Shown: piece by piece, positions 1 to 64,000 of the stretch
How positions within the stretch are numbered: the stretch's first letter is position 1
Layout: every line of letters starts with the position of its first letter
DNA from: Escherichia phage vB_EcoM_MM02
Length of the DNA: 64,000 bases
Direction: 5' to 3' (one strand)
Sequence record: MK373784.1
Notes under the pieces: model-generated
The model's database searches: none
Told to the model about the DNA's origin: nothing
What the model saw: the letters and a program-made list of their open reading frames with translations, nothing else
Position numbers and translations under genes: made by a program

Positions 1-2214
1 TTATTTGGCCGCTTCCACGGCCTTCATGAATTTAACGATTTGAGCGACCTGTTCTTTGGAAAGAGTACCACGTCGTCCCATGTAGTCTGACACAATATGA
101 TAATTGGTTTCGAATTCAATAACCATTTTATCATCATTATCGTAAGCATTATCTTTAAGCTTATCGAAAATTTTAGCACACAATTCTAACTTCTTATTCA
201 GGTCTGTATTAGTAGCACCTGCGAATCGATTCCATCCCCAGCGATTATTTACTGTGGAGAGTTTTGCAAAATCTTTACTGATTTCTTTGTTCTTAGAGCT
301 AAAATACTTACTAAGGAAGTTAAGCTCTTCATTACGAGTAATATGGTTTAGATAGGGCTGTGCTCTACGACTTGGTGATACATACTCATCATAATCCACT
401 TTATCAATTAGCGTAATATAGTCATTAATTGATTTTTCGAACAAACATTCTACTTCACCAAGTTTACGAACTTTCTTAGCAATCTGTGGACGGACTACAG
501 TGAACTCTTTAATACCTGACAAATCAGCAATACGGGTCAAGAAATTGGAGTCATAGTTCAACCAACCTTTATCTGCGTCAAGACATTCAGCATTAGAACG
601 ATTACGAACTATAGCATAACCTTGGATTTCATCAGCTTCACTCGCTGGAATAAAAAGGTCTTCTGATACCCAAACATCGTTTTCATTCTTAAAGAACCGA
701 TGAGCACTCGGCGATTTAGGACGAGGCTCATTAGTCCGTTTCCTGACTTCAATCCATGGCTTAACGATTTGTAAAAGCTCTGAAGTCTTGTACATGTTAA
801 TGTTGTCGCCATCAAAGATAACTTTAAGGCGTTCCAGAAGTTTCATTGCATCTTCGTCTGTAGGGTCAACGAATAGTACACTTTTACCAAAACCGCGTGG
901 AACTTTACCAGTTAATTTAACCTCGTCTTTAGACATTTCAATTGAATTAAGAGCTCGCATTAATGGAACGCGTCCCTTAACGTCGTCAATAACAATTTCA
1001 ACATTTTTAATGTTAATGCCAATCAGACTGTTAATTGAAATGGTTGCCGTTGAGCTACCGCTTTCACGAATACGACGAAGACGAGGGGATTCAACGATAT
1101 CATATACAACGCCAAGGTTGCACCATTCAGGTCCCATTTTAAAACGTTTGTACAACTCAGAATAAGTTAGTTGTTCTTTAGAGTATTTCAGTGATTCAAT
1201 ATTAGAACCGGCTTTTTCCATGTATTTACGAGCGGTATAGCCAAGAGAATCAATTTCACGGAACACATGACGCGGGTATTTACAATCAATCCATTTCTTA
1301 GAATCTTCAGCGAACAATTTAGCATCGATTTCTGCAACGCGTTTATGGATATTTGCTACTGTACGTTTATCAAATGACAATGCTTCACGAGACGGGGCTA
1401 CATCTAGTTCACCCATAGGGAATTTAATATAAGCTGTAGTGCATCGTGTCATCATCCATGTTTGTTCTTTAATAACACTTCCGATTGGATATACAATACC
1501 ACCGTAAACAGCCATGATATTACCGCGTTCACCCCATGGAGCTTCCTTGGCCAAATATACATCGTCAAATTCAGGAAAGTATTTGATATCTTTAACACCA
1601 CGAACTTCTGCAATATCGCCGAGAGGACGCATAACATATGCAATTTCAGATGCGAACTTTTCAAAATCTTCTGGGTTAACCGGTACAACTACTTCTACAC
1701 CCGTACGGTCATCAGGGCCCATCTTATCTACAAAGGTTGGCTTAATTTGTGGACCCGTGTCATCTTGGTAGATTACGTAACCACGAACTTCACCGTTGTG
1801 ATAAGACGTAAGGTTAAACGTATCAGTATATGCTAGTGGAGCTTTAGAGCCGAGTCCGAATCCACCAATGAAATCGTTACTTGATGTTTTAGTTGAAGCA
1901 AAATATGAGTTATAGATTCCTGGCTCTTCGTCATTACCTCGAATGGTGAAATCGCTCATACCAGGACCAAAGTCTCGAACTACAAAACGTGGGTCTAAAC
2001 GACCTGGAGCCTGAACAATAAACTTATCAGTGCAACCATTAAGAATTTGTCCATCAATACAGTTTGTGATTAATTCACGTACACAAGCCAATTCTTTGTT
2101 TGTATAAAGGTCATTAGACAAAATCTTATAAACTTTGCTATTGCCTTGAATAGTGAATGCTGTGCTCTTACCGCCTGAACCAATAATCGTTTCTTTAGCC
2201 GTTTCAATAATCAT
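1..2214 (-). CDS. rIIA: rIIA-like protein (membrane-associated lysis-inhibition/exclusion protein) with N-terminal GHKL-type ATPase fold
   Basis: 737 aa, complete (stop at 1-3). N-terminal ELITNCIDG...RDFGPGM...GGFGLGSK resembles a histidine-kinase-like ATPase domain as in T4 rIIA; first gene of the T4 map order, same orientation. Confidence 0.8.
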   Translation of the reverse strand: MIIETAKETIIGSGGKSTAFTIQGNSKVYKILSNDLYTNKELACVRELITNCIDGQILNGCTDKFIVQAPGRLDPRFVVRDFGPGMSDFTIRGNDEEPGIYNSYFASTKTSSNDFIGGFGLGSKAPLAYTDTFNLTSYHNGEVRGYVIYQDDTGPQIKPTFVDKMGPDDRTGVEVVVPVNPEDFEKFASEIAYVMRPLGDIAEVRGVKDIKYFPEFDDVYLAKEAPWGERGNIMAVYGGIVYPIGSVIKEQTWMMTRCTTAYIKFPMGELDVAPSREALSFDKRTVANIHKRVAEIDAKLFAEDSKKWIDCKYPRHVFREIDSLGYTARKYMEKAGSNIESLKYSKEQLTYSELYKRFKMGPEWCNLGVVYDIVESPRLRRIRESGSSTATISINSLIGINIKNVEIVIDDVKGRVPLMRALNSIEMSKDEVKLTGKVPRGFGKSVLFVDPTDEDAMKLLERLKVIFDGDNINMYKTSELLQIVKPWIEVRKRTNEPRPKSPSAHRFFKNENDVWVSEDLFIPASEADEIQGYAIVRNRSNAECLDADKGWLNYDSNFLTRIADLSGIKEFTVVRPQIAKKVRKLGEVECLFEKSINDYITLIDKVDYDEYVSPSRRAQPYLNHITRNEELNFLSKYFSSKNKEISKDFAKLSTVNNRWGWNRFAGATNTDLNKKLELCAKIFDKLKDNAYDNDDKMVIEFETNYHIVSDYMGRRGTLSKEQVAQIVKFMKAVEAAK

Positions 2215-2226
2215 ATTTTTCTCTCA

Positions 2227-2427
2227 TCACAAGTTACGTTTAAAAATTTCTGCTACTTCAAGAAGTTCTTCTTTAGTAGCTGTATCGGTTTGTATTTTAT
2301 ATCGAATTTCTTTAAAGCGTTCTTTAAAGGACTCTGCTGATTCGATATCAAAAAATCTTTGGATAAGCCGGAATTCCCGGAGCACTGCTTTATCAAAAAG
2401 TTCCAAGTCCACGTTATATGTTCTCAT
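2227..2427 (-). CDS. small hypothetical protein (rIIA.1 position)
   Basis: 66-aa ORF immediately upstream of rIIA on the same strand; synteny only. Confidence 0.4.
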   Translation of the reverse strand: MRTYNVDLELFDKAVLREFRLIQRFFDIESAESFKERFKEIRYKIQTDTATKEELLEVAEIFKRNL

Positions 2428-2519
2428 AATATTCTCTTCAGTAGATTCCTAGGGCACTATTACTAAAGACTGTATAATCTATCATCTTATGTGTAATAGT
2501 GCCTCAGGCGATTCAGGAT

Positions 2520-3620
2520 TTACGCTGTGAAGATTTTATCCCACATCGCAACAACTGCATCTCGGTTATACTTCTTCCATACGGCTTCAGCACGTTTAAC
2601 TCGAGCTTCGTATGTGTCAGTGAATTCTAATACAGCTTTTGTGTAAAGCGCAACTACTTCTTTCTTAGGAGTAGAGGAATCAATTTCTACCCGCACAGTA
2701 TCTGGGTCGTATTCGAATGTCGCGTGCGGATAATCCTTAAAAACTAACTGGATTACAGGGACACCTTTAGAGATGGCTTCAATAGAACTATTCTCTACCG
2801 TACCTGTGTCAGGACACGTATTAATAAGTGCTTTAGCTGTTTTAAGACGTTCCATGATTTCACTGTGTGGAGCATCAATAATAACAGGATATTTAGCCGG
2901 TGGTGCCCATTTGCTTGGACAATAACCAATACCATTTTCGCCTAGTGCTTTAATCGCTTCAAGAGCAACATCAGTACGACGCATTTTAGTGTCATAACGT
3001 TGTGCACTAATAATCAGATCCGTCGCCGGAAGAACTTCTGGCTTTTCAGTCAAACAAATAACCGGATAATCTTCGGCTTCAAACAACGGATTTGCTCGCC
3101 AATAATCATAATCAATTTTGTCAGTCAGACCTGAAGTCATATAACAATATTTACGTTCAAATTCACGGAAGGCTTTAGTAGGAGCATAACTCTTACCACC
3201 GTTCTTACGAATTTGAATAGTCTGGTCCCAAATTTGAACAATGCCACGAGATACCGGTTCAAATGGTGTTGCCATAAAATTCTTATGAACTTTAGAGAGA
3301 CCTGCGTCTTTAATTGCCTGAACGGTTAGTTTAGTCGGTTCCATAGTAACAACAAAATCGTATTCATGGATGCCGGCTAGTTCAACAATCTTACGAGCCA
3401 TAGTATAACTCATACCTAGACTGAATTTAGTCAGATGACCAACAGGATGATGATTAACCTTCCAATCACCAAATGTGTCATTATCAAAACCGATATAATC
3501 GATATCAGCACCGATGGACACAAGATATTTCAACACATTTAAATGTACTGCTTCAAGACCACCTTGTACACGTTCTGGGTTAAATGGGACTGCACGAGAT
3601 GGGATAAACATAACTTTCAT
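2520..3620 (-). CDS. putative GT-B fold glycosyltransferase (candidate DNA hmC sugar transferase)
   Basis: 366 aa. N-terminus MKVMFIPSR...GGLEAVHLNVLKYL and C-terminal TGTVENSSIEAISKGVPVI resemble the two conserved GT4/GT-B segments (N-terminal Rossmann start and the E-x7-E region). Not present at this position in T4. Confidence 0.5.
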   Translation of the reverse strand: MKVMFIPSRAVPFNPERVQGGLEAVHLNVLKYLVSIGADIDYIGFDNDTFGDWKVNHHPVGHLTKFSLGMSYTMARKIVELAGIHEYDFVVTMEPTKLTVQAIKDAGLSKVHKNFMATPFEPVSRGIVQIWDQTIQIRKNGGKSYAPTKAFREFERKYCYMTSGLTDKIDYDYWRANPLFEAEDYPVICLTEKPEVLPATDLIISAQRYDTKMRRTDVALEAIKALGENGIGYCPSKWAPPAKYPVIIDAPHSEIMERLKTAKALINTCPDTGTVENSSIEAISKGVPVIQLVFKDYPHATFEYDPDTVRVEIDSSTPKKEVVALYTKAVLEFTDTYEARVKRAEAVWKKYNRDAVVAMWDKIFTA

Positions 3621-3635
3621 AATTAAGCCTTATTA

Positions 3636-3664
3636 AAATTAAAATGAAGCTCCCGAAGGAGCTT
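3636..3664 (-). terminator. hairpin with UUCG loop and U-rich tail at the end of gene 39
   Basis: aagctcc cgaa ggagctt overlapping the gene 39 stop; followed on the minus strand by CAUUUUAAUUUU. Confidence 0.4.
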
Positions 3665-5480
3665 AGGACATCCATTCTTTACGAAGTTCTGAATCATCAC
3701 CCATCAACATTTCAAAGAGTTCTTTCCAATTTTCAGGAAGTTTAACTACGTCGTACACAGGGTTCTGAATCATTTCACGATATTCTGACTTTTCAAGGGA
3801 GCCTAATCCCTTGATGTATCGAATACTATGCTTAGGCAGTGTATCTTTAACTTCTTCATACTCAGCTACAGTATAAAACCATTTTTGAGCTTTGCCAATT
3901 TGTGCAATAATTACAGGTGTTTTAACAAAGCGAATACGTCCTTGTTCAAACAATTCAGGCCAATTACTAAAGAAAGCAAGCAAAGCCGGATAGATACTTC
4001 CAAGACCGTCATGATCGGCATCGGTCATAATTGCAATATTACGATAGTTCGTATTCTCTGCCTTTTCACCAAGAATAAGACCCGTGATAGCACAGATATC
4101 AAAGAGCTCTTTGTTCTTCATCATATCAGCATATGACATACCCCAGCTATTCATCACCTTACCACGTAATGGGAATCCGCCGTGTAGTTCACGGTCACGA
4201 ACATCAATGAGATAACCAATTGCCGAATCACCTTCTGTTAAAAACAATGTCGTATCTGCATCTTTACCACATTGGTTAGCTTTAATATGCTTATGAACCT
4301 TAGCTTTAGTTGCCTTTTTAGCTGCTTTAGTTTCTGCAGCCTTTTCTGCTGCCAATTTACGAGCTAATGCTGCTTCAACAATAGGCATAATCAAGGCTTC
4401 GTTTTTAAGAAGTGCCTGAGCAATTTTCTTAGCATCTAATTGGATATGATTACGAATATCACCATACGTTGACGTTAAACGTTCTTTAGTCTGAGAATCA
4501 AAACGCATGTTGCTCATGTCTCTAATAAACATCAACATTGTGAGACATTCTTTAACACGAGCTTTAGTGACTTCAATACCCTTATATTTCTTTTTAATAC
4601 CAGGCAAAAGATGTTCACAGATATCATCCATTACACATTCAACATGATGACCACCATTTTTAGTATGGATGTTATTCACATAAGTTAAATGACGGAAGCC
4701 ATCTGGTGATGTTGTGAATGCTATAGAGACTTTATCATTTTCTTGAATGATGTTATCTTCACCAAATTGTTTAGCAAATCGTTTAAAATTACCATCAACC
4801 TTTTTACCATTAAATGTGAACTTGATATCAGGATAAACGACTGCCAATGTTTGAAGTCGGTCTAAAGTAATATCTAAATAAATTTGAGATAAATTATGCT
4901 CTTCAAATGAAGAGAAATCAGGAGTGAAGATTACTTTAGTGCCTTTACCTTTAGATTTCTTAGAAGACCATGATTTGTTTTCCATTCCGTTTGAACAGTT
5001 AACAGTGATTTCATTTTCGCCATCTGACGTGATGCCTGTAAACAACGTAGAGAAGATATTAGTTAAACTACTCCCGACGCCGTTCATACCACCAGTCTTG
5101 CGTTCAGAATCATCACCAAAGTTACCACCAGCCTTTGGAATAGTCCAGGCTGCTACAGGTCCAGGAATTTGTTCACCTGTTTGGTCGGTAACTAAACCTT
5201 GAGGAATACCACGTCCGTTATCTTCCACCGAAACTTGATTATTTTTAATTTGCACATCAATTTTATTTGCAAACTTAAATGATGTACGAATAGCTTCATC
5301 AACCGAGTTGTCAATAATCTCATCGATTAATTTAACCAGACCAGGAACATATTCAACTTGTTGATATTTACCAAACAAAAAACGCTCGTGGGCTTCTTTA
5401 GCCGAAGAACCAATATACATACCACTACGTTTCTTAATATGTTCTACATCTGACAATACCTTAATTTCATTTTTAATCAT
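3663..5480 (-). CDS. 39: DNA topoisomerase II large subunit (GyrB-like ATPase + TOPRIM), continuous 39-type gene
   Basis: 605 aa; GHKL ATPase motif VEDNGRGIP, TOPRIM motifs LTEGDSA and IMTDADHDG; single uninterrupted ORF. Confidence 0.9.
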   Translation of the reverse strand: MIKNEIKVLSDVEHIKKRSGMYIGSSAKEAHERFLFGKYQQVEYVPGLVKLIDEIIDNSVDEAIRTSFKFANKIDVQIKNNQVSVEDNGRGIPQGLVTDQTGEQIPGPVAAWTIPKAGGNFGDDSERKTGGMNGVGSSLTNIFSTLFTGITSDGENEITVNCSNGMENKSWSSKKSKGKGTKVIFTPDFSSFEEHNLSQIYLDITLDRLQTLAVVYPDIKFTFNGKKVDGNFKRFAKQFGEDNIIQENDKVSIAFTTSPDGFRHLTYVNNIHTKNGGHHVECVMDDICEHLLPGIKKKYKGIEVTKARVKECLTMLMFIRDMSNMRFDSQTKERLTSTYGDIRNHIQLDAKKIAQALLKNEALIMPIVEAALARKLAAEKAAETKAAKKATKAKVHKHIKANQCGKDADTTLFLTEGDSAIGYLIDVRDRELHGGFPLRGKVMNSWGMSYADMMKNKELFDICAITGLILGEKAENTNYRNIAIMTDADHDGLGSIYPALLAFFSNWPELFEQGRIRFVKTPVIIAQIGKAQKWFYTVAEYEEVKDTLPKHSIRYIKGLGSLEKSEYREMIQNPVYDVVKLPENWKELFEMLMGDDSELRKEWMS

Positions 5481-5543
5481 GTTGTCTCCTCGTTATGAAG
5501 GTATTCTATCATCCGAAATCTAAAGCAAAAAGGGCCGAAGCCC

Positions 5544-5966
5544 TTATTTAAATTTAATTTTCTGAAGTGCATCAATTGCAGCCAAACGCCCTTGTTCACT
5601 TTTAACTGTAATGACCACATCACCTGATACGATCACCGAACCATCAACAAATTCTATAGAGCCTTTTTTGAAATCTACGGCTGTATCTGATTCAGGAACT
5701 TCTTCAAAGAATTTAAATTCTGCACCGTAAATTAGAATATCACCTTGCATACTAATGATTGTACGTCCAGGTCCATCGGTTTCAGCGGCAATCATTGAAA
5801 CACCATAACCAATCATCTCTTCTACAATAAAATCTCTTGATAATAAAACTGTATGCAGAGTAGTGTTAAGACGTTTACCAGTCGTATTAAGAATTCTCAA
5901 GAAATTATCTTCCTGTCCTTTGATAATACGATATTTCTTACCAACTTCAAAACCTTTAAAAGCCAT
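5544..5966 (-). CDS. hypothetical protein
   Basis: 140-aa ORF, co-directional, tightly packed. Confidence 0.4.
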   Translation of the reverse strand: MAFKGFEVGKKYRIIKGQEDNFLRILNTTGKRLNTTLHTVLLSRDFIVEEMIGYGVSMIAAETDGPGRTIISMQGDILIYGAEFKFFEEVPESDTAVDFKKGSIEFVDGSVIVSGDVVITVKSEQGRLAAIDALQKIKFK

Positions 5967-5968
5967 AA

Positions 5969-6148
5969 TTAACCCTTCTTAAGTAAGTCGTAAAAACCAC
6001 CGTTCACATGTTTAGGAGCAGAAACCCGACGAGTAGACAGACGATGACATTCAGGGCAAACATCGTTTTCTCGTTCAGAAATTCTTTTAATTTTTTCATA
6101 TTCATGACCACAATCTTCAGATTGACATTTATAGTCGTATAACGGCAT
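5969..6148 (-). CDS. FmdB-family zinc-ribbon protein (59 aa; not in supplied ORF track)
   Basis: Hand translation: [59 protein letters not shown]; MPxYxYxC..CGH..E start and CxxC...CxxC are typical of FmdB-type zinc ribbons; start overlaps upstream stop (TAATG). Confidence 0.45.
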   Translation of the reverse strand: MPLYDYKCQSEDCGHEYEKIKRISERENDVCPECHRLSTRRVSAPKHVNGGFYDLLKKG

Positions 6149-6579
6149 TATTGTTCCTTAAAGTGAGCTTTCAACATTTGATACAAAGACCATGCCTGGT
6201 CGTTATTTTCGATAGTAATCGTCATCACCGGAAATTCAGACAATTCATCAAGTTCACCAGAATCTTGCTCTTCGGACGCTTGATATGGATTTCCAACTTC
6301 GTCAAAGAATTCTGCTTCATTCGTGGAGAGCCAGATAAAGTTTTCATCAAGGATATCACCGCCTGTTGCGTATCCAACCGTGCCAGTAGATGTCACAATT
6401 TTAGTAGGACGACCAAGATGGTCAACATCTAATACTTTAAATGGTTCCATGCCAAGACGTCGTGCATAAATCCCATTATCAGTGTGGTCTTTAATAAACT
6501 CTTCTTGGGCACGTTTATCTTTAAATTGGTACCATGAGTTAACGCGGAATTTATTAGCCATTAGTAAGTTTCCTTCCAA
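6148..6579 (-). CDS. hypothetical protein
   Basis: 143-aa ORF. Confidence 0.4.
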
Positions 6580-6833
6580 TAAGTTGTACCATTTTCAGTG
6601 ATTTCACGGAAGATACCATAGATAGGCATTTCATCGCCGAGTTTTTCGTAAACGTAAACCACTTCAGTGTAGCATAAAAATTCAGTCCAGTTTTTCTGTA
6701 CAACAACTAAATCAGGATTAAACAGAACATCTTCAAACTCATCGATGTTTGAATCAGTAGTTACGTTTTTAATGATTTGACGTTTCATAATATTCTCCTC
6801 TTGTTTTGATAGGTCTATAGTATCATAGACCAT
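6561..6833 (-). CDS. hypothetical protein
   Basis: 90-aa ORF; promoter-like element just upstream (approx. 6800-6850). Confidence 0.35.
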
Positions 6834-6845
6834 AGTTGTTGTACA

Positions 6846-7370
6846 TCATTTTAGCAAAATAAAATCAACTTGTTCTGCCAATGAACGTCTAAACATTAAT
6901 TGACAACTTCCGAGGATGAAATCAGGTGCTTCATAGACCGCGATGTAGTATCCTTTAGCTTTCAAGAGTTCAACATCCACCTGGTCATCAAACCATGCAT
7001 AAACCGCGTCAACACTTTCAAATCCAAAATAGAACCCTTGAGCCCAATCTTCACTCAATTCAAATGCGTGCTCAATTCTATAGTATCTTAAGATATTTTG
7101 TTCAAGGAGTTTGTCTTCATTTACTGTAGGACGATTAGGGACATTATAGTTGTCGCCGTGATGGTAGAAGTTACCTGAGATTATTCCATGTTTATCAAGG
7201 AACTCCCATGTTTCTTCAGAGTTGTCGGTGCCCGACCAACCGTATGGCGAACGAGGTTCTTTATTCCAAGAGGTTTCCCAAATTCTGACGGCTTTACCGT
7301 CTTCGATAGCAATTCCTGGTAATGATTCACGTTGAGTACAAAAACTACGTTCTACGCGGTAAACTAACAT
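6846..7370 (-). CDS. hypothetical protein
   Basis: 174-aa ORF; GAGGAG RBS and promoter cassette upstream. Confidence 0.4.
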   Translation of the reverse strand: MLVYRVERSFCTQRESLPGIAIEDGKAVRIWETSWNKEPRSPYGWSGTDNSEETWEFLDKHGIISGNFYHHGDNYNVPNRPTVNEDKLLEQNILRYYRIEHAFELSEDWAQGFYFGFESVDAVYAWFDDQVDVELLKAKGYYIAVYEAPDFILGSCQLMFRRSLAEQVDFILLK

Positions 7371-7394
7371 ATTATTCTCCTCTGGTTGATATGG

Positions 7395-7425
7395 TTATAA
7401 TATCAAAACCAGAGGAGAAGTAAAC
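7395..7425 (-). promoter_or_regulatory. sigma70-like early promoter (GTTTAC, 17 bp, TATTAT) inside an inverted repeat
   Basis: Reverse complement of gtaaac at about 7420-7425 and tataata at about 7396-7402; 9-bp inverted repeat (cctctggtt / aaccagagg) flanks the -10 and overlaps the GAGGAG RBS. Confidence 0.45.
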
Positions 7426-7429
7426 TACT

Positions 7430-7849
7430 TTATGCAAAAGATGCTTGGCTATATCCTTTGATTTGGAATTCAGGAACTACCATGAACTGTCCGGCGAAAA
7501 CGATGTTATAAAGCTTAACACCATCTTCAACCCATTGGTCTGAAATAAAACCAGCGACTTGATTCGTTGTCCATGGAGACCCATCAGTTGCGGCAGCAAT
7601 AGTAAATTCATGGTCTTTTACAACTAAAACTGACCTGCACAGTTTCCATTTGAACGCTTTTTCTTCTGGTTCAATGAACTGGCTTGAGACGTAACCAATG
7701 TTACCATTAACATCTCGAACTTTAACTTCGTTACGTCCAAAAACCGGATCACTCACAGAAAGAACTTCAACCAACTTCCCGGCAACTTTAGAGCGAGAAG
7801 CAACAGATACATATACGTAATCACCTGTAGAGAGATTTACAATATTCAT
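7430..7849 (-). CDS. hypothetical protein, member 1 of a tandem paralog triplet
   Basis: 139 aa; C-terminal ...VAGFISDQWVEDGVKLYNIVFAGQFMVVPEF shared with the next two ORFs. Confidence 0.5.
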   Translation of the reverse strand: MNIVNLSTGDYVYVSVASRSKVAGKLVEVLSVSDPVFGRNEVKVRDVNGNIGYVSSQFIEPEEKAFKWKLCRSVLVVKDHEFTIAAATDGSPWTTNQVAGFISDQWVEDGVKLYNIVFAGQFMVVPEFQIKGYSQASFA

Positions 7850-7858
7850 AATAATTCC

Positions 7859-8323
7859 TTAAGCTTTACGAGGAGACACATAGCGAGTGATTTCAGATTC
7901 TTTAACAACTCGGAAGTCACCTAAGAATACGATATTGTATAACTTTTCACCATCTTCAACCCATTGGTCGCTAATGAAGCCACACATAGTACCAGTTTTG
8001 CTTGGATAACCGTATTCATCGATGAAGTCAAATTCTTTATCAGTCTGGAATTCAACACCTTTACACAAGGCCCATTTGAACTGTGTAGTAGGCTCAACGA
8101 TATCGCTTGAAGCAAAGTGGGCACTTACACGAGTTTCCAAGAATTTAGGACTTACATAGGCGAACTGAGTTTCAGTTTTTCCAGAACTGGGAATGATTCG
8201 AACTTTAACTTCTTTAATACGGCCTATGCCATTAGTACGAAGTCCTACCACTTCAACCAGCTTTCCTGCAGCTTTAGAACGAGACGCTGTCGATACACGT
8301 TTAATTTCACCAATATTAATCAT
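7859..8323 (-). CDS. hypothetical protein, member 2 of a tandem paralog triplet
   Basis: 154 aa; C-terminal ...CGFISDQWVEDGEKLYNIVFLGDFRVV; N-terminal ...SRSKAAGKLVEV like member 1. Confidence 0.5.
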   Translation of the reverse strand: MINIGEIKRVSTASRSKAAGKLVEVVGLRTNGIGRIKEVKVRIIPSSGKTETQFAYVSPKFLETRVSAHFASSDIVEPTTQFKWALCKGVEFQTDKEFDFIDEYGYPSKTGTMCGFISDQWVEDGEKLYNIVFLGDFRVVKESEITRYVSPRKA

Positions 8324-8354
8324 ATTTTTTTCTCTCTTTGTTTAAGTTGAATTC

Positions 8355-8384
8355 ATTATACTCCATCCATCCTTGGATGTAAAA
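8355..8384 (-). promoter_or_regulatory. early-promoter cassette, variant copy of the attatactcca...ccttgg...gtaaa repeat
   Basis: attatactccatccatccttggatgtaaaa; -10 TATAAT and -35-like TTTTAC on the minus strand. Confidence 0.4.
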
Positions 8385-8386
8385 TA

Positions 8387-8881
8387 TTAATTAAGAATAT
8401 TAACTACTGCACTACGTGGAACTACACTAAAATCACCTGCGTGAACAACGTTCAGAAGTTCAACACCGTCTTCAATCCACTGATCAGTTACCCATCCACT
8501 CACTGGACCTGCGAATGGACGTCGAATTGAAACAGCTTTACACAACAAATCAGTAGGCTCAATAGGCTTAATCAGAGTACCGTACATACAAGCGATATCC
8601 ATATCAATACAGATGTCTTTAACGGGTTCTACTTCTTCAATCAACAATTCAAAGTCAGTGCTTGGAAGGGCGGTAGTAGAAATTGTACCGTGTGAATTTT
8701 TAATTTCTAAGAATAACCAAGGGCCTTCAGCTTGTTTGATGAAGTTAACAATAGTGAAACTATTACCTTGAGTGGCACCTAAAATTTCACAAAACTTTTC
8801 ATAAGCTCGCACTGAAGCACCGTACCAGTTGATTTGTTTTTCGTCTTTCAGGATGTAAGTAGCCGTAGTATTGATATTCAT
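8387..8881 (-). CDS. hypothetical protein, member 3 of a tandem paralog triplet
   Basis: 164 aa; C-terminal ...SGWVTDQWIEDGVELLNVVHAGDFSVVP. Confidence 0.5.
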   Translation of the reverse strand: MNINTTATYILKDEKQINWYGASVRAYEKFCEILGATQGNSFTIVNFIKQAEGPWLFLEIKNSHGTISTTALPSTDFELLIEEVEPVKDICIDMDIACMYGTLIKPIEPTDLLCKAVSIRRPFAGPVSGWVTDQWIEDGVELLNVVHAGDFSVVPRSAVVNILN

Positions 8882-8912
8882 AATGTTTTTCCTGTTTGGT
8901 TAAGATAGAAAG

Positions 8913-8942
8913 ATTATACTCCAACCATCCTTGGTTGTAAAC
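8913..8942 (-). promoter_or_regulatory. early-promoter cassette, repeat copy (GTTTAC, 18 bp, TATAAT)
   Basis: attatactccaaccatccttggttgtaaac; spacer contains palindrome CAACCA/TGGTTG. Confidence 0.5.
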
Positions 8943-8947
8943 CGGTT

Positions 8948-9625
8948 TTATCGCTGTTTTACACTTAACGGGTCAGGATTCTCAGGGACATCTTCAAGGC
9001 CAAGCGCATAACGCTGAGCATATTTTAACATCAAAATATCTTTAGCACAATCATGAATACTATCATGGGCAACGAATCCTTTTAGCGTACCCATCGGTAA
9101 TGGACACATACTTAATCCTCGTGTCAACGAGTAAGCTTCGATTGCCGTACGAATATCACGTTGAGCCCAGAATTTAACCGGTTCTAATTTATCAGTATCA
9201 ATATCTGGTTCAAGAACACCTTCAACACGATAGAGGTCACGAATCAAATCGACCAAGATCGGGAAGTCAAAGCTCATACCACGGCACCACATCTGTGATT
9301 TCCATTGGTCAACTTTATTAGCTCGACAATAATCTAAAAAGATTTTAATGCCTTCAAGCGTAGTGACATCGTCTTCAGACGGGGCCAAGTTTTTACGTGC
9401 TTCTGCTGATTGTTCTTTCCACCATTTCATAGTGGATTTAGCGAAAACTCGCTTCCCTTTCTGAGAAGCTAAATTAAATTTAATTCGCTTACCTCGTTGA
9501 ACAAGTTCTTCAAATGATTCAACAACTTCAGGGTCGGAATTATATGCAATAACCGCAAGGTCAATAACAGCCGCTTTTGATGTATTGCCGAATGTTTCAA
9601 AATCTATAATAACATCAGTGCTCAT
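8948..9625 (-). CDS. dexA: exonuclease A (DnaQ-like 3'-5' exonuclease)
   Basis: 225 aa; IIDFETFG Exo-I (DxE) motif; size and position as T4 dexA, adjacent to dda. Confidence 0.7.
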   Translation of the reverse strand: MSTDVIIDFETFGNTSKAAVIDLAVIAYNSDPEVVESFEELVQRGKRIKFNLASQKGKRVFAKSTMKWWKEQSAEARKNLAPSEDDVTTLEGIKIFLDYCRANKVDQWKSQMWCRGMSFDFPILVDLIRDLYRVEGVLEPDIDTDKLEPVKFWAQRDIRTAIEAYSLTRGLSMCPLPMGTLKGFVAHDSIHDCAKDILMLKYAQRYALGLEDVPENPDPLSVKQR

Positions 9626-9634
9626 AATTTTCTC

Positions 9635-10948
9635 TCAAATAAAATGGACGTCAAAACGACCACGAGTTGTGCCGACATACAATAACTGTTTAGCTAATTC
9701 TGAATCGGCATAATGGATACACGGTGTATAAACAAAGGCTGTGTCAACAGACATACCCTGGGCCTTATGGAAGGTTGATACAGGTAGTGCCTTCACCTTA
9801 GTGAACATACGTTTAGCATCCCAGAATTCGCTCCATGGAGCTTTACCACCTTTATTCCAGAATTTGTATGTTTCTGCGGTCTTAGCCAAAAACAAATTGA
9901 ATTTATAAAGCTCTTCTTCAGAAGAAATAACCTTTATATCTTCGCGGATGTATTCTTCATCATCCCCATATGTTTCTACTGTAAGATTCCAGTATCGTAT
10001 CATATATTCGCCCGAAACACCACGTGCTTTAACGAATGTAGACGTTTCTACAGCATCTCGAATACGAACGAATTGCCCGTTATTGAAAAGCATTTCGGTC
10101 ATATTTTTACCATCTAGCTTATATGTCTTAGTAAATGGCTCTTGTAGAACAATGACTTCGTCTTTAATAAATGGTTTTTCTGTTTCAAGAAGTTTTCGGC
10201 GAATAATTGAATTTAACTTGTCCACCGACTTATTTGTGAATGCCATCATTCGATTTTCGAAAAGGTCTTCAGGAGTTTTAACGACGTTAAAATAGTTCAT
10301 CATATACGATTTAAGGTCTGTATATCCGTGAACACCGTGTCCATCAACTACTTTATCGTAAATCCATTTGCCATTACGAATATCAGTCGCAACATCAATA
10401 ATTGGTGCATTGCTACGTTTAACTTCTGTAAGGTTGCATTGCACAAAGTCTTTGTGAGTGAAGAAAGGACTTAGATACGCAGTTGATTCGCCTGGGTCTA
10501 CCGGACGAATCTGGCATCGGTCGCCGATTCCAATTACTGTACACCATTTAGGGATACTAGCTAACATTATTTTAAACAGAGAACGGTCGCACATTGACGC
10601 TTCATCAAATAACAGTACACGACACAAGGCTAAGTCGGGAACCTTTTTCTGTTCAAACAATACGTTTTCTTCGTATGTAGTTGGGTTGATTTTAAGAATG
10701 CTATGAATAGTCGATGCTTCTTGACCCGCGAGTTTGCTTAGAACCTTTTTAGCAGCATGTGTAGGGGCTGCTAAAATAATACCTGATTCTCCTGAAGAAA
10801 TAAGAGCTTCAACAATAAATCTAGTAAGGGTTGTTTTACCTGTACCAGCCGGTCCATTAATAGTTACATGATGTTTCTTTTCTTTAATAGCTTCCATAAC
10901 AACGTTGAAGGCGTTTTTCTGGCCTTCAGTCAAATCATCAAATGTCAT
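9635..10948 (-). CDS. dda: Dda SF1B DNA helicase
   Basis: 437 aa; Walker A TINGPAGTGKTT; size and synteny as T4 Dda. Confidence 0.85.
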   Translation of the reverse strand: MTFDDLTEGQKNAFNVVMEAIKEKKHHVTINGPAGTGKTTLTRFIVEALISSGESGIILAAPTHAAKKVLSKLAGQEASTIHSILKINPTTYEENVLFEQKKVPDLALCRVLLFDEASMCDRSLFKIMLASIPKWCTVIGIGDRCQIRPVDPGESTAYLSPFFTHKDFVQCNLTEVKRSNAPIIDVATDIRNGKWIYDKVVDGHGVHGYTDLKSYMMNYFNVVKTPEDLFENRMMAFTNKSVDKLNSIIRRKLLETEKPFIKDEVIVLQEPFTKTYKLDGKNMTEMLFNNGQFVRIRDAVETSTFVKARGVSGEYMIRYWNLTVETYGDDEEYIREDIKVISSEEELYKFNLFLAKTAETYKFWNKGGKAPWSEFWDAKRMFTKVKALPVSTFHKAQGMSVDTAFVYTPCIHYADSELAKQLLYVGTTRGRFDVHFI

Positions 10949-11256
10949 CGTAAAGTCCCTGCAATTGGAATACTAACAATACGGCCTGTGTCCAGGATTC
11001 GTTGATACAATCTTTGCGTCTCCGCATCTAGTTTAATGTGTTTCATTTCAAGCTTATTAAACCAGAACTTACGCGGAGTTTCGACCATTCTTAGAACTCC
11101 CATTTTTAAATCTGTTTTATACTGTGTTTTCAAAGTATCGAAAACTTTATCTGCAATATCCTTTCTAAAAAATACTGCAGGACGATGCTCATCAAGTGGA
11201 ACCGGGACAGTAAATCCTTCCATATCTCGATAAACTATTGCATATACATAAACCAT
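10945..11256 (-). CDS. hypothetical protein (dda.1 position)
   Basis: 103-aa ORF overlapping dda start by 4 nt. Confidence 0.4.
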   Translation of the reverse strand: MVYVYAIVYRDMEGFTVPVPLDEHRPAVFFRKDIADKVFDTLKTQYKTDLKMGVLRMVETPRKFWFNKLEMKHIKLDAETQRLYQRILDTGRIVSIPIAGTLR

Positions 11257-11258
11257 AA

Positions 11259-12005
11259 TTAACCTTTAATCAGTTGGAATAATGATGCGCTAAGTGGTAA
11301 GCCACGTTTCAATTTTAATTTACCAATGAAACCAATCTTTTCAAAACGTTGCAGACCTTGGATAACTTTATCATATGTATCGAAAAGCGATTCAGCGTCA
11401 GTTAATTTAGTTTTAGTTTTCCAGTCAGAGCCTTTAAGAAGAACGTTGAGTTTAGTAAGTTCATGGCCTTCTGCTTGATGTGAGCCATTAATGCGTGCTT
11501 TCAAAGCAACAATTCTAAGTTTAGATTCGTTAGATAAAGGTTGATTTTTCATCATGTTCGCCATATGCTTAACACGATTTTCACGTTTTGCTCGGATTTT
11601 TAAAATAGTATCATAAACCTTTTTAATTTGGGCCCATTTCTTCTCGTCGAGATTAAGTTTCTCTACTTTACGGGCAGAAGGATTAGCGATACGTCTTGCA
11701 ATGGCATCACGTTTCACAATAAGTTCTTCTAATGTTAAATCAGAACGAGCCGTGTTATATTTTTTCTTAACTGGGATAACATTACCTTTAATGTAGCCGA
11801 TATCGTTATTAAAACGTTCTAAGGATAATTTCTCACCTTCAACAGAGTTATTAAAAGATTCACCTGAGTAAGCGCAGACCTTTTGATCAAGAATGTTTTT
11901 AAGGTAATTAAAGTCTAAGTTAAAATCCTTAGAGCGTCTCTTCGCAGAAGCTCTGGTGTGGTCAAGACGACGATTGATTTTGTTAATTTTATTATTTGAT
12001 AACAT
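11259..12005 (-). CDS. hypothetical basic protein (srd position)
   Basis: 248 aa, Lys/Arg-rich; sits where T4 has srd between dda and modA; no motif recognised. Confidence 0.4.
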   Translation of the reverse strand: MLSNNKINKINRRLDHTRASAKRRSKDFNLDFNYLKNILDQKVCAYSGESFNNSVEGEKLSLERFNNDIGYIKGNVIPVKKKYNTARSDLTLEELIVKRDAIARRIANPSARKVEKLNLDEKKWAQIKKVYDTILKIRAKRENRVKHMANMMKNQPLSNESKLRIVALKARINGSHQAEGHELTKLNVLLKGSDWKTKTKLTDAESLFDTYDKVIQGLQRFEKIGFIGKLKLKRGLPLSASLFQLIKG

Positions 12006-12054
12006 AATATTTTCCTCTGTCTTACGGACGTTAGGTCATTTAGCTGATAAGTCT

Positions 12055-12083
12055 ATAATATCATGCCCTCAGGTAGTGTACAC
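12055..12083 (-). promoter_or_regulatory. sigma70-like early promoter (GTGTAC, 17 bp, TATTAT)
   Basis: gataagtctataatatcatgccctcaggtagtgtacac, about 45 nt upstream of the 11259..12005 start. Confidence 0.4.
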
Positions 12084-12157
12084 TCTTTTTTCGTAAAATG
12101 CTTTAATTTTTTATGTGTTATAATGGTTCTGAGTTCCATCCGGTTATTCCAATTCAG

Positions 12158-12766
12158 TCAGTAACTGACAATAGACAGATTCCAGATTGTATAACGTCCA
12201 TCTTGAATAATAGAATCTACACGCAGTGTAGTCCCTATAGGGAGCATAAATTCACATTCGTCGGATATAAGTCTAGCATTAGACCGTCTTGTCGCTTCAG
12301 GGAAAGCTCCATTGAACTCACAAGATGGCGCAGCCAGAATCATGTTAAGCATATGTTCACGGAAGTTGAAAGCAAATGGTGCATCTTTGATGCAGAACAT
12401 ATTAAATGTTCCGTAAAAATTATACGAAGCAAAGTTACGTGCTACACCGAACACTGGGCTGAAGCTCATTACTCTGTCAAATTTAATAATACTATCAATG
12501 CCTTTATCATCAAGTGTGGCCATAGTTTTCTTAGAGATTCCACGATACATTGTCTCAGGAACAGAAGACGTCCAATTTCTACGAACGATTGAACTTAACT
12601 CCTGTTGAATACAGTCTGGCTTGTTTTCCATACACTGCCACAGTACACTTTGTTCAATGTCGCTGAATTGACTATCAATTTCGTACTGCAATACATCTTG
12701 ATATTCGGGGTTTTGAGCACGACGAACCATTTCTTCAATTTCACACTCGTTATACGGCATAAACAT
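12158..12766 (-). CDS. ADP-ribosyltransferase, ModA/ModB family
   Basis: 202 aa; R-S-ExE-like elements (YRGIS..., ...SDECEF); paralog of next ORF; size and position as T4 modA/modB. Confidence 0.6.
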   Translation of the reverse strand: MFMPYNECEIEEMVRRAQNPEYQDVLQYEIDSQFSDIEQSVLWQCMENKPDCIQQELSSIVRRNWTSSVPETMYRGISKKTMATLDDKGIDSIIKFDRVMSFSPVFGVARNFASYNFYGTFNMFCIKDAPFAFNFREHMLNMILAAPSCEFNGAFPEATRRSNARLISDECEFMLPIGTTLRVDSIIQDGRYTIWNLSIVSY

Positions 12767-12823
12767 TTAGGTTTCTCCTGTGGTTGATAAAGGTATAGTA
12801 TCATCATCGGAAGAGTTTGTACA

Positions 12824-13405
12824 CTAAAAATTCAACATTTTCAAATGAATGATTTTGTATAATCGAGATAAAGGGTCATATTCTAAGTCTTCAATTTCCA
12901 CAATCTCAAATCTAGAGATACCTGAGACCATGTACTCTTGTTCAGATTCAATCATATCTAGGACGTCAACACGCGTTTCTTCCATAACATGCTTAGGGTT
13001 CTTTCCGGCGAGTACAATGTTAACCATGTTTTGGTAGTAATCAAAAATGAATGGAGCATTCCTGAGACTAAGAATAGTGTACGTCTGATATTCCCATCTC
13101 CCGGAGAATTGACGAGCTGTACTGAAATCAGTTGTGAACGATGTTACTCGTCCAGGAGACCAATGGCATCCAACAGAAAGAAGGGAAAGACGTTCTACTT
13201 CTTCTGGAGTTACACCACGGTAGAGTTCTACTGGTACTGTAGAAGTCATATGCTTACGAACAAGATGGTCTAATTCATAGTGGAAATCCGGGTCTTCCTT
13301 AGAATCGGTGCAAGCCCAGAGAATGTTTTGTTCTTGGCGGGTGAATTTACTATCAATCAGATTTGTTAGATATTCACGTTCTTGAAGTTCAGATTGACAT
13401 GTCAT
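12824..13405 (-). CDS. ADP-ribosyltransferase, ModA/ModB family (paralog)
   Basis: 193 aa; LYRGVTPEE, FTTDFSTA, ESEQEYM; clear paralogy with 12158..12766. Confidence 0.6.
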   Translation of the reverse strand: MTCQSELQEREYLTNLIDSKFTRQEQNILWACTDSKEDPDFHYELDHLVRKHMTSTVPVELYRGVTPEEVERLSLLSVGCHWSPGRVTSFTTDFSTARQFSGRWEYQTYTILSLRNAPFIFDYYQNMVNIVLAGKNPKHVMEETRVDVLDMIESEQEYMVSGISRFEIVEIEDLEYDPLSRLYKIIHLKMLNF

Positions 13406-13802
13406 GATAGACCTCCATTTAAAGATAAGCCTATCATAACACGAGAGGAGGGAATGTAAACTACTTTTTAAGCTTTCCTACTAAAGGACCATCAGGACCA
13501 GGTTGTTCTAACATGAATAAGGATGCTTTAAAAAGCAATGTCAACCCTTTCACCATTCGATACCATGTCTCAAAGTCTTTTTCCTTGATTTCTAGTAAGA
13601 ATTTCTCTTTCAATTTCTCTTTCATTTCCAAGGGCTCCATGGTGGAGGGTCATCATAATAAGAGGCGAGGTCTTTCAGGACATCTAATGGTAAACTAAAG
13701 CCATGACGCTGTATAATACTATCTAGTTCATCAACAAGTTCACTACGATGCACTTTAGGAGCCTCAACTTCAGGCTCGTCAAACATACTCATAAGGTCCA
13801 TA

Positions 13803-14267
13803 CTATTCACCTAAATAAAAACTAGGCTGCTCGGAGAATGTTTCTAGCGTTACACCTTTTGTCTTAAAAAATTTCCAAATAGCTCGTTGCAAATGGATTA
13901 AATCTGCTAATGATGTAATAAAGTATTTTTTGGCAAAATACGTATGGTCTCGCTTTTCAAACAGGTCTAAACGCTTTTCAGGATTCACATAAACGGCATT
14001 TTCTGTAGATTCATACCCTAAGTCCTTTATGCCTTCTTCAAGACTAAACGGAGAATTTTTAGAATGAGTAATAGCTCCAACTCGCTCTACACGAATTTTG
14101 TAACCTTTAGGAATCTGCAATTTGCAGAATTCTTCTACGATATATTGCGGATTATTTAGACTTTTGTTAATGAGAATAGCTATTTCTAGTGGAGTCTTAT
14201 CTTCTACTGGTATATGTTTAAACGACTTGGCTTCAAGCAAATACATTTTAAATAACATAGCATCCAT
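13803..14267 (-). CDS. hypothetical protein
   Basis: 154-aa ORF. Confidence 0.4.
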   Translation of the reverse strand: MDAMLFKMYLLEAKSFKHIPVEDKTPLEIAILINKSLNNPQYIVEEFCKLQIPKGYKIRVERVGAITHSKNSPFSLEEGIKDLGYESTENAVYVNPEKRLDLFEKRDHTYFAKKYFITSLADLIHLQRAIWKFFKTKGVTLETFSEQPSFYLGE

Positions 14268-14442
14268 TATAATTTCCTCGATGGTTCACCCATATAAAGT
14301 TTTACAATACGTTCGCCTTCATCTTCGACGAGCTTTTCTTCATGTTTCTGGAATTCTTTAGCCATATTCTCTTCAAGAACATCCAGCCAATCTTCTGGAC
14401 CGACACCATCGTCCCAGCTTTTAAACCATTTAACTATCTTGT

Positions 14443-14691
14443 TCATTCGCAGCTCCCTGAGCTTGAACCACAATCAGAATAACTTAACCCAGAATCACCA
14501 GGCCAAGACGATACGTATGAATGATTATAACTTGAAGAGCTTGAAGCATTAACCTGTTTTGTTTTTGGACGAACAACTTCTTCCATCATTCCGTCACCGA
14601 TATATTCCCAACTTTTTTCGTGTGTATCAGGAATAGGCATCATACCTTCGCCTGGTTTAACAGCAAACAACTTCTTCAGTATCGTAAGCAT
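14443..14691 (-). CDS. hypothetical protein (start trimmed to ATG with GAGGAA RBS)
   Basis: Track ORF 14443..14766; internal ATG at about 14691 has an RBS. Confidence 0.3.
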   Translation of the reverse strand: MLTILKKLFAVKPGEGMMPIPDTHEKSWEYIGDGMMEEVVRPKTKQVNASSSSSYNHSYVSSWPGDSGLSYSDCGSSSGSCE

Positions 14692-14884
14692 TAATTGTTC
14701 CTCGAACAAAACGAACACCACCGTCATCCCAGCGGATTTCGGCATTAAATTTGACGTCTTCACCATCCATCATGAATGAGTGTACGACTACATCATCGTA
14801 ATATCCAAGACCGTATTTCAACGAAACTTCTTGAGCAATCAAAGCACCTAATGTGTTATTAGGTTTAATCCAACGATTTAACAT
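14657..14884 (-). CDS. hypothetical protein (start trimmed to ATG with GAGGAG RBS)
   Basis: Track ORF 14657..14953 begins inside the soc terminator; internal ATG at about 14884 has a strong RBS. Confidence 0.35.
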   Translation of the reverse strand: MLNRWIKPNNTLGALIAQEVSLKYGLGYYDDVVVHSFMMDGEDVKFNAEIRWDDGGVRFVRGTINAYDTEEVVCC

Positions 14885-14951
14885 ATTGTTCTCCTCTTGA
14901 GTAAGTAAGAATATCTTAACACAGGTTTTAGTGGTTGTAAACTGTAGAAAC

Positions 14952-14978
14952 AAAAAAAAAGGAATCCCGAAGGATTCC
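14952..14978 (-). terminator. rho-independent terminator downstream of soc (UUCG-loop hairpin + U9)
   Basis: Plus strand aaaaaaaaa ggaatcc cgaa ggattcc; on the minus strand a 7-bp stem with UUCG loop followed by nine U. Confidence 0.6.
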
Positions 14979-14987
14979 TTAAATTAT

Positions 14988-15224
14988 TTAACCACTTACT
15001 GGTGTAGGGGTAAACATTGCAGCGTTCTTAGTTTTCCAGTCAGCTGCATCAGAAACTACAGTAGAATAAGCTGCCTTTTCTGATGGAAAGATTTGGTAAT
15101 GAGAATCTGCAATCCGATGTTCGTTTGAATAAATCTCAAACGGCACAGAAACTTCCATACCTTTAACTTCTTTACCTTCACCAGCAGGATGCGTAAAGGT
15201 TTTGATGTTTACATAACCACCCAT
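14988..15224 (-). CDS. soc: small outer capsid protein Soc
   Basis: 78 aa; GYVNIKTF...HYQIFPSEKAAYSTV matches my memory of T4 Soc; late-promoter motif upstream, terminator downstream. Confidence 0.8.
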   Translation of the reverse strand: MGGYVNIKTFTHPAGEGKEVKGMEVSVPFEIYSNEHRIADSHYQIFPSEKAAYSTVVSDAADWKTKNAAMFTPTPVSG

Positions 15225-15255
15225 AATTAACTCCTTTGTTGTTTAATTACAGGTG

Positions 15256-15263
15256 TATTTATA
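15256..15263 (-). promoter_or_regulatory. T4-type late promoter motif (TATAAATA) upstream of soc
   Basis: Plus strand reads tatttata, the reverse complement of TATAAATA, about 30 nt upstream of the soc start. Confidence 0.5.
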
Positions 15264-15269
15264 ACTTAA

Positions 15270-15791
15270 TCAGTAACCATTATCCTGGCGTTCAAAGTTG
15301 TGTTGGTTTTTCAAGTAGTAAAGTTTGAAGATTTCTTCAGCAGAAAGACCCAGACCTTGGAACATGTTCAGAACGAAGTGCAGAATATCAATCATTTCGA
15401 ATTTAATTTCGAGCTGGTCTTCAGGAGACAGTTCATCAATACGACGATTACGATATTCAGCATGTTGTGCTTTCCATGGCTTCCATACACTGCTGGCAGC
15501 TTTTTCACCGTTGGACATACCACCAAGTGAAGTCAGCAGTTCACGGAATTCATCATCAATATAATCTTTCTGATTACGCAGCCAATCAACAACATCGCCA
15601 GCAGTAGCCAATTCATCAGGATGTTTGTTATGTTCAGGCTTGTCATTTGCCAGACGAACCTGTAAAGATTTCTGCATATCAAGCATTACCTGCAGTGGGT
15701 CTTTATCTTCGTGAATCAGAGCATTAAAATAAGCTTCTTCTGCTTTATCAACACCAGAAATAAGTTGTGAACATTCGTTAAAGTGCGCCAT
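15270..15791 (-). CDS. 56: dCTP pyrophosphatase (MazG-like), gene 56
   Basis: Track start is a TTG 5 codons upstream; ATG at about 15791 has RBS AAAGGAAAAATAATG; about 173 aa; position between soc and 61 as in T4. Confidence 0.65.
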   Translation of the reverse strand: MAHFNECSQLISGVDKAEEAYFNALIHEDKDPLQVMLDMQKSLQVRLANDKPEHNKHPDELATAGDVVDWLRNQKDYIDDEFRELLTSLGGMSNGEKAASSVWKPWKAQHAEYRNRRIDELSPEDQLEIKFEMIDILHFVLNMFQGLGLSAEEIFKLYYLKNQHNFERQDNGY

Positions 15792-15880
15792 TATTTTTCC
15801 TTTCAATTCAGTATAAGAGAGTTTAATTCTAACATTAATTTTATAAAGCGTAATAAATAATAGGTAACTAAGGAGATATT

Positions 15881-16078
15881 ATGTTTAAACTTCCATCGTT
15901 AATCAACGCTATTAAAGGCAATAAAAAGAAAACTGCTATCGCTGCAATAGTTGTAGGTGGCATTATTTCATGGAACTTCGGGATTGCACCATTGTTAGTT
16001 GCCCATGGTATTATAGTTCCTTCTGTTCCATTGGATACTGTAGTTGATTTGGCCTTTGCTATTATAGGGCTTGTTTAA
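15881..16078 (+). CDS. small hydrophobic protein (plus strand)
   Basis: 65 aa; strong AGGAG RBS 6 nt before ATG; predicted membrane helices; only convincing plus-strand gene in the window. Confidence 0.4.
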   Translation: MFKLPSLINAIKGNKKKTAIAAIVVGGIISWNFGIAPLLVAHGIIVPSVPLDTVVDLAFAIIGLV

Positions 16079-17097
16079 ATCTTCGAATAACGAGATAATC
16101 TCATTTTAGCATGCAACCCACTTGAAATATTCTGTTTCATATATTCTAAAATTTCTTGTGGTGTTGCATTTTCTTTCATTACCATATCATTCACATCCTT
16201 TGATCTCCATGGAGCTCGGTCCCAGAACATGACACGTTCGCCTGCATCAACTAATCGCTTCATGCGAGCTATAGTATCCGGATGCCTAGGTTCATTATCC
16301 ATTACCCATACCCGACGTTCTTTAAATGGTACCACATCTAAATCTATTGAGCCGCCTGTAATAGCGATTGCATTGGGTATGAATAAACTATCAATAGGGC
16401 CTTCCATTACCCAGACGTCTCCTTCCTTAACACGTTCAACACCATAAATTTTTGTTGCAGACTCAAACGCTTTAATAGTGATATATTTCTGAGGAGCATC
16501 TTTACGAAGTGCACGTCCTTGGAATGACTCGGCCTTCCCATCTTTATTAAAAATAGGAATAACTAAACGTGGTTCGGGAATCTCTTTCTTATACGTACCA
16601 GGTTGAATCTTGTTGACCAATTTGGGCCATTCTAATGTGAACCATAATCTGTTCCATGATTCTTTAGGAATGCATCTAGACTTAACATATTTAACAATAG
16701 GATGCTCTTCAGGCAACTTGTCCAGACGAGAACAAGACGGCAAAGAATTTATAGTCTTTTTCTCCGGTTCTGGTTTATGTTCAGGAACCTTTTCAATCTT
16801 TGGTTCCATTCTAGCTTTTTCTTTACGAACTTCCATTAGATATTCGCGATAAAGCTCTTCATCATACTCTTTTAAGTATCCGGAAATTGTATTGTGGTAT
16901 TGACAGTTATAGCAATGTACATTACCAGGAGTACCGCCATAATACCATCCGCGAGCTTTCATTGCATCTGTCTGGGAGTCGCCACAAACTGGACATCGAA
17001 ATGTTAATTTAAATGTGCTTGAATTATTGATTTGTCTAAAACGAGGTAGGTGAGAAAACGCACGATAAGCAAATTCATTATCTATCCATTCAGCCAT
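16075..17097 (-). CDS. 61: DNA primase, gene 61
   Basis: 340 aa; zinc ribbon CPVCGD...CYNCQYH; TOPRIM-like region; size and position as T4 gp61. Confidence 0.8.
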   Translation of the reverse strand: MAEWIDNEFAYRAFSHLPRFRQINNSSTFKLTFRCPVCGDSQTDAMKARGWYYGGTPGNVHCYNCQYHNTISGYLKEYDEELYREYLMEVRKEKARMEPKIEKVPEHKPEPEKKTINSLPSCSRLDKLPEEHPIVKYVKSRCIPKESWNRLWFTLEWPKLVNKIQPGTYKKEIPEPRLVIPIFNKDGKAESFQGRALRKDAPQKYITIKAFESATKIYGVERVKEGDVWVMEGPIDSLFIPNAIAITGGSIDLDVVPFKERRVWVMDNEPRHPDTIARMKRLVDAGERVMFWDRAPWRSKDVNDMVMKENATPQEILEYMKQNISSGLHAKMRLSRYSKI

Positions 17098-17136
17098 AGT
17101 ATTCTCCAGAGGCCTTAAATTAATAAGGCCATCTTA

Positions 17137-17631
17137 TCACAACTTATTAATATTTACTTTAATTCGCTTTCTTTTCTTGGAAGGAATTTGTTCGGGACCT
17201 TTATTTACAATTGCACCTGTAGTAGTTCCTGATGCAATAGCTTGAGGACTGCCACCCGAATCGCCAGCAACCATATCCTCAAATAAAGGGAGCTCTTTAA
17301 ATATTTCTTTCTGTTGTTCTTCTGTAATGTTATAGCGTGAAGCTACAGCACTCCAGGCAGACATCATTGAGGCCATTCCATTAAGACCTGGAACAGTGCT
17401 CATCATTCGCTTCATTGAACGAACTGAAGCATGAAAAGGTGTATAAGCCGCTTTCTCTTCAGGAGTAGAAGGACGTTTAAGAACACTTCCACGTTCATCG
17501 ATGATTTTGGCTTCGTATGCTTTCCATTCGGTAAAAGGTTTTTGCATTAGTCGAATAAACTTATATGCGTAAACAGAATCTATTGCAGTGTTAATAATAC
17601 CCATAGGTACCTCCTGAGTATATTTAATCAA
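17137..17631 (-). CDS. hypothetical protein (61.1 position)
   Basis: 164-aa ORF. Confidence 0.4.
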   Translation of the reverse strand: MIKYTQEVPMGIINTAIDSVYAYKFIRLMQKPFTEWKAYEAKIIDERGSVLKRPSTPEEKAAYTPFHASVRSMKRMMSTVPGLNGMASMMSAWSAVASRYNITEEQQKEIFKELPLFEDMVAGDSGGSPQAIASGTTTGAIVNKGPEQIPSKKRKRIKVNINKL

Positions 17632-17821
17632 TTACAAAGATTGCTTTGTCACCATTTATATCTGTGACTTCATATGTAGTGCCTTCATACTGTGGAATAT
17701 TCCAAATTACACCATCATTAGCTTTTACGCTAATATGGCATTGGTGTTTTGAAACAACTTCATAATCTTCAAAACTTGTAAAAACACTAATTTTAGAACC
17801 AGTGCAAATTGCAGTAGTCAT
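17624..17821 (-). CDS. hypothetical protein
   Basis: 65-aa ORF. Confidence 0.3.
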   Translation of the reverse strand: MTTAICTGSKISVFTSFEDYEVVSKHQCHISVKANDGVIWNIPQYEGTTYEVTDINGDKAIFVID

Positions 17822-17822
17822 T

Positions 17823-18482
17823 TTAACCTCGATTCATAAATGCATTAAATATTTGGTCATCAACAGAAATTTCTAATTCGACTTCAATTGCTTCAGCCTT
17901 TTCTTCAGGTGGTAATTCGTATCCACACACTACAATTTTTTCATCGATATCAAAATATATAGAAGCAATACGATTAATGTTATTTTCAGTTAAGTCCAAA
18001 TCAACATCAACATCTTTTTGGCCTACACTTAGAGGATAACTAATACGGGTTATTTTATTATCTTTAACAAAGAGTCCACCAACATACTCTGTACTACGTT
18101 TGAAGTTTACACGTTTCCGAATTGAAAGATATGATACATCTTTACCGTGAGCTCGGCTCATAGGACATAATGAATAGCTAGAATAAGAGATGTCAAATCC
18201 TACACCTTCAATATGAGCCAACGTGTCATGATTAAACCAATTATAATCATATGCCAAATCCATTATATTGTAATATGTGAAAGGCACAGGATTAACATCA
18301 TATGTTGTACCTTTAAAATCTGCCCAGGCAACGATTTCGTTATCTTTAACAATTACAAAAATTACACCAATATGGTATCCGTTATTATTTTCATTCGGCG
18401 TTATATTATAACATTGTGCATTAGGAAATTTACCATATTTAAATGGCGCATTTTTGTGCATATAATAAATCATATTATTCAC
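17823..18482 (-). CDS. hypothetical protein (61.2 position)
   Basis: 219-aa ORF; synteny only. Confidence 0.4.
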   Translation of the reverse strand: MNNMIYYMHKNAPFKYGKFPNAQCYNITPNENNNGYHIGVIFVIVKDNEIVAWADFKGTTYDVNPVPFTYYNIMDLAYDYNWFNHDTLAHIEGVGFDISYSSYSLCPMSRAHGKDVSYLSIRKRVNFKRSTEYVGGLFVKDNKITRISYPLSVGQKDVDVDLDLTENNINRIASIYFDIDEKIVVCGYELPPEEKAEAIEVELEISVDDQIFNAFMNRG

Positions 18483-18768
18483 CTGTGATTTCGGTTACGA
18501 TATCTTTGTTATCGAAATTAGGGTCACAATACAAAACATAGTTGTACTGCATGATACCGCCAGACTTAAGTTGTTCAACAACTTTATTAACCATATTAGG
18601 ACGGTCTCGTTTAGTGATGTTCATGATATCAGAGAAGATTTGTTGTTCAACATCTTCTTGATTTGCAGTCATTGACCACTCACAGAGGTCTTTATCATAA
18701 CCTGCCGTAACTGGAGCCGGTGCACATGATACTGCAAGTAAGATTGCTGCCAATGATAACTTTTTCAT
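18475..18768 (-). CDS. sp: spackle-like periplasmic protein Sp
   Basis: 97 aa; signal peptide MKKLSLAAILLAVSCAPAPVTA; GYDKDLCEWSM motif matches my memory of T4 Sp; same size. Confidence 0.6.
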   Translation of the reverse strand: MKKLSLAAILLAVSCAPAPVTAGYDKDLCEWSMTANQEDVEQQIFSDIMNITKRDRPNMVNKVVEQLKSGGIMQYNYVLYCDPNFDNKDIVTEITGE

Positions 18769-18831
18769 TTTAACTCCTTAGTTGATTTGATAGGACTACT
18801 ATACTATAGTCCATCTATAATGTAAACAAGT

Positions 18832-19080
18832 TTATTCTTTTTCGCGAATAATAATTACTTGTTGAGGCTGCTGAGCTGATTTCTTTTCGGCAACGATAGA
18901 CCAAATTAAAGTTCCAATCCAACCAACCATCGTCCAGTTAAAGAGTAAAGATACAAAGAAGATTGCTGTTGTGCTTTTTGTGCCACGAATAAGTGCGATT
19001 ACCCAAGGCAACATGTAAATGATGATTGAACCAATACCTGCGATTAAAACTGCTACTGAACTAACTACGAATAATTCCAT
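18832..19080 (-). CDS. superinfection-immunity (Imm) family membrane protein
   Basis: 82 aa, two TM helices; YMLPWVIALIRG...AIFFVSLLFNWTMVGWIGTLIWSI resembles the Imm superinfection-exclusion family. Confidence 0.5.
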   Translation of the reverse strand: MELFVVSSVAVLIAGIGSIIIYMLPWVIALIRGTKSTTAIFFVSLLFNWTMVGWIGTLIWSIVAEKKSAQQPQQVIIIREKE

Positions 19081-19141
19081 GTTAATTTCCTCTTGATTTG
19101 TTATGTTTATAGTATCTTGTTTTAACTTTGGCGTAAACCAA

Positions 19142-19510
19142 TTAATTAAATTTGTTTAAACGTTCAATACACTGGACATAGTTATTTGCGATTTGTTTCT
19201 GGGTAGGCTCTTTACCAGTGGTTTCAACATAACGAATGAATGCGATTTCAGTAGCCTGTAAGCAATGTTCTTTAACGCGTTGTTCTTTTGATAATGCTAC
19301 AGTATCAGAGTCACGATAACGTTGAGCATGGGCATCAGCTTGAATCATTCGATTACCTACAGTAACCGGGTCTTCCACTTCAACTTTAGGTTGGTCGTAC
19401 TGTTTAACATTCGGATTGTAAATCAATTGGCCAACGTTATTAGGGATAAAGCCATGGGCACCACATCCGGTTAATCCAAATACCATTGCTAAAGCGATTA
19501 ATTTTTTCAT
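19142..19510 (-). CDS. putative lipoprotein
   Basis: 122 aa; signal peptide with lipobox LTGC. Confidence 0.45.
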   Translation of the reverse strand: MKKLIALAMVFGLTGCGAHGFIPNNVGQLIYNPNVKQYDQPKVEVEDPVTVGNRMIQADAHAQRYRDSDTVALSKEQRVKEHCLQATEIAFIRYVETTGKEPTQKQIANNYVQCIERLNKFN

Positions 19511-19570
19511 TTCAATTTCCTCTGTAGTTGATAGAAAGATAGTAACACAGTATGTGGTGCTTGTAAACAG

Positions 19571-19828
19571 CTATTTTAAACTTTTTCGAAATTTGCGTTT
19601 TTCTTGACGAATCTGTCGTTTAGTCGGACGTACAGCAAATTTAACGAAGTCCACTTTGCCGTGTGGAAACTTTTCAGATGCTTCGCAGTCCATCATTAGT
19701 TCCCATCCTTCCAGAATAAGAGCTTTCCATTGTGTAGTTGATGCAAATTCGTATGTTGATGGTTTAAACACAGTTGAATACATATTATCCTCTGAAATCA
19801 GCTTCAAAAACTTTCTCGTCATTAACAA
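19571..19828 (-). CDS. hypothetical protein
   Basis: 85-aa ORF. Confidence 0.35.
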   Translation of the reverse strand: MLMTRKFLKLISEDNMYSTVFKPSTYEFASTTQWKALILEGWELMMDCEASEKFPHGKVDFVKFAVRPTKRQIRQEKRKFRKSLK

Positions 19829-19976
19829 ATGCTTTAACTAATGCTTTGTTCACTTCAGCAAGTTGTACCGTAACCCACTCGATTTCTTCGCGATCACCTG
19901 ATAACATGATATCTTTAGTGAACATCTCACCGCTTTTAAACCAACCGATAAAAGTAACTTTAGTTAATTTGCTCAT
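19785..19976 (-). CDS. dmd: Dmd antitoxin-like protein (inhibitor of host RnlA/LsoA-type toxins)
   Basis: Track ORF trimmed to ATG with GAGG RBS; MSKLTKVTFIGWFKSGEMFTKDI...AEVNKALVKAF matches my memory of T4 Dmd; position before gene 41. Confidence 0.6.
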   Translation of the reverse strand: MSKLTKVTFIGWFKSGEMFTKDIMLSGDREEIEWVTVQLAEVNKALVKAFVNDEKVFEADFRG

Positions 19977-20290
19977 ATTTCCTCGCAAAATGCCCATTCA
20001 GCGTGATAAACTGTAGCGCCTTTAGTATCATTCATTTGAACTACATCTACCGGAGAAATTACTCGATAGAGACGTGGTTCACCTCCATAAGAGCGTGCTG
20101 CTCGTCCTGCATAAATCTTTGCTAAACCGATATCTTCAGTAAAGAATACACGATCCAAGTTTTTCTTACGTCCAGTTTCAGACAGAACTCCTGTTTCTTC
20201 AGGAGGACAAAGCATGTTTTCGATGTTAGCTGAACTACTTGAACCGTGATAAAAAATCTTAAATTCTGCTTTACAATCGATGGTTTTCAT
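19973..20290 (-). CDS. hypothetical protein
   Basis: 105-aa ORF; RBS GGAG lies inside one arm of a 12-bp inverted repeat. Confidence 0.4.
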   Translation of the reverse strand: MKTIDCKAEFKIFYHGSSSSANIENMLCPPEETGVLSETGRKKNLDRVFFTEDIGLAKIYAGRAARSYGGEPRLYRVISPVDVVQMNDTKGATVYHAEWAFCEEI

Positions 20291-20296
20291 TTTGTT

Positions 20297-20345
20297 CTCC
20301 AGTAGTTGATAGGTCTATAATAACACAACTACTGGAGAAGTAAAC
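20297..20345 (-). promoter_or_regulatory. early promoter with -10 in the loop of a perfect 12-bp inverted repeat that includes the downstream RBS
   Basis: Arms ctccagtagttg (about 20297-20308) and caactactggag (about 20326-20337); -10 ataata at about 20317-20322, -35 gtaaac at about 20340-20345 on the minus strand. Confidence 0.5.
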
Positions 20346-20720
20346 TTAAAAACGTAATTTAGATACATCTGCGTTGATTTCGTTTTGGTTTGCGTCGTAT
20401 GCAATTAAACGAACTGCTTTAGATGGGTCATTCAATGCATAGAAATGATGGAACATTGCTCGAACGATATCACCATTTACGAGTTCTACCTGGATAGGAG
20501 AACCTTTTTCGAGTTGGAAATGTTCATAAGCTTTGATGGTTCGTAGATAATCAAGTTTTTGATTTCCAGCTCCAACTATTTGTACGATACGTTTGCCTGT
20601 GTTTTCCATACGAGATACAATAGTTTTAGGAGCAAGAATAACGTAGGTTGCCAGCGGAGAAACTACTTCAACAGTTGTGTTTTCGGTGATTGCAGTAAAA
20701 ATTGCTTGAGACATATTCAT
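20346..20720 (-). CDS. hypothetical protein
   Basis: 124-aa ORF. Confidence 0.4.
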   Translation of the reverse strand: MNMSQAIFTAITENTTVEVVSPLATYVILAPKTIVSRMENTGKRIVQIVGAGNQKLDYLRTIKAYEHFQLEKGSPIQVELVNGDIVRAMFHHFYALNDPSKAVRLIAYDANQNEINADVSKLRF

Positions 20721-20786
20721 AATGTTTTCCTCTTGGTTGGTATAAGTACATCATATCATGCCTAGAGGAAGATGTAAACCCCGAAA

Positions 20787-20807
20787 GGAGACCGAAGTCT
20801 CCTTTTT
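20787..20807. terminator. GC hairpin (ggagac cgaa gtctcc) with T-run, immediately downstream of gene 41
   Basis: T5 tract follows the hairpin on the plus strand; U-rich but interrupted tract on the minus strand; orientation ambiguous. Confidence 0.35.
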
Positions 20808-20808
20808 A

Positions 20809-22251
20809 TTAAAATTTTAACTCATTGGCTAAGCTATCTAGGTCAGCACGTGTTGCTTTGGCTTTACCTACGCGTTCCGTACGATTCACCTCTGCCTGAC
20901 GCATCTGAGCACCTGCGTTTTCATTTACTGTGTTAGGTGTGTTCATGCCTTCTTGCTCAATCTCAACCCATTTCTGATTGCCTTTACGTACACCCATCAG
21001 GAATTTATTCCACTTATTCTTATCGCCGTATCGTGATTTGATTTGTTTGATAAGTTGTTGTTCAGCTTGGGCAAGTTCTTCGGTTTCAATTACAGCCAAC
21101 ATGAAATCTGCCGTTGCTGGTAAACCTGCTGATTCTGCGATATCACTCATGTTCATGTCTGAAGCATCCCATGCTGCACGTCCTACTTGAGCTGCAGTCC
21201 ATAGAACTGTTTCAGATTCTACTGCTAATGCACGAAGTTCTTCTGCGATAGCTTTAACTAATGTGTAGCTATTTTCAGTGTAAACTCTGATACGACAAGA
21301 CCCACAAATACCTAAGTAATCAACCATGATTACAGATGGCACAAAGTTCTTCTTAAGTTTTAACTCATTAAGCAATGCACGAAATGTATTAGCGTTAGCT
21401 CCACCAGTAGGATACTGTTTAACTACTAAACGTCCTAATGTTGTTTTTGAACGCCATTTTTCCATCTTGGCTTTATATTCAGCATAAGATACGTTACCAT
21501 CATCGATATCATCGAGTGATACGTCAAGCATGTTTGCATCTATACGCTTAGCACAAACTTCTTCAGCCATTTCCATGGAAATATAAAGAACATTATGACC
21601 TGTTTGAAGATAATCTGCAGCAAGTGAACAAAGGCCTAAAGATTTACCGACGTTAACACCAGCCATTAAAACGTTTAGTGTACCTGTTTCTGCGCCGCCT
21701 TTGGTGATTTTATTCAAAATGTTTAATTTGAACGGGACCTTACGTGCTTTATTTAGATAAGAAAGCCAGCGTGCTTCGTAGTCTTCCATCCAGTCATGTC
21801 CAACATAACTATCGAACGAAATTGAAAGTGCTTGACGCATAATATCAGGAATAGCTCCTACGTCAGGCATTTTCTTGTTACGTTGTTCTGGAGGTAGTTC
21901 AGCATTAGACTGAATCTCAATGATTTTGGATGTAGCATTATACATCGCTTTTTGCTGGACATATTTCTCAGTTTCTTTAACCAACCACTCATGGTCTTCA
22001 GGAGTATCAGCCAATTTTTCAATTAGGTCTGAAGTTCCTTTATATTCGGCTTCAGTTAAAGAACTGTTATCTAAAGCCACCTTTAACGCATTGATAGATG
22101 GCATTGCATTATATTCGTTAACGTGGCTCTTTATAATTTTAAAGACATTTTTTGCCGGTCCACGCTCAAAATACTCAGAATCCATATAAGGCCAGACCTT
22201 AGAAAAATAAGCCTGGTCATATACTAGATGAGACAAAATAATTTCTACCAC
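20809..22251 (-). CDS. 41: replicative DnaB-like helicase, gene 41
   Basis: 480 aa; Walker A GVNVGKS; size and synteny as T4 gp41. Confidence 0.9.
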   Translation of the reverse strand: MVEIILSHLVYDQAYFSKVWPYMDSEYFERGPAKNVFKIIKSHVNEYNAMPSINALKVALDNSSLTEAEYKGTSDLIEKLADTPEDHEWLVKETEKYVQQKAMYNATSKIIEIQSNAELPPEQRNKKMPDVGAIPDIMRQALSISFDSYVGHDWMEDYEARWLSYLNKARKVPFKLNILNKITKGGAETGTLNVLMAGVNVGKSLGLCSLAADYLQTGHNVLYISMEMAEEVCAKRIDANMLDVSLDDIDDGNVSYAEYKAKMEKWRSKTTLGRLVVKQYPTGGANANTFRALLNELKLKKNFVPSVIMVDYLGICGSCRIRVYTENSYTLVKAIAEELRALAVESETVLWTAAQVGRAAWDASDMNMSDIAESAGLPATADFMLAVIETEELAQAEQQLIKQIKSRYGDKNKWNKFLMGVRKGNQKWVEIEQEGMNTPNTVNENAGAQMRQAEVNRTERVGKAKATRADLDSLANELKF

Positions 22252-22260
22252 GATAACTCC

Positions 22261-22623
22261 TTAAAAGAATTTAAATTTTTTCTTGGTCCGTTCATTAAAA
22301 GCTTGTTGTACTTGCATTGTAACACATTTTTCAACATGTGGTGCAAGTTCTGCTTTTCTGTCCTGGTCAAGAACTGCAAAGTCCATTACGATTTTACCAT
22401 CAACCCAGTCTAGTTTTGTAATATAGACTATATGATGGGAACCGTCTTCAAGTGTAATCAGAATCTCTTGAATGACATTTTCCATTGCTGAACGGACAAT
22501 TTTAAGAGATTCATTAAACACTCGTTCTTTGCGAATGTCCTCCCCTTCCGAAGAAGGGGATTCATCAACGATTTCTAGATTTAAATCATCGAGATTATTC
22601 ATCGAAATCTTCCATTTCGTCAA
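22261..22623 (-). CDS. hypothetical protein (gene 40 position)
   Basis: 120 aa, between 41 and uvsX as T4 gene 40; no motif. Confidence 0.4.
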   Translation of the reverse strand: MTKWKISMNNLDDLNLEIVDESPSSEGEDIRKERVFNESLKIVRSAMENVIQEILITLEDGSHHIVYITKLDWVDGKIVMDFAVLDQDRKAELAPHVEKCVTMQVQQAFNERTKKKFKFF

Positions 22624-23767
22624 GGTCGTTTTCTATATCTGCTGCAGATGGAGCATCAGAAGTTTTAACCGGAACTTTAGTTGTTGCTTTGCAATTAATA
22701 AGGTCATTAACAGCGTCATCAACTTCTTTAATAGAAGAGATAGCACCTAGTTTATATTTAGTTTCAATTGCGTCACGGAAAGGTTTGTGTTTAAACAAAG
22801 GTCCCCAGAATTCTACACAATCAGTAGCTTTAGCACGCCATGATTTTTCTTCACGAATCATTTCACCTGTTTCTTCGTCAAGGAATTCGCGAGCATACCA
22901 ACCGGCTTTAGGCTTAACTACAAAACCAATTTCAGTTGCCATTTCTAACAAGCCACTGAATGGGTCAATACCGCCATCAAAATTAACCGTGATCGGGAAA
23001 GTAGATTTCTCTTTAACTGTGCGAGATTTTTCTGCTTTCAACGTGAAGTCATAACCGGTCAATTCTGTACCTTCTTTAACCTGACGTTTAGAGATAAAGA
23101 ATACAGTGTTAGCAGAGTAAAGAATACCTGTACCACCACCCATAATCTCTTTAGGATATAGTCCGCCGATTTCCATTGCGGTATGGTTAATTGCAACACA
23201 CGGAATATCTTTAATAGTCAGATACGGGGTCACAATGCGGAACAGAGATTTAAGTGCCTTAGCACGAGACATATCACCTACAACTTTCTCGTTCAACGCA
23301 TCTTCGGTTTCTTTCTTAGATGCAGTATTACCGATTGAATCGATAAAGATAATAACTTTATCACCGCGTTCAATCGCGTCAAGCTGATTAGTCATATCAA
23401 CTTTAAGTTGTTCGACAGATTGAATCGGAGTATGAACTACACGGTCTAAATCAACACCCATTGAACGAAAATAAGATTCTGAAGCACCGAATTCTGAGTC
23501 ATAAAACAAACAGATTGCATCTTTATATTTCTTCATATATGCTGCAACCATGGTCAGCCCAAACAATGTTTTAAAGTGTTTAGAAGGAGCAGCAAAAATA
23601 GTTAAGCCTGATTGCAACCCGGCATTCAGTGCACCACCTAGTGCAATATTCAACATCGGAATACGAGTAGGGACTTCATCACGATTATTAAACAGCTTAG
23701 ACTTAGTCAAGTCTGCAGTCATTTTAGAAGTAGAAGCTTTAATCAGACGAGATTTTAAATCAGACAT
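22595..23767 (-). CDS. uvsX: UvsX recombinase (RecA/Rad51 family)
   Basis: 390 aa; RecA-like core with P-loop GLTIFAAPSKHFKT; size and synteny. Confidence 0.9.
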   Translation of the reverse strand: MSDLKSRLIKASTSKMTADLTKSKLFNNRDEVPTRIPMLNIALGGALNAGLQSGLTIFAAPSKHFKTLFGLTMVAAYMKKYKDAICLFYDSEFGASESYFRSMGVDLDRVVHTPIQSVEQLKVDMTNQLDAIERGDKVIIFIDSIGNTASKKETEDALNEKVVGDMSRAKALKSLFRIVTPYLTIKDIPCVAINHTAMEIGGLYPKEIMGGGTGILYSANTVFFISKRQVKEGTELTGYDFTLKAEKSRTVKEKSTFPITVNFDGGIDPFSGLLEMATEIGFVVKPKAGWYAREFLDEETGEMIREEKSWRAKATDCVEFWGPLFKHKPFRDAIETKYKLGAISSIKEVDDAVNDLINCKATTKVPVKTSDAPSAADIENDLDEMEDFDE

Positions 23768-23865
23768 TGTATTTTTCCATAGGCATCATTATATTTTACT
23801 CATGTTTAAAAGATAAGATGATTATATACTAAGGGTTATACAGCATTTAAAACTTTAAATGGCTC

Positions 23866-24414
23866 TTAACGAGCCCATTTGATAATTTCTGTAATCAAAT
23901 AATTACGTTCGCTTGCATTAAATCCTATAACTTTGTTAGCACCATCATGATTAAGTAATTGATACGTTTGGATTTTGTTATGAATTGCAAACTCTTCAAA
24001 ATGTGAAATGACTGTATTAAAACCGAATGAAGACAAAGTAATAAGGTCGTCTTCAAAACTTTCAGTCATTTCGTTACGTGTTAAAATAATTGTGAACACA
24101 TCATGGTTTTGGCAAAGACGAACATAATCCTGTTCATAAACGTCAAGAACCGAGTCCGTATCTTGTCGAATACGTCCATAAACCCAGTTACTAATATATC
24201 CACGGTCTAACAGATAAATCTTAGTAGGGTCTAAATAATTCAACATCGTTTCGAAGCAGCCAACTTCATTTCGAGACTTAACATCGAAACGCCCATCAAC
24301 TGTTCGTTTAGGGAAATCAATCTTTACATATCTTTCACTAATTTCCATTATGTCATTAATGAAAGTTGTTTTACCAGCATTATCTGGGCCATCTACTAAA
24401 ATAATTTTAGCCAT
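23866..24414 (-). CDS. P-loop kinase (nucleoside/nucleotide or sugar kinase-like)
   Basis: 182 aa; Walker A ILVDGPDNAGKTT and LDRGY motif as in dNK/TMPK or gluconate/shikimate-kinase-type P-loop kinases; occupies the T4 beta-gt slot. Confidence 0.5.
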   Translation of the reverse strand: MAKIILVDGPDNAGKTTFINDIMEISERYVKIDFPKRTVDGRFDVKSRNEVGCFETMLNYLDPTKIYLLDRGYISNWVYGRIRQDTDSVLDVYEQDYVRLCQNHDVFTIILTRNEMTESFEDDLITLSSFGFNTVISHFEEFAIHNKIQTYQLLNHDGANKVIGFNASERNYLITEIIKWAR

Positions 24415-24415
24415 T

Positions 24416-25315
24416 TTATTCCTCGATTACGACATCTTCATATTTAGGTATATTATACGGCGAAGAAATTAAAGCATTAAAGTAGATGAACTCACCAAGA
24501 CCTGGATGGAATACTTCTTCAGGATTTTCGAAATATTGAATCTTCGGACGTCCTTTAAGAATTTGATAGTACTCAGTTTTAGTTGGTTTAAAAATTCGAA
24601 TCAGCGCTTCTTCAGGATACTTATTTCTGTCGAAGCTATTATTTGGATCGGTTATATAAAGCGGTTGACCTAATTGAATTGCGCATTCAACAACTTGTTC
24701 AAAACGATAGCATGGGTCACTAATTCGAAATGGATGAAAAATACCATCTAGATAAATAGGAGCCAAATCACCTACAAGACGCTGCATGATGGAAGGACGT
24801 ATAACTTTCTGCGTTACGATAATCTTATTACCATCTGCACCTGCGTTAACCAGCACTTCTTTTTGACGTTCATTCAACACAGTAGTTTGAAGTGAACGAT
24901 TAACCGACAACATATCAGTTTTTAAGAATTCGTCAATATAAAAACGTGGTTTATTAGGGTCTGCAGTGATATTGAAATTGAATTCCACATCAAAAGCGCC
25001 GTCATATCCAGTGATATCTGTGATTAGAAAATCACAATCATAATAAGCAATTAATGAATCAACTACAAATTCATTTTCAGACCAGAAATATTTACGAGTG
25101 TTATACGCGTTATCTTTATACCATAATGGAACAAACTTAAATTCTGGAAAAAGACGTTCGCATTCTTTAATATCAGATGCATTACGTGGATATGTAATCA
25201 CATCACCCGGATTAGCACGGTGCAAATGAAGTTGGAAGTTGCCATCCTTAAGGATAGCATACTGTCCAGTTTCATAAGACCGCATACTCAAGATTGGTAC
25301 GCGGAAAATAGCCAT
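24416..25315 (-). CDS. hypothetical protein (beta-gt slot, no similarity recognised)
   Basis: 299 aa; translationally coupled with neighbours. Confidence 0.4.
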   Translation of the reverse strand: MAIFRVPILSMRSYETGQYAILKDGNFQLHLHRANPGDVITYPRNASDIKECERLFPEFKFVPLWYKDNAYNTRKYFWSENEFVVDSLIAYYDCDFLITDITGYDGAFDVEFNFNITADPNKPRFYIDEFLKTDMLSVNRSLQTTVLNERQKEVLVNAGADGNKIIVTQKVIRPSIMQRLVGDLAPIYLDGIFHPFRISDPCYRFEQVVECAIQLGQPLYITDPNNSFDRNKYPEEALIRIFKPTKTEYYQILKGRPKIQYFENPEEVFHPGLGEFIYFNALISSPYNIPKYEDVVIEE

Positions 25316-26031
25316 TAGTCAAGGAATCCTTTAACATAATCAAAATCACGTTCAAACACATGGGCACTTACCATGGTATGAGTATAAACACCAACTTCTA
25401 CACCGCATTCGTTAGCGATATAATGAAGTAATTTTCCTTGGAGATAAAAATCCAACTGCATAACAACAGCACAGTTCTGGGAACGCATATGACAGTGGGT
25501 ATAAAGCTTACCATCACGAATATAATAAGTCACTGAGTCAGTACATGGATATTCAAGCGTTTCGTCCGAATCAAGCAAAGCCTGATCAGAACTTTCTAGA
25601 ATTTGGAACACAACTCTTCGAGAGTTAGGCTTCTCTTTAAGTTCTTTTAGAAGAGCTGGTAATTGGGCCACAATGCGAGGACCATAGAAAGTGTTGAAGT
25701 TCGCCGGCAAAACATCTGATTTTGGTTTAGAAATAAATTTAGCGACATTAGGATATGCCTTAAACGCTTCTTCTGCATCAGTACCACCAGAAATCATAAA
25801 CTTCCAGAAGTCTTCGGCATATTCATAAGAGATGCGGTTAATACGTGGGTCGGTCATTTTGAATGATGATGGAGTGTCAACAACTACTGTCATAGACCCA
25901 ATTTCATTACAACGTCCAATACGAGAATCAGTTACGAATTCCGGGTTTTCTAAAATTTCACGATTGACTGCTTTAAATGCGGTTTGAAAATCTGCGGCTT
26001 TGATATATTTCATTGTGTTATGTTTTCCCAT
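25315..26031 (-). CDS. 42: dCMP hydroxymethylase (thymidylate-synthase fold), gene 42
   Basis: 238 aa; TS-family features (...LEYPCTDSV... with candidate catalytic Cys, C-terminal HVFERDFDYV); size and position as T4 gp42. Confidence 0.7.
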   Translation of the reverse strand: MGKHNTMKYIKAADFQTAFKAVNREILENPEFVTDSRIGRCNEIGSMTVVVDTPSSFKMTDPRINRISYEYAEDFWKFMISGGTDAEEAFKAYPNVAKFISKPKSDVLPANFNTFYGPRIVAQLPALLKELKEKPNSRRVVFQILESSDQALLDSDETLEYPCTDSVTYYIRDGKLYTHCHMRSQNCAVVMQLDFYLQGKLLHYIANECGVEVGVYTHTMVSAHVFERDFDYVKGFLD

Positions 26032-26073
26032 GTTTACCTCAATACAATTTATTATATACTCAATTCGTAAAGC

Positions 26074-26313
26074 TTATTTGAATTTCTTGACAATGTTGAT
26101 ATAACGTAAAGCTTCAGCATCGATACTTCCAAGAACACTATGAAGAAATGCATCAGCGTAGTATTCCAATTGAACAGGTTCTTTAATCACTTTAGCCGCT
26201 TTGGTTTCAAACAGGCCCATCAGGGCCTTTTTAAGAATTTGTTCGTTAGTGTTCAGTTTAATAGTCAAAATCTCTTCATTAAGTTGGTGGTTAAAAGTTT
26301 TTCTAGAAATCAT
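26074..26313 (-). CDS. hypothetical protein
   Basis: 79-aa ORF. Confidence 0.35.
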   Translation of the reverse strand: MISRKTFNHQLNEEILTIKLNTNEQILKKALMGLFETKAAKVIKEPVQLEYYADAFLHSVLGSIDAEALRYINIVKKFK

Positions 26314-27488
26314 TCCGGGTACCTCAAAGCGTCATCAGAGTTAGTTATATCAATAATAGATATAGAGTTTTCTGCTAACCCGTTTTTAGACAATTGACGT
26401 TTATAATATCTTTCACAATATGTACACGTCGTCCCGCAGATTTCATTAGCACAATCGAAATCTGGATGTCTGAACCACCTTTTTTCTAAAAAGCCATCTA
26501 ACAAAGAGGTTTCAATATTTACTGTATGTGAAAACTCAGTTTCGTTTTCAAGAGTGAAAATAGTCTCTAAAGGCTTCCACAGTTCTAACAAATTACCTTC
26601 AAACTTTTCAGAAGCGTATGCTTCAAGAACTTTCAAAATGTAGTCTGTGCTACCTGTACGTCCTGAAACTTTGAATTGAGTGATACCAATATCATTATAA
26701 AGTTTCAAATCTTGAGGACGAACAAAACGAGTTCTCAACCAGTTAAATGGGTCTGTATCACGAGCTTTAATACAGTGCTGCATTGGATAACCGTTTAAGG
26801 ATTTAGCATCGTCAGCTGTAACATCAGTACTATGGAAAATATAGCAAGAGTCACGATAGCTACAATGTGTTGTATACCCTTTACCAGCATTAGAACAGAA
26901 CTCATTTACAAGAACTTCAAATATTATATTGTTCTTATTGCAAAACTCTGCTGCACGCTTCAGGAAAGAAACTGAACGGTTCTTATGAATTCCGCAGCAG
27001 ACCTTTTTGATATTATATTGGTCATGCAAGTATTTGATTTGAGTTACAGCATCGACATGTAGAATTGTTGAAACTTCAATCTCAATATCTTTATTGACTT
27101 CACGAACAATTTCCATAACAACAGGGTTAGCGATAGTAATACGCCATACGCCTATTGACCAAAGATACTGAACATAATCCTGAATAGCTTTCTTCTTCCA
27201 CTCAACTAGTTCTCTTTTTGAACCAGGATTTATCGTGTTGAGTGTATAGTTAAAGCAAATACCTAATTCGTTACAACGTTTAACGTAGTCTTCTAACATC
27301 TTTTTGTCAACGTCAGGAAGCCTAAAATCAGGTCTGGCTGCTACAAAAGCCATTTTTCTTGTAGAGCCGTATACTTCGTTTATCAAGCTATTAGGATAAG
27401 TTTTATTGAGCTCTACGATTTTATCAAGAAGAGCTAAATCAAAATTCGTTCCAATTTTAAAAGTATTCATTTTTTTTTTGCATCTCAC
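26310..27488 (-). CDS. Cys-rich protein of unknown function with C-terminal CxxxCxxC cluster
   Basis: 392 aa; cysteines at ...EFCSNAGKGYTTHCSYRDSC... and C-terminal CANEICGTTCTYC; family not assignable from sequence alone. Confidence 0.45.
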   Translation of the reverse strand: MRCKKKMNTFKIGTNFDLALLDKIVELNKTYPNSLINEVYGSTRKMAFVAARPDFRLPDVDKKMLEDYVKRCNELGICFNYTLNTINPGSKRELVEWKKKAIQDYVQYLWSIGVWRITIANPVVMEIVREVNKDIEIEVSTILHVDAVTQIKYLHDQYNIKKVCCGIHKNRSVSFLKRAAEFCNKNNIIFEVLVNEFCSNAGKGYTTHCSYRDSCYIFHSTDVTADDAKSLNGYPMQHCIKARDTDPFNWLRTRFVRPQDLKLYNDIGITQFKVSGRTGSTDYILKVLEAYASEKFEGNLLELWKPLETIFTLENETEFSHTVNIETSLLDGFLEKRWFRHPDFDCANEICGTTCTYCERYYKRQLSKNGLAENSISIIDITNSDDALRYPE

Positions 27489-27529
27489 GTTAATTGATGC
27501 GATGGCTTTTGCAGGTCTTACTTAAATTA

Positions 27530-27931
27530 TTATAGATTAGGTTTATATGATTTAAATGTTTCGAATCCGCCTTTATTCATAAGAGCTTTGAATTCGTCAG
27601 GACGCATAGCTTTGTCGTCGATAATCCAATCATATACTGGTTTATGTGTTAGCAAATTATGGTACTTCAAACCAATGTTTTCCAAGTTCTGAATCAGACT
27701 TGGGAGAATGTCAATTGCTATACGTCCAGGACCTACTGACTTCATACCGCGAGCAGTGTAAAGCGTTATGGTATGCCCTGCATCATACAGGGCATTAATG
27801 GCAGACACCATTTCGACGTCCGGTTTGAAGTTCACGTAATCACGATTGTTATTCCACTCTGTTATACAATCATCGACATCAAAACAAAGATTAAGCATGT
27901 TTTCTACACGGTGCATTAGATTCGTTCCCAT
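27530..27931 (-). CDS. HAD-superfamily phosphatase (KdsC-like small sugar-phosphate phosphatase)
   Basis: 133 aa; motif I FDVDDCIT (DxDx[T/V]), Thr motif ITLYTAR, C-terminal K...DD (HKPVYDWIIDDK). Confidence 0.55.
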   Translation of the reverse strand: MGTNLMHRVENMLNLCFDVDDCITEWNNNRDYVNFKPDVEMVSAINALYDAGHTITLYTARGMKSVGPGRIAIDILPSLIQNLENIGLKYHNLLTHKPVYDWIIDDKAMRPDEFKALMNKGGFETFKSYKPNL

Positions 27932-29601
27932 TGATGAGTGATATCGCCACCGATTGGACGATAGGAAACACCAGTTTCTTTATCAGTTAGTACCCATTTA
28001 CCAGGATTTTTTGTAATCAGAGTAGCCGTTACAGGTTCTGCTACGTCATAACTAATAGAGCCGTCTTGAAGTACACGGCCCATGTTACGTAATTGCTTAG
28101 TCAGAAGTTCCATACCTTTATAATATGCGGCTACCGCTTTAAGTGGATTATTCTTGAAATAACCACCTAATGCAATCCAGATAATTGCTACAGCCAAATG
28201 ATGATACTCGTTAAACGAACTCATCTTTCCATATTTGTAAACTAATGGATTGATGTTAATAGTCACATTACAAGTTGTTTCGTCAATAGTAAACTGTCCC
28301 CAGGTCGGATTAGCGTTGAATTCATCATAACCTGAAACAGCATAAAGCACTTTAGCTTCATCATACAATTTTGGCCCATAAATCTTGGTTTCGCCAAAAT
28401 ATCCACGAGGGTCGATAAACTTGACTTCGCCGTTATCAGTAATCATAGTATTACTGAAGTTCGGGTCACCATGAATAACAGAGTACTGTCCCTGAGAACG
28501 GTTATGATAACGAATAAGGTGTTCTAAAGCTTGTTTCAACATTGGCTTCAGACGTCCAATCTTAGTGTAGTTCACATGTGTGATTTTACCAAATGAATCA
28601 ATCAATGGTTGAATGCTTTCACAACGATCAATAACTTTCGTATAGAATTCTTTAGTGAAATCACGACGAACAGTTTCAGGACTTACAAAATAAGTGTCTG
28701 TGCTGAATTTCAGTGCATCTAAAATTGCATCAACAATTTGTGGACGAGCAAGACTTGATTTGGATTTAATATATTCAAATGCCGGCTTACCTTTAATGCG
28801 TTCCATTTCAAAGTTATTTTCATTAACAGAAACTAACTGAGGAACTGAATCTGATTTCACTTTAAGATACCATGAAATCTCATCTTTCTGAAGAGCTCGA
28901 CCCTGTTCGGTTAATGCGAATTTAGTTACAGTTTCTTCACCAATTTCAACTGCATTAAAACTACGATTAAGTTCACGAACTTCATGAGCTTTTTCAAGTT
29001 TAGGCATATCACCTAAATCAATTAGATTCATAAGCTCTGATTTATTGAATGCGCTGCCGTAAAGGAATTCTACGAAATCGCGTCCTTTGCAGTATTCATG
29101 AATTTCCTCATCGGTAGAACCCATATAGAATTCCCAGTCTTTGAACTGATAAATTCCTACAACATTACCACCTGTTGAACCTACGTTAGTGATATTTTCA
29201 CCGTCGAAATTATATCGACATTCGTCACCCTTAACATAGATTGCGTTAACATTCCAAGACCATGAACCAAAATCGGGAATAATATCACACCAGTTAACAA
29301 TTACATTATGGCCGTCTAAATCTTTGTGTAATTTAGCAAGAGCATAAGCAGAACCGTACGCTTCATCAACTGTACGAATAGTCACATTGAACCCTTCTTG
29401 CTCACAATAAGCTCGAACAGTTTCAGCAAATTTTGAATGAACTACTACAATAATTTCATCTGCGCCAAGGTCAGAATAAATTGTATACAAATTGCTCAGA
29501 ATAGTGTCTTGTTTATAGTTAACAAGCACCTTAGGAATATGATGCGTTATTGGATATAAACGAGTCGCCAGTCCAGCACCAAGAATAACAGCTTTTTTCA
29601 T
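27916..29601 (-). CDS. bifunctional sugar-1-phosphate nucleotidyltransferase / anomeric sugar kinase (APH-like)
   Basis: 561 aa; N-terminal NTP-transferase signature AVILGAGLATRLYP; C-terminal kinase motifs HGDPNFSNTMI...FIDPRG (Brenner HxDxxxxN plus DFG-like), as in AmgK/NahK-type kinases. Confidence 0.65.
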   Translation of the reverse strand: MKKAVILGAGLATRLYPITHHIPKVLVNYKQDTILSNLYTIYSDLGADEIIVVVHSKFAETVRAYCEQEGFNVTIRTVDEAYGSAYALAKLHKDLDGHNVIVNWCDIIPDFGSWSWNVNAIYVKGDECRYNFDGENITNVGSTGGNVVGIYQFKDWEFYMGSTDEEIHEYCKGRDFVEFLYGSAFNKSELMNLIDLGDMPKLEKAHEVRELNRSFNAVEIGEETVTKFALTEQGRALQKDEISWYLKVKSDSVPQLVSVNENNFEMERIKGKPAFEYIKSKSSLARPQIVDAILDALKFSTDTYFVSPETVRRDFTKEFYTKVIDRCESIQPLIDSFGKITHVNYTKIGRLKPMLKQALEHLIRYHNRSQGQYSVIHGDPNFSNTMITDNGEVKFIDPRGYFGETKIYGPKLYDEAKVLYAVSGYDEFNANPTWGQFTIDETTCNVTININPLVYKYGKMSSFNEYHHLAVAIIWIALGGYFKNNPLKAVAAYYKGMELLTKQLRNMGRVLQDGSISYDVAEPVTATLITKNPGKWVLTDKETGVSYRPIGGDITHQWERI

Positions 29602-29782
29602 GTTGAAGTCCTCATTGGTAAGTAGGAGTATTGTACACTATTCTAGTTAAAGCATTCATACTTTGCTTGTAGTCCAATCATAATCCATCCAATTACAAGT
29701 GTTGGAATCATTACTGGAGCCGTTAAGCTCCAGTAGATAGTCATGACAAGCATCAATAGTAAAAGTCCTATTGTTATTGCTT

Positions 29783-30418
29783 TCATTGTTCGCCTCGTAA
29801 CATGGCACCTAGTGCACCGCCTGGATGGAACTTAAGGAAATCATTAGAGGTAAATCCACGTTCAGACGAAAGGTTGATAGCGAACGTATCGATAAGCGCT
29901 AACAACAATGTAGTAGACATTGTCGGAGCTAAAGAGTTCTCGTCAACTTCTACCGCGATACCGGTGCAGAACGTATAATCAAAAAGAGCTTCGTATTCTT
30001 GTGGAATGTCAGGGTTACAATGTAACAGAATCTGTTTAACCTGAGGACGAATCATACGAAGATGTTTAGCAACACCTATCATTTCTTCAGTCTTACCAGA
30101 ACGACTGATGTGAACTAATACATCATTAGGTGCAATAAATCCTGCGTCACCATGAGAATAATGCCCGGTGTTCAAATACATGCTAGGAATACCTAGTGAA
30201 GCAAAAGTCTCGGAAGCTTTAGTTGCGATATTAGCATTCTTACCAACACCTGTAATAATTACCCGGCTTTCATAATTACTAAGTCCAGGGCGTCGAAGAG
30301 TTTCTAGAATAGCATTATAACGAGCAGGGTTTTGACTAATTACTTTAGCCATAGTGGCAAGAGATGAAGCTTGTTTTACGATTGCGTCAATAGCGATAGT
30401 AATAGGAGTAGTTTTCAT
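29783..30418 (-). CDS. SIS-domain sugar-phosphate isomerase (arabinose-5-phosphate isomerase KdsD/GutQ-like)
   Basis: 211 aa; SIS motifs ITGVGKNANIATKASETFASLGIP and HISRSGKTEE; no CBS domains. Confidence 0.7.
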   Translation of the reverse strand: MKTTPITIAIDAIVKQASSLATMAKVISQNPARYNAILETLRRPGLSNYESRVIITGVGKNANIATKASETFASLGIPSMYLNTGHYSHGDAGFIAPNDVLVHISRSGKTEEMIGVAKHLRMIRPQVKQILLHCNPDIPQEYEALFDYTFCTGIAVEVDENSLAPTMSTTLLLALIDTFAINLSSERGFTSNDFLKFHPGGALGAMLRGEQ

Positions 30419-30458
30419 ATTTCTCTCATTTAATTAGTTGGCCGTCCTTGGCATTATA

Positions 30459-33170
30459 TCAAAAATCAAACATATCGAACAGAGATGCTTTCTTCTCGTA
30501 ATCGAGTTTAGCTGCTGATGTGAATCCTTCAAGTGGTTTAATAAATGTCTTCTCAAGGAGAACAGTGTAGTCCATCCAATGAAGTACATCGTCTTTAATT
30601 AAATCTGTGATTTCAGTACCAGAAGGCCATGCGATACATTTATCACCGAATGGGTTTCCTTCACGTAAAGGCAGAACATATACTTTTTCACCTTCTACAA
30701 CTTGTGGTGCATCAATATTACCTTTGATAGCTCGGTTATATGTCAGAATTCCACGAATATGGAACGGACATTTAGGACCAGGGAATCCACCGACATCATA
30801 TTTAGCAATGTTATTCGCAGAAGATACCGACGCGATGCTAATATAATTCAATTGACGGAATTCTTTTTCAAACTCTTTAAAATATTCTTGTAATGATTCT
30901 TCACCTTCTTGAAGCATACGACGAATACATTCTTTAAGAGCTTTCTGTACTGCTTTAGGGGTCGAAGATTTCTGAGTCTCTAGACCCATGATTTTGAGTT
31001 TAGGCTCAGCGTAACGAGTGCCTTCCATATCCCACACGTTTAATGCATAACGTTTCTTACCAGTCCAGAATCCACCAATACCTTTAGAACCGAGCGGAGG
31101 ACCAGCGATAGCTTCTCGGTCCATGAACATTAAGTGTTGTTTATTGTTCATGTATTCACACATTTCACGGAAACCTTTATCAATAGCAGGTTCCATACGT
31201 TCACGTGCAAACTTATCTAAGAAGTCTACCCAATGGTTGGTATCACGGAATTTAGATTCACCAACCTTATCAATAATTTTATCCGCAGATACGTAAATGG
31301 AGTCTGTATCACCATAAAGAACGAAAGCTTCACCTTCTGTACCACAAACTTCATTCAGATATTCATTAACTTTACGTTCAATCCACTGTAAAGCCATTTG
31401 CCCGAATGTTGTGATTGCAGTAGCATTACGCAAATCATAATAACGGAACCAAACGTTGCCAAGTGCACCATAAAGTGAGTTGATGAGCAATTTACGGTTA
31501 ATTTGTGCAGTCATACCTGCAACTTCAGTACGTTGAGCTCTAAACAACATTTCATTAAGAGATTTAGCAGACAACTTTTTAATCTTTTCTTTAATCTCAT
31601 CGCTGAAGTCGAAACGATAATCAACATCTAATGGTTCGTCAACAGAAAGATTAGGATTATGCAATGCCTCTTTAATTATTTCACCATTACGTTGAGCTGC
31701 AAGCATGTAACCTTTATGTTCTTTACGTTGATTAAAGACCTTAGTGATTTCAGTTGGAACTACACCATCACGGTCTTTATAATACATCATGCCGTTAGGA
31801 GAACAACTGTACACATCTGAAGGACGTTCAGCGATTGCGTTAATATAATCATGTAATGGAGCTACTTTAAACGTTCCTGCTATTGTTTCTGGGCTAATAT
31901 TCACTTGGCGAATGATGCTTGGATACAGAGATGTAAGGTCGAAACTCATTACATATTTGTATCGATTTGGAATAGGTTCCTTAACAAAAGCGCCAGGATA
32001 AGGTTGAACCGGGTGAGAACGACCTTGTGGAATCACCTTGTTCTGCTCTTTAAGGCTATTAAAAATAATAGCATCCCATGTTTTAATTGGGCTAAACACA
32101 GATTGAATCTGTATCTTAGCATAATAACCCATGTCCAAACTCAAGTTGATGAACTGACGCTTAGCATCAATTTGCAATACACGATACACATCGATAATGT
32201 TATAAGAAATATATCGTTGGTGATTGCTTTCACGAAGTTTAGAAATAGGGCCGTCATATTTCAGTTTACCAACGTTCAATTCAAATTCTGAAATGTAATC
32301 CAGAGAATACGACGGTTGATTGGTAAAAGAGAATTTTTTGTAAAGGTCAATGTAATCAAGAACAGAGATACCGAACAATGTAATGATTTCACGAGAACCA
32401 TACATGTTTTCGATAACTTTAACACGAGTTTTACGATGCGGCGATAAACGTTTCGCAGTAGATTCGCCAAAAATATTCTTGATTCGGTTATACACATATG
32501 GAATATCAAATGACTCAACGTTCCATCCAGTCAAAATGACAGGAGTTTTCTGTTGCCAGAAGTTGAGATATTCCATCAACAATTCTTTTTCGTTATCGAA
32601 CGGCATATAAATGATTTTATCGATAATTTCAGATGGAACTTCATCACCGCCTTGTTCTTGAAGCTTAGCAGCGATTTCAATAGACCATTCTTCTACATTA
32701 CCATATGGAGAATTCAATAGATCAAATACGTAGAACCTGTCGTCAATTGAGTCATAATGGGTGATAGCATCAATCGGATGTTTTGCTTGTGACGGCTCAG
32801 GGAACCCGTCCGGAGATGTTACTTCGATGTCGAAGTTAGCCACACGAATTTTTGTATGGTCGTATTTGATTTCATAGTTATAAGTGTCAGACAAATACGC
32901 CAATTTGAAATCGTCCATGCCAAGTGCTTCAAGTCCGATATCTTCCATGCGTTTAATCCATTGGGAGGCATCACGCATATTAGCGAACAACTTACGAGTA
33001 CACGGCTTACCGTAGATATCGAAATATTTCGTAGCCTGACTTTCCGGACAATGAGCAAACAGTGATGGTTTATATTCTACTTCACGAGTACGTTCACGGC
33101 CATTAGAATCGATGTAACGTTCAAAAATTGAATCACCAATCTGTTCAACCGTTAAGTAAAATTCTTTCAT
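30459..33170 (-). CDS. 43: family B DNA polymerase with 3'-5' exonuclease, gene 43
   Basis: 903 aa; Exo motifs FDIEV, YNIIDVY; Pol motifs DFTSLYPSII, KILINSLYGALG, YGDTDS; sequence matches my memory of the RB69-type polymerase. Confidence 0.97.
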   Translation of the reverse strand: MKEFYLTVEQIGDSIFERYIDSNGRERTREVEYKPSLFAHCPESQATKYFDIYGKPCTRKLFANMRDASQWIKRMEDIGLEALGMDDFKLAYLSDTYNYEIKYDHTKIRVANFDIEVTSPDGFPEPSQAKHPIDAITHYDSIDDRFYVFDLLNSPYGNVEEWSIEIAAKLQEQGGDEVPSEIIDKIIYMPFDNEKELLMEYLNFWQQKTPVILTGWNVESFDIPYVYNRIKNIFGESTAKRLSPHRKTRVKVIENMYGSREIITLFGISVLDYIDLYKKFSFTNQPSYSLDYISEFELNVGKLKYDGPISKLRESNHQRYISYNIIDVYRVLQIDAKRQFINLSLDMGYYAKIQIQSVFSPIKTWDAIIFNSLKEQNKVIPQGRSHPVQPYPGAFVKEPIPNRYKYVMSFDLTSLYPSIIRQVNISPETIAGTFKVAPLHDYINAIAERPSDVYSCSPNGMMYYKDRDGVVPTEITKVFNQRKEHKGYMLAAQRNGEIIKEALHNPNLSVDEPLDVDYRFDFSDEIKEKIKKLSAKSLNEMLFRAQRTEVAGMTAQINRKLLINSLYGALGNVWFRYYDLRNATAITTFGQMALQWIERKVNEYLNEVCGTEGEAFVLYGDTDSIYVSADKIIDKVGESKFRDTNHWVDFLDKFARERMEPAIDKGFREMCEYMNNKQHLMFMDREAIAGPPLGSKGIGGFWTGKKRYALNVWDMEGTRYAEPKLKIMGLETQKSSTPKAVQKALKECIRRMLQEGEESLQEYFKEFEKEFRQLNYISIASVSSANNIAKYDVGGFPGPKCPFHIRGILTYNRAIKGNIDAPQVVEGEKVYVLPLREGNPFGDKCIAWPSGTEITDLIKDDVLHWMDYTVLLEKTFIKPLEGFTSAAKLDYEKKASLFDMFDF

Positions 33171-33251
33171 TTAATTTCCTTTAGACGAGTTATTGTCTTT
33201 TGTTTGTTGATGAACTTATTATACTCCAAATGGGACCGAAGTCCCATTGCT

Positions 33252-33620
33252 TTAATTACCAATTGTATATTTTGCTTTCAAAGTCCAGTCATCTTTCTGT
33301 TTAAAGGAGATAACACGGAAGTTATTAGTCAGGCCAAACAGATCTTCACGAGCAGAGTCTTCAATAACAATCAATCCCCAGTCTTCAAGCAACTGAGCAA
33401 TCGAATCACGTCGCTGATAGTCTTCACCATCAATATCAACCTGACGTCCGTCCATACGCAGCATTTCTTTAAAGTGGACGATGTAATATTTACCTTGCTT
33501 TTGGAGGATATGACAGGACTGATAAAGAACTTTATCCTTGTTATTAGCGATGCCCATACGGGTCAAAGTCTCTTTGACTTTCAGAAAATCTTCGGGGTTC
33601 TTCAATTTAATTTCAATCAT
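33252..33620 (-). CDS. regA: RegA translational repressor
   Basis: MIEIKLKNPEDFLKVKETLTRMGIANNKDKVLYQSCHILQK...NNFRVISFKQK matches my memory of T4 RegA; start trimmed to second ATG (122 aa); the track ATG 3 codons upstream is also possible. Confidence 0.85.
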   Translation of the reverse strand: MIEIKLKNPEDFLKVKETLTRMGIANNKDKVLYQSCHILQKQGKYYIVHFKEMLRMDGRQVDIDGEDYQRRDSIAQLLEDWGLIVIEDSAREDLFGLTNNFRVISFKQKDDWTLKAKYTIGN

Positions 33621-33622
33621 TT

Positions 33623-34186
33623 TTACCATTCCAATGCTAATTTTTTAAATTGTTTTTGTTCTTTCACATTTTTTGTAACTTCTTTGAGAAACTCATCAGT
33701 GACCATGGCCTTCAGTTCTTTAAGGACTATTGGCAACTTGTTATTTTTTTCAAGGAGCCGCTTATACTCGGTAGCATCATTCATGTTGATTGTGTAACGT
33801 TTCATCAACAGTTTGATAACTAGTAACTCTGAAGTGTCTTCGACTAGTTTAGCCCATTTAGAGAATCGACGACCACGTGGAATTGCCGCCATCATATAGT
33901 TGAAGTGCGCTTCATCACTTAATTCAGAACCGACTAAGTTCATCATGTAAACAGCTGGCATACATTCTGGGAACTGGGATAATGAGTTCTCAACCATAAA
34001 TTTTGAGTAGTCGACCTGAGCAATTGACATAGATTTCTTTTCATTAATAGCATTAATGATTTTAAAGAATTCATTCTCAGGTTTTTCTTTAAACATGTCA
34101 GCACATTTTTGAATCGCATCAGCGTCGTTAGACTTCCATGCAATTTGGTGATCGTTAAGTTGGACGTCATCATCAAATAAGTTCAT
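33623..34186 (-). CDS. 62: clamp-loader small subunit, gene 62
   Basis: 187 aa, immediately upstream of regA and downstream of 44 as in T4. Confidence 0.8.
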
Positions 34187-34187
34187 A

Positions 34188-35150
34188 TTATTTCCAAGTC
34201 AGTTCGCAGGTCAGTTGAAGAAGCATATACATAACATGTAATTCAATATTACTTGCTAATCCATGAAACTTATTATTTTCGCCTGCAATTTCATAAAGCG
34301 AAATAATACTTTTACCTGGTGCAACTTTGTCATAACACTCAGAAACTAATTTATCGATGAACCATGAATAATCTGCGGCATATTTTGGAGCTAACGCACG
34401 AAGCTGTTTGATATCTTTATTTTTCATTGCTTCTATGACATCATCTACCGTGCCACGATCATTGGTTACAATCGACAAAATACCTGCATCAAGAACACCT
34501 TTAGACGAGTACTGGTCTAATTGACCAATTGTACGTCGAAAGTCCGGGAAGTTCTTTTTAACCAGAGCTGCAACAACTTTCATATCAGCGATTTCGATAT
34601 TTTCGTTCTTACAGATTTCAACCATGCGATGAATCATTTTCTTCATCATTGAGATTTTATCTTCTTCGGTTGGACGTCCGAATTCGATAACTCGACAACG
34701 ACTACGTAACGGTTCGATAATTCCATCGATGTTGTTGGCAGTAATAATAATAGAACAGTTACTAGAGAATTCTTCCATGAATGTACGAAGGTGACGTTGT
34801 GATTCAGCGAGGCCACTACGGTCAAATTCATCAATAACAATAACTTTAGGCTTGCCTTCCATTGAGACTGAACGAGCGAATGCAGTTAATGGACCACGCA
34901 CAAAATCAATCTTACAATCAGAACCGTTGACGAACATCATTTCGGCATTGATATCATTACATAATGCTTTTGCTACGGTTGTTTTACCGGTACCAGGAGA
35001 TGGAGAGTGTAAAATAATATGAGGAAGTTTTCCTTTAGATACTAAAGACTTGAATGTTTCATGGTCATACGCAGGCAGAATACATTCGTCAATGGAAGAA
35101 GGACGATATTTCTGTTCTAGAATGTGTTCTTTGGAATTGATAGTAATCAT
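34188..35150 (-). CDS. 44: clamp-loader AAA+ ATPase subunit, gene 44
   Basis: 320 aa; Walker [12 protein letters not shown], Walker [12 protein letters not shown]-like motif SRC. Confidence 0.9.
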
Positions 35151-35225
35151 GTAATTTTCCTCATTATCATTAAACTGGAGGATTTCTCCTCCATAATCGT
35201 ATCACAATAAACGTAAAGCTTTGAC

Positions 35226-35912
35226 TTAGAAGTCGTGAGTAGAATCGGCTTCCATCGCAATAACATAACTTACTTGAGAGCTTTCAAACTTGGCTGCAAC
35301 TTTATCACCAGCTCCCCACAACATTACTTTATAGTTACCTGGCTGGATTTTCATATTAGCCATATTGATTACGAAGTTAAAGTTATTAGAACCATCATAA
35401 TCAGTAAGAGTCAAAGAATACTTAGGACGAGTTAGTCCGGAATCTTCAACTTTATTATAGCCATTGATAACAATTTTACCATCTTTATTTGTAATAGCAA
35501 TTGTATCAATCTGAAGTCCACGTGAAACTCGAAGCAATTGTTGAAGGTCTTCAGCTTTAATTTCAGTAATCACAGAAGCCACTGGGAATTGAATTGGCTT
35601 ATTAGGAAAAACAATGGTGCTCTTGTCAGCGGCAGGCCAATAAACTGTGGAACGTGTATCTGCAATTTTAATATTGCCATCAGTATGCATTGAAATTTCG
35701 GCATCATCAGACACTAGACTCAAAATGCTTAAGAAGCTATTCAAATCATAAAGTGCTACGTCAAAATCAATTTCATCAGAGATATTTGCTTCCGCATAAG
35801 TGGTGCCATTAACTGCACGAGTCATAATAAATTTACCTTGACTCAGCAGAATGCCAGAGTTAATAGAGGCAAAGTTTTTCAGAATAGCGATAGTATCTTT
35901 AGACAGTTTCAT
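35226..35912 (-). CDS. 45: sliding clamp, gene 45
   Basis: Track start is a TTG; ATG with RBS AAAGGAAATAAAATG gives 228 aa beginning MKLSKDTIAILKNFASINSGILL, as T4 gp45. Confidence 0.9.
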   Translation of the reverse strand: MKLSKDTIAILKNFASINSGILLSQGKFIMTRAVNGTTYAEANISDEIDFDVALYDLNSFLSILSLVSDDAEISMHTDGNIKIADTRSTVYWPAADKSTIVFPNKPIQFPVASVITEIKAEDLQQLLRVSRGLQIDTIAITNKDGKIVINGYNKVEDSGLTRPKYSLTLTDYDGSNNFNFVINMANMKIQPGNYKVMLWGAGDKVAAKFESSQVSYVIAMEADSTHDF

Positions 35913-35954
35913 TTTATTTCCTTTCAAGACAATTCAAAGTTTATAACAAATTTA

Positions 35955-36371
35955 TTATGCAACAACCATCTGCTTTTTAATAGCTTCAGGCAGTGATTCA
36001 ATATATTCTGGAATTTTAGAAGCAACAATTTCGCCAGCTGCAATTAGTTGTTCGTCGGCATCAACACAGTAAAAATCTTCAAGGCGTTCAGAACCGTCTT
36101 TATCAAGAACGATTTTAGCACCTGCTTCGATAGAATCTTTATAGTGCTTACGCATCAGATGAATCCACATATCAGATACATCGTTATCAATAAAACCATA
36201 AATCATAAAACGAGTTTCTTGTGGCAAAGATTGGAGTTTTTTAGCACTTGCGTCATCACAATGCAGGACCCATGCTTTACGAACACGATTATGGTTATGT
36301 GGGTTAGCGTCAGTACGGATAGAAGTAACTTTCAGATCAGCAGCAGTGAAACCTTTAGCAGTAGTAAACAT
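35955..36371 (-). CDS. hypothetical protein (rpbA/45.x position)
   Basis: 138-aa ORF between 45 and 46. Confidence 0.35.
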   Translation of the reverse strand: MFTTAKGFTAADLKVTSIRTDANPHNHNRVRKAWVLHCDDASAKKLQSLPQETRFMIYGFIDNDVSDMWIHLMRKHYKDSIEAGAKIVLDKDGSERLEDFYCVDADEQLIAAGEIVASKIPEYIESLPEAIKKQMVVA

Positions 36372-36383
36372 ATTATTTCTCTC

Positions 36384-36584
36384 TTATTCGTAGAAGTCGG
36401 TAACTGTCCATGCGGAATTGCGATTAGACATTATTTTATTATACTCATCTTTAAAAGCAGATTTGAGCATTTGTTCAGTAACAATATGTTCTTCACCTGA
36501 AAACGTATTGGTCAAAACATATTTTTTAATTTCAGGGACAACAAGAAGATGTTGACCGGTTGAATACTCCATGTTGTTCTCCAT
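36384..36584 (-). CDS. hypothetical protein
   Basis: 66-aa ORF. Confidence 0.3.
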   Translation of the reverse strand: MENNMEYSTGQHLLVVPEIKKYVLTNTFSGEEHIVTEQMLKSAFKDEYNKIMSNRNSAWTVTDFYE

Positions 36585-36626
36585 TTAATTTGATGTGGTC
36601 ATTATAACCACATCGTGTTAAAGCGT

Positions 36627-38315
36627 TTATGAAACAGTCATTACAGTAAATCGTCCAACTTTGCTCATTTGAAGATGTTGTCCATAAGCTTGTGGGTCAT
36701 GGTCTCTGTGACTAATTATAAACACGTTTGCATCGGTTAGAGAGTTAAGAATTGTTGAAATGGCTTTAATACCTTCGGAATCAGTCGCGGAATCCATGAC
36801 TTCGTCCATAATTAATGTATTGATTCTAACACCAGAGACCTTTTCAGCAATATCTCGCCACGTAAACAACAATGCGATATCGATACGCGCTTTTTCGCCT
36901 TGACTAAATGAAGCATAACTGAACTCTTCACGGCCACGTGATTTTATAGATTCATTGAATTCTTCATCAATAGAAAACACGTAATCGGCTTCCATGATTT
37001 TAAGATAATGGTTAATCTGCTTGTTGAACAGAGGCACATATTTTTTAATGATAGCACCTTTAATACCAGAATCTTTTAACATATCTGTGATAATACCACG
37101 ATGGTATTTTTCAAGAACGATATCTGATTTTGTTTTAATGATTTTATCAAGTTCTTTTTGAAGCAAAGCTATCTCATCGGCATGGTCGATAAATTCTGCT
37201 GAGGCTTGCTCTATTGCAGCTTTAACTTTCTTAGCTTTATCAATAGTGGCAATCATTGCTTGTTTCTTGGTACGAATATCAGATGCAAGGTCCTGTTTAG
37301 TCTTAACATTAGCTCTATATTCGTCCACTAGGACACTCAGGTTATCTCTGTGACATGTAAGTTGCTCGAATGAGTGATTACATTCGTGAAGCTTATCGGT
37401 AATCTTAGAGACAATAGGGTCACCCTGGTGCAACTGTGATGCGCAAGTAGGACATGTACCGCCATCGTGATACATCTTAATAACTTTGTTGTATGAGTCG
37501 ATTTTAGATTTAATCAAGAATGCTTCTTGTCCTATCTTGTTGAATGCCTCAGTAGGGTCTTCATCAAGAACGATATTAAGTAGTCGCTCATTAGCTTCTT
37601 CGATTTCTGCTTTTAATGAACGAGCTTCTTTGGCTAGGTCGTCATACATATTCTGTAGACGCGCTACATTATCACCAGATAATTTCTTTTGACGTTCGAT
37701 ATTCTCGTTATAAATCTTAATTTGTTGGATAACACCATCTTTCTTAGCATCGAGAACTTGTCCCTGGGAATTAAGTTCTCGAACTTGAGACTTATTGATT
37801 TTATCCATTTCAGCGAGTGTGCCGACTTCTAAAAGGTCTTCGACAAGTTTTCTACGAGCAGGGGTGCTAAGAGCCATGAAAGGGGTATACCCTGCCGTCC
37901 CAAGCACAACGATCTGTTTAAAAGACGCGTATGACATTCCGATGCTACGTTCAAATTCTTCTTGGAAGTCACGACTGCTGGCAGATTCATCGAGACGAAC
38001 ACCGTCAACGGAGATTTCGAAAATATTGGGCTTTTGGCCGCGTCTAATGAAGTATTTTTTATCATCGAATTCCATCCAAAGCTCAACTAAGAGCTCTTTC
38101 TTGTTCGTGCTATTAATGATTTGTCCTTTCTTAACATCACGAAATGGTTTACCGAAAAGTCCGAAAGTAATGGCTTCTAACATCGTAGATTTACCACCGC
38201 CATTTTTACCAGTGATTAATGTCTTTTGGACTTTATCTAATTGGATATCAATAGGATTCCCACCTACCGACATGATGTTTTGATAACGAACACGATTTAA
38301 TTTAAATGATTTCAT
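36627..38315 (-). CDS. 46: recombination endonuclease ATPase subunit (SbcC/Rad50-like), gene 46
   Basis: 562 aa; Walker A GKNGGGKST, long coiled-coil with CxxC zinc hook (CPTC), C-terminal signature/Walker B (LIMDEV). Confidence 0.9.
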   Translation of the reverse strand: MKSFKLNRVRYQNIMSVGGNPIDIQLDKVQKTLITGKNGGGKSTMLEAITFGLFGKPFRDVKKGQIINSTNKKELLVELWMEFDDKKYFIRRGQKPNIFEISVDGVRLDESASSRDFQEEFERSIGMSYASFKQIVVLGTAGYTPFMALSTPARRKLVEDLLEVGTLAEMDKINKSQVRELNSQGQVLDAKKDGVIQQIKIYNENIERQKKLSGDNVARLQNMYDDLAKEARSLKAEIEEANERLLNIVLDEDPTEAFNKIGQEAFLIKSKIDSYNKVIKMYHDGGTCPTCASQLHQGDPIVSKITDKLHECNHSFEQLTCHRDNLSVLVDEYRANVKTKQDLASDIRTKKQAMIATIDKAKKVKAAIEQASAEFIDHADEIALLQKELDKIIKTKSDIVLEKYHRGIITDMLKDSGIKGAIIKKYVPLFNKQINHYLKIMEADYVFSIDEEFNESIKSRGREEFSYASFSQGEKARIDIALLFTWRDIAEKVSGVRINTLIMDEVMDSATDSEGIKAISTILNSLTDANVFIISHRDHDPQAYGQHLQMSKVGRFTVMTVS

Positions 38316-38566
38316 ATGTATTCTCTTCGAATGAAGTCCTCTACATATTTTAACATGTCATCTCTATCAGCAAAATATTCATCTAGTTCCGCATACATAA
38401 CAACACCTGGTGCATACTCGCAAGTAACATACATTGTTCCAAAGAAACGAGGAGTTGATTCCTCGTAATTCTCAGTCCATTCAACGATGCCAATATAACC
38501 GTCACCAATACTAGATTCATGACGATGGATTTCATAATCAGTCTTCGCCATTATACGCATCCTCAA
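38312..38566 (-). CDS. hypothetical protein (46.1 position)
   Basis: 84-aa ORF, translationally coupled. Confidence 0.35.
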   Translation of the reverse strand: MRMRIMAKTDYEIHRHESSIGDGYIGIVEWTENYEESTPRFFGTMYVTCEYAPGVVMYAELDEYFADRDDMLKYVEDFIRREYI

Positions 38567-38795
38567 TACACGCTTCAGCCATTTTAAGAATAGAGCCGGG
38601 AGTATCGTTGTCCATTATATTAAAGCTAAATTCAATAGCCCAGTCGGTGCAGACATGAACTGCTTTAACTTCATTGCCTTCAACGCGTAATGGCTCAATC
38701 CAATACTTGATAGTGTTCTTGAATCCATCATCGTCTTTAACGTCCATTTCAACTTCAAGTCCAAGCCCAGCATTATTAAATTCATCTAAAGTCAT
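38538..38795 (-). CDS. hypothetical protein (46.2 position)
   Basis: 85-aa ORF. Confidence 0.35.
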   Translation of the reverse strand: MTLDEFNNAGLGLEVEMDVKDDDGFKNTIKYWIEPLRVEGNEVKAVHVCTDWAIEFSFNIMDNDTPGSILKMAEACIEDAYNGED

Positions 38796-39811
38796 TGTGT
38801 TGCCTCAATATAAAGTTCGTTGGAATATTTGACCAGCGCTTCTCTGTCTTCGTCTGAGATATCTGGAATCGCGTCAATATATTCTTTAATGATATCTTGA
38901 AGTGATTTAATCTCGATTTCCTGGTCGTCATCAGATTCAACACTGTTATCAACTTTAGAAACCATGCGAAGAGAGTGAACTACTTTTTCAAGTTCAGATT
39001 CAAACTTAGTCAACTCTGAATCAATTTCTGATACTATAACACGTACGGCTAGATTAGTATAATCAGAATAATTGATTTTGCCTTTAAACGGATAAGTGAT
39101 TCGTCGATGCCATGTTGTTTCATTAGGAATAAATTCCATACGTTCAACGTCAGTGTCAAATACCCAGAATCCGCGAGGGTCGTTCTCATCACCTGCAGTA
39201 AGGGTCCATGGTGTCCCAATATATTTGACGTTAGCAGCTTCAGAGATTGTGTGGAAGTGGCCAGACCAGACTTGTTTATAGGTCTTTAAGAAATCAGGTT
39301 CAAGCCCATGAGACTTCATTCCTTTATAGAAATAAAAGCCATTCAGTTCCCAGTGCCCAACACAATACGCTGCGGAAGAAGTCTTGATGTGCTCTAAGAT
39401 TTCACCTGTATTTTCTTCACACATCCATGGAACGATATCAATCAGACATCCGTCAAAATCTACAGTAGTTGGATGCTCGTAAATAGTAAAGTTTTCAAAT
39501 TGAGTCAACAATTCAGAAACAGTGTTAGGTGTTATTGTATTCTTAAACGCCATGTCATGGTTTCCTATCGTGACATGAACGTGAATGCCTGCTTTAGAAA
39601 TCATATCAACAATTTCACGATTGAATTCCATTGTACGATGTGTTATTGCTTTACGGACGTCAAACCAATCGCCGTACTGAATCCAAGTTTTAATCCCGTG
39701 TTTCTTAGAGTATTCAATTGCTTGACGAATACCATCACGTTGAATATCTTGAACCCATGGGTCGTCTTGTTTGACTCCGATATGGAAGTCGCCTAAGTGC
39801 AAAATTTTCAT
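38792..39811 (-). CDS. 47: recombination endonuclease nuclease subunit (SbcD/Mre11-like), gene 47
   Basis: 339 aa; phosphoesterase motifs MKILHLGDFHIG, GDWFD, GNHD. Confidence 0.9.
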   Translation of the reverse strand: MKILHLGDFHIGVKQDDPWVQDIQRDGIRQAIEYSKKHGIKTWIQYGDWFDVRKAITHRTMEFNREIVDMISKAGIHVHVTIGNHDMAFKNTITPNTVSELLTQFENFTIYEHPTTVDFDGCLIDIVPWMCEENTGEILEHIKTSSAAYCVGHWELNGFYFYKGMKSHGLEPDFLKTYKQVWSGHFHTISEAANVKYIGTPWTLTAGDENDPRGFWVFDTDVERMEFIPNETTWHRRITYPFKGKINYSDYTNLAVRVIVSEIDSELTKFESELEKVVHSLRMVSKVDNSVESDDDQEIEIKSLQDIIKEYIDAIPDISDEDREALVKYSNELYIEATQ

Positions 39812-39856
39812 ATTATTTCCTCATTAGTTAATTCATTTTATCATCCGTTTATAAAG

Positions 39857-39880
39857 CAAAAAAGGAACTCCGAAGAGTTC
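39857..39880 (-). terminator. rho-independent terminator upstream of gene 47 (UUCG-loop hairpin + U6)
   Basis: Plus strand aaaaaa ggaactc cgaa gagttcc. Confidence 0.55.
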
Positions 39881-40093
39881 CTATCCACATAGTACACCGT
39901 ACAGAGGCTCATTTGAACTTTTAAATCGAATGGGCTTGTACGTAATAGTTCCTTCGGCTTTAGCTTTATCATAAGACTCTTTAAAATGTCTCATTCTTTC
40001 TGCTTTGCCTTTACGGATTTTATCGAAATTTTCAGAAGTCGGGATGTTCGTCATGCATAAGCACCTCTCAGAAAATGCCTAAATCAATTTCTC

Positions 40094-40315
40094 TCATCGT
40101 TTCCACCATTTCTTAACTTGAAATGAATCGACCCACACGAGTTGTTTTGGGTCTGCCTTTACAATAGGCGGACAAATTTCTGTAATAGAACCGTCGTGAT
40201 ATTCCTTTTCAGAAATTTTAACACAAAGAGGACCTCCCAATTTAAGGGTGAACCCTGCGTTCAGCTTCAGACGTTTAAACTTTGTTTGAACTAGCGCCAT
40301 TAATGATGTCCTCAA
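40094..40315 (-). CDS. hypothetical protein
   Basis: 73-aa ORF in the slot where T4 has alpha-gt. Confidence 0.3.
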   Translation of the reverse strand: MRTSLMALVQTKFKRLKLNAGFTLKLGGPLCVKISEKEYHDGSITEICPPIVKADPKQLVWVDSFQVKKWWKR

Positions 40316-40598
40316 TAGCCTGACGAGTAGTAACCCACTGGATTTTAATTAACTTGTCATTGTATGGTTGTCGTAGAATATCCCGAGATTTCTTAATAGC
40401 ATATTCGTAAGCTTCGAAGTTGTTTTGAATTGCTGCTTCTTGAGCATGAGCATAAAGACGGTTTAGTTCAAAACGATTCTTTTTAAGAATCTTTTCGGAT
40501 TTTTTACGTGCTTCAGCTTCATTTTTCTTTTGGATTTCTTGTAGCATTTTAGCTACTGCATCTTCTGCTTCTTTATTTTCAATAATCTCGGTAGTCAT
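40275..40598 (-). CDS. hypothetical protein
   Basis: 107-aa ORF. Confidence 0.35.
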   Translation of the reverse strand: MTTEIIENKEAEDAVAKMLQEIQKKNEAEARKKSEKILKKNRFELNRLYAHAQEAAIQNNFEAYEYAIKKSRDILRQPYNDKLIKIQWVTTRQAIEDIINGASSNKV

Positions 40599-40599
40599 A

Positions 40600-40893
40600 T
40601 TATCTCATTAAATTAAAATAAAAACGTCCATCCTCTTCAATACAGAACTCATATTCAACTGGAGTCCCGTTTATCGAAAATGACACGTCATGTGGGTTCA
40701 AAGGGTCGATGTCAAAATTAATTTTAAATTCACGACCCAACAGTTTTACCAAATAAGGGATTGCTTCGTCAAAAGGTTCTTCTAAGTAGTTAGAGATGTC
40801 AATTGTCATCCTCATATAAAAAATCCAAACTAGGCGAATCGCTAACAACTTCCTTCTTTTCAGCCCCAGGAGCTTTATAAGCGGATTCTTCAT
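40600..40893 (-). CDS. hypothetical protein (true start probably an internal ATG near 40809-40815)
   Basis: 97-aa track ORF overlapping the 3' end of gene 55. Confidence 0.3.
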
Positions 40894-41374
40894 AATGCGT
40901 CATTTTATCGTAGATGTCTTGAATAAATGTTTCATCTACCAACGCTACCATATCATCGTCATGACTGTCGTAGACATTATGAACGAAGTAACTATATTTC
41001 TTTGCAACTTCCTTACGTTCTTTTTTGATACGTTGGACAAAAGCATTAAAACAAGCTCGAGTTATGTATGCATGTGGGTTATTGTACTTAGTTTCGTCGA
41101 AATTATGAAGTCCCTTAATAGAGGCTTCAATCCCATCTGCAATCATCTCCTGCTTCCAAGACTGGGTATATCCTGAAAAGTTGAAACGTTTGGACAGGCC
41201 TTCGGCGATAAGCATAATTGCTAAACCGATGGTATCATTCTGACGAATAATTTTGTTTGGGTCTTTATTATTTAAGAGCTCCTTTTTCCACTCGATTATA
41301 GCGGCGAGAAGCTCTTTATTATTCACATAGTTATTTTTAGGTTTTTGTTCAGTCATAAGTACCTCTTGGCTCAA
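40799..41374 (-). CDS. 55: late-transcription sigma factor gp55
   Basis: 191 aa; ...[15 protein letters not shown]...[40 protein letters not shown]... matches my memory of T4 gp55. Confidence 0.85.
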
Positions 41375-41428
41375 TTCATAGGTCTATTATATCATAATAT
41401 TTAGAGACCTATCTTAAAGCACGAGATA

Positions 41429-41698
41429 CTATCGGAGCAAACAATAAGCCTGAAACACTTTTTCCATTAAACGTTTGAACTCATGGATATCGATATAAAG
41501 CTCAGTAAGACCGGCATTATAAAGAAAATCTAAAAAGTTCTCATGTGTTTCGTTATAGTCGCCTTCGTTTAATTGAGATACATGAGTTTCCCAAAAACCA
41601 ACACCTTTAACGAACGGAAAATACGTGACTTTCATGTATTCGTCAACATAAAATTCGCCCAGCTTTTCTTCAGTTATACTGATTCGAGTTAATTTCAT
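41429..41698 (-). CDS. hypothetical protein
   Basis: 89-aa ORF. Confidence 0.3.
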   Translation of the reverse strand: MKLTRISITEEKLGEFYVDEYMKVTYFPFVKGVGFWETHVSQLNEGDYNETHENFLDFLYNAGLTELYIDIHEFKRLMEKVFQAYCLLR

Positions 41699-41922
41699 TC
41701 TAGTTCCTTTGCTGCTTCAAGAGCAGCATCCAGCGAATCAAATTGGTCAACGAAATCAATATTCAACGCATCGTCAACCGTAGCATATAACCACCATTGT
41801 TTGAATTCGTATTCTAGAATAAATCCAGGACCTTCAATCTGAGGAAGACCTAGACTATTTGTACCAACTTCGTAACCAGCTAGACGCAGGTCATTAATCA
41901 AAGTTTCTGTTAATACGCTCAT
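41695..41922 (-). CDS. hypothetical protein
   Basis: 75-aa ORF, coupled. Confidence 0.3.
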   Translation of the reverse strand: MSVLTETLINDLRLAGYEVGTNSLGLPQIEGPGFILEYEFKQWWLYATVDDALNIDFVDQFDSLDAALEAAKELE

Positions 41923-42299
41923 TTTACCGCCTTAACAATTTTAAGGTCAACGAATTTTTTCTTACGTTGATTTTTCATACGACGGATAGTCTTTTCAGAG
42001 ATTTCATGTTTCTGATAAGCTTTAGATTCAACACCAAATGCAGCAACGTCAAATTCAGAAAGAATATATTGTACTAGAATTTCACGAATAGAATTACGTC
42101 CAATTTTCTGGTCGTGTTTTTGCATGATTTCATAAAGACGGAATTCCCACGCATCAAGAACTTGAGGAGTAACAACATTGCCAGATTCCAGAAGAGCAAC
42201 AACTTTATCGAAAGCGAAAGAATTAACTACGTTTTTGATTTTAGTAGACATATTATTTTCCTCGGTTATTTTATTATCCAACGAGAGAATTATACTCAT
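41919..42299 (-). CDS. hypothetical protein
   Basis: 126-aa ORF, coupled. Confidence 0.35.
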   Translation of the reverse strand: MSIILSLDNKITEENNMSTKIKNVVNSFAFDKVVALLESGNVVTPQVLDAWEFRLYEIMQKHDQKIGRNSIREILVQYILSEFDVAAFGVESKAYQKHEISEKTIRRMKNQRKKKFVDLKIVKAVK

Positions 42300-42317
42300 C
42301 TCTCAAGAGTTTGTATA

Positions 42318-42557
42318 CTATTTTTTAAGCATGAAAAGTAAGTAATTTGTATCACGTGGAGTAATATCAACACCCATATCAAAGATGCCTTTATAGATTG
42401 GGTATTTGTTTTCTGTTGTATCGAAGCTGAAACTATTTCCATCACAACTAACAGTAATAGCATCTGTTAAAATGTCATACTCAATCCTAACAATTGAATC
42501 ACCAATTTTAACGTCGAGGTGTTTTTTGAATTTGATAAAATCTAATTCTTGGGCCAT
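42318..42557 (-). CDS. hypothetical protein
   Basis: 79-aa ORF; perfect 11-bp inverted repeat with -10-like loop just upstream (approx. 42561-42592). Confidence 0.3.
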   Translation of the reverse strand: MAQELDFIKFKKHLDVKIGDSIVRIEYDILTDAITVSCDGNSFSFDTTENKYPIYKGIFDMGVDITPRDTNYLLFMLKK

Positions 42558-42620
42558 GATATTTTCCTCATTTTAAGACGATAGGAAGATAATAACATGT
42601 CTTCCTATCGTTGTACATTA

Positions 42621-42821
42621 TTAACCGAACTTTTTAGCGCCTTTCCAGCCTTCGTACATAACTGCACAAGTCAGTAGTACAGCGTGCTGGCATTCTTTGT
42701 ATTTGTAAATCCAGAACCAGCGTAAGAAGTCTTCATCCTCAACGCCGTTGAGTTTCATATTGGCAAAGAATTCGGCACGTTCTTCACGAAGCTTTTGCGA
42801 TAACATAGATTCAGGATTCAT
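42621..42821 (-). CDS. hypothetical protein
   Basis: 66-aa ORF. Confidence 0.3.
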   Translation of the reverse strand: MNPESMLSQKLREERAEFFANMKLNGVEDEDFLRWFWIYKYKECQHAVLLTCAVMYEGWKGAKKFG

Positions 42822-42959
42822 TTTGTGTTCCAGGCCCCATTTTCATCGATGAACTTAATCCAGTCATTTACAGACCATTTAGTTGTATCACCCTTTGGAT
42901 TAACATTTAAAGTATATAATCCCTGCTTAAAAAGCATTCGTTTGATATTCATAATTTCC

Positions 42960-43280
42960 TCAACTGTAACGATAACATTCGTTAGCTTTACGTTTGGCTT
43001 CAGTATGAGAAGTATTATAATCATACTCTTCTTTACTGTAAACATCTTTTTTCAACTTACGAACTTCTTTGCGGAGTTGTCGATTCATTTCATTCTTGAC
43101 TTCAGAATCAACGCCTTTCATACGTTTCCATTTATCTGAGCGGAAAATGTTTTCAACCATGTCTTTGTGGCTAACACCGTCAGGAGCTTTACGCTTACCA
43201 AAATAGTCATAATCGCGAACTTTCAAATCTTTACGACGATACGTTTTACCCATAAGTACCTCAGAGGTTGATTGATACAA
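42960..43280 (-). CDS. hypothetical basic protein
   Basis: 106-aa ORF, Lys/Arg-rich. Confidence 0.3.
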   Translation of the reverse strand: MYQSTSEVLMGKTYRRKDLKVRDYDYFGKRKAPDGVSHKDMVENIFRSDKWKRMKGVDSEVKNEMNRQLRKEVRKLKKDVYSKEEYDYNTSHTEAKRKANECYRYS

Positions 43281-43509
43281 CGCGTTTGATAAAATTCACT
43301 TCACTTACTGAAAGGTCTTTAAGACCGATTGATTCTAAACGCTGAGTAAGCGTCAACATCGGGATATAATCCCAATGAGTTTTATTTGCTTGATAAGTAC
43401 GAACGCCATTAGCAATTTCAACATGCAAATCGGAAATGGTAACGAATACCGGACGTTCGTCATTAACTTTAAGGGTTAGAACAACTTTCTTTGAATCTAA
43501 ACTAATCAT
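43261..43509 (-). CDS. hypothetical protein
   Basis: 82-aa ORF. Confidence 0.3.
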   Translation of the reverse strand: MISLDSKKVVLTLKVNDERPVFVTISDLHVEIANGVRTYQANKTHWDYIPMLTLTQRLESIGLKDLSVSEVNFIKRVVSINL

Positions 43510-43850
43510 GACTTAATTTCCTTCGCAATTGAACAGAAGATACCACGGTCACAAAGCATTTCACCAATTTCTGGATATTTGATTGAACGGTACCAAACAT
43601 CCAGGCTTGAAACTCTGGTTATCTGTATGGCATTACCATTGACAGAATAGTACTGGTCAACCTTAATTTCTTTATCTTCAATTGTCATTTTATTTTCCTC
43701 TATAGTAGATGGTTTAATCTTAACACATCTATTGAGGATGTAAACTGTTTTATGAAAATATTTTTTGATTTGAGAGGGGCACAAGGAGATAGTGAAGTGA
43801 AGATTCCAATGGATTATATTAGAAATGAGATAAAGAAGACCAGGCGGCAC
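43506..43850 (-). CDS. hypothetical protein
   Basis: 114-aa ORF. Confidence 0.3.
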   Translation of the reverse strand: MPPGLLYLISNIIHWNLHFTISLCPSQIKKYFHKTVYILNRCVKIKPSTIEENKMTIEDKEIKVDQYYSVNGNAIQITRVSSLDVWYRSIKYPEIGEMLCDRGIFCSIAKEIKS

Positions 43851-43854
43851 CTGG

Positions 43855-44307
43855 TCAATCTTCTATGATATCAGAGTCATATCCTAATGAAATCAAGGAC
43901 TTTTTAAACTCTGCAATATTCTTTTGTTTCTTATCATTTAAAAATATGACAGGATAACGAATATTAAGTGAAGTGAATCCTGCACGTTTAGCAAGAGATA
44001 CGATTAAAGGACGGTCATATTCAATCTTACCATTATTAGTGAGGACTTTATAAAATGTATAAGGAGCATTGAGATCCTTTAAAAGTTTTGTAACAGCATA
44101 ACATCCTGGACAACGTCCTACTTCTTCAGGGATGCCATAGATTTCAATCTTGTTCTTTAAGTTCGAGTTTTGTTCCACGAGAAATAATTCCTTGGTAAGC
44201 CCAATAAGGAGGATTAACAGAATCCTCGCCAGAGTTTTCTTCAGGAAAATAAACCTGGATAACAAATCCAGATTCATCAAAGGTAAAATAAACCGTAGGC
44301 AATTCAC
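43855..44307 (-). CDS. glutaredoxin/NrdH-like redoxin (start uncertain, probably near 44200)
   Basis: C-terminal about 95 aa contain IEIYGIPEEVGRCPGCYAVTKLL (CxxC thioredoxin-fold active site); track ORF extends upstream across another ORF. Confidence 0.5.
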   Translation of the reverse strand: MNCLRFILPLMNLDLLSRFIFLKKTLARILLILLIGLTKELFLVEQNSNLKNKIEIYGIPEEVGRCPGCYAVTKLLKDLNAPYTFYKVLTNNGKIEYDRPLIVSLAKRAGFTSLNIRYPVIFLNDKKQKNIAEFKKSLISLGYDSDIIED

Positions 44308-44461
44308 CTAACAATTCGGCACGAGCATTAATTTCTTCTAGATCTCGTTCACGTCCAGCCCAAAAACTAGGATTTAGATTACATTCGTAAAAATAATAGT
44401 CATTACCGAACATATCAAAACCCTTCCAACTCTCTACCACATACCGCTCAAAACTAATCAT
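44144..44461 (-). CDS. hypothetical protein
   Basis: 105-aa ORF. Confidence 0.3.
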   Translation of the reverse strand: MISFERYVVESWKGFDMFGNDYYFYECNLNPSFWAGRERDLEEINARAELLGELPTVYFTFDESGFVIQVYFPEENSGEDSVNPPYWAYQGIISRGTKLELKEQD

Positions 44462-44463
44462 AA

Positions 44464-44679
44464 TTAAGCCTTTTTATCAAGAACAGAATTCAGTTTATTA
44501 GTAATTTTGTCCAAACGTTCATTGAATTCGCTGGAGGATAAACCCTTTTCTGGAGAAATTAAACTAATCACGAAAAATACACCAGTAAAAGGAATAAGAA
44601 AAATAGCTCCAACTGCCATAAACAAAAAGAACGTTACAGTTGTAAGAAAATCAGCTAAACCTTTACGAAATTTGTACAT
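44464..44679 (-). CDS. small membrane protein
   Basis: 71 aa with two hydrophobic helices. Confidence 0.3.
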   Translation of the reverse strand: MYKFRKGLADFLTTVTFFLFMAVGAIFLIPFTGVFFVISLISPEKGLSSSEFNERLDKITNKLNSVLDKKA

Positions 44680-44789
44680 ATTTACCCTTAATTAACTAAG
44701 CATTGATAATCATTAAACTATATTGCGAATAAAATTCTGGACCAAAACGAAAAATCATATCATTTATAGTATCCATAATGTAATTCAAT

Positions 44790-45260
44790 TTAATCATGTT
44801 TCCACACCCCATCGCTATTTGACCAAAGTCGCTGATTATCTGATCCTCGCCAAAGCTTTTTAGTCGGAAGATTTTTCTCATACTTCCCATCAATAATAAC
44901 ATCAACATATTTAAGCATTTCTAGTTGTTTAATATCTTCAAACTTATATCCTGTCCACAACCAAATGCTTTTATTGGGATAAAGATTTTTTACTGTTTGA
45001 GCAATGCGATGAATAACATCTCGGTTATCAGGATAGAGAGGGTCTCCTCCGGTTATAGTTAATCCTTCTATATAATCATTATTCAAACATTCAATCAATT
45101 GTTCTAGTGTCTCTCCAGTGAATGGAGTACCATTTCTAGCATTCCATGTTGATTTATTATAACACCCTTCACATTTATGCAAACAACCTGTAACGAAAAG
45201 AACGACCCTGCATCCAGGGCCATTCACAAAATCGCAAGGATAAAATCTATCATAATTCAT
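44790..45260 (-). CDS. nrdG: anaerobic ribonucleotide reductase activating protein NrdG (radical SAM)
   Basis: 156 aa; CxxxCxxC in VTGCLHKCEGCYN. Confidence 0.85.
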   Translation of the reverse strand: MNYDRFYPCDFVNGPGCRVVLFVTGCLHKCEGCYNKSTWNARNGTPFTGETLEQLIECLNNDYIEGLTITGGDPLYPDNRDVIHRIAQTVKNLYPNKSIWLWTGYKFEDIKQLEMLKYVDVIIDGKYEKNLPTKKLWRGSDNQRLWSNSDGVWKHD

Positions 45261-47074
45261 TGGTGTTTAACCCTATGCATGATTTCTTTATTTTTACCGA
45301 GATTAAATCCGCGCTCGTTCGGATTTCCCAAATAGCCGCATGTTCTTCTTATAGTGTTCATCTTTTTAGGATCAGTTTCTCCACAAACTGAACAAACAAA
45401 TCCGTTTTCAGTAGGAGTCATCTCATGGGTACTTCCACATGTAAAACATTTATCTACTGGCATATTAACACCAAAATAATCTAAATGTTGTGCAGCATAA
45501 TCCCAGACAGCCTCGAGTCCCTTTAAATTGTTTTTCATATCAGGAAGTTCAACATAAGAAATGTGACCACCTGTCGCAATGAAATGATATGGCGCTTCAC
45601 GAGAAATCTTTTCAAACGGAGTAATATTTTCTTCTACTGAAACATGGAAACTATTAGTGTACCAGCCTTTATCGGTAACATCCTTTACATTTCCATATTT
45701 TTCTGTATCGAGTTTACAGAAGCGATAACAAAGGTTTTCAGCAGGAGTAGAATACAAACTAAAAGCAAATCCAGTTCTTTCGGACCACTGTTTAAGATGA
45801 GCATTCATTTTAGTTAAAATTTCTTGCCCAATATCACGACCGACAAGAATATTCAATTCGTGAATACCAATGTATCCTAAAGACACTGAACTTCTACCGT
45901 TTTTAAATAACTCAATTATGTCGTCATCAGGTTTAAGACGAACCCCGAATGCACCTTCTTGGTAAAGAATAGGAGCAACAGTAGCTTTAACTCCTTTTAA
46001 GGAACTAATTCTACACATCAAAGCTTCAAAACATAAATCCATTCGTTCATTGAATAATTCAACAAATTTCTGTTCGTTAAATTGCGTTCCAATATAAGAA
46101 TCTAACGCGATGCGAGGAAGATTCAATGTTACAACACCAAGATTATTGCGACCATCAAGAATTTCATTACCGGTCGAATCTTTCCATACGCTCAAGAAAC
46201 TACGGCAGCCCATTGGAGAAACAGGAACTGAAGAACCGGTAATAGCTTTATTATTCTTAACCGAAATAATGTCAGGATACATTCTTTTGCTTGCACATTC
46301 TAACGCAAGTTGTTTAATATCATAGTTCGGATCATCTTTATAAAGATTAACACCTTCTTCAACAAACATAACAAGTTTAGGAAAAATAGGAGTTATTCCA
46401 TCACGACCAAGACCTTTAATGCGGTTTTTAAGAATTGCCTTCTGAATCATTCGTTCGGTCCAGTCAGTTCCCGTACCAAATGTAATTGTTACAAAAGGCG
46501 TTTGTCCGTTTGAACTAAAGAGAGTATTTACTTCATATTCATAAGCTTGGAATGCATCGTATACATCTTTTTCTGTTTTGGATTGAGCATAATTCAACGC
46601 ATCAGCGATTTGCCATTTTTCTGCATCCTCAATATGTTTAGCGTATGTGCGTTTAACATAAGGAGAAAGAACTTTATCTACATTCGCAAATGTAGTTCCG
46701 CCATACTGGTGTGAAGCAACTTGTGCGGTAATTTGTGCCATAATTGCAGTAGCAACGCCAATAGATTTAGGCGTTTCAATTTGAGCATTGCCTAATTTAA
46801 ATCCATTCTCAAGCATTCCTTTTAAATCTACTAAACAGCAATTAGTAAAAGGCAATGATATACTGTAATCTAAATCATGAAAATGAATTAATCCAACATT
46901 ATGGGCATTTACAATATGACTTGGAAGAATACGACAAGCGATATGTTTAGAAACAATACCGGCCATTAAATCTCTTTTTGTTGGAAAGACACGAGAATCT
47001 TTGTTGGCGTTTTCGGTATTTAATTCTTTATCTTTATTTGAAATAAAATTTAAAACATCTTTCTCTAAAGACAT
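45257..47074 (-). CDS. nrdD: anaerobic ribonucleoside-triphosphate reductase NrdD (glycyl radical enzyme)
   Basis: 605 aa; C-terminal Zn site CFTCGS...CSVCG and glycyl-radical motif RRTCGYLG; uninterrupted. Confidence 0.9.
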   Translation of the reverse strand: MSLEKDVLNFISNKDKELNTENANKDSRVFPTKRDLMAGIVSKHIACRILPSHIVNAHNVGLIHFHDLDYSISLPFTNCCLVDLKGMLENGFKLGNAQIETPKSIGVATAIMAQITAQVASHQYGGTTFANVDKVLSPYVKRTYAKHIEDAEKWQIADALNYAQSKTEKDVYDAFQAYEYEVNTLFSSNGQTPFVTITFGTGTDWTERMIQKAILKNRIKGLGRDGITPIFPKLVMFVEEGVNLYKDDPNYDIKQLALECASKRMYPDIISVKNNKAITGSSVPVSPMGCRSFLSVWKDSTGNEILDGRNNLGVVTLNLPRIALDSYIGTQFNEQKFVELFNERMDLCFEALMCRISSLKGVKATVAPILYQEGAFGVRLKPDDDIIELFKNGRSSVSLGYIGIHELNILVGRDIGQEILTKMNAHLKQWSERTGFAFSLYSTPAENLCYRFCKLDTEKYGNVKDVTDKGWYTNSFHVSVEENITPFEKISREAPYHFIATGGHISYVELPDMKNNLKGLEAVWDYAAQHLDYFGVNMPVDKCFTCGSTHEMTPTENGFVCSVCGETDPKKMNTIRRTCGYLGNPNERGFNLGKNKEIMHRVKHQ

Positions 47075-47886
47075 AATTCTAATTTATCCTTTTGAAATTC
47101 TTCGTCTAAATATGGGTTCCAACCCATTTTAAACCTTTTGATGAAATTATCAATTCTAAATTTCGGTAAGTTTAAATCCGCAAAAATAGATGATTTACTT
47201 TTAAAATCTGGACCTAAATAATCATATAAAATTTCTGCGTATTTTAACCATAATATACAAGTACCGGATTTAATTGCGTTCGGAGTTTTCCAAGGTTTTA
47301 CACCATACATCGGATTTCCACTTCCTTTATGCCTGATAGAAGATGAAATTCCAATTTTAATTTTAGCTTCCTTTGTATGCGAAAATCCACGATGCGGATT
47401 TTCTTTCCAGTATTTTTTAGAAGCTTCTGATATTTTCTTTCTGGCTAAATTAGTATGATGCTTTCCATAAAATCCATTATTTTTGCCTTTATTACGATTT
47501 CTTTTAATCATGGTTATTGATTGCTTTTCTCTAGTTTCTTTAGAAGGAGAAATACCATATGTCGTAAATTTGCCATCAGCATATGCTAAATTAAAATACT
47601 CTTTATTCCATACATCTTTTTCTATATTCTTTTGAAATTCAGCTTCAATGCTAGTTATTTGTTCATCTCCGACTAATTGAAAATATAATATTTCAACTTT
47701 CGGCGTTTCTTTCAATAAGGCTTTTTGAAATTCGGAAGATGACGAAGACGAATAATAAAATTTACCATTTTTATCAATAATATTCGTTCCATCAAAAGTG
47801 CAATTGGTTTTACTTCCAATGTAATAATATGGTGGGGTTTTAGCATTAATTCTATTAATAAATGATAGTTTATATACTACATTCAT
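47065..47886 (-). mobile_element. free-standing GIY-YIG homing endonuclease gene (Seg/I-TevI-like) with NUMOD3 repeats
   Basis: 273 aa; GIY-YIG core VYKLSF...PPYYYIGSKTN; NUMOD3-like repeats GKHHTNLARKKISEA, SHTKEAKIKIG; overlaps nrdD start by 10 nt. Confidence 0.7.
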
Positions 47887-48356
47887 TTTAAACTCTTTCT
47901 AAGCTGCTTTTTGAATGAAGCTATTAATTGTGTTTTAGTATCAGATTCATTATATTCAAATCCTCTTTGAAGCATCTCAGCCATCATTTCCTCTTTACCT
48001 AGTCTTGAGAACTCTTTAGTTTTGTCTGGAACAAAATTAGGATGGATATTATTATCAGAATAATCTTGTTTCAAATAAGCAAGAAGAGCTTCAAGCCATT
48101 CGAGGTAATCAACGTTTTTACCTTTAAGACCAGAACGGTTGAACTTATGCTTCATTTGGCCTTCTGCTGCGTTGCACAGAGAACAGAGTAACCCACGAAC
48201 TCTACCGGCTTTTGGCCCGTTTAATTCGTGGTCGTGGTCAAGATGGTTACCTTGAACATCAGGGTCTAATTCACGGTGGCAAATAGGACACTTACCATTC
48301 TGTGCATCATAAAATTTTTGTTTTTCTTCTTTATATTTTGCGCCTGATAATAACAT
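47883..48356 (-). CDS. 49: endonuclease VII (Holliday-junction resolvase), gene 49
   Basis: 157 aa; CPICHRELDPD...HLDHDHELNGPKAGRVRGLLCSLCNAAEG matches my memory of T4 endo VII. Confidence 0.9.
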   Translation of the reverse strand: MLLSGAKYKEEKQKFYDAQNGKCPICHRELDPDVQGNHLDHDHELNGPKAGRVRGLLCSLCNAAEGQMKHKFNRSGLKGKNVDYLEWLEALLAYLKQDYSDNNIHPNFVPDKTKEFSRLGKEEMMAEMLQRGFEYNESDTKTQLIASFKKQLRKSLK

Positions 48357-48391
48357 GATAAACCCTTACCTTAAATAGATAAGGGTATTTA

Positions 48392-48817
48392 TTAACTTAA
48401 ACGTCTTTCTAAATATTCAATGTATTCTGCGGCTGCTTGCATCAGGTTACCTTCATAGCCGTCGTTATTTTCTTGTCCGGCTAATTTAGCTAATGCATAA
48501 GAAATTCGTTCACCTTCGAATTCACCAAGTTTACTACCTAGCACATCCGCAATATCAGCCGAATCAATTTCTTCGAGTTCATCTATTGAATGGGATTCCC
48601 AGAAGCACCAAAGAGAAGTATCACGGTCATAGATGCAAAGTTTCTCACCTGTGTTCAACATCACTTCAATAATGCCATGGTCGCCATAACCATCTTCGGT
48701 AGTAGTACCAATTACCTTGATGATCGTATCTTTCTTTAATTCAGGAAACTTGACTTGTAGTTCTTCATCTTCTTTAACAATCTTGAACCATTTACCGCGA
48801 GTTTCAGAAATATTCAT
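48392..48817 (-). CDS. hypothetical acidic protein
   Basis: 141-aa ORF. Confidence 0.4.
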   Translation of the reverse strand: MNISETRGKWFKIVKEDEELQVKFPELKKDTIIKVIGTTTEDGYGDHGIIEVMLNTGEKLCIYDRDTSLWCFWESHSIDELEEIDSADIADVLGSKLGEFEGERISYALAKLAGQENNDGYEGNLMQAAAEYIEYLERRLS

Positions 48818-49117
48818 ATCAATATTCTCTATAAAAGTTACGATGAGAACGTTTAGCTTTGCGAAGCTGGCGTTTAGTAGGACGAACCGTAAATGGTCGT
48901 CCGGAGAAAAAATTTGGTTCAGTTTTAATCAACACATACCAATCGTGTTCGCCACTTTTTAATAAACGGTATAACAATTTAACTTGCATAATAATCTCTT
49001 CCCATTTCCAAATCAATCATATCGTTTACTGTAGGTTCATCATAACACGTTTCTTCGTCGTTGTAAACTGTTTCGACGTCTGGCTCGACAGTTTCCCATC
49101 GAGCGACATACCATGGC

Positions 49118-49426
49118 TTAACGGTCACACCAATAGCTCGATACTTCAAAATCGGGTTCATCATCATTCCAGGACCAGGGACCAATAGGAATCCATTTAC
49201 CGTCATCAGTGACGTTATATTCTTCAGGTTCTAGTCCAACGTATTGCCATTGGACTTCATAAGCAGTGCCACCAATTACGACGGTGTTTTCACCCCAGTG
49301 GTTAGCAACGGCAAAGTCAATACCTTCTTCCTTTGCCAGTGAAACCATGTATTCATAGAGTTTATATTCCAGGTCGTCTTCATTACCGTCACCCAGATAA
49401 ATTGTTTGTCCACTTAATTCTATCAT
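49118..49426 (-). CDS. hypothetical protein
   Basis: 102-aa ORF. Confidence 0.3.
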   Translation of the reverse strand: MIELSGQTIYLGDGNEDDLEYKLYEYMVSLAKEEGIDFAVANHWGENTVVIGGTAYEVQWQYVGLEPEEYNVTDDGKWIPIGPWSWNDDEPDFEVSSYWCDR

Positions 49427-49612
49427 AATTCCGCCATAAATTCGTCAATCATTTAAAGTTCCAGAATGAAGCACCGACCAGAAATAAAGGCCAACAAATC
49501 ATAGACGTCAGCCACCAACAAAAATCACCTGCACCGAAATCATCTAATTTAGCTAGGGTCTTAGCATAGCCAATACCAATGATAAGATACAAAACACCTA
49601 ACATTAATTCAA

Positions 49613-49876
49613 TCATTTGAAATATTCTCGCAACTCATTAAAACCGCCAATATGACTTCCGTCAGGAGCAAACACTTGAGGCATAGTCAATCCGACTTGT
49701 GATTCACGTCCAAGCTTAACCAGAAGCTCAGCAATTTTCTCATCATCAAAAACACCTTTTTCTGGCATAACGTTAATGAATTCGAATGGCTGTTTCTTAA
49801 TAGTCAGCAATCGTTTCGCATTATCACAATAAATGCATTTATGAATAGTAGAGTCATACCCGTACACTTTAAACAT
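49613..49876 (-). CDS. nrdC: glutaredoxin/thioredoxin NrdC
   Basis: Trimmed to ATG with RBS (87 aa); MFKVYGYDSTIHKCIYCDNAKRLL... with CIYC active site matches my memory of T4 NrdC. Confidence 0.85.
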   Translation of the reverse strand: MFKVYGYDSTIHKCIYCDNAKRLLTIKKQPFEFINVMPEKGVFDDEKIAELLVKLGRESQVGLTMPQVFAPDGSHIGGFNELREYFK

Positions 49877-50282
49877 TATTTTTCCTTTCATCGATTAAAT
49901 ATGCAACGCCAAATACAATACATGTAATAAAACCTGTGATACAGATAGAAACCAACAACACCGTACCAAAGAACCAAATCAAGTTATCTTTAGTAGTTTG
50001 TTTGATATCCATCTCACGAATTTCTATAGCTATAGTATCACCTTTATTCAGAAGCGTATAAAACGACGGTGATACATGCCTGTCAAAAACTCGTCCTTGC
50101 TCATCTTTATAGACGGCAATAAATTCTAATTTAGAATATTTTCCTGTAGATTGACCTGAAATTAATTCCACTACCTCCACAGGAATTACTTTAGTTTCCA
50201 TGTAAGTATTTTGGCTGTTCCAAATGAATGGAATAATAGCAAAAACTAAAGCTGCGATAAAACAACGAAGGCTATATCTCAT
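49869..50282 (-). CDS. membrane protein
   Basis: 137 aa; N- and C-terminal hydrophobic helices. Confidence 0.35.
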   Translation of the reverse strand: MRYSLRCFIAALVFAIIPFIWNSQNTYMETKVIPVEVVELISGQSTGKYSKLEFIAVYKDEQGRVFDRHVSPSFYTLLNKGDTIAIEIREMDIKQTTKDNLIWFFGTVLLVSICITGFITCIVFGVAYLIDERKNNV

Positions 50283-50587
50283 TATAATGTTCTCTCAAAT
50301 TTGTGGAAGCATTTACGGCATTTCAATTTCAAGTTATCACTGGTCCAGTTAACCAGTTGGACTTGGATAGTTCCACATTCCGGGCATGGATGTTTTGCTG
50401 CCGATTTGGCAGCATTTTCACGTCGTTCAACCATTTTCATTATTTCGTTCCATGCTGGAGGAACGAACTCTTCTTCACCATGAATTTTATCTCGCTGGAC
50501 AAATTCAATCTTTGAACTATCATCAATAAACTTAACTAAGCCATGATTAGTGCTCATATCAATATCCTCTAGAAGACGTAGGTTCAT
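50282..50587 (-). CDS. zinc-ribbon protein
   Basis: 101 aa; CPECG...CRKC. Confidence 0.35.
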   Translation of the reverse strand: MNLRLLEDIDMSTNHGLVKFIDDSSKIEFVQRDKIHGEEEFVPPAWNEIMKMVERRENAAKSAAKHPCPECGTIQVQLVNWTSDNLKLKCRKCFHKFERTL

Positions 50588-51537
50588 TATAACACCTCAA
50601 TGGCATTTCGTAAACCATCCGCTTTCGCGTTCAGAGCTTTTAACGATTTAGTTTGTTCTGCAATCTGGGCTTCGACTTCTTTCAGACGAGATTTGAGATA
50701 TTCGCGTTCTTCTCTTAAGTTATCAACTTTTTCTGCTTTAGGCTCTTTAATAGGCTTAGGCTTATACTCGTTAGGGTTCTTCAACTTAATTTGAATGCGA
50801 GAACTGTATAACATTGAACCATTATCTTCGGTTTCATCATACATTTCTACCACGTCCATGATTCTTAACATCATGCGAAGTTTATAAGACAGCGAACGAA
50901 TGGTTTTATTGTGCTTCTTAATTTCTTCAGCTTTCATGGTGCCGAGATTACGTGAGTAATAATAAGGAACCTGAATATCAATTGATAATGATGCGGTACC
51001 ATTACCGGTTGGTTTGAACACTGCAGTAACCCAATCTTTAGCATGAACTGTATTTGTACGATCATCGCCGCCTGTGAATAATTTACGAGAATGTTTAAAA
51101 AGCATATTCACTTGGTTATTGAATTCACAAGCAAATTTATCAGCAAATTTAGTTTCAGGAATGGTAGTTAACCAATCAGCCAAATGAGTCTTTTTAACAT
51201 CATTAACAATAGTGAATTCAACCAAATCGGTTTTAGATGTCACAGATTTAATAAAGCTCGGCTTCATAAAGTTTTTAATGTTATCGCGAGCTACAGTAGA
51301 AGATAATAAACGAGAACGTTTGAACCATTGAAGCAGTGTCCCTAATGAATGAGAATATGCATTTTGAGTATCTTTACAGATATGATTTTCTTGGCCTATG
51401 TATGTACCAAAATCGCGAAGAATACCACTTACTACATCTCGGTGTGGAACATCAAATCCTAGTACACCAGAAGCACGTTGGGCATGAACGTTAGCGATAA
51501 GACCTGCAAAGTATTCAATGTAATGTGAACGTGTCAT
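50587..51537 (-). CDS. hypothetical protein with C-terminal coiled coil
   Basis: 316 aa; preceded by repeated promoter element. Confidence 0.4.
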   Translation of the reverse strand: MTRSHYIEYFAGLIANVHAQRASGVLGFDVPHRDVVSGILRDFGTYIGQENHICKDTQNAYSHSLGTLLQWFKRSRLLSSTVARDNIKNFMKPSFIKSVTSKTDLVEFTIVNDVKKTHLADWLTTIPETKFADKFACEFNNQVNMLFKHSRKLFTGGDDRTNTVHAKDWVTAVFKPTGNGTASLSIDIQVPYYYSRNLGTMKAEEIKKHNKTIRSLSYKLRMMLRIMDVVEMYDETEDNGSMLYSSRIQIKLKNPNEYKPKPIKEPKAEKVDNLREEREYLKSRLKEVEAQIAEQTKSLKALNAKADGLRNAIEVL

Positions 51538-51565
51538 AATATTTTCCTCTCGTTAAGATAAATTC

Positions 51566-51595
51566 ATTATACTCCAACCATCCTTGGTTGTAAAC
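51566..51595 (-). promoter_or_regulatory. early-promoter cassette, repeat copy
   Basis: Identical 30-mer attatactccaaccatccttggttgtaaac. Confidence 0.5.
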
Positions 51596-51599
51596 TGAT

Positions 51600-52559
51600 T
51601 TATGATTTTAACGCATTCATTGCGTTAAAAAGTTTAGAGTACTGCAACTGGAGCTTGGTAACTACTTGTTGAGCATCACGAAGCTTAGCTTGTGCTTTGT
51701 CAAGTTCAACAGACAGTTGGTCCATAGTGGCCTTGATTTGATTATAATGGTAATCTTCGACCGGAAGAAGGTCATTAGAAACATTTAGTTTTACTGCAGA
51801 CAGTTTGCACACATTTGGCAAACCTTTAAACATTGATTTACCCGAAGTAGAATAAGCACTTAGGACTTCGGCCTGTTCAATTGGGGTTGCAGTAATTGAC
51901 GCTTCGAACGTTGCATTTTCCTTTTTAAGATTTTGATAGTATTCAGAGTCTTTGTGCCACCATGGCGCAGGAACCTTTTTACCAATAGATACACGAGCCT
52001 GGATAGCGATATGGCCCTTATTCTTGATAGTGTTGATAATATTAAGCTCACGAGAATAAATTGCTTTAATCTGGTGGATATTATCACCTAAAACTTCCAA
52101 CGCTTGGTGGAATACACGAGCAACGTTATCATTCTTAGGTTTATACGTAAGAGTGAACTCGTTCTCACTGATAACCATGATTTCTAACTTATCGTAAGTA
52201 TATTTCAAATGTTTCATGTTAATTGCTTGAGGACGAATACGAGAAGCAATGGCCATCAGATTGTTAAGGTTATTCCGGAACTGCTTAGCGAAATATTGTC
52301 CTTCACCGCCAATACAAAAATTACGAAGTTTCTGTTTGGCCAATAAACGGCTGAACTCGCCATTTTTAATGAACTCTTTAACGGGTGTGTTAGTAACGCA
52401 TTCAAATTGAGTAAACTTACGAGAAGTAATACCATAATATGAACAGACTTCCTCAATCTCTTCAGGAGTCTTTACAGGCATACGGATAGGATTAGGTCCT
52501 GGAGTATATGCGTTCGAGGTAAATTCTTTGATAAGTTCTCTACGTGTAATAAAAGCCAT
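51600..52559 (-). CDS. hypothetical protein with C-terminal coiled coil
   Basis: 319 aa; preceded by repeated promoter element. Confidence 0.4.
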   Translation of the reverse strand: MAFITRRELIKEFTSNAYTPGPNPIRMPVKTPEEIEEVCSYYGITSRKFTQFECVTNTPVKEFIKNGEFSRLLAKQKLRNFCIGGEGQYFAKQFRNNLNNLMAIASRIRPQAINMKHLKYTYDKLEIMVISENEFTLTYKPKNDNVARVFHQALEVLGDNIHQIKAIYSRELNIINTIKNKGHIAIQARVSIGKKVPAPWWHKDSEYYQNLKKENATFEASITATPIEQAEVLSAYSTSGKSMFKGLPNVCKLSAVKLNVSNDLLPVEDYHYNQIKATMDQLSVELDKAQAKLRDAQQVVTKLQLQYSKLFNAMNALKS

Positions 52560-52585
52560 TTTATATTCCTCATGTTGAAAAATTT

Positions 52586-52615
52586 ATTATACTCCAACCA
52601 TCCTTGGTTGTACAT
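52586..52615 (-). promoter_or_regulatory. early-promoter cassette, repeat copy (-35 variant GTACAA)
   Basis: attatactccaaccatccttggttgtacat. Confidence 0.45.
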
Positions 52616-53610
52616 CATTCCTTAAGAAGTTTTACTACTTGAATAAGATTAGCTCGTTCTGTTTTATTTTTACCGTTTAAGCCTGCTAATCGTGAGATTT
52701 CATCGTCAGTCTGTTGAATAGTTACATTAAGTTCGTTAATCAAAGCTTCAAAGTATTTGATTTGCTCGGCATGTTTTGATTCAAATTTCTGAACAGGAAT
52801 AACGTCTTGGTTCAGTTCATCAATAAGGTCTTTAAGAGCATCTTCTTGGTTGATATCATATTCAACTTCTTTTATTTCTTCAACGAGCTCGTCTTTATAT
52901 CTAACGTCTTTTAGTCCTGGTGCTGGTCCTGAAATCTCTTCTTTAAGAGTACAAACATATCCAATACGGTATCCAATGCCGTCTCGCTTGATATCAACTT
53001 CGTCGATAAATCCACAATGTTTAAGTCCAGAGCCGATTATGTCAAAATATCCTTGACGTCGTCCTTCAAACGTTACACGAACTACTAAGACAGTTTTGCC
53101 ACCGACCTTTTGAAGCTCACATTTATAAAAGTTTGTTGAACCTGAATAACATGGATGAGTTTTAAAGTTCATCTGACGATCTAGGCCCATTTGTAAACGT
53201 GCTGTTACGGCCATAAAACGTGTTTGGTTCTCGTTAAGATGAGCAACAATCCATTTCAAAGGCATTTTACCCTGTTCACGGCCGAACAAATCAGTACGTC
53301 CTAGATTACGCAGGATGTTGTTAGAGTTAATCATCGACAGAACGTTAAGTTTATTCAGCGCGCTGAAGATTCCATCAGCCATTGATTTTCCATAACCTTT
53401 ACACGCTTTAATAAGTGCTCGCGGCAGATTAGTATAGATTTCAGACGGCATATGAAAATCAAATTTACTAGTCAGTAATTGATGAACTTGGATAGCAATT
53501 TGCTCATAATTAAGTGCTCTGCGATCGTTATGGTCTTTAAACCATACTTTAATCTGTGAAGCACATAAACCGTTAATTTCATGTTTTACCGCATCAGATG
53601 TAATGCTCAT
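52615..53610 (-). CDS. hypothetical protein with C-terminal coiled coil
   Basis: 331-aa ORF. Confidence 0.4.
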   Translation of the reverse strand: MSITSDAVKHEINGLCASQIKVWFKDHNDRRALNYEQIAIQVHQLLTSKFDFHMPSEIYTNLPRALIKACKGYGKSMADGIFSALNKLNVLSMINSNNILRNLGRTDLFGREQGKMPLKWIVAHLNENQTRFMAVTARLQMGLDRQMNFKTHPCYSGSTNFYKCELQKVGGKTVLVVRVTFEGRRQGYFDIIGSGLKHCGFIDEVDIKRDGIGYRIGYVCTLKEEISGPAPGLKDVRYKDELVEEIKEVEYDINQEDALKDLIDELNQDVIPVQKFESKHAEQIKYFEALINELNVTIQQTDDEISRLAGLNGKNKTERANLIQVVKLLKE

Positions 53611-53672
53611 AACTATTTCCTCAGATTGAATTGGAACTCAAAACCATTATAACCCGTCCTTGGGTAAAGCGT

Positions 53673-54200
53673 TTATGCGTGAACCGTCTTTAAACGTTCT
53701 TCAAATTTCCGAAGAGTACTAATACGTTCTGCTTTCTGTTTTGTATAGTTTGCAATACGTTCTGAAGTGAGAGCGTATCGTTCGTTTACTGATTCTTTCA
53801 TGAAGTCAGGGATTTCACGAGAAGCTTTAATTTCATCAAACTTATCGAGTACTGCCTGGTCTTCAGCGATTAAATTTTCGTACATCTCGATATCTTTCTT
53901 GATAAACTCGATATCTTCCTGGGTTACTTTGGATAAACGAGATGCTTTATCCTTTTTGTACTGCTCGTTAGTTTCACGAGACCAGAATAATGTACGTTTT
54001 TTGTTAGTGTTTTTGTAGACTTCCACAATTCCAACTGAATCGATGATAACAATCCAATTCCAGCGAGATTTGAAAATCTGGCCTCCGTCCACGGTAATCT
54101 CGTTACCATAAGCAATGTCATTAAAGAACTTACTTTGTGCTTCAGATTTAAATTTACCGTCGTTATAATTTACCAGGTTGAAAATATCTTTAGCGTTCAT
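53673..54200 (-). CDS. hypothetical protein
   Basis: 175 aa; GGAGGT RBS; promoter cassette upstream. Confidence 0.4.
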   Translation of the reverse strand: MNAKDIFNLVNYNDGKFKSEAQSKFFNDIAYGNEITVDGGQIFKSRWNWIVIIDSVGIVEVYKNTNKKRTLFWSRETNEQYKKDKASRLSKVTQEDIEFIKKDIEMYENLIAEDQAVLDKFDEIKASREIPDFMKESVNERYALTSERIANYTKQKAERISTLRKFEERLKTVHA

Positions 54201-54227
54201 GTTTTACCTCCAGTAGTTGATAGGTCT

Positions 54228-54256
54228 ATAATAACATAACCATAGACCTTGTAAAC
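54228..54256 (-). promoter_or_regulatory. sigma70-like early promoter (GTTTAC, 17 bp, TATTAT)
   Basis: gataggtctataataacataaccatagaccttgtaaac; 8-bp inverted repeat aggtctat/atagacct around the -10. Confidence 0.45.
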
Positions 54257-54258
54257 AA

Positions 54259-54546
54259 CTAAAAGAAACTTTTTTCGGTATTTTTTCCACTGAACCAAAC
54301 AGACTTCGGGATTTTTTGTAATTTTTCAGATTTAAGTTTCTCTTCCTGTTCTTTCTTATATACACCCTTGTCGTACTGGAGCATCTCTATGGCATTCTTT
54401 TGCAAACGATCTAAGGTAATTAAGGCTTTAGTTTTTCCTTTCAAGGAAGAGTCCTGGCGAACCTCCTCGCTATATTGCATAGTAGAACTAACCATACGAT
54501 GAGCATAGAGTTCGACTGCGGCTTTAATTTTTTGCATAAAATCCAT
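54259..54546 (-). CDS. hypothetical protein
   Basis: 95-aa ORF. Confidence 0.3.
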   Translation of the reverse strand: MDFMQKIKAAVELYAHRMVSSTMQYSEEVRQDSSLKGKTKALITLDRLQKNAIEMLQYDKGVYKKEQEEKLKSEKLQKIPKSVWFSGKNTEKSFF

Positions 54547-54683
54547 AACATATCCTCTTTGATTTGTACATCATTATTTTAAATATTTCTATGCCCTCAG
54601 TAGGTTCCTGGTGTCCTTCTTTGAGGTAAGCCATATGATTATTCATCTTTATGGCTTTTGTTACCTCAGAACTTCCTATAAGC

Positions 54684-55664
54684 TTATTTCAGTAAAGTAA
54701 CTTCCGAGATTTCCTCCCAACCATCTTTATCAGTTGAAATAAAATCTGCTACATAAAGAGCCGTACGTAATGATACATTGCGAAGACGAGATACGTTAGC
54801 CTTCATCCAGGACAATGCTTTATACGTTTCTGCATCAGTCAGACCACGTTTCTGCATCATGTCAGTAGATAATATTACATCTTCAACTCGAACCATAATC
54901 TCTTCATTAGAGTGTACTCCAAGGTCGAGATACACTGAACGAGATACTAAAGCTTGAAGGTGTGGAGCAAGTTTCGAACCCCGTTCTAACTCTTTATCGA
55001 TATCAACGTTTGTAATGAAAACGATAGTACCTTCAAACTCAAATTCTTTATCAATACCCTTATCCTCGAGATAAGATGACGCAGTGCTCCAACAAACTTT
55101 GCGTTTATCTCCGGTGTCTAATGCTGCTTTAAGAAGATTCAAGATGTCCATATCTGAGAATACGTCAACGTCGTCGATTAAGAGAACGCTGTCTGCATCA
55201 CGGTTGAGCCAAAGTTGTTCGTAAAGGCCAATACCAGAGATTTTACCATTAATGCTTTTGTATTTGATGAAACCGTTATCATTAGCATTATTAAGTGCTT
55301 TATCCAGAGAATACGTCTTACCAATACCGGCTGCACCTGAAATAATGAGTGAACGAATTTTGCCATCGATAATGCCATTCGTCATCATGTTCATTACTTT
55401 AAAGCGTTTGTTGATACGAGTTTTCATATCTTCAGTGCTTTCAACAACTGCAACTGGTGATGTCTCAACTCCTTCCATTACGATGTCTGATTTGAAGACC
55501 CATACTCCACGTTCAGAACCATCAATCATAACGAAAATTTTACCATCACCTAAGTGGGAACATTCAGGATTAAGCTTTGCCGGGAACCAGGTCTTTGTGG
55601 CAACATAAGAACCAGAGATTTCGTTATTACGATAGATACCTTTTTTGATTTGAATGTTGAACAT
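54684..55664 (-). CDS. P-loop (AAA-like) ATPase of unknown function
   Basis: Walker A ISGAAGIGKT, Walker B VLLIDDVD; start trimmed to ATG with GGAG RBS (track start lies within the promoter leader). Confidence 0.5.
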   Translation of the reverse strand: MFNIQIKKGIYRNNEISGSYVATKTWFPAKLNPECSHLGDGKIFVMIDGSERGVWVFKSDIVMEGVETSPVAVVESTEDMKTRINKRFKVMNMMTNGIIDGKIRSLIISGAAGIGKTYSLDKALNNANDNGFIKYKSINGKISGIGLYEQLWLNRDADSVLLIDDVDVFSDMDILNLLKAALDTGDKRKVCWSTASSYLEDKGIDKEFEFEGTIVFITNVDIDKELERGSKLAPHLQALVSRSVYLDLGVHSNEEIMVRVEDVILSTDMMQKRGLTDAETYKALSWMKANVSRLRNVSLRTALYVADFISTDKDGWEEISEVTLLK

Positions 55665-55782
55665 TTTATTCTCCAATTTACTCATTTCGTTTCGATAGGT
55701 CTATAGTATCATATCCTAAAAGCATGTACACTACTTTTTAAAAATATTTTAACCCCCTAAAGGGACCCGAAGGTCCCCACAT

Positions 55783-56049
55783 TTACTTATCGCACTTAGC
55801 AACATAATTAGGCATATCACAGAATACGGAGCGAGTAACTACTCGTCCCTTTGACCATGCTTCAGTTGCTTGTCCGGCCGTGCTATTAATATAGCTTGAT
55901 TTGATATTCTCAATACCCTGAGAATGTGATGCATTTACCGAACCGTTGGAAGGCCCAGAAGACTGGTTACCACCAGCTCCTGTACCTGTGGTAGCACCAA
56001 CAGAGAATGCCATCATTACTGCGAATAAACCAATTACTAATTTTTTCAT
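55783..56049 (-). CDS. small secreted Gly/Ser-rich protein
   Basis: 88 aa; signal peptide MKKLVIGLFAVMMAFSVGA. Confidence 0.4.
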   Translation of the reverse strand: MKKLVIGLFAVMMAFSVGATTGTGAGGNQSSGPSNGSVNASHSQGIENIKSSYINSTAGQATEAWSKGRVVTRSVFCDMPNYVAKCDK

Positions 56050-56080
56050 ATTTACCTCAAGTTAAGAGTTATTTATCTAC

Positions 56081-57067
56081 TTATTTATAGTAAGAATTAT
56101 GATTTTCGAGATAGACTTGCTCAAGGAAATCATCCCAGAAACTCATATCTACTTTTTGTTGCATACCGTTCTTAGCGGCTTGTTCTGATGCTTGTTCTAC
56201 CTGGTCAACAATGTCTTCCAGGAATTCTTGTACAGTTTTAAACGTATGTTTACCAAGCTTAACATCGAGAATAAATGGAGCATCCTGAAGTGGGTAAACC
56301 AGGTCGCCGGTTTTGTAAATTTCCAATAATTGAAGTCCACCACGACATGCATGACTCAATGCTTTCCAGTCAATACCTTCGTTAGCTTCTGCCTTACGAG
56401 CACGTTCACCATAGTTCTCTTCCAGTTTAACCAGGATGGCATTGAACTCTTTATTGGTTAACGTATCTTGGAATTTACGGTCTAACAGATTATAGAATGT
56501 TTGCTTACCTGTTTTCTCGTTTTCGGTTTCAACCCACGAAGCAAATTCACCTACAGGCAGAACATTCTTCATATGTGATAAACGAATTACTGCACCATTA
56601 TCAAAGTATTGTCCCCATTCATTAGAACGTTTAAGGGCTTGACGAAGAACAGCCAGTCGAGAACCCTTGACGCCGTATTTAGAAGCTTGCTTACGGACAT
56701 ACCCTAAATAAGATTTCATGTTAGTGGTATAGAAACGAGACCTGTTATCTTGAATATATTTCCATACATCAGGCAAATCAGATTTAACTACTAGACTTTG
56801 TGGAGTGTGAAGCATATCTAATGCGACGGTTTCACCATCCGCAGCTAGTTTAAAGAAATATTTGAGACTATACAACTCATGGTCCACGTCGTCTTTTGTG
56901 TTCTTAGAAGATGTGTTATTCGTGTTCTTGCTCATGTGTTCTTTAACGTTACCAGTCAAGATATCACGAGCATGAGGGACATAAATTTCTTTAAAATCGA
57001 CGTCAGATTCGGGAGTAGACGTTCCGTAAAGGTGGCTACCAAAGTAAGCCTTAACAATCGTTTTCAT
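56081..57067 (-). CDS. nucleotidyltransferase, pol-beta superfamily
   Basis: 328 aa; N-terminal GS-x(9)-DVD motif (YFGSHLYGTSTPESDVDF). Confidence 0.5.
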   Translation of the reverse strand: MKTIVKAYFGSHLYGTSTPESDVDFKEIYVPHARDILTGNVKEHMSKNTNNTSSKNTKDDVDHELYSLKYFFKLAADGETVALDMLHTPQSLVVKSDLPDVWKYIQDNRSRFYTTNMKSYLGYVRKQASKYGVKGSRLAVLRQALKRSNEWGQYFDNGAVIRLSHMKNVLPVGEFASWVETENEKTGKQTFYNLLDRKFQDTLTNKEFNAILVKLEENYGERARKAEANEGIDWKALSHACRGGLQLLEIYKTGDLVYPLQDAPFILDVKLGKHTFKTVQEFLEDIVDQVEQASEQAAKNGMQQKVDMSFWDDFLEQVYLENHNSYYK

Positions 57068-57540
57068 TATTTAGCCTTATATTCAAGAGTAGGACAGACT
57101 TTTTCTTTACGAGCTTTAAGGTATTCACCTATTAATGATTTCTTACGTTCAATAGGCTCAAGTCCATTTTTAATTCGTTCTTGGTTTTGTGCAATGAGCT
57201 CAATTTCTTTATAATATTTTCTGTCGGTATATTTGTCTAACAACCAAGACGGACCAATTACCAACCCGGTAGCAATAAAAGCCATGACTGCTACCATTAA
57301 AATGCCTACACCAATTGAGGCTGGAACTAATGTCCATAGACTGCTAAAAACAAAGAATTTAGTTAAAATTTCCTGGCCAATGATTGTGACTGCTGCTAAA
57401 ATCGCAAATCCAATAATTGAAACAGCCAATACAGGGATTAACGTTTTCCAAAAATAAGCACACAACGTTTTCGGACGATTCCATGTACTATTGAACGCGG
57501 CATAAATTTTAAAGTGCCAAGAGTTTTCATTGATAATCAT
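57067..57540 (-). CDS. integral membrane protein
   Basis: 157 aa; 3-4 predicted TM helices. Confidence 0.4.
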   Translation of the reverse strand: MIINENSWHFKIYAAFNSTWNRPKTLCAYFWKTLIPVLAVSIIGFAILAAVTIIGQEILTKFFVFSSLWTLVPASIGVGILMVAVMAFIATGLVIGPSWLLDKYTDRKYYKEIELIAQNQERIKNGLEPIERKKSLIGEYLKARKEKVCPTLEYKAK

Positions 57541-57550
57541 AATAATTTCC

Positions 57551-58096
57551 TTATTTCAAGGTTGGGATAATAGAATCAAGATAAGCTTTAAGAGCAACTG
57601 CTTCATCTTTGTCTAATGTAATGATATGTTGACGAAGGTCATCAATTTGGCGAATAACTACGACATCACCATCTTCATAAGAAGGATTAACGCCTAGGAC
57701 TGTTGTATAGTCAGGGCGGTCCTGATTTGTAATAAAAGCATTACGGCATTTAGCCCATTGAAGTTTGGCCTTTTTGGCTGTTTCAGATTCCATTAATTCT
57801 TTCACCTTAGTGACGAATGTTTTCCAATTATTAATAGAAAAACATTCGTCTTCAGTTTCGATATTGGCCGCGTTGTAAAGACCAGGATAAAAACGAACTT
57901 GGAGGTCTTCACCAATGTTAATTACCTCTCGACGACGTCCAGACGGATTGAGTTTCAAAATCTTATCCAGTTCCATAGGAAGAATAGTAGCAGCATCATC
58001 TTCTTGTGTCAGAACATACACATAACCACGTTTTTCGATACATAAATCACCGAACAACTCGGTTGTTTCAATTACAGTTTTCATATTATTCACCAA
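57551..58096 (-). CDS. hypothetical protein
   Basis: 181-aa ORF. Confidence 0.4.
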   Translation of the reverse strand: MVNNMKTVIETTELFGDLCIEKRGYVYVLTQEDDAATILPMELDKILKLNPSGRRREVINIGEDLQVRFYPGLYNAANIETEDECFSINNWKTFVTKVKELMESETAKKAKLQWAKCRNAFITNQDRPDYTTVLGVNPSYEDGDVVVIRQIDDLRQHIITLDKDEAVALKAYLDSIIPTLK

Positions 58097-58429
58097 TTAA
58101 AGTTTCAACAAAATTCACCAAAGCATTCTGGCAAGCGTCAACCTGATTTTCATAAAAATCTCCGTTATCATTTACCGCATGATAAGCTACGTCATTCAAA
58201 TCTGAATCAGCTTCACGTAAGTCACGGATAAGGTCCATCAATTTATTAGCTTGTTCACGGGTCATTTTACCATACTCGTTTCAATAAGATTCACTATGCC
58301 GTTTACCATGTTATAGGTAAACATCGGATAATTGTATTGTACTACAACATAAGCGATAAGCAAAAGTTTCATTTTGTTCTCCGTTTGTTTTGATAGGACT
58401 ACTATAACATAGTCCTACCAAGATGTAAA

Positions 58430-58663
58430 CTACCGATTGTGTTTTAAATGTTGATAAAGTTCTTCAACTTGTTTTGGGTCCAAAACAATTAGGTCATTTT
58501 CTTGGCGAAGATAAATCCATCCATTATCCCCAGGACCATTTTTACAAAACATCACCACCATATCATCATCTTCAGCGCTTTCAGGTAAAAGTTCAAGTAC
58601 ACCGTCTTCAGATTTTCCAGTATAATCGTAAAGCATAATATCCTCACATAATCTCGTTAACAT
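58430..58663 (-). CDS. hypothetical protein
   Basis: 77-aa ORF. Confidence 0.3.
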   Translation of the reverse strand: MLTRLCEDIMLYDYTGKSEDGVLELLPESAEDDDMVVMFCKNGPGDNGWIYLRQENDLIVLDPKQVEELYQHLKHNR

Positions 58664-58823
58664 ACATTTGCAATTCGGTGTGGGCTTCAGCCATCTTTTT
58701 CATAGCTCTGTTAATGTCGATGTCTCCATCTTCGCAACCATGAGCATTTTCCCAATCGGATACAGAATTAGCATACTCTTCAATCAAAAACATCAACTTA
58801 GAAATCTTTTCTTTACGTGTCAT
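58644..58823 (-). CDS. hypothetical protein (start trimmed)
   Basis: Track ORF begins inside the promoter; ATG at about 58823 follows RBS GAGGAGAA. Confidence 0.3.
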   Translation of the reverse strand: MTRKEKISKLMFLIEEYANSVSDWENAHGCEDGDIDINRAMKKMAEAHTELQMYVNEIM

Positions 58824-58924
58824 AACGTTCTCCTCTAGTAAGTAAGGACTACTATAACACAACCTGAGGAGAAGTAAACTGATAGATGCCAAAAAGCCCC
58901 AACCATAAGGAAGGGGCTAGTAAA

Positions 58925-59227
58925 TTAGATAGATGTAGGCTCTAATTTTATTTTCATGAACTCGGCAAATTGTCTGGCAGTTTTTATGCCTTGTTCATGA
59001 CATTCAAATGCATCATCACAGGGACTATTTTTGTAATGCTTTGCCATATACTTATAGAATTTTTCAGAATTCTCGACATTTTGAATTTCAAACAAAGTAT
59101 ATACGTTTTTAATCCCTGATTCCATAAAGTTATCAAAATATGGGTCGATATGTGCAGTACCAACGATAGGAGTTGTTGCTGCAAAAAACCCCAGCATCGC
59201 TATGACAGCTATCGCTCTTAAGGCCAT
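58925..59227 (-). CDS. small secreted protein
   Basis: 100 aa; signal peptide MALRAIAVIAMLGFFAATTPIVG. Confidence 0.35.
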   Translation of the reverse strand: MALRAIAVIAMLGFFAATTPIVGTAHIDPYFDNFMESGIKNVYTLFEIQNVENSEKFYKYMAKHYKNSPCDDAFECHEQGIKTARQFAEFMKIKLEPTSI

Positions 59228-59239
59228 ATAGGCCTCCTG

Positions 59240-59452
59240 TTAATTTTGGCCAGTATTTATTTTTCGCCTTTGGACGGCCTTAACATCTGCGAGGTATTTT
59301 TCCAGCTTGCGCTTGCGTGTATAATCAGCTTTAGAACCAGTTTGACGGATATCCTCGTTTAAATGAGAAATAGAATGTCCTAATTCTCTTCGGATTTCAT
59401 CTAATTGGGTTACAGTAAGATTACGAAGTTGTCTTTCGTTTAATTGCTGCAT
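59240..59452 (-). CDS. hypothetical protein
   Basis: 70-aa ORF. Confidence 0.3.
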
Positions 59453-59479
59453 ATATACCTCTTGGTTAGATATTAGTAT

Positions 59480-60061
59480 TTATAACAACCCTGTCAAATC
59501 GTTCCAATGCTTCCGGCATAATGACACATATCTATCGGTATCACCAATTTCAATTTGACTGCCATCTGTAATTGGAAGTCCGTCTTCCGTGACTCTAGCT
59601 ACCATTGTGGCCTTTTTACCACAATGACAGACACCTTTAAGTTCAACAAGCTTATCGGCAATAGCCATTAATGCTTGAGAACCTTCAAATAGATTACCTT
59701 TAAAATCTGTTCGTAGTCCATATGCCATTACCGGCACATTGTATACGTCAACAATACGACTAAGTTGATACACCTTTTCAGTAGTTAAGAACTGAGCTTC
59801 GTCAACAAATACGCAGTGAATATCCTTTTGTGCTGCAGCCCATTTATAGAATTCAAAGATATCCATGTCTTTTGTAATTATATTGGCGTCCTGACGAATA
59901 CCAATACGAGAGACTATTTCACCTTTTGAATCGCGAGTATCAATAGCCGGTTTAAGAACTAATACACCCATGCCACGTTCTTTATAGTTATGTGCGGCAG
60001 TAAGTAATGAAGCAGACTTACCAGCGTTCATAGCGGCATAGGTAAAAATTAAACTAGCCAT
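59480..60061 (-). CDS. tk: thymidine kinase
   Basis: 193 aa; P-loop AAMNAGKSASLL, C-terminal zinc-ribbon Cys; matches my memory of T4 Tk. Confidence 0.85.
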   Translation of the reverse strand: MASLIFTYAAMNAGKSASLLTAAHNYKERGMGVLVLKPAIDTRDSKGEIVSRIGIRQDANIITKDMDIFEFYKWAAAQKDIHCVFVDEAQFLTTEKVYQLSRIVDVYNVPVMAYGLRTDFKGNLFEGSQALMAIADKLVELKGVCHCGKKATMVARVTEDGLPITDGSQIEIGDTDRYVSLCRKHWNDLTGLL

Positions 60062-60249
60062 AAGAGTCCCTTATAGTGAATTCACGTAGTCAATGAGTTC
60101 TTGTTCTTTCCTGTCAAATGATTCCATCAATGCTTGATATTCTTCGTCCGTCAAAGGAGCATATTCATCGTACGCATTGGTGGCTGCTTGCTCATCCAAT
60201 AGGTCATGGATAAGTTCGAACAGTTTAGTTTTCTCTTCTTTAGTCAATT

Positions 60250-60477
60250 TCATTTAGGTTCACCTTCTTTAACGAAATCTGGGTAAGGGTAAAATCCTGA
60301 GTAAAACCCTTCACCTTTATGATTGCTACAACCTTTGTTCGAACAGTAACACCAATAATCAAAATCACAAGCCATTTCGTCATTGCATAAAGCAAAAACT
60401 ACAGGCCATTCGCATTTTTCGCATTTAGCACCTGTAAGAATTTTTGTTTGACTCATAGCCATGTCACCTTTAAGCAA
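60250..60477 (-). CDS. small Cys-rich protein
   Basis: 75 aa; CEKCEW...CYCSNKGC. Confidence 0.3.
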   Translation of the reverse strand: MLKGDMAMSQTKILTGAKCEKCEWPVVFALCNDEMACDFDYWCYCSNKGCSNHKGEGFYSGFYPYPDFVKEGEPK

Positions 60478-60661
60478 TATTCTTCTACATGTTGTTTACG
60501 GCCTTTCTTATCAATAAAGGTATATTCAACGAATGTTCCGATGTAGTCTTTATCTACATCATGTGGACTATTAATTGGACATTTGGTACGACAAATGCGT
60601 TCCCATTGACGAATAATTACTGCCTTATTCTTTGGGTCATATGGATGTGGATAATGTATAT

Positions 60662-61159
60662 TCATAATAACGGTTCCCAATCAACAATCACAATTTCTAG
60701 TTTAGTAGAATACGTATCTAAAATCTCTTCGATGACATCCCAGTTTCCACCACCAATACCTGCACCAATTCTTGGCATATAAATTACAGGCTTTATTATC
60801 TTATTCTTTCCGAATTCATTTAATTCTATTATACAATTCATTAAAGCAGAGTACTCAAAATTAGGTCCCGGCTCAAACTGTGTATAAAGATTAAAGCAAT
60901 AAGCTTTATGGGTCTTAAAATATTTTTCATAAACCGAATAAGTCCCTAGTTTAGACTCGTCTCCGAATTCGGTTTGAAGTTTATCGGCTTCCAGAATTTT
61001 TGGATAAGCCTTTGCTAATTGTCCTGCCACACCCGCGCCCATTGTATGAAAACAATTACACCCATGAGCAATATTATTACCTTTAGAAAACAGGGCGACA
61101 ATATCGCCCTTGATATAGTTTTTAATCACTTGCTGCAAGTCCTCTATTATAAGAGTCAA
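60662..61159 (-). CDS. macro-domain protein (TARG1/DarG-like ADP-ribosyl hydrolase family)
   Basis: 165 aa; AHGCNCFHTMGAGVAGQL and PRIGAGIGGGNW resemble the two signature loops of TARG1-type macro domains. Confidence 0.55.
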   Translation of the reverse strand: MTLIIEDLQQVIKNYIKGDIVALFSKGNNIAHGCNCFHTMGAGVAGQLAKAYPKILEADKLQTEFGDESKLGTYSVYEKYFKTHKAYCFNLYTQFEPGPNFEYSALMNCIIELNEFGKNKIIKPVIYMPRIGAGIGGGNWDVIEEILDTYSTKLEIVIVDWEPLL

Positions 61160-61469
61160 CTAGACGGTCCACCATAGAATTGCATGCTGCCTTATCTTTA
61201 GGTTCCGCCACCGAGCATTCTAATATTTGCCATTTTTTATAGTATCTTTTAATTAAGGTAGACGCCTTGAACCTACTAGACGCCCCATCTTTTTCTCCGT
61301 CTTTATACGCGTATAACAATTTTTGTGAAAAATCTACTTTACACTCTTGACTTTTACCACAGTAATCAGACGCCGTTCTGTTTGTATACTCCGTTACATC
61401 AGTATATGTAGTATTAGCAAAAGCGTTAAATGAAACCAAGCCAACTATTAAAGCCAACATTTTGGTCAT
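61122..61469 (-). CDS. small secreted Cys-containing protein
   Basis: 115 aa; signal peptide MTKMLALIVGLVSFNAFA. Confidence 0.35.
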   Translation of the reverse strand: MTKMLALIVGLVSFNAFANTTYTDVTEYTNRTASDYCGKSQECKVDFSQKLLYAYKDGEKDGASSRFKASTLIKRYYKKWQILECSVAEPKDKAACNSMVDRLVDSYNRGLAASD

Positions 61470-62008
61470 TCTTTTATTTCCAGTAGTTTATTTGATTTAA
61501 GGTAATTAGCCTTTTCTAGGACTTCAGAAGCATATTTACTTCCAGCACTTGTCTTCCATCCCGCATTATATGAGGATATAGCTTTTCTTATATCCCCGTT
61601 ATGTATATTTAACCAATAAGAAAATTCGATATAAGCCCATCTGGCTGAATTAGACCGCTTAGATAGCATTTTCTTAATTTGGGCATCAGTCATATTATAA
61701 CCAAGTTGGTTAATTCTTGCCCTCATCGTTGGTAGATAATTTTGGAACATTCCATACGCATGGTGACCTTTCTTATCTTTAAGATTAATACCGGCTGATG
61801 ATTCCTGCCATAGTATTGCGGCCATTATGTATCCAAGTCCTTTCTTATGCATATTTTCATGCGTTTTAAATTTTCCATCCTTAGAAAACTGTTCCCCAAA
61901 CTGATAAGCATAATTCAAGTTATCGAGTTGGACATTACTAAAAGTATGCTCGGAGCTATGTGCTGATAATGAAAGAGCAAATAGACCAGCGAGTAGTGCT
62001 TTTCTCAT
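61466..62008 (-). CDS. secreted lytic-transglycosylase-like (SLT domain) protein
   Basis: 180 aa; signal peptide; SLT motifs WQESSAG (E-S), GMFQ, YNAGW. Confidence 0.5.
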   Translation of the reverse strand: MRKALLAGLFALSLSAHSSEHTFSNVQLDNLNYAYQFGEQFSKDGKFKTHENMHKKGLGYIMAAILWQESSAGINLKDKKGHHAYGMFQNYLPTMRARINQLGYNMTDAQIKKMLSKRSNSARWAYIEFSYWLNIHNGDIRKAISSYNAGWKTSAGSKYASEVLEKANYLKSNKLLEIKE

Positions 62009-62016
62009 GTTTACCT

Positions 62017-62475
62017 CTAGATTTTAATCACTGCTTTAGAAGCTTTTCCTGGTAGTCGTTTATTGTTAATAATAGCCATTCTGCATTGAAGAGTCTTCAT
62101 TTTGAATGCCGGATTTTCGCGACAAACTGTAAGTCCTAACCAAAGATTTCCGTCAGTTATTTCTAAACGGCCTGGACGATACTCGACACCTTCGACAAAA
62201 TCTTCATCAACATCTGGACGTGCCGGCATTGATAAAAATTCTGCAACTTCTTTAACGTGATTTTTTACTTTATGAAATAATTCAAAAACGTAATTCTCAT
62301 CTATTTCTCTCTGGATGGCACGATCTAAGAGATGTTGAGAATACTTGATATGAAAGCCTGGTAGTCCAAGAGACTTTGCAGCATCTTTTATACCGACATT
62401 TATTTTGCGGAACTCCGTTTCAAAGATTCGACGGAGTTTATTACGGCGGATAAAAACTTCCGAATTGATAGTCAT
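62017..62475 (-). CDS. regB: RegB sequence-specific endoribonuclease
   Basis: MTINSEVFIRRNKLRR...KYSQHLLDRAIQREIDENYVFELFHKVK... matches my memory of T4 RegB; start trimmed to ATG preceded by GAGGAGA. Confidence 0.85.
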   Translation of the reverse strand: MTINSEVFIRRNKLRRIFETEFRKINVGIKDAAKSLGLPGFHIKYSQHLLDRAIQREIDENYVFELFHKVKNHVKEVAEFLSMPARPDVDEDFVEGVEYRPGRLEITDGNLWLGLTVCRENPAFKMKTLQCRMAIINNKRLPGKASKAVIKI

Positions 62476-62481
62476 TTTGAT

Positions 62482-62532
62482 TTCTCCTCTAGTTGACAAG
62501 TCTATAGTAACACAACTAGAGGAGAAGTAAAC
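62482..62532 (-). promoter_or_regulatory. early promoter upstream of regB with -10 in the loop of a perfect 13-bp inverted repeat that includes the regB RBS
   Basis: Arms tctcctctagttg / caactagaggaga; -10 (rc of atagta) at about 62504-62509; -35 gtaaac at about 62527-62532. Confidence 0.5.
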
Positions 62533-62831
62533 TACTCTTTGAAAGGAATTAACTTTTTAACTGCTTTAGATACTTCGTCACGAACCTGATGGAAGTTCTT
62601 GAGCTGTTCAAGGCGTTGTTCGTAATACGCAATCTCATCTTCTTCAAGACAATCGTCAGCGTCTTCTTTCAGATATGCCTTGTACTCATTAAAGAGGGCC
62701 CATAGGCGGTTCTCAAAGTCATCAAGGCTTTGAATTTTCTTGTGCTTCAGAACAAGGCCAAAAGGATTGCTTTCAGTTATGCGTCTAGATGCTTCATAAT
62801 GAGTTCCAAAGCCTGATAGGATTTGAGCCAT
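62532..62831 (-). CDS. hypothetical protein
   Basis: 99-aa ORF. Confidence 0.35.
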
Positions 62832-63265
62832 TAGTATTTTTCCTCAGGTCGAAATACTGCACGACATGCCCACATGCTGGCTTCTTTTAGATGTTGCTTA
62901 GCATACTTAAGAGCCTGCACTGCATCCATATCTTCTTTGGTTTGTTGCTCTGTTTCATTTTCTTTCAAGATATATGCTTCTTCAATCAGAGCATCAAACA
63001 ACAATCCAAGACGGACTTCTGCATCTTTAATAGCGTTCACTTTACCGATTTTATCATCGGTATGCGGCTTGTAGCCTTTGATGTCTTCAATCGACATAAG
63101 GAATTTCCTCATCTGTGGCAAGGTCATATTCGACCAATTGGATAGGCTCATTAATACCATATCCACGTACAGTGATATCAGTTGTCGGATAGTTTCCAGT
63201 AATATCACCCATTCTAAATGATTCAATGAATGATTGCTCGCCTGAGCAACTAAACCAGGCGGCAA
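62831..63265 (-). CDS. hypothetical protein
   Basis: 144-aa ORF. Confidence 0.35.
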
Positions 63266-63310
63266 AACATTTTAAAACATCTTCAGACCCTTCTATAAAC
63301 AATTTAGCCA

Positions 63311-63673
63311 TTATAGACTCTCAGTAAAGGTGCGAGCGATAACGTCACGCTGCTGTTCCGGAGTTAGAGAGTTAAAGCGAACTGCATAACCGGATACACG
63401 GATGGTCAGCTGCGGATATTTTTCCGGATGCTTAACTGCATCTTCTAGAGTTTCACGACGCAGAACGTTAACGTTCAGATGTTGTCCACCTTCAATTTTA
63501 ACTTTAGGTTGATGTTCAATTTCAATTTCACGGGCATTCAAACCGTAGAAAATTTCTGGGTCTACAATAGCGTCTTCTTTAAAAGTCTTAGAGACAATAA
63601 TCCGGGCTTGAGTACCGTCTTCAAAATAAATAGTGCCTTTGTGTGTGCCTTCAAGAATTTGATATGCTTTCAT
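63311..63673 (-). CDS. GrcA/YfiD-like autonomous glycyl-radical cofactor protein
   Basis: 120 aa; C-terminal ...[60 protein letters not shown] carries the RVSGY glycyl-radical motif and matches my memory of E. coli GrcA; 3' half has host-like GC and codon usage. Confidence 0.7.
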
Positions 63674-63679
63674 ATAACC

Positions 63680-63988
63680 TCAATTAGAAAATAAATTTAT
63701 CCAAGTTTTTTCTTTAATCAAAAATGGGTCGGAATTAAACGCCATTAAACTTTGAGTGATTAATCCCTTAAATGGCCCATCAATAAATTCCATTTTGAAA
63801 TGCGGAATACTAGTCATCAACCGTGCATTAGGAGCAGTACAAAGAACCTGCTGCCCTGCGAACGGACCTTTAGTCAAACGATATCGTTTAGGTTTAAAAT
63901 GGTAAATCTCGTAATTTTCTACAAGGGCCCTTTTATTGCATACTGGGCTGTTATAACAATATTCAAAAACTTCAATAGTGGTCATCAT
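63680..63988 (-). CDS. hypothetical protein
   Basis: 102-aa ORF. Confidence 0.35.
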   Translation of the reverse strand: MMTTIEVFEYCYNSPVCNKRALVENYEIYHFKPKRYRLTKGPFAGQQVLCTAPNARLMTSIPHFKMEFIDGPFKGLITQSLMAFNSDPFLIKEKTWINLFSN

Positions 63989-64000
63989 TGCATTCCAATC

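Follow-up and report, generated by a model that had tools for sequence, protein, structure and literature searches.

Why is the imm gene of Escherichia phage vB_EcoM_MM02 (MK373784.1) adjacent to sp, among the early genes that separate the helicase gene 41 from the primase gene 61, whereas T4 has the order 43 > imm.1 > imm > 42? We addressed this question in a stretch of 64,000 nucleotides of this genome, referred to as the window. Judged from its sequence, the locus appears to be an RB69-type 41-61 block with T4-like functions by homology, in which the imm.1-imm pair has been relocated as a unit, a reading to which we assign a probability of about 85%. Open reading frames and profile searches place five genes at 18475-19976, listed here in transcription order:

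19785-19976, minus strand: dmd, 63 aa (Pfam PF17587, E 6.2e-22, 78.2 bits against a cut-off of 27; PHROG 2102)
19571-19783, minus strand: 61.4, a basic protein of 70 aa with its ATG at 19783 (Pfam DUF7279, PF23945, E 5e-20)
19142-19510, minus strand: imm.1 homologue, a predicted lipoprotein of 122 aa (Pfam DUF5481, PF17578, 37.3 bits against a cut-off of 27)
18832-19080, minus strand: imm, 82 aa (Pfam Imm_superinfect, PF14373, E 1.9e-15, 56.9 bits against a cut-off of 27.9; PHROG 1039)
18475-18768, minus strand: sp (spackle), 97 aa (Pfam T4_Spackle, PF25676, E 1.1e-42, 145 bits against a cut-off of 27)

All five products clear their Pfam cut-offs by a wide margin; four of them are 57-66% identical to their T4 counterparts, and the lipoprotein 32%. 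The initial annotation had proposed genes for Sp, Imm, a lipoprotein and Dmd in this interval, and all four were found on the minus strand where it had placed them; its list omitted 61.4, which is located between the lipoprotein gene and dmd. Alignment to the T4 proteins, which it had suggested as a check, yielded significant similarity for Sp (66% identity), Imm (63%) and Dmd (58%), and at sequence level these three matches are far beyond chance.

The proposed spackle identity is well founded. The Sp protein covers the PF25676 model end to end (residues 1-96 of 96), its BLASTP alignment with T4 Sp is ungapped, and it matches the PDB entries 6X6O and 7CN6. A hydrophobic N-terminal segment at residues 4-24 qualifies as an export signal. 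Cys29 and Cys81, for which a disulfide has been reported in T4 Sp (PMC7677548), are both kept, and the six T4 Sp residues that contact the gp5 lysozyme (S32, M33, T34, A35, Q37 and N76; PMC7677548) are all identical. By homology to T4, Sp would be a helical bundle exported to the periplasm, where it would inhibit the tail-tip gp5 lysozyme of superinfecting phages.

The view of Imm as an 82-aa two-helix protein likewise holds: its alignment with T4 Imm is full length (83 columns, BLASTP), and Kyte-Doolittle windows delimit two hydrophobic segments, over residues 1-34 and 40-59. The gene lacks the T4-type synteny of the 43/42 interval and sits between imm.1 and sp; synteny is, however, no defining trait of the PF14373 family, and the membership of imm is unaffected by its different position. 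As in T4, the protein should act as a two-helix inner-membrane protein which blocks DNA entry by superinfecting phages.

Dmd, previously described as Dmd-like, can be named with equal clarity, as BLASTP identity to T4 Dmd is complemented by two PDB matches, 5I8J (61 of 63 residues identical, E 3e-37), the sequence of which is that of RB69 Dmd, and 5HY3_B (E 2e-18). Homology to T4 predicts an antitoxin-type protein that would bind and neutralise the host toxin RNases RnlA and LsoA. The start of dmd overlaps the stop of an ORF040c homologue upstream. Three of the 29 family members of this homologue gave faint Pfam matches to Arr-ms and ART-PolyVal; its sequence and profile searches against the PDB returned no match, and its single-sequence AlphaFold2 model (pLDDT 41) was unusable. 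The neighbouring gp61.4 is 57% identical to residues 1-70 of T4 gp61.4 and unchanged relative to RB69 gp61.4. An NCBIfam search with ten proteins yielded nothing useful, and an Rfam scan of 16000-22500 (E <= 1) returned a single sub-threshold chance match to a miRNA family, and we propose no RNA element.

The lipoprotein gene had been recognised by its lipobox, which is indeed there (LTGC, residues 13-16; LAGC in T4 Imm.1), but its identity as Imm.1 had been missed. It scores 37.3 bits against DUF5481, for which T4 Imm.1 itself reaches 239 bits, and aligns with T4 Imm.1 at an E-value of 1e-18 (BLASTP). The gene is situated directly upstream of imm, as in T4, and its RB69 counterpart is annotated imm.1. 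Cys83 and Cys114 are invariant. With Imm.1 as query, a word-indexed protein search retrieved just three proteins, and recognisable homologues are restricted to Mosigvirus-type and Tequatrovirus-type records; metagenomes hold an intermediate form that is 46% identical. In an AlphaFold2 model built from a three-sequence alignment (mean pLDDT 61), a C-terminal helical hairpin is the only confident part, and Foldseek comparison of this model with the PDB gave no match under E = 5 and no functional lead. Profile comparison with the lipoproteins encoded upstream of imm in phages Merlin and Roth68 gave 90% probability over the first ~57 columns only; we consider this homology unproven, because the match consists mostly of signal peptide and lipobox.

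On the evidence of its sequence, the phage is an RB69-like Mosigvirus of the T4 type. Four kilobases of the window are 98.5-99.3% identical at nucleotide level to RB69 and other Mosigvirus genomes, and a nucleotide search found the identical gene arrangement in 152 records. The RB69 GenBank record of 2003 (AY303349 / NC_004928) already labels sp, imm, imm.1, 61.4 and dmd at the corresponding place. Gene content, gene order and probable functions are already known for RB69 and some 150 nearly identical phages, and the differing position of imm, which the initial annotation had rightly pointed out, has been on record since 2003.

The surroundings of gene 43 indicate where the pair came from. In five Tevenvirinae genera (that of T4, Dhakavirus, Gaprivervirus, Moonvirus and Jiaodavirus) imm follows gene 43, directly in phages Bp7 and RZ (43 > imm), and as 43 > lipoprotein > imm > 42 in Merlin and in Klebsiella Jiaodavirus-type phages. 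In T4 and Bp7, sp comes directly after 61.4 at an uninterrupted junction. The corresponding slot of the window is occupied as follows:

29643-30418, minus strand: vacated imm slot downstream of gene 43, comprising a SIS-domain gene (29783-30418, Pfam) and a small membrane-peptide gene (29643-29786)

Just downstream of gene 43, the SIS-domain gene takes the place that imm.1-imm hold in T4. The small membrane-peptide gene is conserved and follows imm in T4, Bp7 and RZ; aligned by eye, the four peptides share ...MIPT..GW...Q.KYECFN, and the RB69 record describes this slot as 'similar to T4 42-imm intercistronic region'. As previously stated, the 42-43 interval of the window contains a sugar-nucleotide module, with SIS-domain, NTP-transferase and U32-like genes. 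Bp7 retains imm after gene 43 alongside an NTP-transferase sugar gene that is 42% identical to that of the window; the sugar module and imm are therefore able to coexist. We infer that imm.1-imm left an ancestral slot downstream of the DNA polymerase gene 43 and entered the spacer between 61.4 and sp, which would have brought imm.1, imm and sp together as one uninterrupted envelope-directed cassette.

Early-promoter-like spacers of about 60 bp precede imm.1, imm and sp, one for each gene:

19511-19570, minus strand: 60-bp spacer ahead of imm.1, with a T4-early-type promoter-like motif (TTTACA, 17 nt, TACTAT) and a Shine-Dalgarno sequence
19081-19141, minus strand: 61-bp spacer ahead of imm, with a weaker early-promoter-like motif (TTTACG, 17 nt, TACTAT)
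18769-18831, minus strand: 63-bp spacer ahead of sp, with an early-promoter-like motif (TTTACA, 17 nt, TATAGT)

A promoter scan matched the spacers ahead of imm.1 (19567>19539) and sp (18826>18798), while the cassette ahead of imm stayed under the scan threshold, with 8 of 12 matches by manual count. The cassette ahead of imm.1 fits the consensus TTTACW-N17-TAYWAT of the promoter-early stem-loops (PeSLs) of T4-type phages (PMC4122927). In the spacer ahead of sp, the -10 element lies partly within a short hairpin (GGACTA...TAGTCC); clear stem-loops are confined to the spacers that precede sp, ORF040c and ORF041c. T4-type phages are known to exchange modules at promoter cassettes, as captured in the PeSL model (PMC4122927), and recombination between such repeated cassettes would most probably account for the move. 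Of 52 positions, pairs of spacers from the window and T4 agree at 12-18 where the ORF040c spacer is involved and at 20-32 in all other pairs. No specific recombination junction can be assigned, because this likeness is at the generic level of early promoters.

The initial annotation had left a choice between relocation and an extra paralog. The first is supported, in the form of a move of the imm.1-imm pair, and the second would place the true imm at another site of the genome, a reading for which no support was found in the 64 kb that the window covers. A tblastn search found one imm in the window and, among the matches listed, which include complete Mosigvirus genomes, one place per record; in total, it gave 1,235 places in 1,235 matching phage records. 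The listed complete Mosigvirus genomes that are 98-99% identical to MM02 carry one imm each, and the full-length identity of 63% to T4 Imm fits an ortholog, so that the paralog is effectively refuted. The direction of the move could also be questioned, since in the distant Straboviridae Morganella phage MP1 and Providencia phage PSTCR6 imm is directly followed by sp, which might suggest that the Mosigvirus order is ancestral and the post-43 position of T4 derived. However, the MP1 pair lies near tk and a 'lysis inhibition' gene, outside a 41-61 interval, and the PSTCR6 record annotates all flanking genes as hypothetical and lacks the 41-61 context. The post-43 position in five genera, the unbroken 61.4-sp junction shared by T4 and Bp7 and the small peptide gene, normally trailing imm, that the window keeps next to gene 43 speak against it as well. 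We rejected this very improbable scenario on the grounds of the differing contexts in MP1 and PSTCR6, the five genera and the peptide gene left behind.

Horizontal gain of the imm.1-imm cassette from an unsampled T4-like phage, with or after loss of the post-43 copy, deserves more attention, but we still regard it as unlikely. The divergence of Imm.1 from T4 (32% identity) exceeds that of the flanking Sp, gp61.4 and Dmd (57-66%) and thus leaves room for acquisition from another phage; the 46%-identical metagenomic Imm.1 and the documented promoter-cassette exchange also favour it. Imm itself, on the other hand, is as diverged from T4 as its neighbours are, as expected under vertical descent, and no donor lineage was found, with Imm.1 recognisable only in the two record types named above. 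Relocation of the resident pair therefore seems to be the better explanation.

Preservation of the pair raises the possibility that Imm.1 works together with Imm, or acts as a third exclusion factor at envelope level, and is not a passenger gene. We advance this idea tentatively, as one that is rather doubtful at present, because the imm.1-imm order survived the move, because Moonvirus and Klebsiella Jiaodavirus-type phages also have a lipoprotein gene directly upstream of imm, and because the Mosigvirus pair adjoins sp, forming a cassette for a lipoprotein, an inner-membrane protein and a periplasmic inhibitor. The separate imm-sp adjacency in the Morganella and Providencia phages hints at selection for linkage of exclusion genes. 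RB69 has been reported to lack lysis inhibition (PMC6832632), so T4 phenotypes may not transfer unchanged. Beyond correct annotation the cluster matters little; it does open an inexpensive genetic route to Imm.1, a conserved predicted lipoprotein, and it would be a tidy case of how gene modules are shuffled among T4-type genomes, with the pair beside sp and a sugar-pathway gene in the old slot.

Among known systems, the T4 Spackle-gp5 lysozyme complex (PDB 6XC0/6XC1; PMC7677548) is the structural reference for Sp: the window protein has the same length, a signal peptide, the Cys pair and the named contacts, whereas 34% of its residues are unlike those of T4 Sp. MP1 and PSTCR6 resemble the window in that sp immediately follows imm and in that the same Pfam models recognise both genes, but their neighbourhood is another one, there is no recognisable imm.1, the proteins are shorter, and imm and sp abut or overlap where the window has a promoter spacer. 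RB69 is closer, with the same gene order, spacing and names and with 0-2 residue differences in each cluster protein. These are point differences only, e.g., K44 and V51 against N44 and I51 in Dmd. Immediately beyond the cluster, the window has single open reading frames at places that are split in the old RB69 record (61.1/ORF032c and ORF052c/053c).

T4 encodes orthologs of all five genes at 32-66% identity. It shares the internal order imm.1 > imm and the outer order 41 > dmd > 61.4 ... sp > 61.2 > 61.1 > 61. It differs in its imm.1-imm gap of just 11 bp, compared to the 61-bp promoter-like spacer of the window, and in a 15-residue C-terminal tail of gp61.4 that is absent from the window protein, while two additional genes, homologues of ORF041c and ORF040c, lie between 41 and dmd in the window and not in T4.

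The limits of the gene cluster at 18475-19976 are exactly the stop codon of sp and the start codon of dmd. It lies between helicase gene 41 and primase gene 61, in the following order of transcription.

Genes of the 41-61 interval, in order of transcription
20809-22251 (-), helicase gene 41
20346-20720 (-), small ORF after gene 41
19973-20290 (-), small ORF, ORF040c homologue, 105 aa
19785-19976 (-), dmd; Pfam Dmd, 78.2 bits
19571-19783 (-), 61.4; Pfam DUF7279, 71.6 bits
19142-19510 (-), imm.1 homologue (lipoprotein gene); Pfam DUF5481, 37.3 bits
18832-19080 (-), imm; Pfam Imm_superinfect, 56.9 bits
18475-18768 (-), sp; Pfam T4_Spackle, 145 bits
17823-18473 (-), 61.2 (adfA); Pfam Anti-DarT factor A, E 2e-119
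between 61.2 and the 61.1-like ORF (-), 65-aa ORF
17137-17631 (-), 61.1-like ORF; PHROG 2086 match over residues 10-162
16075-17097 (-), primase gene 61

All five cluster proteins scored well above the Pfam threshold, each in a curated family, and the PHROGs assignments are consistent with this. Alignment to T4 (BLASTP) bore out the spackle-like, Imm-family and Dmd-like genes of the initial annotation, with identities of 66% for Sp (97/97 columns, ungapped), 63% for Imm and 58% for Dmd; gp61.4 is 57% and Imm.1 32% identical (E 1e-18). Dmd structures are known (5HY3, 5I8J), and our Dmd differs at two positions from 5I8J, whose sequence is that of RB69 Dmd; PDB matches were also found for Sp. 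Conserved in Sp are Cys29, Cys81 and S32, M33, T34, A35, Q37 and N76, the last six of which are named as gp5 lysozyme contacts in the crystal structure of T4 Sp (PMC7677548). By simple hydropathy and sequence, Sp has a single N-terminal signal-like segment, Imm two membrane segments and the lipoprotein a signal with an LTGC lipobox. Profile, alignment, residue and hydropathy evidence thus confirms the cluster, in which the initial annotation overlooked 61.4 and recognized the lipobox lipoprotein, but not its identity as an Imm.1 homologue.

In T4, Dmd neutralises the RnlA and LsoA toxins. The inner-membrane protein Imm blocks DNA entry there, as stated in RB69 and T4 record annotations. T4 Sp inhibits gp5 lysozyme (PMC7677548). 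By analogy, Dmd would neutralise RnlA/LsoA toxins early in infection, Imm would block DNA entry from the inner membrane, and Sp would be exported and then inhibit the gp5 lysozyme of later-arriving phages. RB69 is reported to lack lysis inhibition (PMC6832632), so that superinfection-linked T4 phenotypes may not all carry over.

The finding is real and mainly correct in interpretation, and it is already known. In the RB69 GenBank record and in newer ones, the five genes sp, imm, imm.1, 61.4 and dmd are already named and stand in identical order; the five RB69 proteins differ from ours by 0-2 residues each. RB69 and many further Mosigvirus genomes are 98.5-99.3% identical to the window over a 4-kb stretch, of which 152 records each cover at least 80%. 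The sole comparative point, of modest interest, is the probable relocation of imm.1-imm beside sp.

The initial annotation had proposed that imm, placed differently from T4, was either relocated or an extra paralog. The placement does differ: imm here adjoins sp, whereas T4 has the order 43 > imm.1 > imm > 42. Each cluster gene is single-copy in the window (tblastn, T4 and window proteins), and among 50,697 phage records searched Imm matched 1,235 places in 1,235 records, one in every record listed, complete Mosigvirus genomes included; the extra paralog is therefore rejected. Gene orders favour relocation. Dhakavirus Bp7 and Gaprivervirus RZ have 43 > imm, the order 43 > lipoprotein > imm > 42 is seen in Moonvirus Merlin and in Klebsiella phages of the Jiaodavirus type, and in T4 and Bp7 sp directly follows 61.4. 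On the simplest reading of these orders, imm after 43 and an uninterrupted 61.4-sp junction would be ancestral in Tevenvirinae; on the Mosigvirus stem, the imm.1-imm pair, its original order kept, would have moved to the spacer that separates 61.4 from sp.

Genes at and after gene 43
30459-33170, gene 43
29783-30418 (-), SIS-domain gene, directly after gene 43
29643-29786 (-), small hydrophobic peptide ORF, 47 codons, after the SIS-domain gene
27916-29601 (-), NTP-transferase protein, single 561-aa ORF with N-terminal NTP-transferase domain

The small-peptide ORF matches the ORF after imm in T4, Bp7 and RZ (pattern ...MIPT..GW...Q.KYECFN) and, judged by this pattern, is clearly the same. RB69 annotates it with 36 codons instead of 47 and the remark 'similar to T4 42-imm intercistronic region'; in T4 it is unannotated (NC_000866). 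Lying between gene 43 and this ORF, the SIS-domain gene occupies the exact imm.1-imm position. The small-peptide gene is still near gene 43 in this phage, though imm appears to have left. The remainder of the 42-43 interval encodes an NTP-transferase fusion protein as well as a U32-like one, so the sugar module noted there initially is present; in RB69 both are candidate genes of the arabinosyl-hmC pathway (PMC6024577). The 561-aa ORF is split into ORF053c and ORF052c in the RB69 GenBank record; our single ORF fits the proposal by Thomas et al. 2018 that there is only one gene. Bp7 has a 567-aa NTP-transferase protein (42% identical) downstream of the same small ORF and retains imm after gene 43 alongside it; the presence of the sugar module is therefore not enough by itself to displace imm.

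The spacers before imm.1, imm and sp are 60-63 bp long, and each contains a Shine-Dalgarno sequence and the motif TTTAC-N17-TAnnnT; the T4 imm.1-imm gap is only 11 bp. These motifs, weakest at imm, match the T4-type early-promoter/PeSL (promoter-early stem-loop) consensus TTTACW-N17-TAYWAT (PMC4122927), and repeated promoter cassettes are proposed substrates of modular shuffling in T4-type phages (PMC2839356, PMC4122927). Acquisition of the imm.1-imm cassette from another phage seems improbable: Imm.1 is indeed far more diverged from T4 (32%) than its neighbours (57-66%), but Imm (63%) is not. We infer that the pair may instead have moved by recombination of repeated promoter cassettes; spacer likeness is generic (20-32/52 positions, pairs without the ORF040c spacer), and spacer comparison does not assign recombination junctions.

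Directly after gene 41 (20721-20808, minus strand), a GC-rich hairpin, GGAGACTTCGGTCTCC, is followed by TTT and a promoter-like site, TTTACA-N17-TATGAT; this predicted terminator and early-promoter layout is of the PeSL type. At 20290-20344, before the ORF040c homologue, a 19-nt inverted repeat flanks another promoter-like site; the stop codon of this homologue overlaps the dmd start. Its family is conserved, with identities of 60-99%, across many T4-like phages whose hosts are Enterobacterales, Acinetobacter and Vibrio. Among 29 diverse members, H15-G16, Y60 and E103 do not vary, a pattern that resembles an H-Y-E ADP-ribosyltransferase triad; two homologues are named 'ADP-ribosyl transferase' in RefSeq. 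The family has no Pfam family and only faint Arr-ms and ART-PolyVal matches, a PDB sequence search gave no match, and AF2 run on the single sequence gave no usable model. AdfA carries Arg at residue 164 (RB69 numbering), like wild-type RB69, where T4 has His; the Arg-164 allele is reported to be unable to neutralise DarT1. The continuous ORF at 17137-17631 corresponds to two RB69-annotated genes, 61.1 and ORF032c, a split that probably reflects a sequencing difference or frameshift in that older record.

Recognisable Imm.1 homologues occur only in Mosigvirus-type (154) and Tequatrovirus-type (about 500) records. In its AF2 model, only a C-terminal helical hairpin bearing two invariant cysteines is predicted with confidence, and a fold search with the model gave no match. 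In a profile comparison, the lipoproteins encoded before imm in Merlin and the Klebsiella phages matched Imm.1 over the signal/N-terminal part alone; their equivalent position is suggestive, with homology unproven. A second instance of imm-sp linkage is found in two distant Straboviridae, Morganella phage MP1 (L010 3483-3916) and Providencia phage PSTCR6 (L012 1501-1967), where a T4_Spackle gene immediately follows an Imm_superinfect gene and the surrounding genes bear no relation to the 41-61 interval.

Follow-up and report, generated by a model that had tools for sequence, protein, structure and literature searches.

Phage gp50, from a new viral clade within the U32 family, as a probable O2-independent counterpart of the phage 5-hydroxy-dCMP synthase

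Here, we analyzed gp50, the RB69 gp50 orthologue encoded within a 64,000-nucleotide window of Escherichia phage vB_EcoM_MM02 (MK373784.1), and found that it belongs to a viral clade within the U32 family that had not been described before. We consider it probable that gp50 is an O2-independent, prephenate-dependent hydroxylase of a deoxycytidine nucleotide, acting at C5 for the synthesis of arabinosylated 5-hydroxycytosine (ara-5hoC) DNA. The host range of the phages that carry it, the displacement of a neighboring gene, and the supply of prephenate suggest that gp50 is the O2-independent counterpart of the 5-hydroxy-dCMP synthase encoded close by. In the accessible literature, no paper connects phage 5hoC with U32, prephenate, or chorismate mutase.

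The open reading frame (ORF) was listed at 26310..27488 on the minus strand, encoding 392 aa from a GTG start at 27488 to a TGA stop. The true start of gp50 is probably the ATG at 27470 (26310..27470, 386 aa), because homologues open with MNTFK, the PHROG profile begins at residue 6, and alignment to the RB69 record covers residues 1-386 at 99.2%. A sequence-only reading of this DNA had described the ORF as Cys-rich, with three Cys motifs, and had placed it between gene 42, a thymidylate-synthase (TS) homologue, and a group of sugar-nucleotide genes; the ORF, its motifs, and this position are borne out. In the 392-aa numbering, CGTTCTYC spans residues 351-358, CANEIC residues 346-351, and the internal cluster FCSNAGKGYTTHCSYRDSC residues 197-215. 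Cys makes up 3.4% of gp50 compared to a mean of 1.3% across 46 ORFs on the same strand, among which only NrdG, a radical-SAM activase, has a higher content; the Cys content of gp50 is beyond chance.

Although the same reading had assigned the protein to an unknown family, gp50 scores 42.2 bits with Pfam PF01136 (Peptidase_U32; cut-off 22.4) over residues 100-292 of the 392-aa ORF, and nearly all of 120 homologues carry a precomputed match to this family. Between the radical-SAM and U32 assignments weighed earlier, U32 stands, since PF01136 scores above its cut-off and the protein has the U32 TIM-barrel fold, and radical SAM falls, since a Pfam search found no match to Radical_SAM (PF04055) in gp50; NrdG in the window does match it. 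In addition, the CX3CX2C motif (C345-C352) lies at the extreme C-terminus behind the U32 barrel, and another invariant Cys, the fourth, precedes it by five residues. This analysis establishes which family gp50 belongs to, its fold, which of its residues are conserved, its linked genes, and its phyletic distribution.

Among characterised proteins, the best hhalign match was RlhA (85% probability), compared to 16% for TrhP and 5.6% for UbiU, and gp50 scored 18.4 bits against the UbiU equivalog NF047963 (NCBIfam), below its cut-off of 440. The C-terminal regions of RlhA and TrhP have no counterpart in gp50 in the MAFFT alignment, which places it outside these two RNA-hydroxylase subfamilies; gp50 instead ends about 100 residues past the U32 core with a four-Cys tail. 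The sequence profile of the gp50 family barely reaches cellular U32 proteins, and a sequence-only search of the PDB with either the protein or its profile returned nothing meaningful, with one spurious match to BIM1. Mk0906, a U32 protein of Methanopyrus kandleri (PDB 5d88), shares 14% identity with gp50 over the barrel core only and does not possess the C-terminal Cys tail. The viral clade comprises about 500-1,200 clusters at 50% identity. PADLOC matched no known defence system to gp50, to the 79-aa ORF next to it, or to a bacterial four-gene cassette.

To describe residue conservation, we used a family alignment of 121 sequences at 46-87% identity and numbered residues on the 386-aa protein. 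The sequence-only reading had named loss of the cysteines in close relatives as a refutation, and since C158, C192, C203, C209, C233, C340, C345, C349, and C352 are 100% conserved (121/121), this refutation fails; C177 is conserved at 98%. The region of the U32 motif (residues 190-233; 26772..26903, minus strand) contains the invariant residues E190, C192, C203, C209, Y210, H213, and C233 and is a putative [4Fe-4S] site with a catalytic Glu. Its four invariant cysteines (C192, C203, C209, and C233) appear to fall where the [4Fe-4S] ligands of U32 proteins are expected. In hhalign, E190/C203/C209 of gp50 aligned with E161/C169/C176 of RlhA, residues essential to both RlhA and TrhP (PMC6599085). 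MAFFT aligned the gp50 motif GYPMQHC233 with GYPTLC232 of UbiU, in an ambiguous register that differs from that of hhalign. Measured against the U32 signature motif E-x-F-x2-G-x-x-C-x4-G-x-C, with its conserved Glu and Cys pair, gp50 departs from the canonical Cys spacing, which counts against the reading proposed below: one alignment gives Cx5C preceded by an insertion of 5 residues, the other Cx10C. The C-terminal cluster C340-x4-C345-x3-C349-x2-C352 (26415..26453, minus strand) is a putative second Fe-S (or Zn) site that is specific to the clade; it was modelled with a pLDDT of 94-96 in the predicted structure and has no counterpart in UbiU, UbiV, or TrhP in the MAFFT alignment. As far as metal content can be read from these residues, gp50 is probably a two-cluster iron-sulfur enzyme.

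The genes around gp50 are all on the minus strand. On one side lies the TS homologue (25315..26031; Pfam Thymidylat_synt), the orthologue of RB69 gp48, which has been shown to be a 5-hydroxy-dCMP synthase that uses flavin and takes its oxygen from O2 (PMC13326640, NAR 2026); this replaces the earlier description of the neighbor as a dCMP hydroxymethylase. Beyond it are GT1, the putative first DNA arabinosyltransferase (24416..25315; RB69 gp46:47 orthologue, phrog_3891), and a thymidylate-kinase-like nucleotide kinase (23866..24414; RB69 gp45 orthologue, phrog_761), as listed in PMC13326640 Table 1. On the other side are an AfhF-like HAD-type phosphatase (27530..27931; RB69 gp51) and an AfhE-like bifunctional nucleotidyltransferase/kinase (27916..29601; RB69 gp52:53; Pfam NTP_transferase and kinase-like matches), which is an intact single ORF in this phage (PMC13326640), followed by a SIS-domain arabinose-5-phosphate isomerase (29783..30418; RB69 gp55; Pfam SIS, phrog_5670). 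The same window encodes the anaerobic ribonucleotide reductase NrdD/NrdG, a precedent for anaerobic function in this phage.

The U32 family includes RlhA, which converts cytidine to 5-hydroxycytidine in 23S rRNA, TrhP, which converts uridine to 5-hydroxyuridine in tRNA, and UbiU/UbiV. The ara-5hoC pathway includes a single hydroxylation, at cytosine C5, and the known enzyme draws its oxygen from O2 (PMC13326640); RlhA-type U32 proteins carry out the same ring chemistry without O2 (PMC10990095, PMC6599085). We propose that the substrate of gp50 is a deoxycytidine nucleotide, dCMP being the likeliest, that its C5 would be hydroxylated with oxygen donated by prephenate instead of O2, and that the invariant Cys sets of gp50 would hold Fe-S clusters carrying off two electrons. 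The resulting 5-hydroxy-cytosine "handle" would then be arabinosylated by the neighboring glycosyltransferase. Such an enzyme may serve anaerobic growth of the host, where the adjacent flavin/O2-dependent synthase could not work. We infer the use of prephenate, the O2 independence, the substrate, and the choice of nucleotide over DNA alike, and a direct demonstration of in vitro hydroxylation is still missing for any U32 protein (PMC10990095).

Known systems resemble gp50 in different respects. RlhA (YdcP), the 5-hydroxycytidine synthase for C2501 of E. coli 23S rRNA, shares its family and fold, and the chemistry of RlhA is the one proposed here, namely prephenate-dependent, O2-independent C5 hydroxylation of cytosine (PMC10990095, PMC6599085). 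However, RlhA, at 653 aa, has large domains at its C-terminus and modifies a single nucleotide of rRNA, while gp50 has 386 aa, a different C-terminal tail with four cysteines, altered Cys spacing, a place in a DNA-modification cluster, and a proposed deoxynucleotide substrate. TrhP and TrhO perform one hydroxylation (tRNA ho5U34) by a U32/prephenate route and an O2-dependent route in a single organism (PMC6599085), which parallels the arrangement proposed for gp50 and gp48, although their substrate is a tRNA uridine and TrhO is a rhodanese rather than a flavin-dependent TS homologue. UbiU-UbiV belong to the U32 family, bind [4Fe-4S] clusters through four cysteines, replace flavin/O2 hydroxylases anaerobically, and need prephenate (PMC10990095); the UbiU motif GYPTLC232 resembles that of gp50, and the pair has two clusters in total, as proposed for gp50, but these are divided between the two subunits of a heterodimer, and the substrate is a lipid. 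Lastly, the TS-type 5-hydroxy-dCMP synthases (RB69 gp48, DLP3 gp80, and the HY126 enzyme) make the product proposed for gp50, and the two types share a genomic slot beside the kinase and GT1, but the TS-type enzymes have a thymidylate-synthase fold, a flavin cofactor, and an oxygen atom that comes from O2 (PMC13326640). The gp50 protein would be a non-orthologous, O2-independent analogue of the TS-type synthase.

Among phage records, U32 is restricted to 5hoC phages of facultative anaerobes. All U32-positive records (221/221) come from phages of Enterobacterales or Shewanella, with at least 80% identity to the target, and U32 is absent from the 57 Acinetobacter, 20 Rhizobium, and other Agrobacterium or Pseudomonas records that have the TS homologue; phages of aerobes carry the kinase-GT1-TS set without U32. 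NrdD, taken as a control for aerobic lifestyle, occurs in 2866 phage records with Acinetobacter missing from its top ten genera, which is weakly informative. Dhakavirus phages of E. coli do not have U32; therefore, it is not required by every phage of a facultative anaerobe.

The gene neighborhoods differ between T4-like and other loci. U32 occurs together with the kinase, GT1, and TS in 18/18 T4-like loci, and among 50 other loci it lies within 6 kb of GT1 in 28, with the same count for kinase homologues. When we inspected 10 kb on each side of U32, a clear TS-family ORF was found at 1 of the 50 non-T4-like loci, even at E<=1, and locus L071 had a single marginal, partial TS-family match (E 0.0011). 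About 28 uncultivated phage loci place U32 beside kinase and arabinosyltransferase homologues without a nearby TS-family gene; GT1 homology was confirmed with PHROGs at three uncultivated loci, and no TS-family ORF was present in 26 of the 44 kb of one IMG/VR contig from a "U32-only" phage. Some of these roughly 28 loci, whose hosts were assigned by MAG binning, were binned with obligate anaerobes, and the GTDB genomes with clade members include Erysipelotrichales, Oscillospiraceae, Romboutsia, Gastranaerophilaceae, Tannerella, Phocaeicola, and Clostridium. Overall, U32 is missing from phages of obligate aerobes and occurs in phages tied to facultative or obligate anaerobes. In the non-T4-like phages it would take the place of the TS-type hydroxylase; this displacement and the linked prephenate-supply genes, neither of which the sequence-only reading had noticed, give gp50 its likely meaning.

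Genes for prephenate supply are linked to U32. In 51 phage records, covering about 12 host genera, the gene between U32 and the TS homologue encodes an AroQ chorismate mutase; this mutase scores 39-41 bits against CM_2 (cut-off 27) and keeps the catalytic residues R11, R28, K39, S84, and Q88. In uncultivated phages, the neighbor of U32 is a stand-alone chorismate mutase, a Bacillus-type DAHP synthase, or a fusion of the two, and one of these is adjacent to U32 in 15/18 T4-like loci and 12/50 other loci. These linkages suggest indirectly that gp50 may depend on prephenate. No chorismate mutase is encoded in this window, and the gene was lost in Mosigvirus, the phage group to which it belongs, a point against the proposal. 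Next to U32 in this window is a 79-aa ORF (26074..26313, minus strand; RB69 ORF049c family, phrog_8601), the ATG of which shares bases with the stop codon of U32 (ATGA). In Kanagawavirus and Marfavirus, the syntenic genes match CM_2 and have the catalytic Arg/Lys/Gln of AroQ chorismate mutases. We considered whether the 79-aa ORF is a degenerate chorismate mutase and rejected this, as it had no CM_2, Pfam, or NCBIfam match and an hhalign probability of 0.1% against phage chorismate mutases. Homologues of the 79-aa ORF co-occur with a real chorismate mutase in Yersinia and Pectobacterium phages.

A first alternative is that gp50 is a prephenate-dependent U32 enzyme with another substrate or product, such as dUMP, another base or position, cytosine in DNA, or chemistry beyond C5 hydroxylation. 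Some loci pair U32 with dCMP deaminase or dUTPase/DCD, and at others a guanylate-kinase-methyltransferase fusion replaces the glycosyltransferase; since the partner genes of U32 vary, the clade may have more than one substrate. The published pathway also allows the first glycosylation to occur on either the nucleotide or DNA (PMC13326640). On the other hand, arabosylated 5hoC is the sole non-canonical base in RB69 DNA, leaving this phage with no known second hydroxylated product, and the phage dCTPase destroys dCTP (PMC13326640 Table 1), a point in favor of supply before replication in T4-like phages. We regard this alternative as unlikely for gp50.

It is distinctly improbable that gp50 is instead an RlhA/TrhP-like hydroxylase of host or phage tRNA or rRNA that tunes translation during infection, even though RlhA is its best profile match among characterised proteins and T4-like phages encode tRNAs. 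The match of gp50 is limited to the PF01136 core, and the long C-terminal extensions seen in RlhA and TrhP are absent. Furthermore, U32 is found solely in phages that have the 5hoC cluster (221 records compared to 2866 with NrdD), stays with kinase and GT1 homologues in unrelated phages, and elsewhere is linked to the genes for dCMP deaminase, dUTPase, NT5C, and dNK. In favor of an RNA substrate, all RNA-level U32 precedents act on polynucleotides (PMC10990095, PMC6599085).

A role on the sugar side, for example making or modifying an NDP-arabinofuranose donor, or as a heterocycle reductase, is very improbable. It would fit the location of gp50 between base-modifying and sugar-nucleotide genes and the published label of RB69p050, "sugar or heterocycle reductase" (PMC13326640 Table 1). 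However, U32 is missing from DLP3, Maestro, PspYZU05, and WG01, all of which carry the SIS/NT-kinase/HAD set, and DLP3 and Maestro are reported to have arabinosylated 5hoC (PMC13326640), whereas many U32 loci consist of kinase-GT1-U32 without NT-kinase or SIS genes. Pentose chemistry gives no reason for U32 to be linked to chorismate mutase and DAHP synthase, and no known U32 member acts on sugars. Finally, a genuine collagenase-like protease, as implied by the Pfam family name and by the "peptidase" or "collagenase-like protease" annotation of most GenBank records, is rejected on family knowledge and genomic context: characterised U32 members are Fe-S proteins needed for O2-independent hydroxylation (PMC10990095, PMC6599085), conservation is complete at the Fe-S cysteines and at the Glu of the motif, and nucleotide metabolism surrounds U32 at all loci.

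Returning to the proposed C5 hydroxylase, we extend it to the whole viral clade tentatively, at slightly below an even chance: its members may be O2-independent hydroxylases of DNA precursors, serving as a twin of the flavin/O2 synthase in phages of facultative anaerobes and as the sole source of hydroxypyrimidine for glycosylation, or for methylation in a bacterial four-gene cassette, in many uncultivated phages that infect obligate gut anaerobes, with some importing DAHP synthase and chorismate mutase to supply prephenate. If our proposal is true, it would explain how RB69-like coliphages and many gut phages, which need fully substituted cytosine, manage in the anoxic intestine, where the flavin- and O2-dependent 5-hydroxy-dCMP synthase, the only one known, should fail. 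Prephenate-donor chemistry, so far inferred genetically and only for ubiquinone and two RNA positions, would reach DNA precursors and viruses, and the DAHP synthase and chorismate mutase genes in phage genomes would have a clear role. Since dCMP is small and soluble, it could give the U32 field the in vitro assay it lacks, and, given a soluble mononucleotide substrate, no U32 hydroxylase before gp50 would have lent itself to reconstitution in vitro. Glycosylated hydroxypyrimidine DNA would be likely in many anaerobe phages that have not been studied, which matters for evasion of restriction and CRISPR and for the sequencing and engineering of gut phages.

The window encodes gp41, UvsX, a thymidylate-synthase (TS) homologue and an RB69-type DNA polymerase, and the 6.7 kb surrounding the U32 gene share 98-99% identity with many Mosigvirus (RB69-like) coliphages. 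The target protein matches, at 99.2% identity, an RB69 protein annotated as 'peptidase', which is RB69p050 (NP_861740.1; gp50) of the published cluster. We recovered the ORF at 26310..27488 (-), with three cysteine strings where the sequence-only reading had placed them. Its GTG start is probably unused, and an ATG at 27470, which agrees with the N-termini of all homologues and with the PHROG profile, would give a 386-aa protein, the version to which our residue numbers refer. A ten-A run (27470-27479, -) lies inside the GTG-extended ORF and ends in the U32 ATG; such homopolymer runs are proposed contingency loci in phages, and this one is a putative example. Two genes that the RB69 reference splits, gp46/47 and gp52/53, are single intact ORFs in the window, of 299 aa (24416-25315, -; the putative first DNA arabinosyltransferase, GT1) and 561 aa (27916-29601, -), in keeping with the published view that sequencing errors account for the RB69 splits.

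RB69 DNA carries arabinosylated 5-hydroxycytosine (5hoC), not hydroxymethylcytosine; the SIS, NT-kinase and HAD genes account for UDP-arabinofuranose synthesis, and gp48, the 'gene 42' homologue, binds flavin and yields 5-hydroxy-dCMP with an oxygen atom derived from O2 (PMC13326640), so that the neighboring gene is no dCMP hydroxymethylase, as first supposed. That study mentions RB69p050 in a table only, as a 'sugar or heterocycle reductase' with a 5d88 match, and not in the text; its discussion cites the RNA pyrimidine-hydroxylation pathways of RlhA and TrhP, which it regards as having no relation to gp48, and is silent on gp50 belonging to their family. Earlier papers give this type of gene 'homologs among peptidases' at most, or do not mention it, and the idea of gp50 as an anaerobic hydroxylase may already be in print elsewhere (He et al. 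2026; Mahler et al. 2025). RlhA (ho5C2501), TrhP (ho5U34) and UbiU/UbiV are needed for O2-independent hydroxylations and are all prephenate-dependent, prephenate being the oxygen donor for ubiquinone; [4Fe-4S] clusters sit on a four-Cys motif that most U32 proteins share, each of these hydroxylations is carried out in air by an O2-dependent enzyme (TrhO; UbiI/H/F), and direct catalysis by U32 proteins has had no in vitro demonstration so far (PMC10990095, PMC6599085).

Cysteine makes up 3.4% of the target protein, compared to a mean of 1.3% for same-strand ORFs. We found that C158, C192, C203, C209, C233, C340, C345, C349 and C352 are invariant in 121 homologues (46-87% identity) and that C177 is conserved in 98% of them, so the cysteines are not lost in relatives. 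The protein scored 42.2 bits against Pfam Peptidase_U32 (cut-off 22.4); thus, the earlier suggestion of a U32-type protein stands, while radical SAM identity was rejected and the family is not an unknown one. An AlphaFold2 model from a 101-sequence input (pLDDT 93, pTM 0.91) confidently predicts a beta/alpha barrel. Profile-to-sequence comparison with E. coli RlhA (probability 85%) pairs E190-F-C192 with RlhA E161-F-F, C203 with C169, and C209-Y-I-x-H with C176-Y-I-S-H, and the aligned Glu and Cys are essential in RlhA and TrhP (PMC6599085). Since MAFFT gives a different register, with GYPMQHC233 opposite UbiU GYPTLC232, the exact ligand equivalences are uncertain; four invariant Cys flank the U32 motif in either case. 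The C340x4C345x3C349x2C352 set is peculiar to the target's clade, which in profile searches is small and well separated (1,717 of 1.84 billion representatives matched, 495 of them at E<=1e-30) and scores far under the cut-off of the UbiU equivalog model. By these comparisons, the target is a U32 family member outside all characterised subfamilies.

In Enterobacter phage Entb_45 (Kanagawavirus), a small gene overlapping the U32 stop codon, ahead of the TS homologue, encodes an AroQ chorismate mutase (CM; CM_2 40.9 bits, cut-off 27 bits), and the same-position gene of Klebsiella phage PWKp16 (Marfavirus) is also an AroQ CM (39.5 bits). CM occupies this U32-TS position in 51 records of phages whose hosts are Klebsiella, Serratia, Yersinia, Enterobacter, Edwardsiella, Erwinia, Pectobacterium, Escherichia (EcS1), Shewanella, Providencia, Morganella and Kosakonia. 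Near U32 in uncultivated phages, we found stand-alone CM (loci L018, L023/24 and L061), Bacillus-type DAHP synthase (DAHPS; 237 bits versus 63 bits for KDO8PS) at L044, L029 and L014 (11145-11891), and DAHPS-CM fusions about 1-1.7 kb upstream of U32 (L021, L055, L057-L059); DAHPS and the fusions are auxiliary metabolic genes of these phages. All CM domains retain PheA residues R11, R28, K39, S84 and Q88, and CM, DAHPS and the fusion share one output, flux to prephenate. CM is absent from the window, Mosigviruses having lost it. A 79-aa ORF syntenic with CM (26074-26313, -; RB69 ORF049c, phrog_8601), with its ATG and the U32 stop overlapping as ATGA, was rejected as a CM and is a different protein; its family occurs in Mosigvirus and also in Yersinia, Pectobacterium and Serratia 92A1 phages, where it co-exists with a genuine CM, and its product might act together with the U32 protein.

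We ran iterated HMMs on 18 T4-like and 50 other U32 loci. GT1, a thymidylate-kinase-like kinase and the TS family were present in all 18 T4-like loci, with CM in 15 and CM or DAHPS in 15; the corresponding counts among the other 50 were 28, 28, 1, 9 and 12, with NT-kinase in 15 and SIS in 12. Of the 32 other loci in which each flank covered 6 kb or more, 21 had a GT1 homologue, mostly directly upstream of U32; PHROGs independently confirmed the homology in L014-L016 (phrog_3891, E 3.5e-29 to 2.6e-14), and it is weaker at some other loci. U32-only loci were covered for 10 kb per side, with one contig traced over 26 of 44 kb, and even at E<=1 only L046 among the other loci had a clear TS-family ORF within 10 kb; L071 had one marginal partial match at the locus end (E 0.0011). 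L046 (IMGVR_UViG_3300028591_000080, 230 kb), the only non-T4-like locus with a TS-family gene together with U32, also has GT1, kinase and NT-kinase, a jumbo-phage dual arrangement. Kinase-GT1-TS without U32 occurs in Acinetobacter, Pseudomonas and Rhizobium phages and in E. coli phage WG01. Together, these loci indicate that the same slot is filled by TS, TS plus U32, or U32 alone. In the U32-only phage L015, U32 is followed by a T4-alpha-glucosyltransferase-like gene (TAGT, weak match; 11098-12000) and, 4 kb beyond it, by a UDP-galactopyranose mutase gene (GLF; 15073-16179), which recall the galactofuranosyl-5hoC of Rhizobium phage RL38J1.

The family assignment, residue conservation, gene linkage and phyletic pattern suggest, as the simplest reading, that gp50 is probably an O2-independent, prephenate-dependent counterpart of gp48. 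We therefore propose anaerobic hydroxylation of a DNA precursor as the reasonably likely function. Clusters held by the two Cys sets would take away electrons, as the single clusters of UbiU and UbiV do. The substrate would probably be a nucleotide, dCMP, with DNA as the less likely alternative, since phage dCTPase removes dCTP (PMC13326640 Table 1) and a nucleotide kinase almost always adjoins. Another substrate or chemistry is unlikely, although U32 is paired with dCMP deaminase, dUTPase or a kinase-methyltransferase fusion at some loci. That gp50 hydroxylates RNA is less likely still, and a role in the sugar branch is slightly more doubtful again, since the U32-less phages DLP3 and Maestro carry arabinosylated 5hoC and some U32 loci lack any sugar-nucleotide genes. 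A protease is highly improbable.

U32 is also the last gene of a conserved four-gene cassette, after GP88 (PF17338), a guanylate-kinase-methyltransferase fusion and an uncharacterised ~270-aa protein, in that order (L028 3044-7137; also L002, L003, L019, L025, L026, L027 and L066, and partly L022). The cassette spans genomes and MAGs of distant phyla (Phocaeicola, Tannerella, Bacillota, BRC1, an archaeal MAG), had no match in a PADLOC search, and could be a hydroxylate-then-methylate module for nucleotide or DNA. L002 encodes a second, highly divergent U32 paralogue (13227-14360; 23% identity) 5 kb downstream of the first, as do L003 and L019; around it lie NT5C, an NMN transporter, a deoxynucleoside kinase, a radical-SAM/SPASM protein and a nucleoside deoxyribosyltransferase, adjoining a dockerin-bearing GH43 gene. 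Unrelated loci repeatedly have a radical-SAM/SPASM gene no more than a few kb from U32 (L001 1-249; L017 7972-9000; L002 12160-13185).

The 221 U32-positive phage records are all from Enterobacterales or Shewanella, with identities to the target of 80% or more. Of the 373 records with the TS homologue, 57 are Acinetobacter and 20 are Rhizobium phages, which have no U32; Dhakaviruses of E. coli also lack U32. In GTDB, the clade is found on contigs binned to Erysipelotrichales, Oscillospiraceae, Romboutsia, Gastranaerophilaceae, Tannerella, Phocaeicola, Clostridium and a few candidate phyla, and hosts of uncultivated phages were assigned by such MAG binning. The window encodes NrdG (4Fe-4S/radical-SAM activase) and the anaerobic ribonucleotide reductase NrdD (571 bits) at 44790-47074 (-), then a 273-aa homing-endonuclease-like NUMOD3 ORF (47065-47886, -) and endonuclease VII; with NrdD and NrdG, the phage already duplicates one O2-sensitive DNA-precursor step. 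Without O2, gp50 would make the 5-hydroxypyrimidine acceptor for glycosylation, and in many phages of anaerobes, a gp50-type enzyme would be the only source of 5-hydroxypyrimidine.

What the first reader, a model, noticed from the sequence alone, without database searches (positions are those of the whole stretch)
27530..30418. Sugar-nucleotide module (isomerase, phosphatase, kinase/nucleotidyltransferase) between genes 42 and 43
Seen in sequence: three co-directional genes with clear family motifs sit where T4 has only imm/imm.1. They are a SIS-domain sugar-phosphate isomerase (GVGKNANIA, HISRSGKTEE; 29783..30418), a fused NTP-transferase/APH-like anomeric kinase (GAGLATRL; HGDPNFSN...IDPRG; 27916..29601) and a small HAD phosphatase (FDVDDCIT; 27530..27931). 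Established knowledge: KdsD-type SIS enzymes interconvert ribulose-5-P and arabinose-5-P; KdsC-like HAD enzymes dephosphorylate sugar phosphates; AmgK/MurU-type kinase plus nucleotidyltransferase pairs turn a free sugar into an NDP-sugar. Inference: Ru5P to A5P to free arabinose to arabinose-1-P to NDP-arabinose, giving a donor for glycosylating 5-hydroxymethylcytosine made by the adjacent gene 42. This matches the absence of alpha-/beta-glucosyltransferases in this window. I recall that arabinosylated hmC has been reported for RB69-like phages, but I am not aware that these enzymes have been biochemically characterised.
Basis: partly seen in the sequence, partly recalled or inferred. Interest (0 to 1): 0.85.

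Follow-up and report, generated by a model that had tools for sequence, protein, structure and literature searches.

The report
Phage UDP-arabinose pathway for DNA arabinosylation

Summary
Observation confirmed. Three co-directional minus-strand genes lie at the stated coordinates with the stated motifs: a SIS isomerase, a fused nucleotidyltransferase/APH-like kinase, and a small HAD phosphatase. The window is the first 64 kb of a Mosigvirus (RB69-like) genome.

Interpretation partly supported. The proteins are 97-99.7% identical to those of RB69, Bas46 and HY126. For those phages the pathway was predicted in 2018 and characterised in 2025-2026 (HY126 AfhE/AfhF). PDB 9IQW is about 98% identical to the phosphatase.

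- Reaction order. Published route: arabinose-5-P, then arabinose-1,5-bisphosphate (kinase), then arabinose-1-P (phosphatase), then UDP-arabinofuranose. There is no free arabinose.
- Acceptor base. It is 5-hydroxycytosine, not hydroxymethylcytosine. The adjacent "gene 42" is a flavin/O2-dependent 5-hydroxy-dCMP synthase, 25% identical to T4 gp42, with the D169N signature.

Novelty: already known.

Side finding. The neighbouring U32 "peptidase" (26310..27488) is paired with chorismate mutase in four other T4-like genera. In unrelated uncultured phages it is paired with the base-proximal glycosyltransferase and, in one contig, DAHP synthase, with no ThyA homologue nearby. It may be an O2-independent, prephenate-dependent cytosine hydroxylase.

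The parts
29783..30418 (-). Single-domain SIS arabinose-5-phosphate isomerase (homologue of RB69 gp55), with no CBS domains. Proposed reaction: ribulose-5-P to arabinofuranose-5-P.
   Evidence: Family hits: Pfam SIS E=8e-10; TIGR00393 KpsF/GutQ E=9e-32 and KdsD NF008141 E=4e-30, both below the equivalog cutoff; phrog_5670 E=2e-116. Solved relatives: PDB 3etn E=1e-24, 5uqi, 2xhz. The residues recalled from memory as the KdsD active site (K59/H88/E111/E152/H193) align with K60/H89/E112/E157/H198. Identity: 96.7% to RB69, 99.5% to Bas46, 97.6% to HY126.
29643..29786 (-). 47-aa predicted membrane ORF, translationally coupled to the isomerase by an ATGA overlap. Function unknown. Conserved at this position in related phages.
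   Evidence: ORF; sequence overlap; phrog_3610 E=7e-27. Homologues sit between the SIS and AfhE genes in LC53 and Entb_45, at 60-64% identity.
28972..29601 (-). N-terminal domain (about residues 1-210) of the bifunctional enzyme (AfhE homologue; RB69 ORF53_52c). It is a sugar-1-phosphate nucleotidyltransferase that makes UDP-arabinofuranose from Araf-1-P and UTP.
   Evidence: NTP_transferase E=8.5e-10. AlphaFold pLDDT 94. Foldseek top hits are MurU 4y7u, LicC 1jyk and RmlA. G10, R14, K24, D106, D195 and D198 are invariant in 44 homologues.
27916..28971 (-). C-terminal domain (residues 211-561) of the same protein. It is an APH/choline-kinase-like kinase that phosphorylates C1 of arabinose-5-P to give Araf-1,5-bisphosphate.
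   Evidence: AlphaFold pLDDT 95. Foldseek hits are APH(2'') 3ham (E=1e-7), choline/ethanolamine kinases and LicA. K227, E241, G378-D379, N384 and D397-P-R-G are invariant; H377 is nearly invariant. The whole protein is 97.1% identical to the HY126 protein, 99.3% to Bas46 and 99.5-99.7% to the two RB69 fragments.
27530..27931 (-). Small HAD phosphatase (AfhF homologue; RB69 gp51) that removes the 5-phosphate of Araf-1,5-bisphosphate. The true start is probably at 27916.
   Evidence: TIGR01689 E=2e-13. PDB 9iqw E=4e-86 with 2 substitutions in the native region of the 129 aligned positions; PDB 1xpj E=3e-10. HAD motifs read from the sequence: D18-x-D20, T59, K97, D105-D106. Identity 98.4% to HY126. 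TAATG overlap at 27916.
26310..27488 (-). U32-family protein with ten invariant cysteines (RB69 gp50), function not established. Proposed here to be an O2-independent, prephenate-dependent pyrimidine C5 hydroxylase.
   Evidence: Peptidase_U32 E=8e-11. At least 80% identical in all 221 phage records that carry it. Followed by chorismate mutase in four other genera. Ten invariant Cys in 32 homologues. Relatives in uncultured phages lie next to GT1-like genes and, in one contig, a DAHP synthase.
26074..26313 (-). 79-aa ORF that overlaps the U32 stop codon by 4 nt. It occupies the position held by chorismate mutase in other genera but is not detectably one.
   Evidence: phrog_8601. No Pfam hit. 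BLASTP and hhalign against the phage chorismate mutases are negative.
25315..26031 (-). Thymidylate-synthase homologue, the "gene 42" of the finding. It is a flavin/O2-dependent 5-hydroxy-dCMP synthase, not a dCMP hydroxymethylase.
   Evidence: PDB 9iqc/9ir2 E=1e-159, 97.5% identity. 98.7% identical to RB69 gp48. 24.8% identical to T4 gp42. D169N plus N177D in the alignment. Activity of RB69 gp48 shown in PMC13326640.
24416..25315 (-). 299-aa putative first (base-proximal) arabinosyltransferase, the homologue of RB69 gp46:47.
   Evidence: phrog_3891 E=1e-155. 99% identical to the two RB69 fragments and to HY126. The assignment is from PMC13326640, Table 1 and text.
23866..24414 (-). Thymidylate-kinase-like nucleotide kinase, the homologue of RB69 gp45.
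   Evidence: phrog_761 E=2e-45. 98.4% identical to RB69 gp45. Listed as a nucleotide kinase in PMC13326640 Table 1.
2520..3620 (-). Second arabinosyltransferase (homologue of RB69 ORF003c), between rIIA.1 and gene 39.
   Evidence: 99% identical to RB69p003. Proposed as an arabinosyltransferase in PMC6024577 and PMC13326640.

Best explanation
The three genes are the phage-encoded UDP-D-arabinofuranose pathway of a Mosigvirus.

**Steps:**
1. The SIS enzyme converts host ribulose-5-P to arabinofuranose-5-P. This supplements the host's own KdsD/GutQ supply.
2. The C-terminal APH-like kinase domain of the 561-aa protein phosphorylates the anomeric C1, giving arabinofuranose-1,5-bisphosphate.
3. The small HAD phosphatase removes the 5-phosphate, giving Araf-1-P.
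4. The N-terminal nucleotidyltransferase domain couples Araf-1-P to UTP, giving UDP-Araf.

Two phage glycosyltransferases (24416..25315 and 2520..3620) then put one or two arabinofuranoses on 5-hydroxycytosine in phage DNA. That base is supplied as 5-hydroxy-dCMP by the adjacent thymidylate-synthase homologue. The modified DNA resists restriction and CRISPR nucleases.

**What is shown and what is inferred:**
- Shown here: gene structure, family and fold assignments, catalytic motifs, near-identity to the characterised phages, and synteny.
- Taken from the literature: the chemistry of the DNA base (RB69, Bas46, NP) and the enzyme activities (HY126 AfhE/AfhF).
- Inferred: that the same activities hold for this 97-99% identical phage, and that phosphorylating before dephosphorylating is what locks the sugar in the furanose form.
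For: - **ORFs and motifs:**
- **Family hits:**
- **Solved relatives:** 9iqw for the phosphatase and 9iqc for the ThyA homologue; 3etn, 5uqi and 2xhz for the isomerase, with the recalled KdsD active-site residues conserved.
- **AlphaFold and Foldseek:** N-terminal domain matches MurU/LicC/RmlA. C-terminal domain matches APH(2'')/choline kinase/LicA.
- **Invariant catalytic residues** in 44 homologues.
- **Identity:** 97-99.7% to RB69 and Bas46 and to HY126.
- **Literature:**
  - Prediction in RB69: PMC6024577.
  - Araf-5hoC structure by MS/NMR, and UDP-Araf used by DNA glycosyltransferases in vitro: PMC13326640.
  - AfhE/AfhF activities: PMC13326640 citing He et al. 2026.
  - Bas46 DNA is ara-ara-5hoC: preprint 10.64898/2025.12.19.695335.
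  - Mosigvirus NP: PMC13390438.
- **Independent support found here:**
  - Cellular homologues fuse HAD, SIS, nucleotidyltransferase and kinase in one 890-955-aa polypeptide.
  - AfhE, HAD, the ThyA-like gene, GT1 and the kinase are present in all 7 T4-like loci compared. SIS is missing from 3 of them, as expected if host arabinose-5-P is the true entry substrate.
  - There is no sugar mutase in the cassette, although the DNA sugar is furanose.
Against: - The primary biochemical papers (He et al. 2026, Nat Chem Biol; Mahler et al. 2025, Cell Host Microbe) could not be read. The order of kinase and phosphatase therefore rests on the summary in PMC13326640.
- Table 1 of that same paper still labels the RB69 proteins with the older scheme, Ara5P to Ara to Ara1P.
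- No activity has been measured for this exact phage.
- The isomerase scores below the NCBIfam equivalog cutoffs because it lacks CBS domains.
- In the held text, the arabinose-5-P isomerase assignment for the RB69, DLP3 and HY126 proteins rests on structural similarity only.
Confidence: 0.87

Rival explanations
1. The HAD phosphatase first hydrolyses arabinose-5-P to free D-arabinose. The kinase then acts as an AmgK/NahK-type anomeric kinase on the free sugar, and nucleotidyl transfer follows.
For: - The folds are those of the AmgK/MurU and LicA/LicC pairs, which act on unphosphorylated substrates.
- Table 1 of PMC13326640 still carries this labelling for RB69 gp51 and gp52:53.
Against: - The text of PMC13326640, citing the biochemistry of He et al. 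2026 on 97-98% identical HY126 proteins, states that AfhE is a D-arabinose-5-phosphate kinase plus UDP-D-arabinose pyrophosphorylase, and that AfhF dephosphorylates Araf-1,5-P2.
- Inference: free D-arabinose is mostly pyranose. The DNA sugar is furanose and the cassette has no mutase.
Confidence: 0.08
2. The module is an auxiliary metabolic cassette for a host-type envelope pathway (Kdo, capsule or heptose), not for DNA modification. Database names suggest this: 'capsule biosynthesis protein', 'phosphoheptose isomerase', 'KpsF', 'GlmU'.
For: - PHROG and GenBank product names.
- The best NCBIfam hits are KpsF/GutQ and the EcbF/BcbF capsule phosphatase.
Against: - There is no KdsA, KdsB, KdsC or heptose-pathway partner in the cassette.
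- All equivalog cutoffs are missed.
- In 7 of 7 T4-like loci the genes are flanked by the 5-hydroxy-dCMP synthase, a nucleotide kinase and the DNA glycosyltransferase.
- Virion DNA of near-identical phages carries arabinofuranose.
Confidence: 0.02
3. The donor is an NDP-arabinose other than UDP-Araf, for example GDP, CDP or dTDP, or the pyranose form.
For: The N-terminal domain resembles cytidylyl-, thymidylyl-, guanylyl- and uridylyltransferases about equally. Sequence alone does not fix the nucleotide.
Against: - AfhE is reported as a UDP-D-arabinose pyrophosphorylase.
- The DLP3 glycosyltransferases extended RB69 DNA only with UDP-Araf.
Confidence: 0.05

Closest known systems
Afh pathway of Escherichia phage HY126 (AfhE, AfhF); RB69 gp51, gp52:53 and gp55; Acinetobacter phage DLP3 gp81-83
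   Same: Same genes in the same order between DNA polymerase and uvsX. Identity is 97.1% (AfhE), 98.4% (AfhF) and 97.6% (SIS) to HY126, and 97-99.7% to RB69 and Bas46.
   Different: Strain-level substitutions only. This window has the intact 561-aa and 299-aa ORFs, which are split in the RB69 reference by sequencing errors.
ADP-heptose pathway (GmhA isomerase, HldE kinase/adenylyltransferase, GmhB phosphatase)
   Same: The same four-step logic, which is established knowledge: a SIS isomerase makes a sugar phosphate; a bifunctional enzyme phosphorylates C1; a HAD phosphatase removes the distal phosphate; the same bifunctional enzyme adds the nucleotide.
   Different: The kinase here has an APH/choline-kinase fold, not the PfkB ribokinase fold. 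The nucleotidyltransferase is GlmU/RmlA/MurU-like, not the HldE cytidylyltransferase type. The sugar is a pentofuranose and the nucleotide is UDP. No heptose-family model reaches its cutoff.
AmgK-MurU (MurNAc recycling) and LicA-LicC (phosphocholine) kinase/nucleotidyltransferase pairs
   Same: These are the closest folds. MurU and LicC match the N-terminal domain. APH-like kinases, including LicA, match the C-terminal domain.
   Different: Those are separate proteins, act on non-phosphorylated substrates and need no phosphatase. Here the two domains are fused, the substrate is a sugar 5-phosphate and a HAD step intervenes.
KdsD/GutQ and the single-domain arabinose-5-P isomerase of Bacteroides fragilis (PDB 3etn)
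   Same: SIS fold, and conservation of the residues recalled as the KdsD active site.
   Different: No tandem CBS domains (211 aa). The protein feeds DNA modification instead of Kdo synthesis.
T4 hydroxymethylcytosine glucosylation (gp42 plus alpha- and beta-glucosyltransferases)
   Same: The same strategy: a thymidylate-synthase homologue makes a hydroxylated dCMP, and glycosyltransferases decorate it. The locus is also the same, between genes 43 and uvsX.
   Different: The base is 5-hydroxycytosine, not hydroxymethylcytosine. The sugar is arabinofuranose, and its donor is not a host metabolite, so the phage must carry its own sugar-nucleotide pathway. gp42 is only 25% identical.

Membership tests
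AfhE (bifunctional arabinose-5-P 1-kinase / UDP-arabinose pyrophosphorylase of arabinosylating phages) | N-terminal sugar-1-P nucleotidyltransferase domain with the GxGxxR...K signature | tested here: met
   GAGLATRL...PK. NTP_transferase E=8.5e-10. G10, R14 and K24 are invariant. Foldseek matches MurU/LicC/RmlA.
AfhE (bifunctional arabinose-5-P 1-kinase / UDP-arabinose pyrophosphorylase of arabinosylating phages) | C-terminal APH/choline-kinase-like domain with the HxDxxxxN catalytic loop and a Mg-binding Asp | tested here: met
   HGDPNFSN and IDPRG. G378, D379, N384 and D397 are invariant; H377 is nearly invariant. Fold confirmed.
AfhE (bifunctional arabinose-5-P 1-kinase / UDP-arabinose pyrophosphorylase of arabinosylating phages) | Orthology to the characterised HY126 protein | tested here: met
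   97.1% identity over 561 aa, at the same position in the cassette.
AfhE (bifunctional arabinose-5-P 1-kinase / UDP-arabinose pyrophosphorylase of arabinosylating phages) | Enzymatic activities: Ara5P to Ara-1,5-P2, and Ara1P + UTP to UDP-Araf | not testable with these tools
   Known only from the summary of He et al. 2026 in PMC13326640.
AfhF (HAD phosphatase for arabinose-1,5-bisphosphate) | HAD motifs I-IV | tested here: met
   D18-x-D20, T59, K97 and D105-D106, read from the translation. They align with PDB 1xpj and 9iqw.
AfhF (HAD phosphatase for arabinose-1,5-bisphosphate) | Orthology to the characterised or crystallised protein | tested here: met
   98.4% identical to the HY126 gene product. 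PDB 9iqw E=4e-86.
   The only NCBIfam hit is TIGR01689 EcbF/BcbF, with no KdsC model at E <= 0.01. There is no Pfam hit.
KdsD/GutQ arabinose-5-phosphate isomerase | SIS domain with the active-site Lys, His, Glu, Glu and His | tested here: met
   Pfam SIS. K60/H89/E112/E157/H198 align with KdsD K59/H88/E111/E152/H193. The catalytic roles of these residues are recalled from the KdsD literature, not re-read.
KdsD/GutQ arabinose-5-phosphate isomerase | C-terminal tandem CBS domains; equivalog score | tested here: not met
   211 aa with no CBS domains. Scores of 105-111 bits against cutoffs of 204-505. It resembles the single-domain isomerase 3etn instead.
ADP-heptose pathway (GmhA/HldE/GmhB) | PfkB-type kinase and HldE-type adenylyltransferase; GmhA/GmhB family scores | tested here: not met
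   The kinase has the APH fold. HddC is only a weak hit among many nucleotidyltransferases. The PHROG name 'phosphoheptose isomerase' for the HAD protein is a mislabel.
5-hydroxy-dCMP synthase (thymidylate-synthase superfamily), for the adjacent 'gene 42' | Catalytic Cys146, N177D (dCMP specificity) and the D169N signature | tested here: met
   Alignment with E. coli ThyA and T4 gp42. The signature is defined in PMC13326640. 97.5% identical to PDB 9iqc.
U32 prephenate-dependent hydroxylases (UbiU/UbiV, RlhA, TrhP), for the neighbouring gene 26310..27488 | U32 domain | tested here: met
   PF01136 at 42 bits against a cutoff of 22.
U32 prephenate-dependent hydroxylases (UbiU/UbiV, RlhA, TrhP), for the neighbouring gene 26310..27488 | Four-Cys [4Fe-4S] motif | tested here: inconclusive
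   Three of the four canonical Cys align (C198, C209, C215); the second is Gly. Ten Cys are invariant in the phage family, including a C-terminal CX4CX3CX2C. Pairwise BLASTP to RlhA, TrhP and UbiU is not significant.
U32 prephenate-dependent hydroxylases (UbiU/UbiV, RlhA, TrhP), for the neighbouring gene 26310..27488 | Dependence on prephenate; O2-independent hydroxylation | not testable with these tools
   Indirect evidence only: chorismate mutase follows the gene in 4 genera, and a DAHP synthase follows it in one uncultured phage.

The most novel reading that the evidence does not exclude
The sugar module is one half of a larger cassette. The cassette's unexplained member is the U32 Fe-S protein directly downstream (26310..27488). 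I propose that it is an O2-independent, prephenate-dependent cytosine-C5 hydroxylase.

It would be the anaerobic counterpart of the flavin/O2-dependent ThyA-like 5-hydroxy-dCMP synthase. The two known parallels are UbiU/V versus UbiI/H/F, and TrhP versus TrhO. Such an enzyme would let enterobacterial phages build arabinosyl-5-hydroxycytosine DNA in the anoxic gut.

In many uncultured phages that lack a ThyA homologue nearby, it would be the only hydroxylase feeding a glycosyl-5-hydroxypyrimidine DNA modification.

I could not read He et al. 2026 or Mahler et al. 2025, so I cannot exclude that this has already been proposed. PMC13326640 (July 2026) lists the protein only as 'sugar or heterocycle reductase'.
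Probability: 0.45. Interest if true: 0.75.

Novelty: already known. Interest (0 to 1): 0.3.

Why it matters
Arabinosyl-5-hydroxycytosine DNA decides which restriction, CRISPR and glycosylase defences can stop Mosigviruses, a group often chosen for phage therapy. It also hampers sequencing and engineering of these phages. Recognising the cassette in a genome predicts the modification without chemistry.

For this window the value is in correct annotation. Database names for these genes are misleading: 'GlmU', 'phosphoheptose isomerase', 'capsule biosynthesis protein', 'dCMP hydroxymethylase', 'peptidase'.

The open question is the U32 gene. If it proves to be an anaerobic hydroxylase, it would explain how an O2-requiring DNA modification is kept up in anoxic hosts. 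It would also add a DNA-nucleotide substrate to the prephenate-dependent U32 hydroxylases.

Tried and rejected
- **Reading the primary papers.** He et al. 2026 and Mahler et al. 2025 are not held. Searches for AfhE/AfhF and for arabinosyl-hydroxy-cytosine found only papers that cite them.
- **Is the 79-aa ORF (26074..26313) a diverged chorismate mutase, like the gene at that position in other genera?** Rejected. There is no Pfam hit. BLASTP gives E=0.15 and E=7. hhalign gives probability 0.1.
- **KdsC or heptose-pathway membership of the HAD protein.** Rejected.
- **Promoter and terminator scan of 23500..31000.** Uninformative: 22 promoter-like sites against 25 expected, and 4 terminator-like sites against 3.7 expected.
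- **Pairwise BLASTP of the U32 protein against E. coli RlhA, TrhP and UbiU.** Not significant. Only the Pfam profile and the multiple alignment relate them.
- **Whole-protein Foldseek of the 561-aa model.** The results were swamped by nucleotidyltransferase hits, so the kinase domain had to be modelled and searched separately.
- **Composition profile.** It shows no compositional island at the module: GC 0.34-0.41, like the flanks.

Full report
**1. What is there**

The window is the first 64 kb of a Mosigvirus (RB69-like T-even) genome. It starts at rIIA and is about 98% identical in DNA to many Mosigvirus isolates. Its DNA polymerase at 30459..33170 is 99.8% identical to that of RB69.

The three ORFs of the finding are exactly where stated, all on the minus strand: 29783..30418 (211 aa), 27916..29601 (561 aa) and 27530..27931 (133 aa). 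Each quoted motif is in the translation.

The genes are tightly packed:
- The isomerase stop overlaps the start of a 47-aa membrane ORF (ATGA).
- A GAGGA Shine-Dalgarno sequence precedes the 561-aa gene.
- The stop of the 561-aa gene overlaps an ATG of the phosphatase gene (TAATG at 27916).

That second ATG, not the one at 27931, is the start used in the RB69 annotation and in the crystallised construct.

The comparison with T4 holds:
- T4 has only imm and imm.1 between genes 42 and 43.
- The window has no alpha- or beta-glucosyltransferase homologue.
- imm and imm.1 homologues lie elsewhere, at 18835..19504.

**2. Family and fold**

*Isomerase.*
- It hits Pfam SIS. Its best NCBIfam hits are KpsF/GutQ and KdsD (E = 1e-30 to 1e-32), but below the equivalog cutoffs because it has no CBS domains.
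- Its closest solved relatives are the single-domain isomerases 3etn and 5uqi and the E. coli KdsD SIS domain 2xhz.
- The residues I recall as the KdsD active site (K59, H88, E111, E152, H193) are all conserved.

*561-aa protein.*
- It folds with high confidence (pLDDT 94).
- Residues 1 to about 210 match MurU, LicC and RmlA-type sugar-1-phosphate nucleotidyltransferases.
- Residues 211-561, modelled separately (pLDDT 95), match aminoglycoside, choline and ethanolamine kinases, including LicA.
- In 44 homologues down to 28% identity, the nucleotide-binding G10/R14/K24, the kinase K227/E241, the G378-D379...N384 catalytic loop and the D397-P-R-G motif are invariant. H377 is nearly invariant.

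*133-aa protein.*
- It carries HAD motifs I-IV.
- It hits only the EcbF/BcbF phosphatase model.
- It differs at 2 native positions over the 129 aligned residues from PDB 9iqw.

**3. Identity with characterised phages**

| Phage | Identity of cassette proteins |
|---|---|
| RB69 and Bas46 | 97-99.7% (orf79 94-95%) |
| HY126 | 97-99.5% (orf79 92.5%) |

*Thomas et al. 2018.* They found arabinose in RB69 DNA. They showed that ORF053c and ORF052c are one 561-aa gene. They proposed that gene and ORF055c for UDP-arabinose synthesis.

*Lee et al. 2026 (PMC13326640).*
- MS/MS and NMR show that RB69 cytosines are replaced by beta-D-Araf-(1-3)-alpha-D-Araf-5-hydroxy-2'-deoxycytidine. The sugar is linked by an ether to C5, so the base is 5-hydroxycytosine and not hydroxymethylcytosine.
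- The thymidylate-synthase homologue gp48 makes 5-hydroxy-dCMP with oxygen from O2 and a flavin cofactor.
- UDP-Araf is the donor used by the DNA glycosyltransferases in vitro.
- Citing He et al. [quoted passage not shown] It also states that AfhF is the Mg-dependent phosphatase that converts Araf-1,5-bisphosphate to Araf-1-P.

*Other sources.* Two further papers report the same modification for Mosigvirus NP and for Bas46.

*The window's "gene 42".* It is only 24.8% identical to T4 gp42. It carries the D169N and N177D signature and is 97.5% identical to PDB 9iqc.

**4. Mechanism**

The best-supported route is:
1. Ribulose-5-P to arabinofuranose-5-P (SIS enzyme; host KdsD/GutQ also contribute).
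2. Araf-5-P to Araf-1,5-bisphosphate (kinase domain).
3. Araf-1,5-bisphosphate to Araf-1-P (HAD phosphatase).
4. Araf-1-P to UDP-Araf (nucleotidyltransferase domain).
5. Transfer to 5-hydroxycytosine by the glycosyltransferases at 24416..25315 and 2520..3620. The latter is 99% identical to RB69 ORF003c.

This is the logic of the ADP-heptose pathway (GmhA, HldE, GmhB), built from different kinase and transferase folds.

- Many cellular homologues fuse HAD, SIS, nucleotidyltransferase and kinase in one 890-955-aa protein. This is a classical indication that the four activities belong to one pathway.
- In seven T4-like loci from different genera, AfhE, HAD, the ThyA homologue, GT1 and the nucleotide kinase are always present. 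SIS is missing from three of them (Dhakavirus, a Klebsiella phage, Shewanella phage Thanatos-2). That is expected if host arabinose-5-P is the real entry substrate and the phage isomerase only boosts supply.
- The DNA sugar is a furanose and the cassette has no mutase. Keeping the 5-phosphate on until C1 has been phosphorylated would hold the sugar in the furanose ring. This last point is my inference.

It still appears in Table 1 of PMC13326640, and I could not read the primary biochemistry.

**5. Novelty**

The module is already known. It was predicted in 2018. The DNA chemistry and the enzyme activities were published in 2025-2026, and crystal structures have been deposited.

**6. What remains open: the neighbouring U32 gene**

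Forty-two bases downstream of the phosphatase gene lies a 392-aa U32-family protein (26310..27488; Pfam E=8e-11). PMC13326640 lists it only as 'sugar or heterocycle reductase' and does not discuss it.

*Conservation and host range.* The protein is remarkably conserved. It is at least 80% identical in all 221 phage records that carry it, whereas AfhE falls to 43% in the same groups. All listed hosts are facultative anaerobes. No Acinetobacter phage record is among the 221 matches, although 57 Acinetobacter phage records have an AfhE homologue.

*Link to the shikimate pathway.* In four other genera the gene that overlaps the U32 stop codon is a chorismate mutase scoring above Pfam's cutoff:
- Winklervirus LC53
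- Kanagawavirus Entb_45
- a Klebsiella phage
- Shewanella phage Thanatos-2

The pair stays together in Thanatos-2 even though it has moved within the cassette. In Mosigviruses an unrelated 79-aa ORF sits at that position.

*Relatives in unrelated phages.* The protein's nearest relatives outside T4-like phages are about 300 proteins at 46-58% identity. The contexts examined are uncultured phage contigs with PolIII-alpha, primase, SSB, UDG, ThyX, MazG and dCMP deaminase genes.
- In 9 of the 12 loci examined, a homologue of the window's base-proximal glycosyltransferase lies immediately upstream of U32, or in L018 about 2 kb upstream.
- In L018 the U32 gene is preceded by SIS and AfhE-like genes (29% identity, E=3e-50). 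It is followed by a DAHP synthase (E=3e-70, against 3e-17 for KDO8P synthase).
- Other contigs add TAGT-like glycosyltransferases and UDP-galactopyranose mutase.
- None of the 12 loci has a thymidylate-synthase (ThyA-type) homologue within the 6-8 kb flanks.

*Cysteines.* Ten cysteines are invariant across the family, including three of the four canonical U32 cluster ligands and a C-terminal CX4CX3CX2C.

*Precedent.* Known U32 proteins are O2-independent hydroxylases that use prephenate, the product of chorismate mutase:
- RlhA makes 5-hydroxycytidine in rRNA.
- TrhP makes 5-hydroxyuridine in tRNA.
- UbiU and UbiV hydroxylate ubiquinone precursors.

In each known case they back up an O2-dependent enzyme (PMC5727448, PMC6599085, PMC10990095).

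*Reading.* The most economical reading is that the phage U32 protein is an anaerobic route to 5-hydroxycytosine nucleotides. This is comparative inference only:
- Mosigviruses lack the mutase.
- Dhakaviruses lack U32.
- The substrate level (dCMP or DNA) is unknown.
- I cannot exclude that the unread papers already address it.

**7. Verdict**

- Observation: confirmed.
- Interpretation: partly supported.
- Novelty: already known.
- Interest as a discovery: low.
- A follow-up lead of real interest lies in the adjacent gene.

Noticed in passing
window 26310..27488 (-); L003 7681-9191; L006 5013-6421; L007 5001-6403; L008 6001-7391: The U32 'peptidase' next to the sugar module is followed, with a 4-nt overlap, by a bona fide chorismate mutase (Pfam CM_2 above cutoff) in four other T4-like genera. 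It is at least 80% identical in all 221 phage records that carry it. No Acinetobacter phage record is among the matches. This suggests a prephenate-dependent, O2-independent hydroxylase that backs up the O2-dependent 5-hydroxy-dCMP synthase.
   Followed up: yes
L015-L026 (uncultured phage contigs; U32 gene at about 6001-7100 or 8001-9100 of most loci): About 300 relatives of the phage U32 protein (46-58% identity) were found; the 12 loci examined are on non-T4 phage contigs. In 9 of those 12, a homologue of the window's 299-aa glycosyltransferase lies immediately upstream or, in L018, about 2 kb upstream. L018 also has SIS and AfhE-like genes before U32 and a DAHP synthase after it. No ThyA-type gene lies within the 6-8 kb flanks.
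   Followed up: partly
proteins P0084, P0088, P0089, P0091, P0092, P0095, P0109 (homologues of window 27916..29601): Cellular homologues are single 890-955-aa proteins with the domain order HAD, SIS, nucleotidyltransferase, kinase; one comes from a Ceratiomyxa transcriptome. Others (P0106, P0111) carry a cupin-type mannose-6-P-isomerase-like C-terminus instead. This suggests analogous pathways for other sugars.
   Followed up: partly
window 26074..26313 (-); L005 6161-6440: The 79-aa ORF after U32 is specific to Mosigviruses and has no detectable family. In the HY126 record it is broken by two single-base homopolymer insertions. These may be sequencing errors on modified DNA or real frameshifts.
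   Followed up: partly
window 29643..29786 (-): A 47-aa ORF predicted to be a membrane protein is translationally coupled to the isomerase. It is conserved between the SIS and AfhE genes in LC53 and Entb_45 (60-64% identity). Its function is unknown.
   Followed up: no
L004 (Dhakavirus dhabil), L007 (Klebsiella phage), L008 (Thanatos-2): These phages keep AfhE, HAD, the ThyA-like gene, GT1 and the kinase but have no SIS isomerase in the cassette. They presumably rely on host arabinose-5-P. Dhakavirus also lacks U32.
   Followed up: partly
window 18835..19080 and 19157..19504 (-): Homologues of T4 imm (63% identity) and imm.1 (32%) are present but have moved about 8 kb away from the 42-43 interval.
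   Followed up: no
window 27916..27931: The phosphatase ORF has two possible starts. The downstream ATG at 27916 overlaps the stop of the upstream gene (TAATG). It matches the RB69 annotation and the crystallised construct, so the protein is probably 128 aa, not 133.
   Followed up: yes
GenBank and PHROG annotations of this cassette: Public product names are inconsistent and often misleading. The names seen are 'bifunctional protein GlmU', 'phosphoheptose isomerase' or 'capsule biosynthesis protein' (the HAD phosphatase), 'dCMP hydroxymethylase' (the 5-hydroxy-dCMP synthase), 'putative RNA polymerase binding protein' (the glycosyltransferase) and 'peptidase/collagenase' (U32).
   Followed up: no
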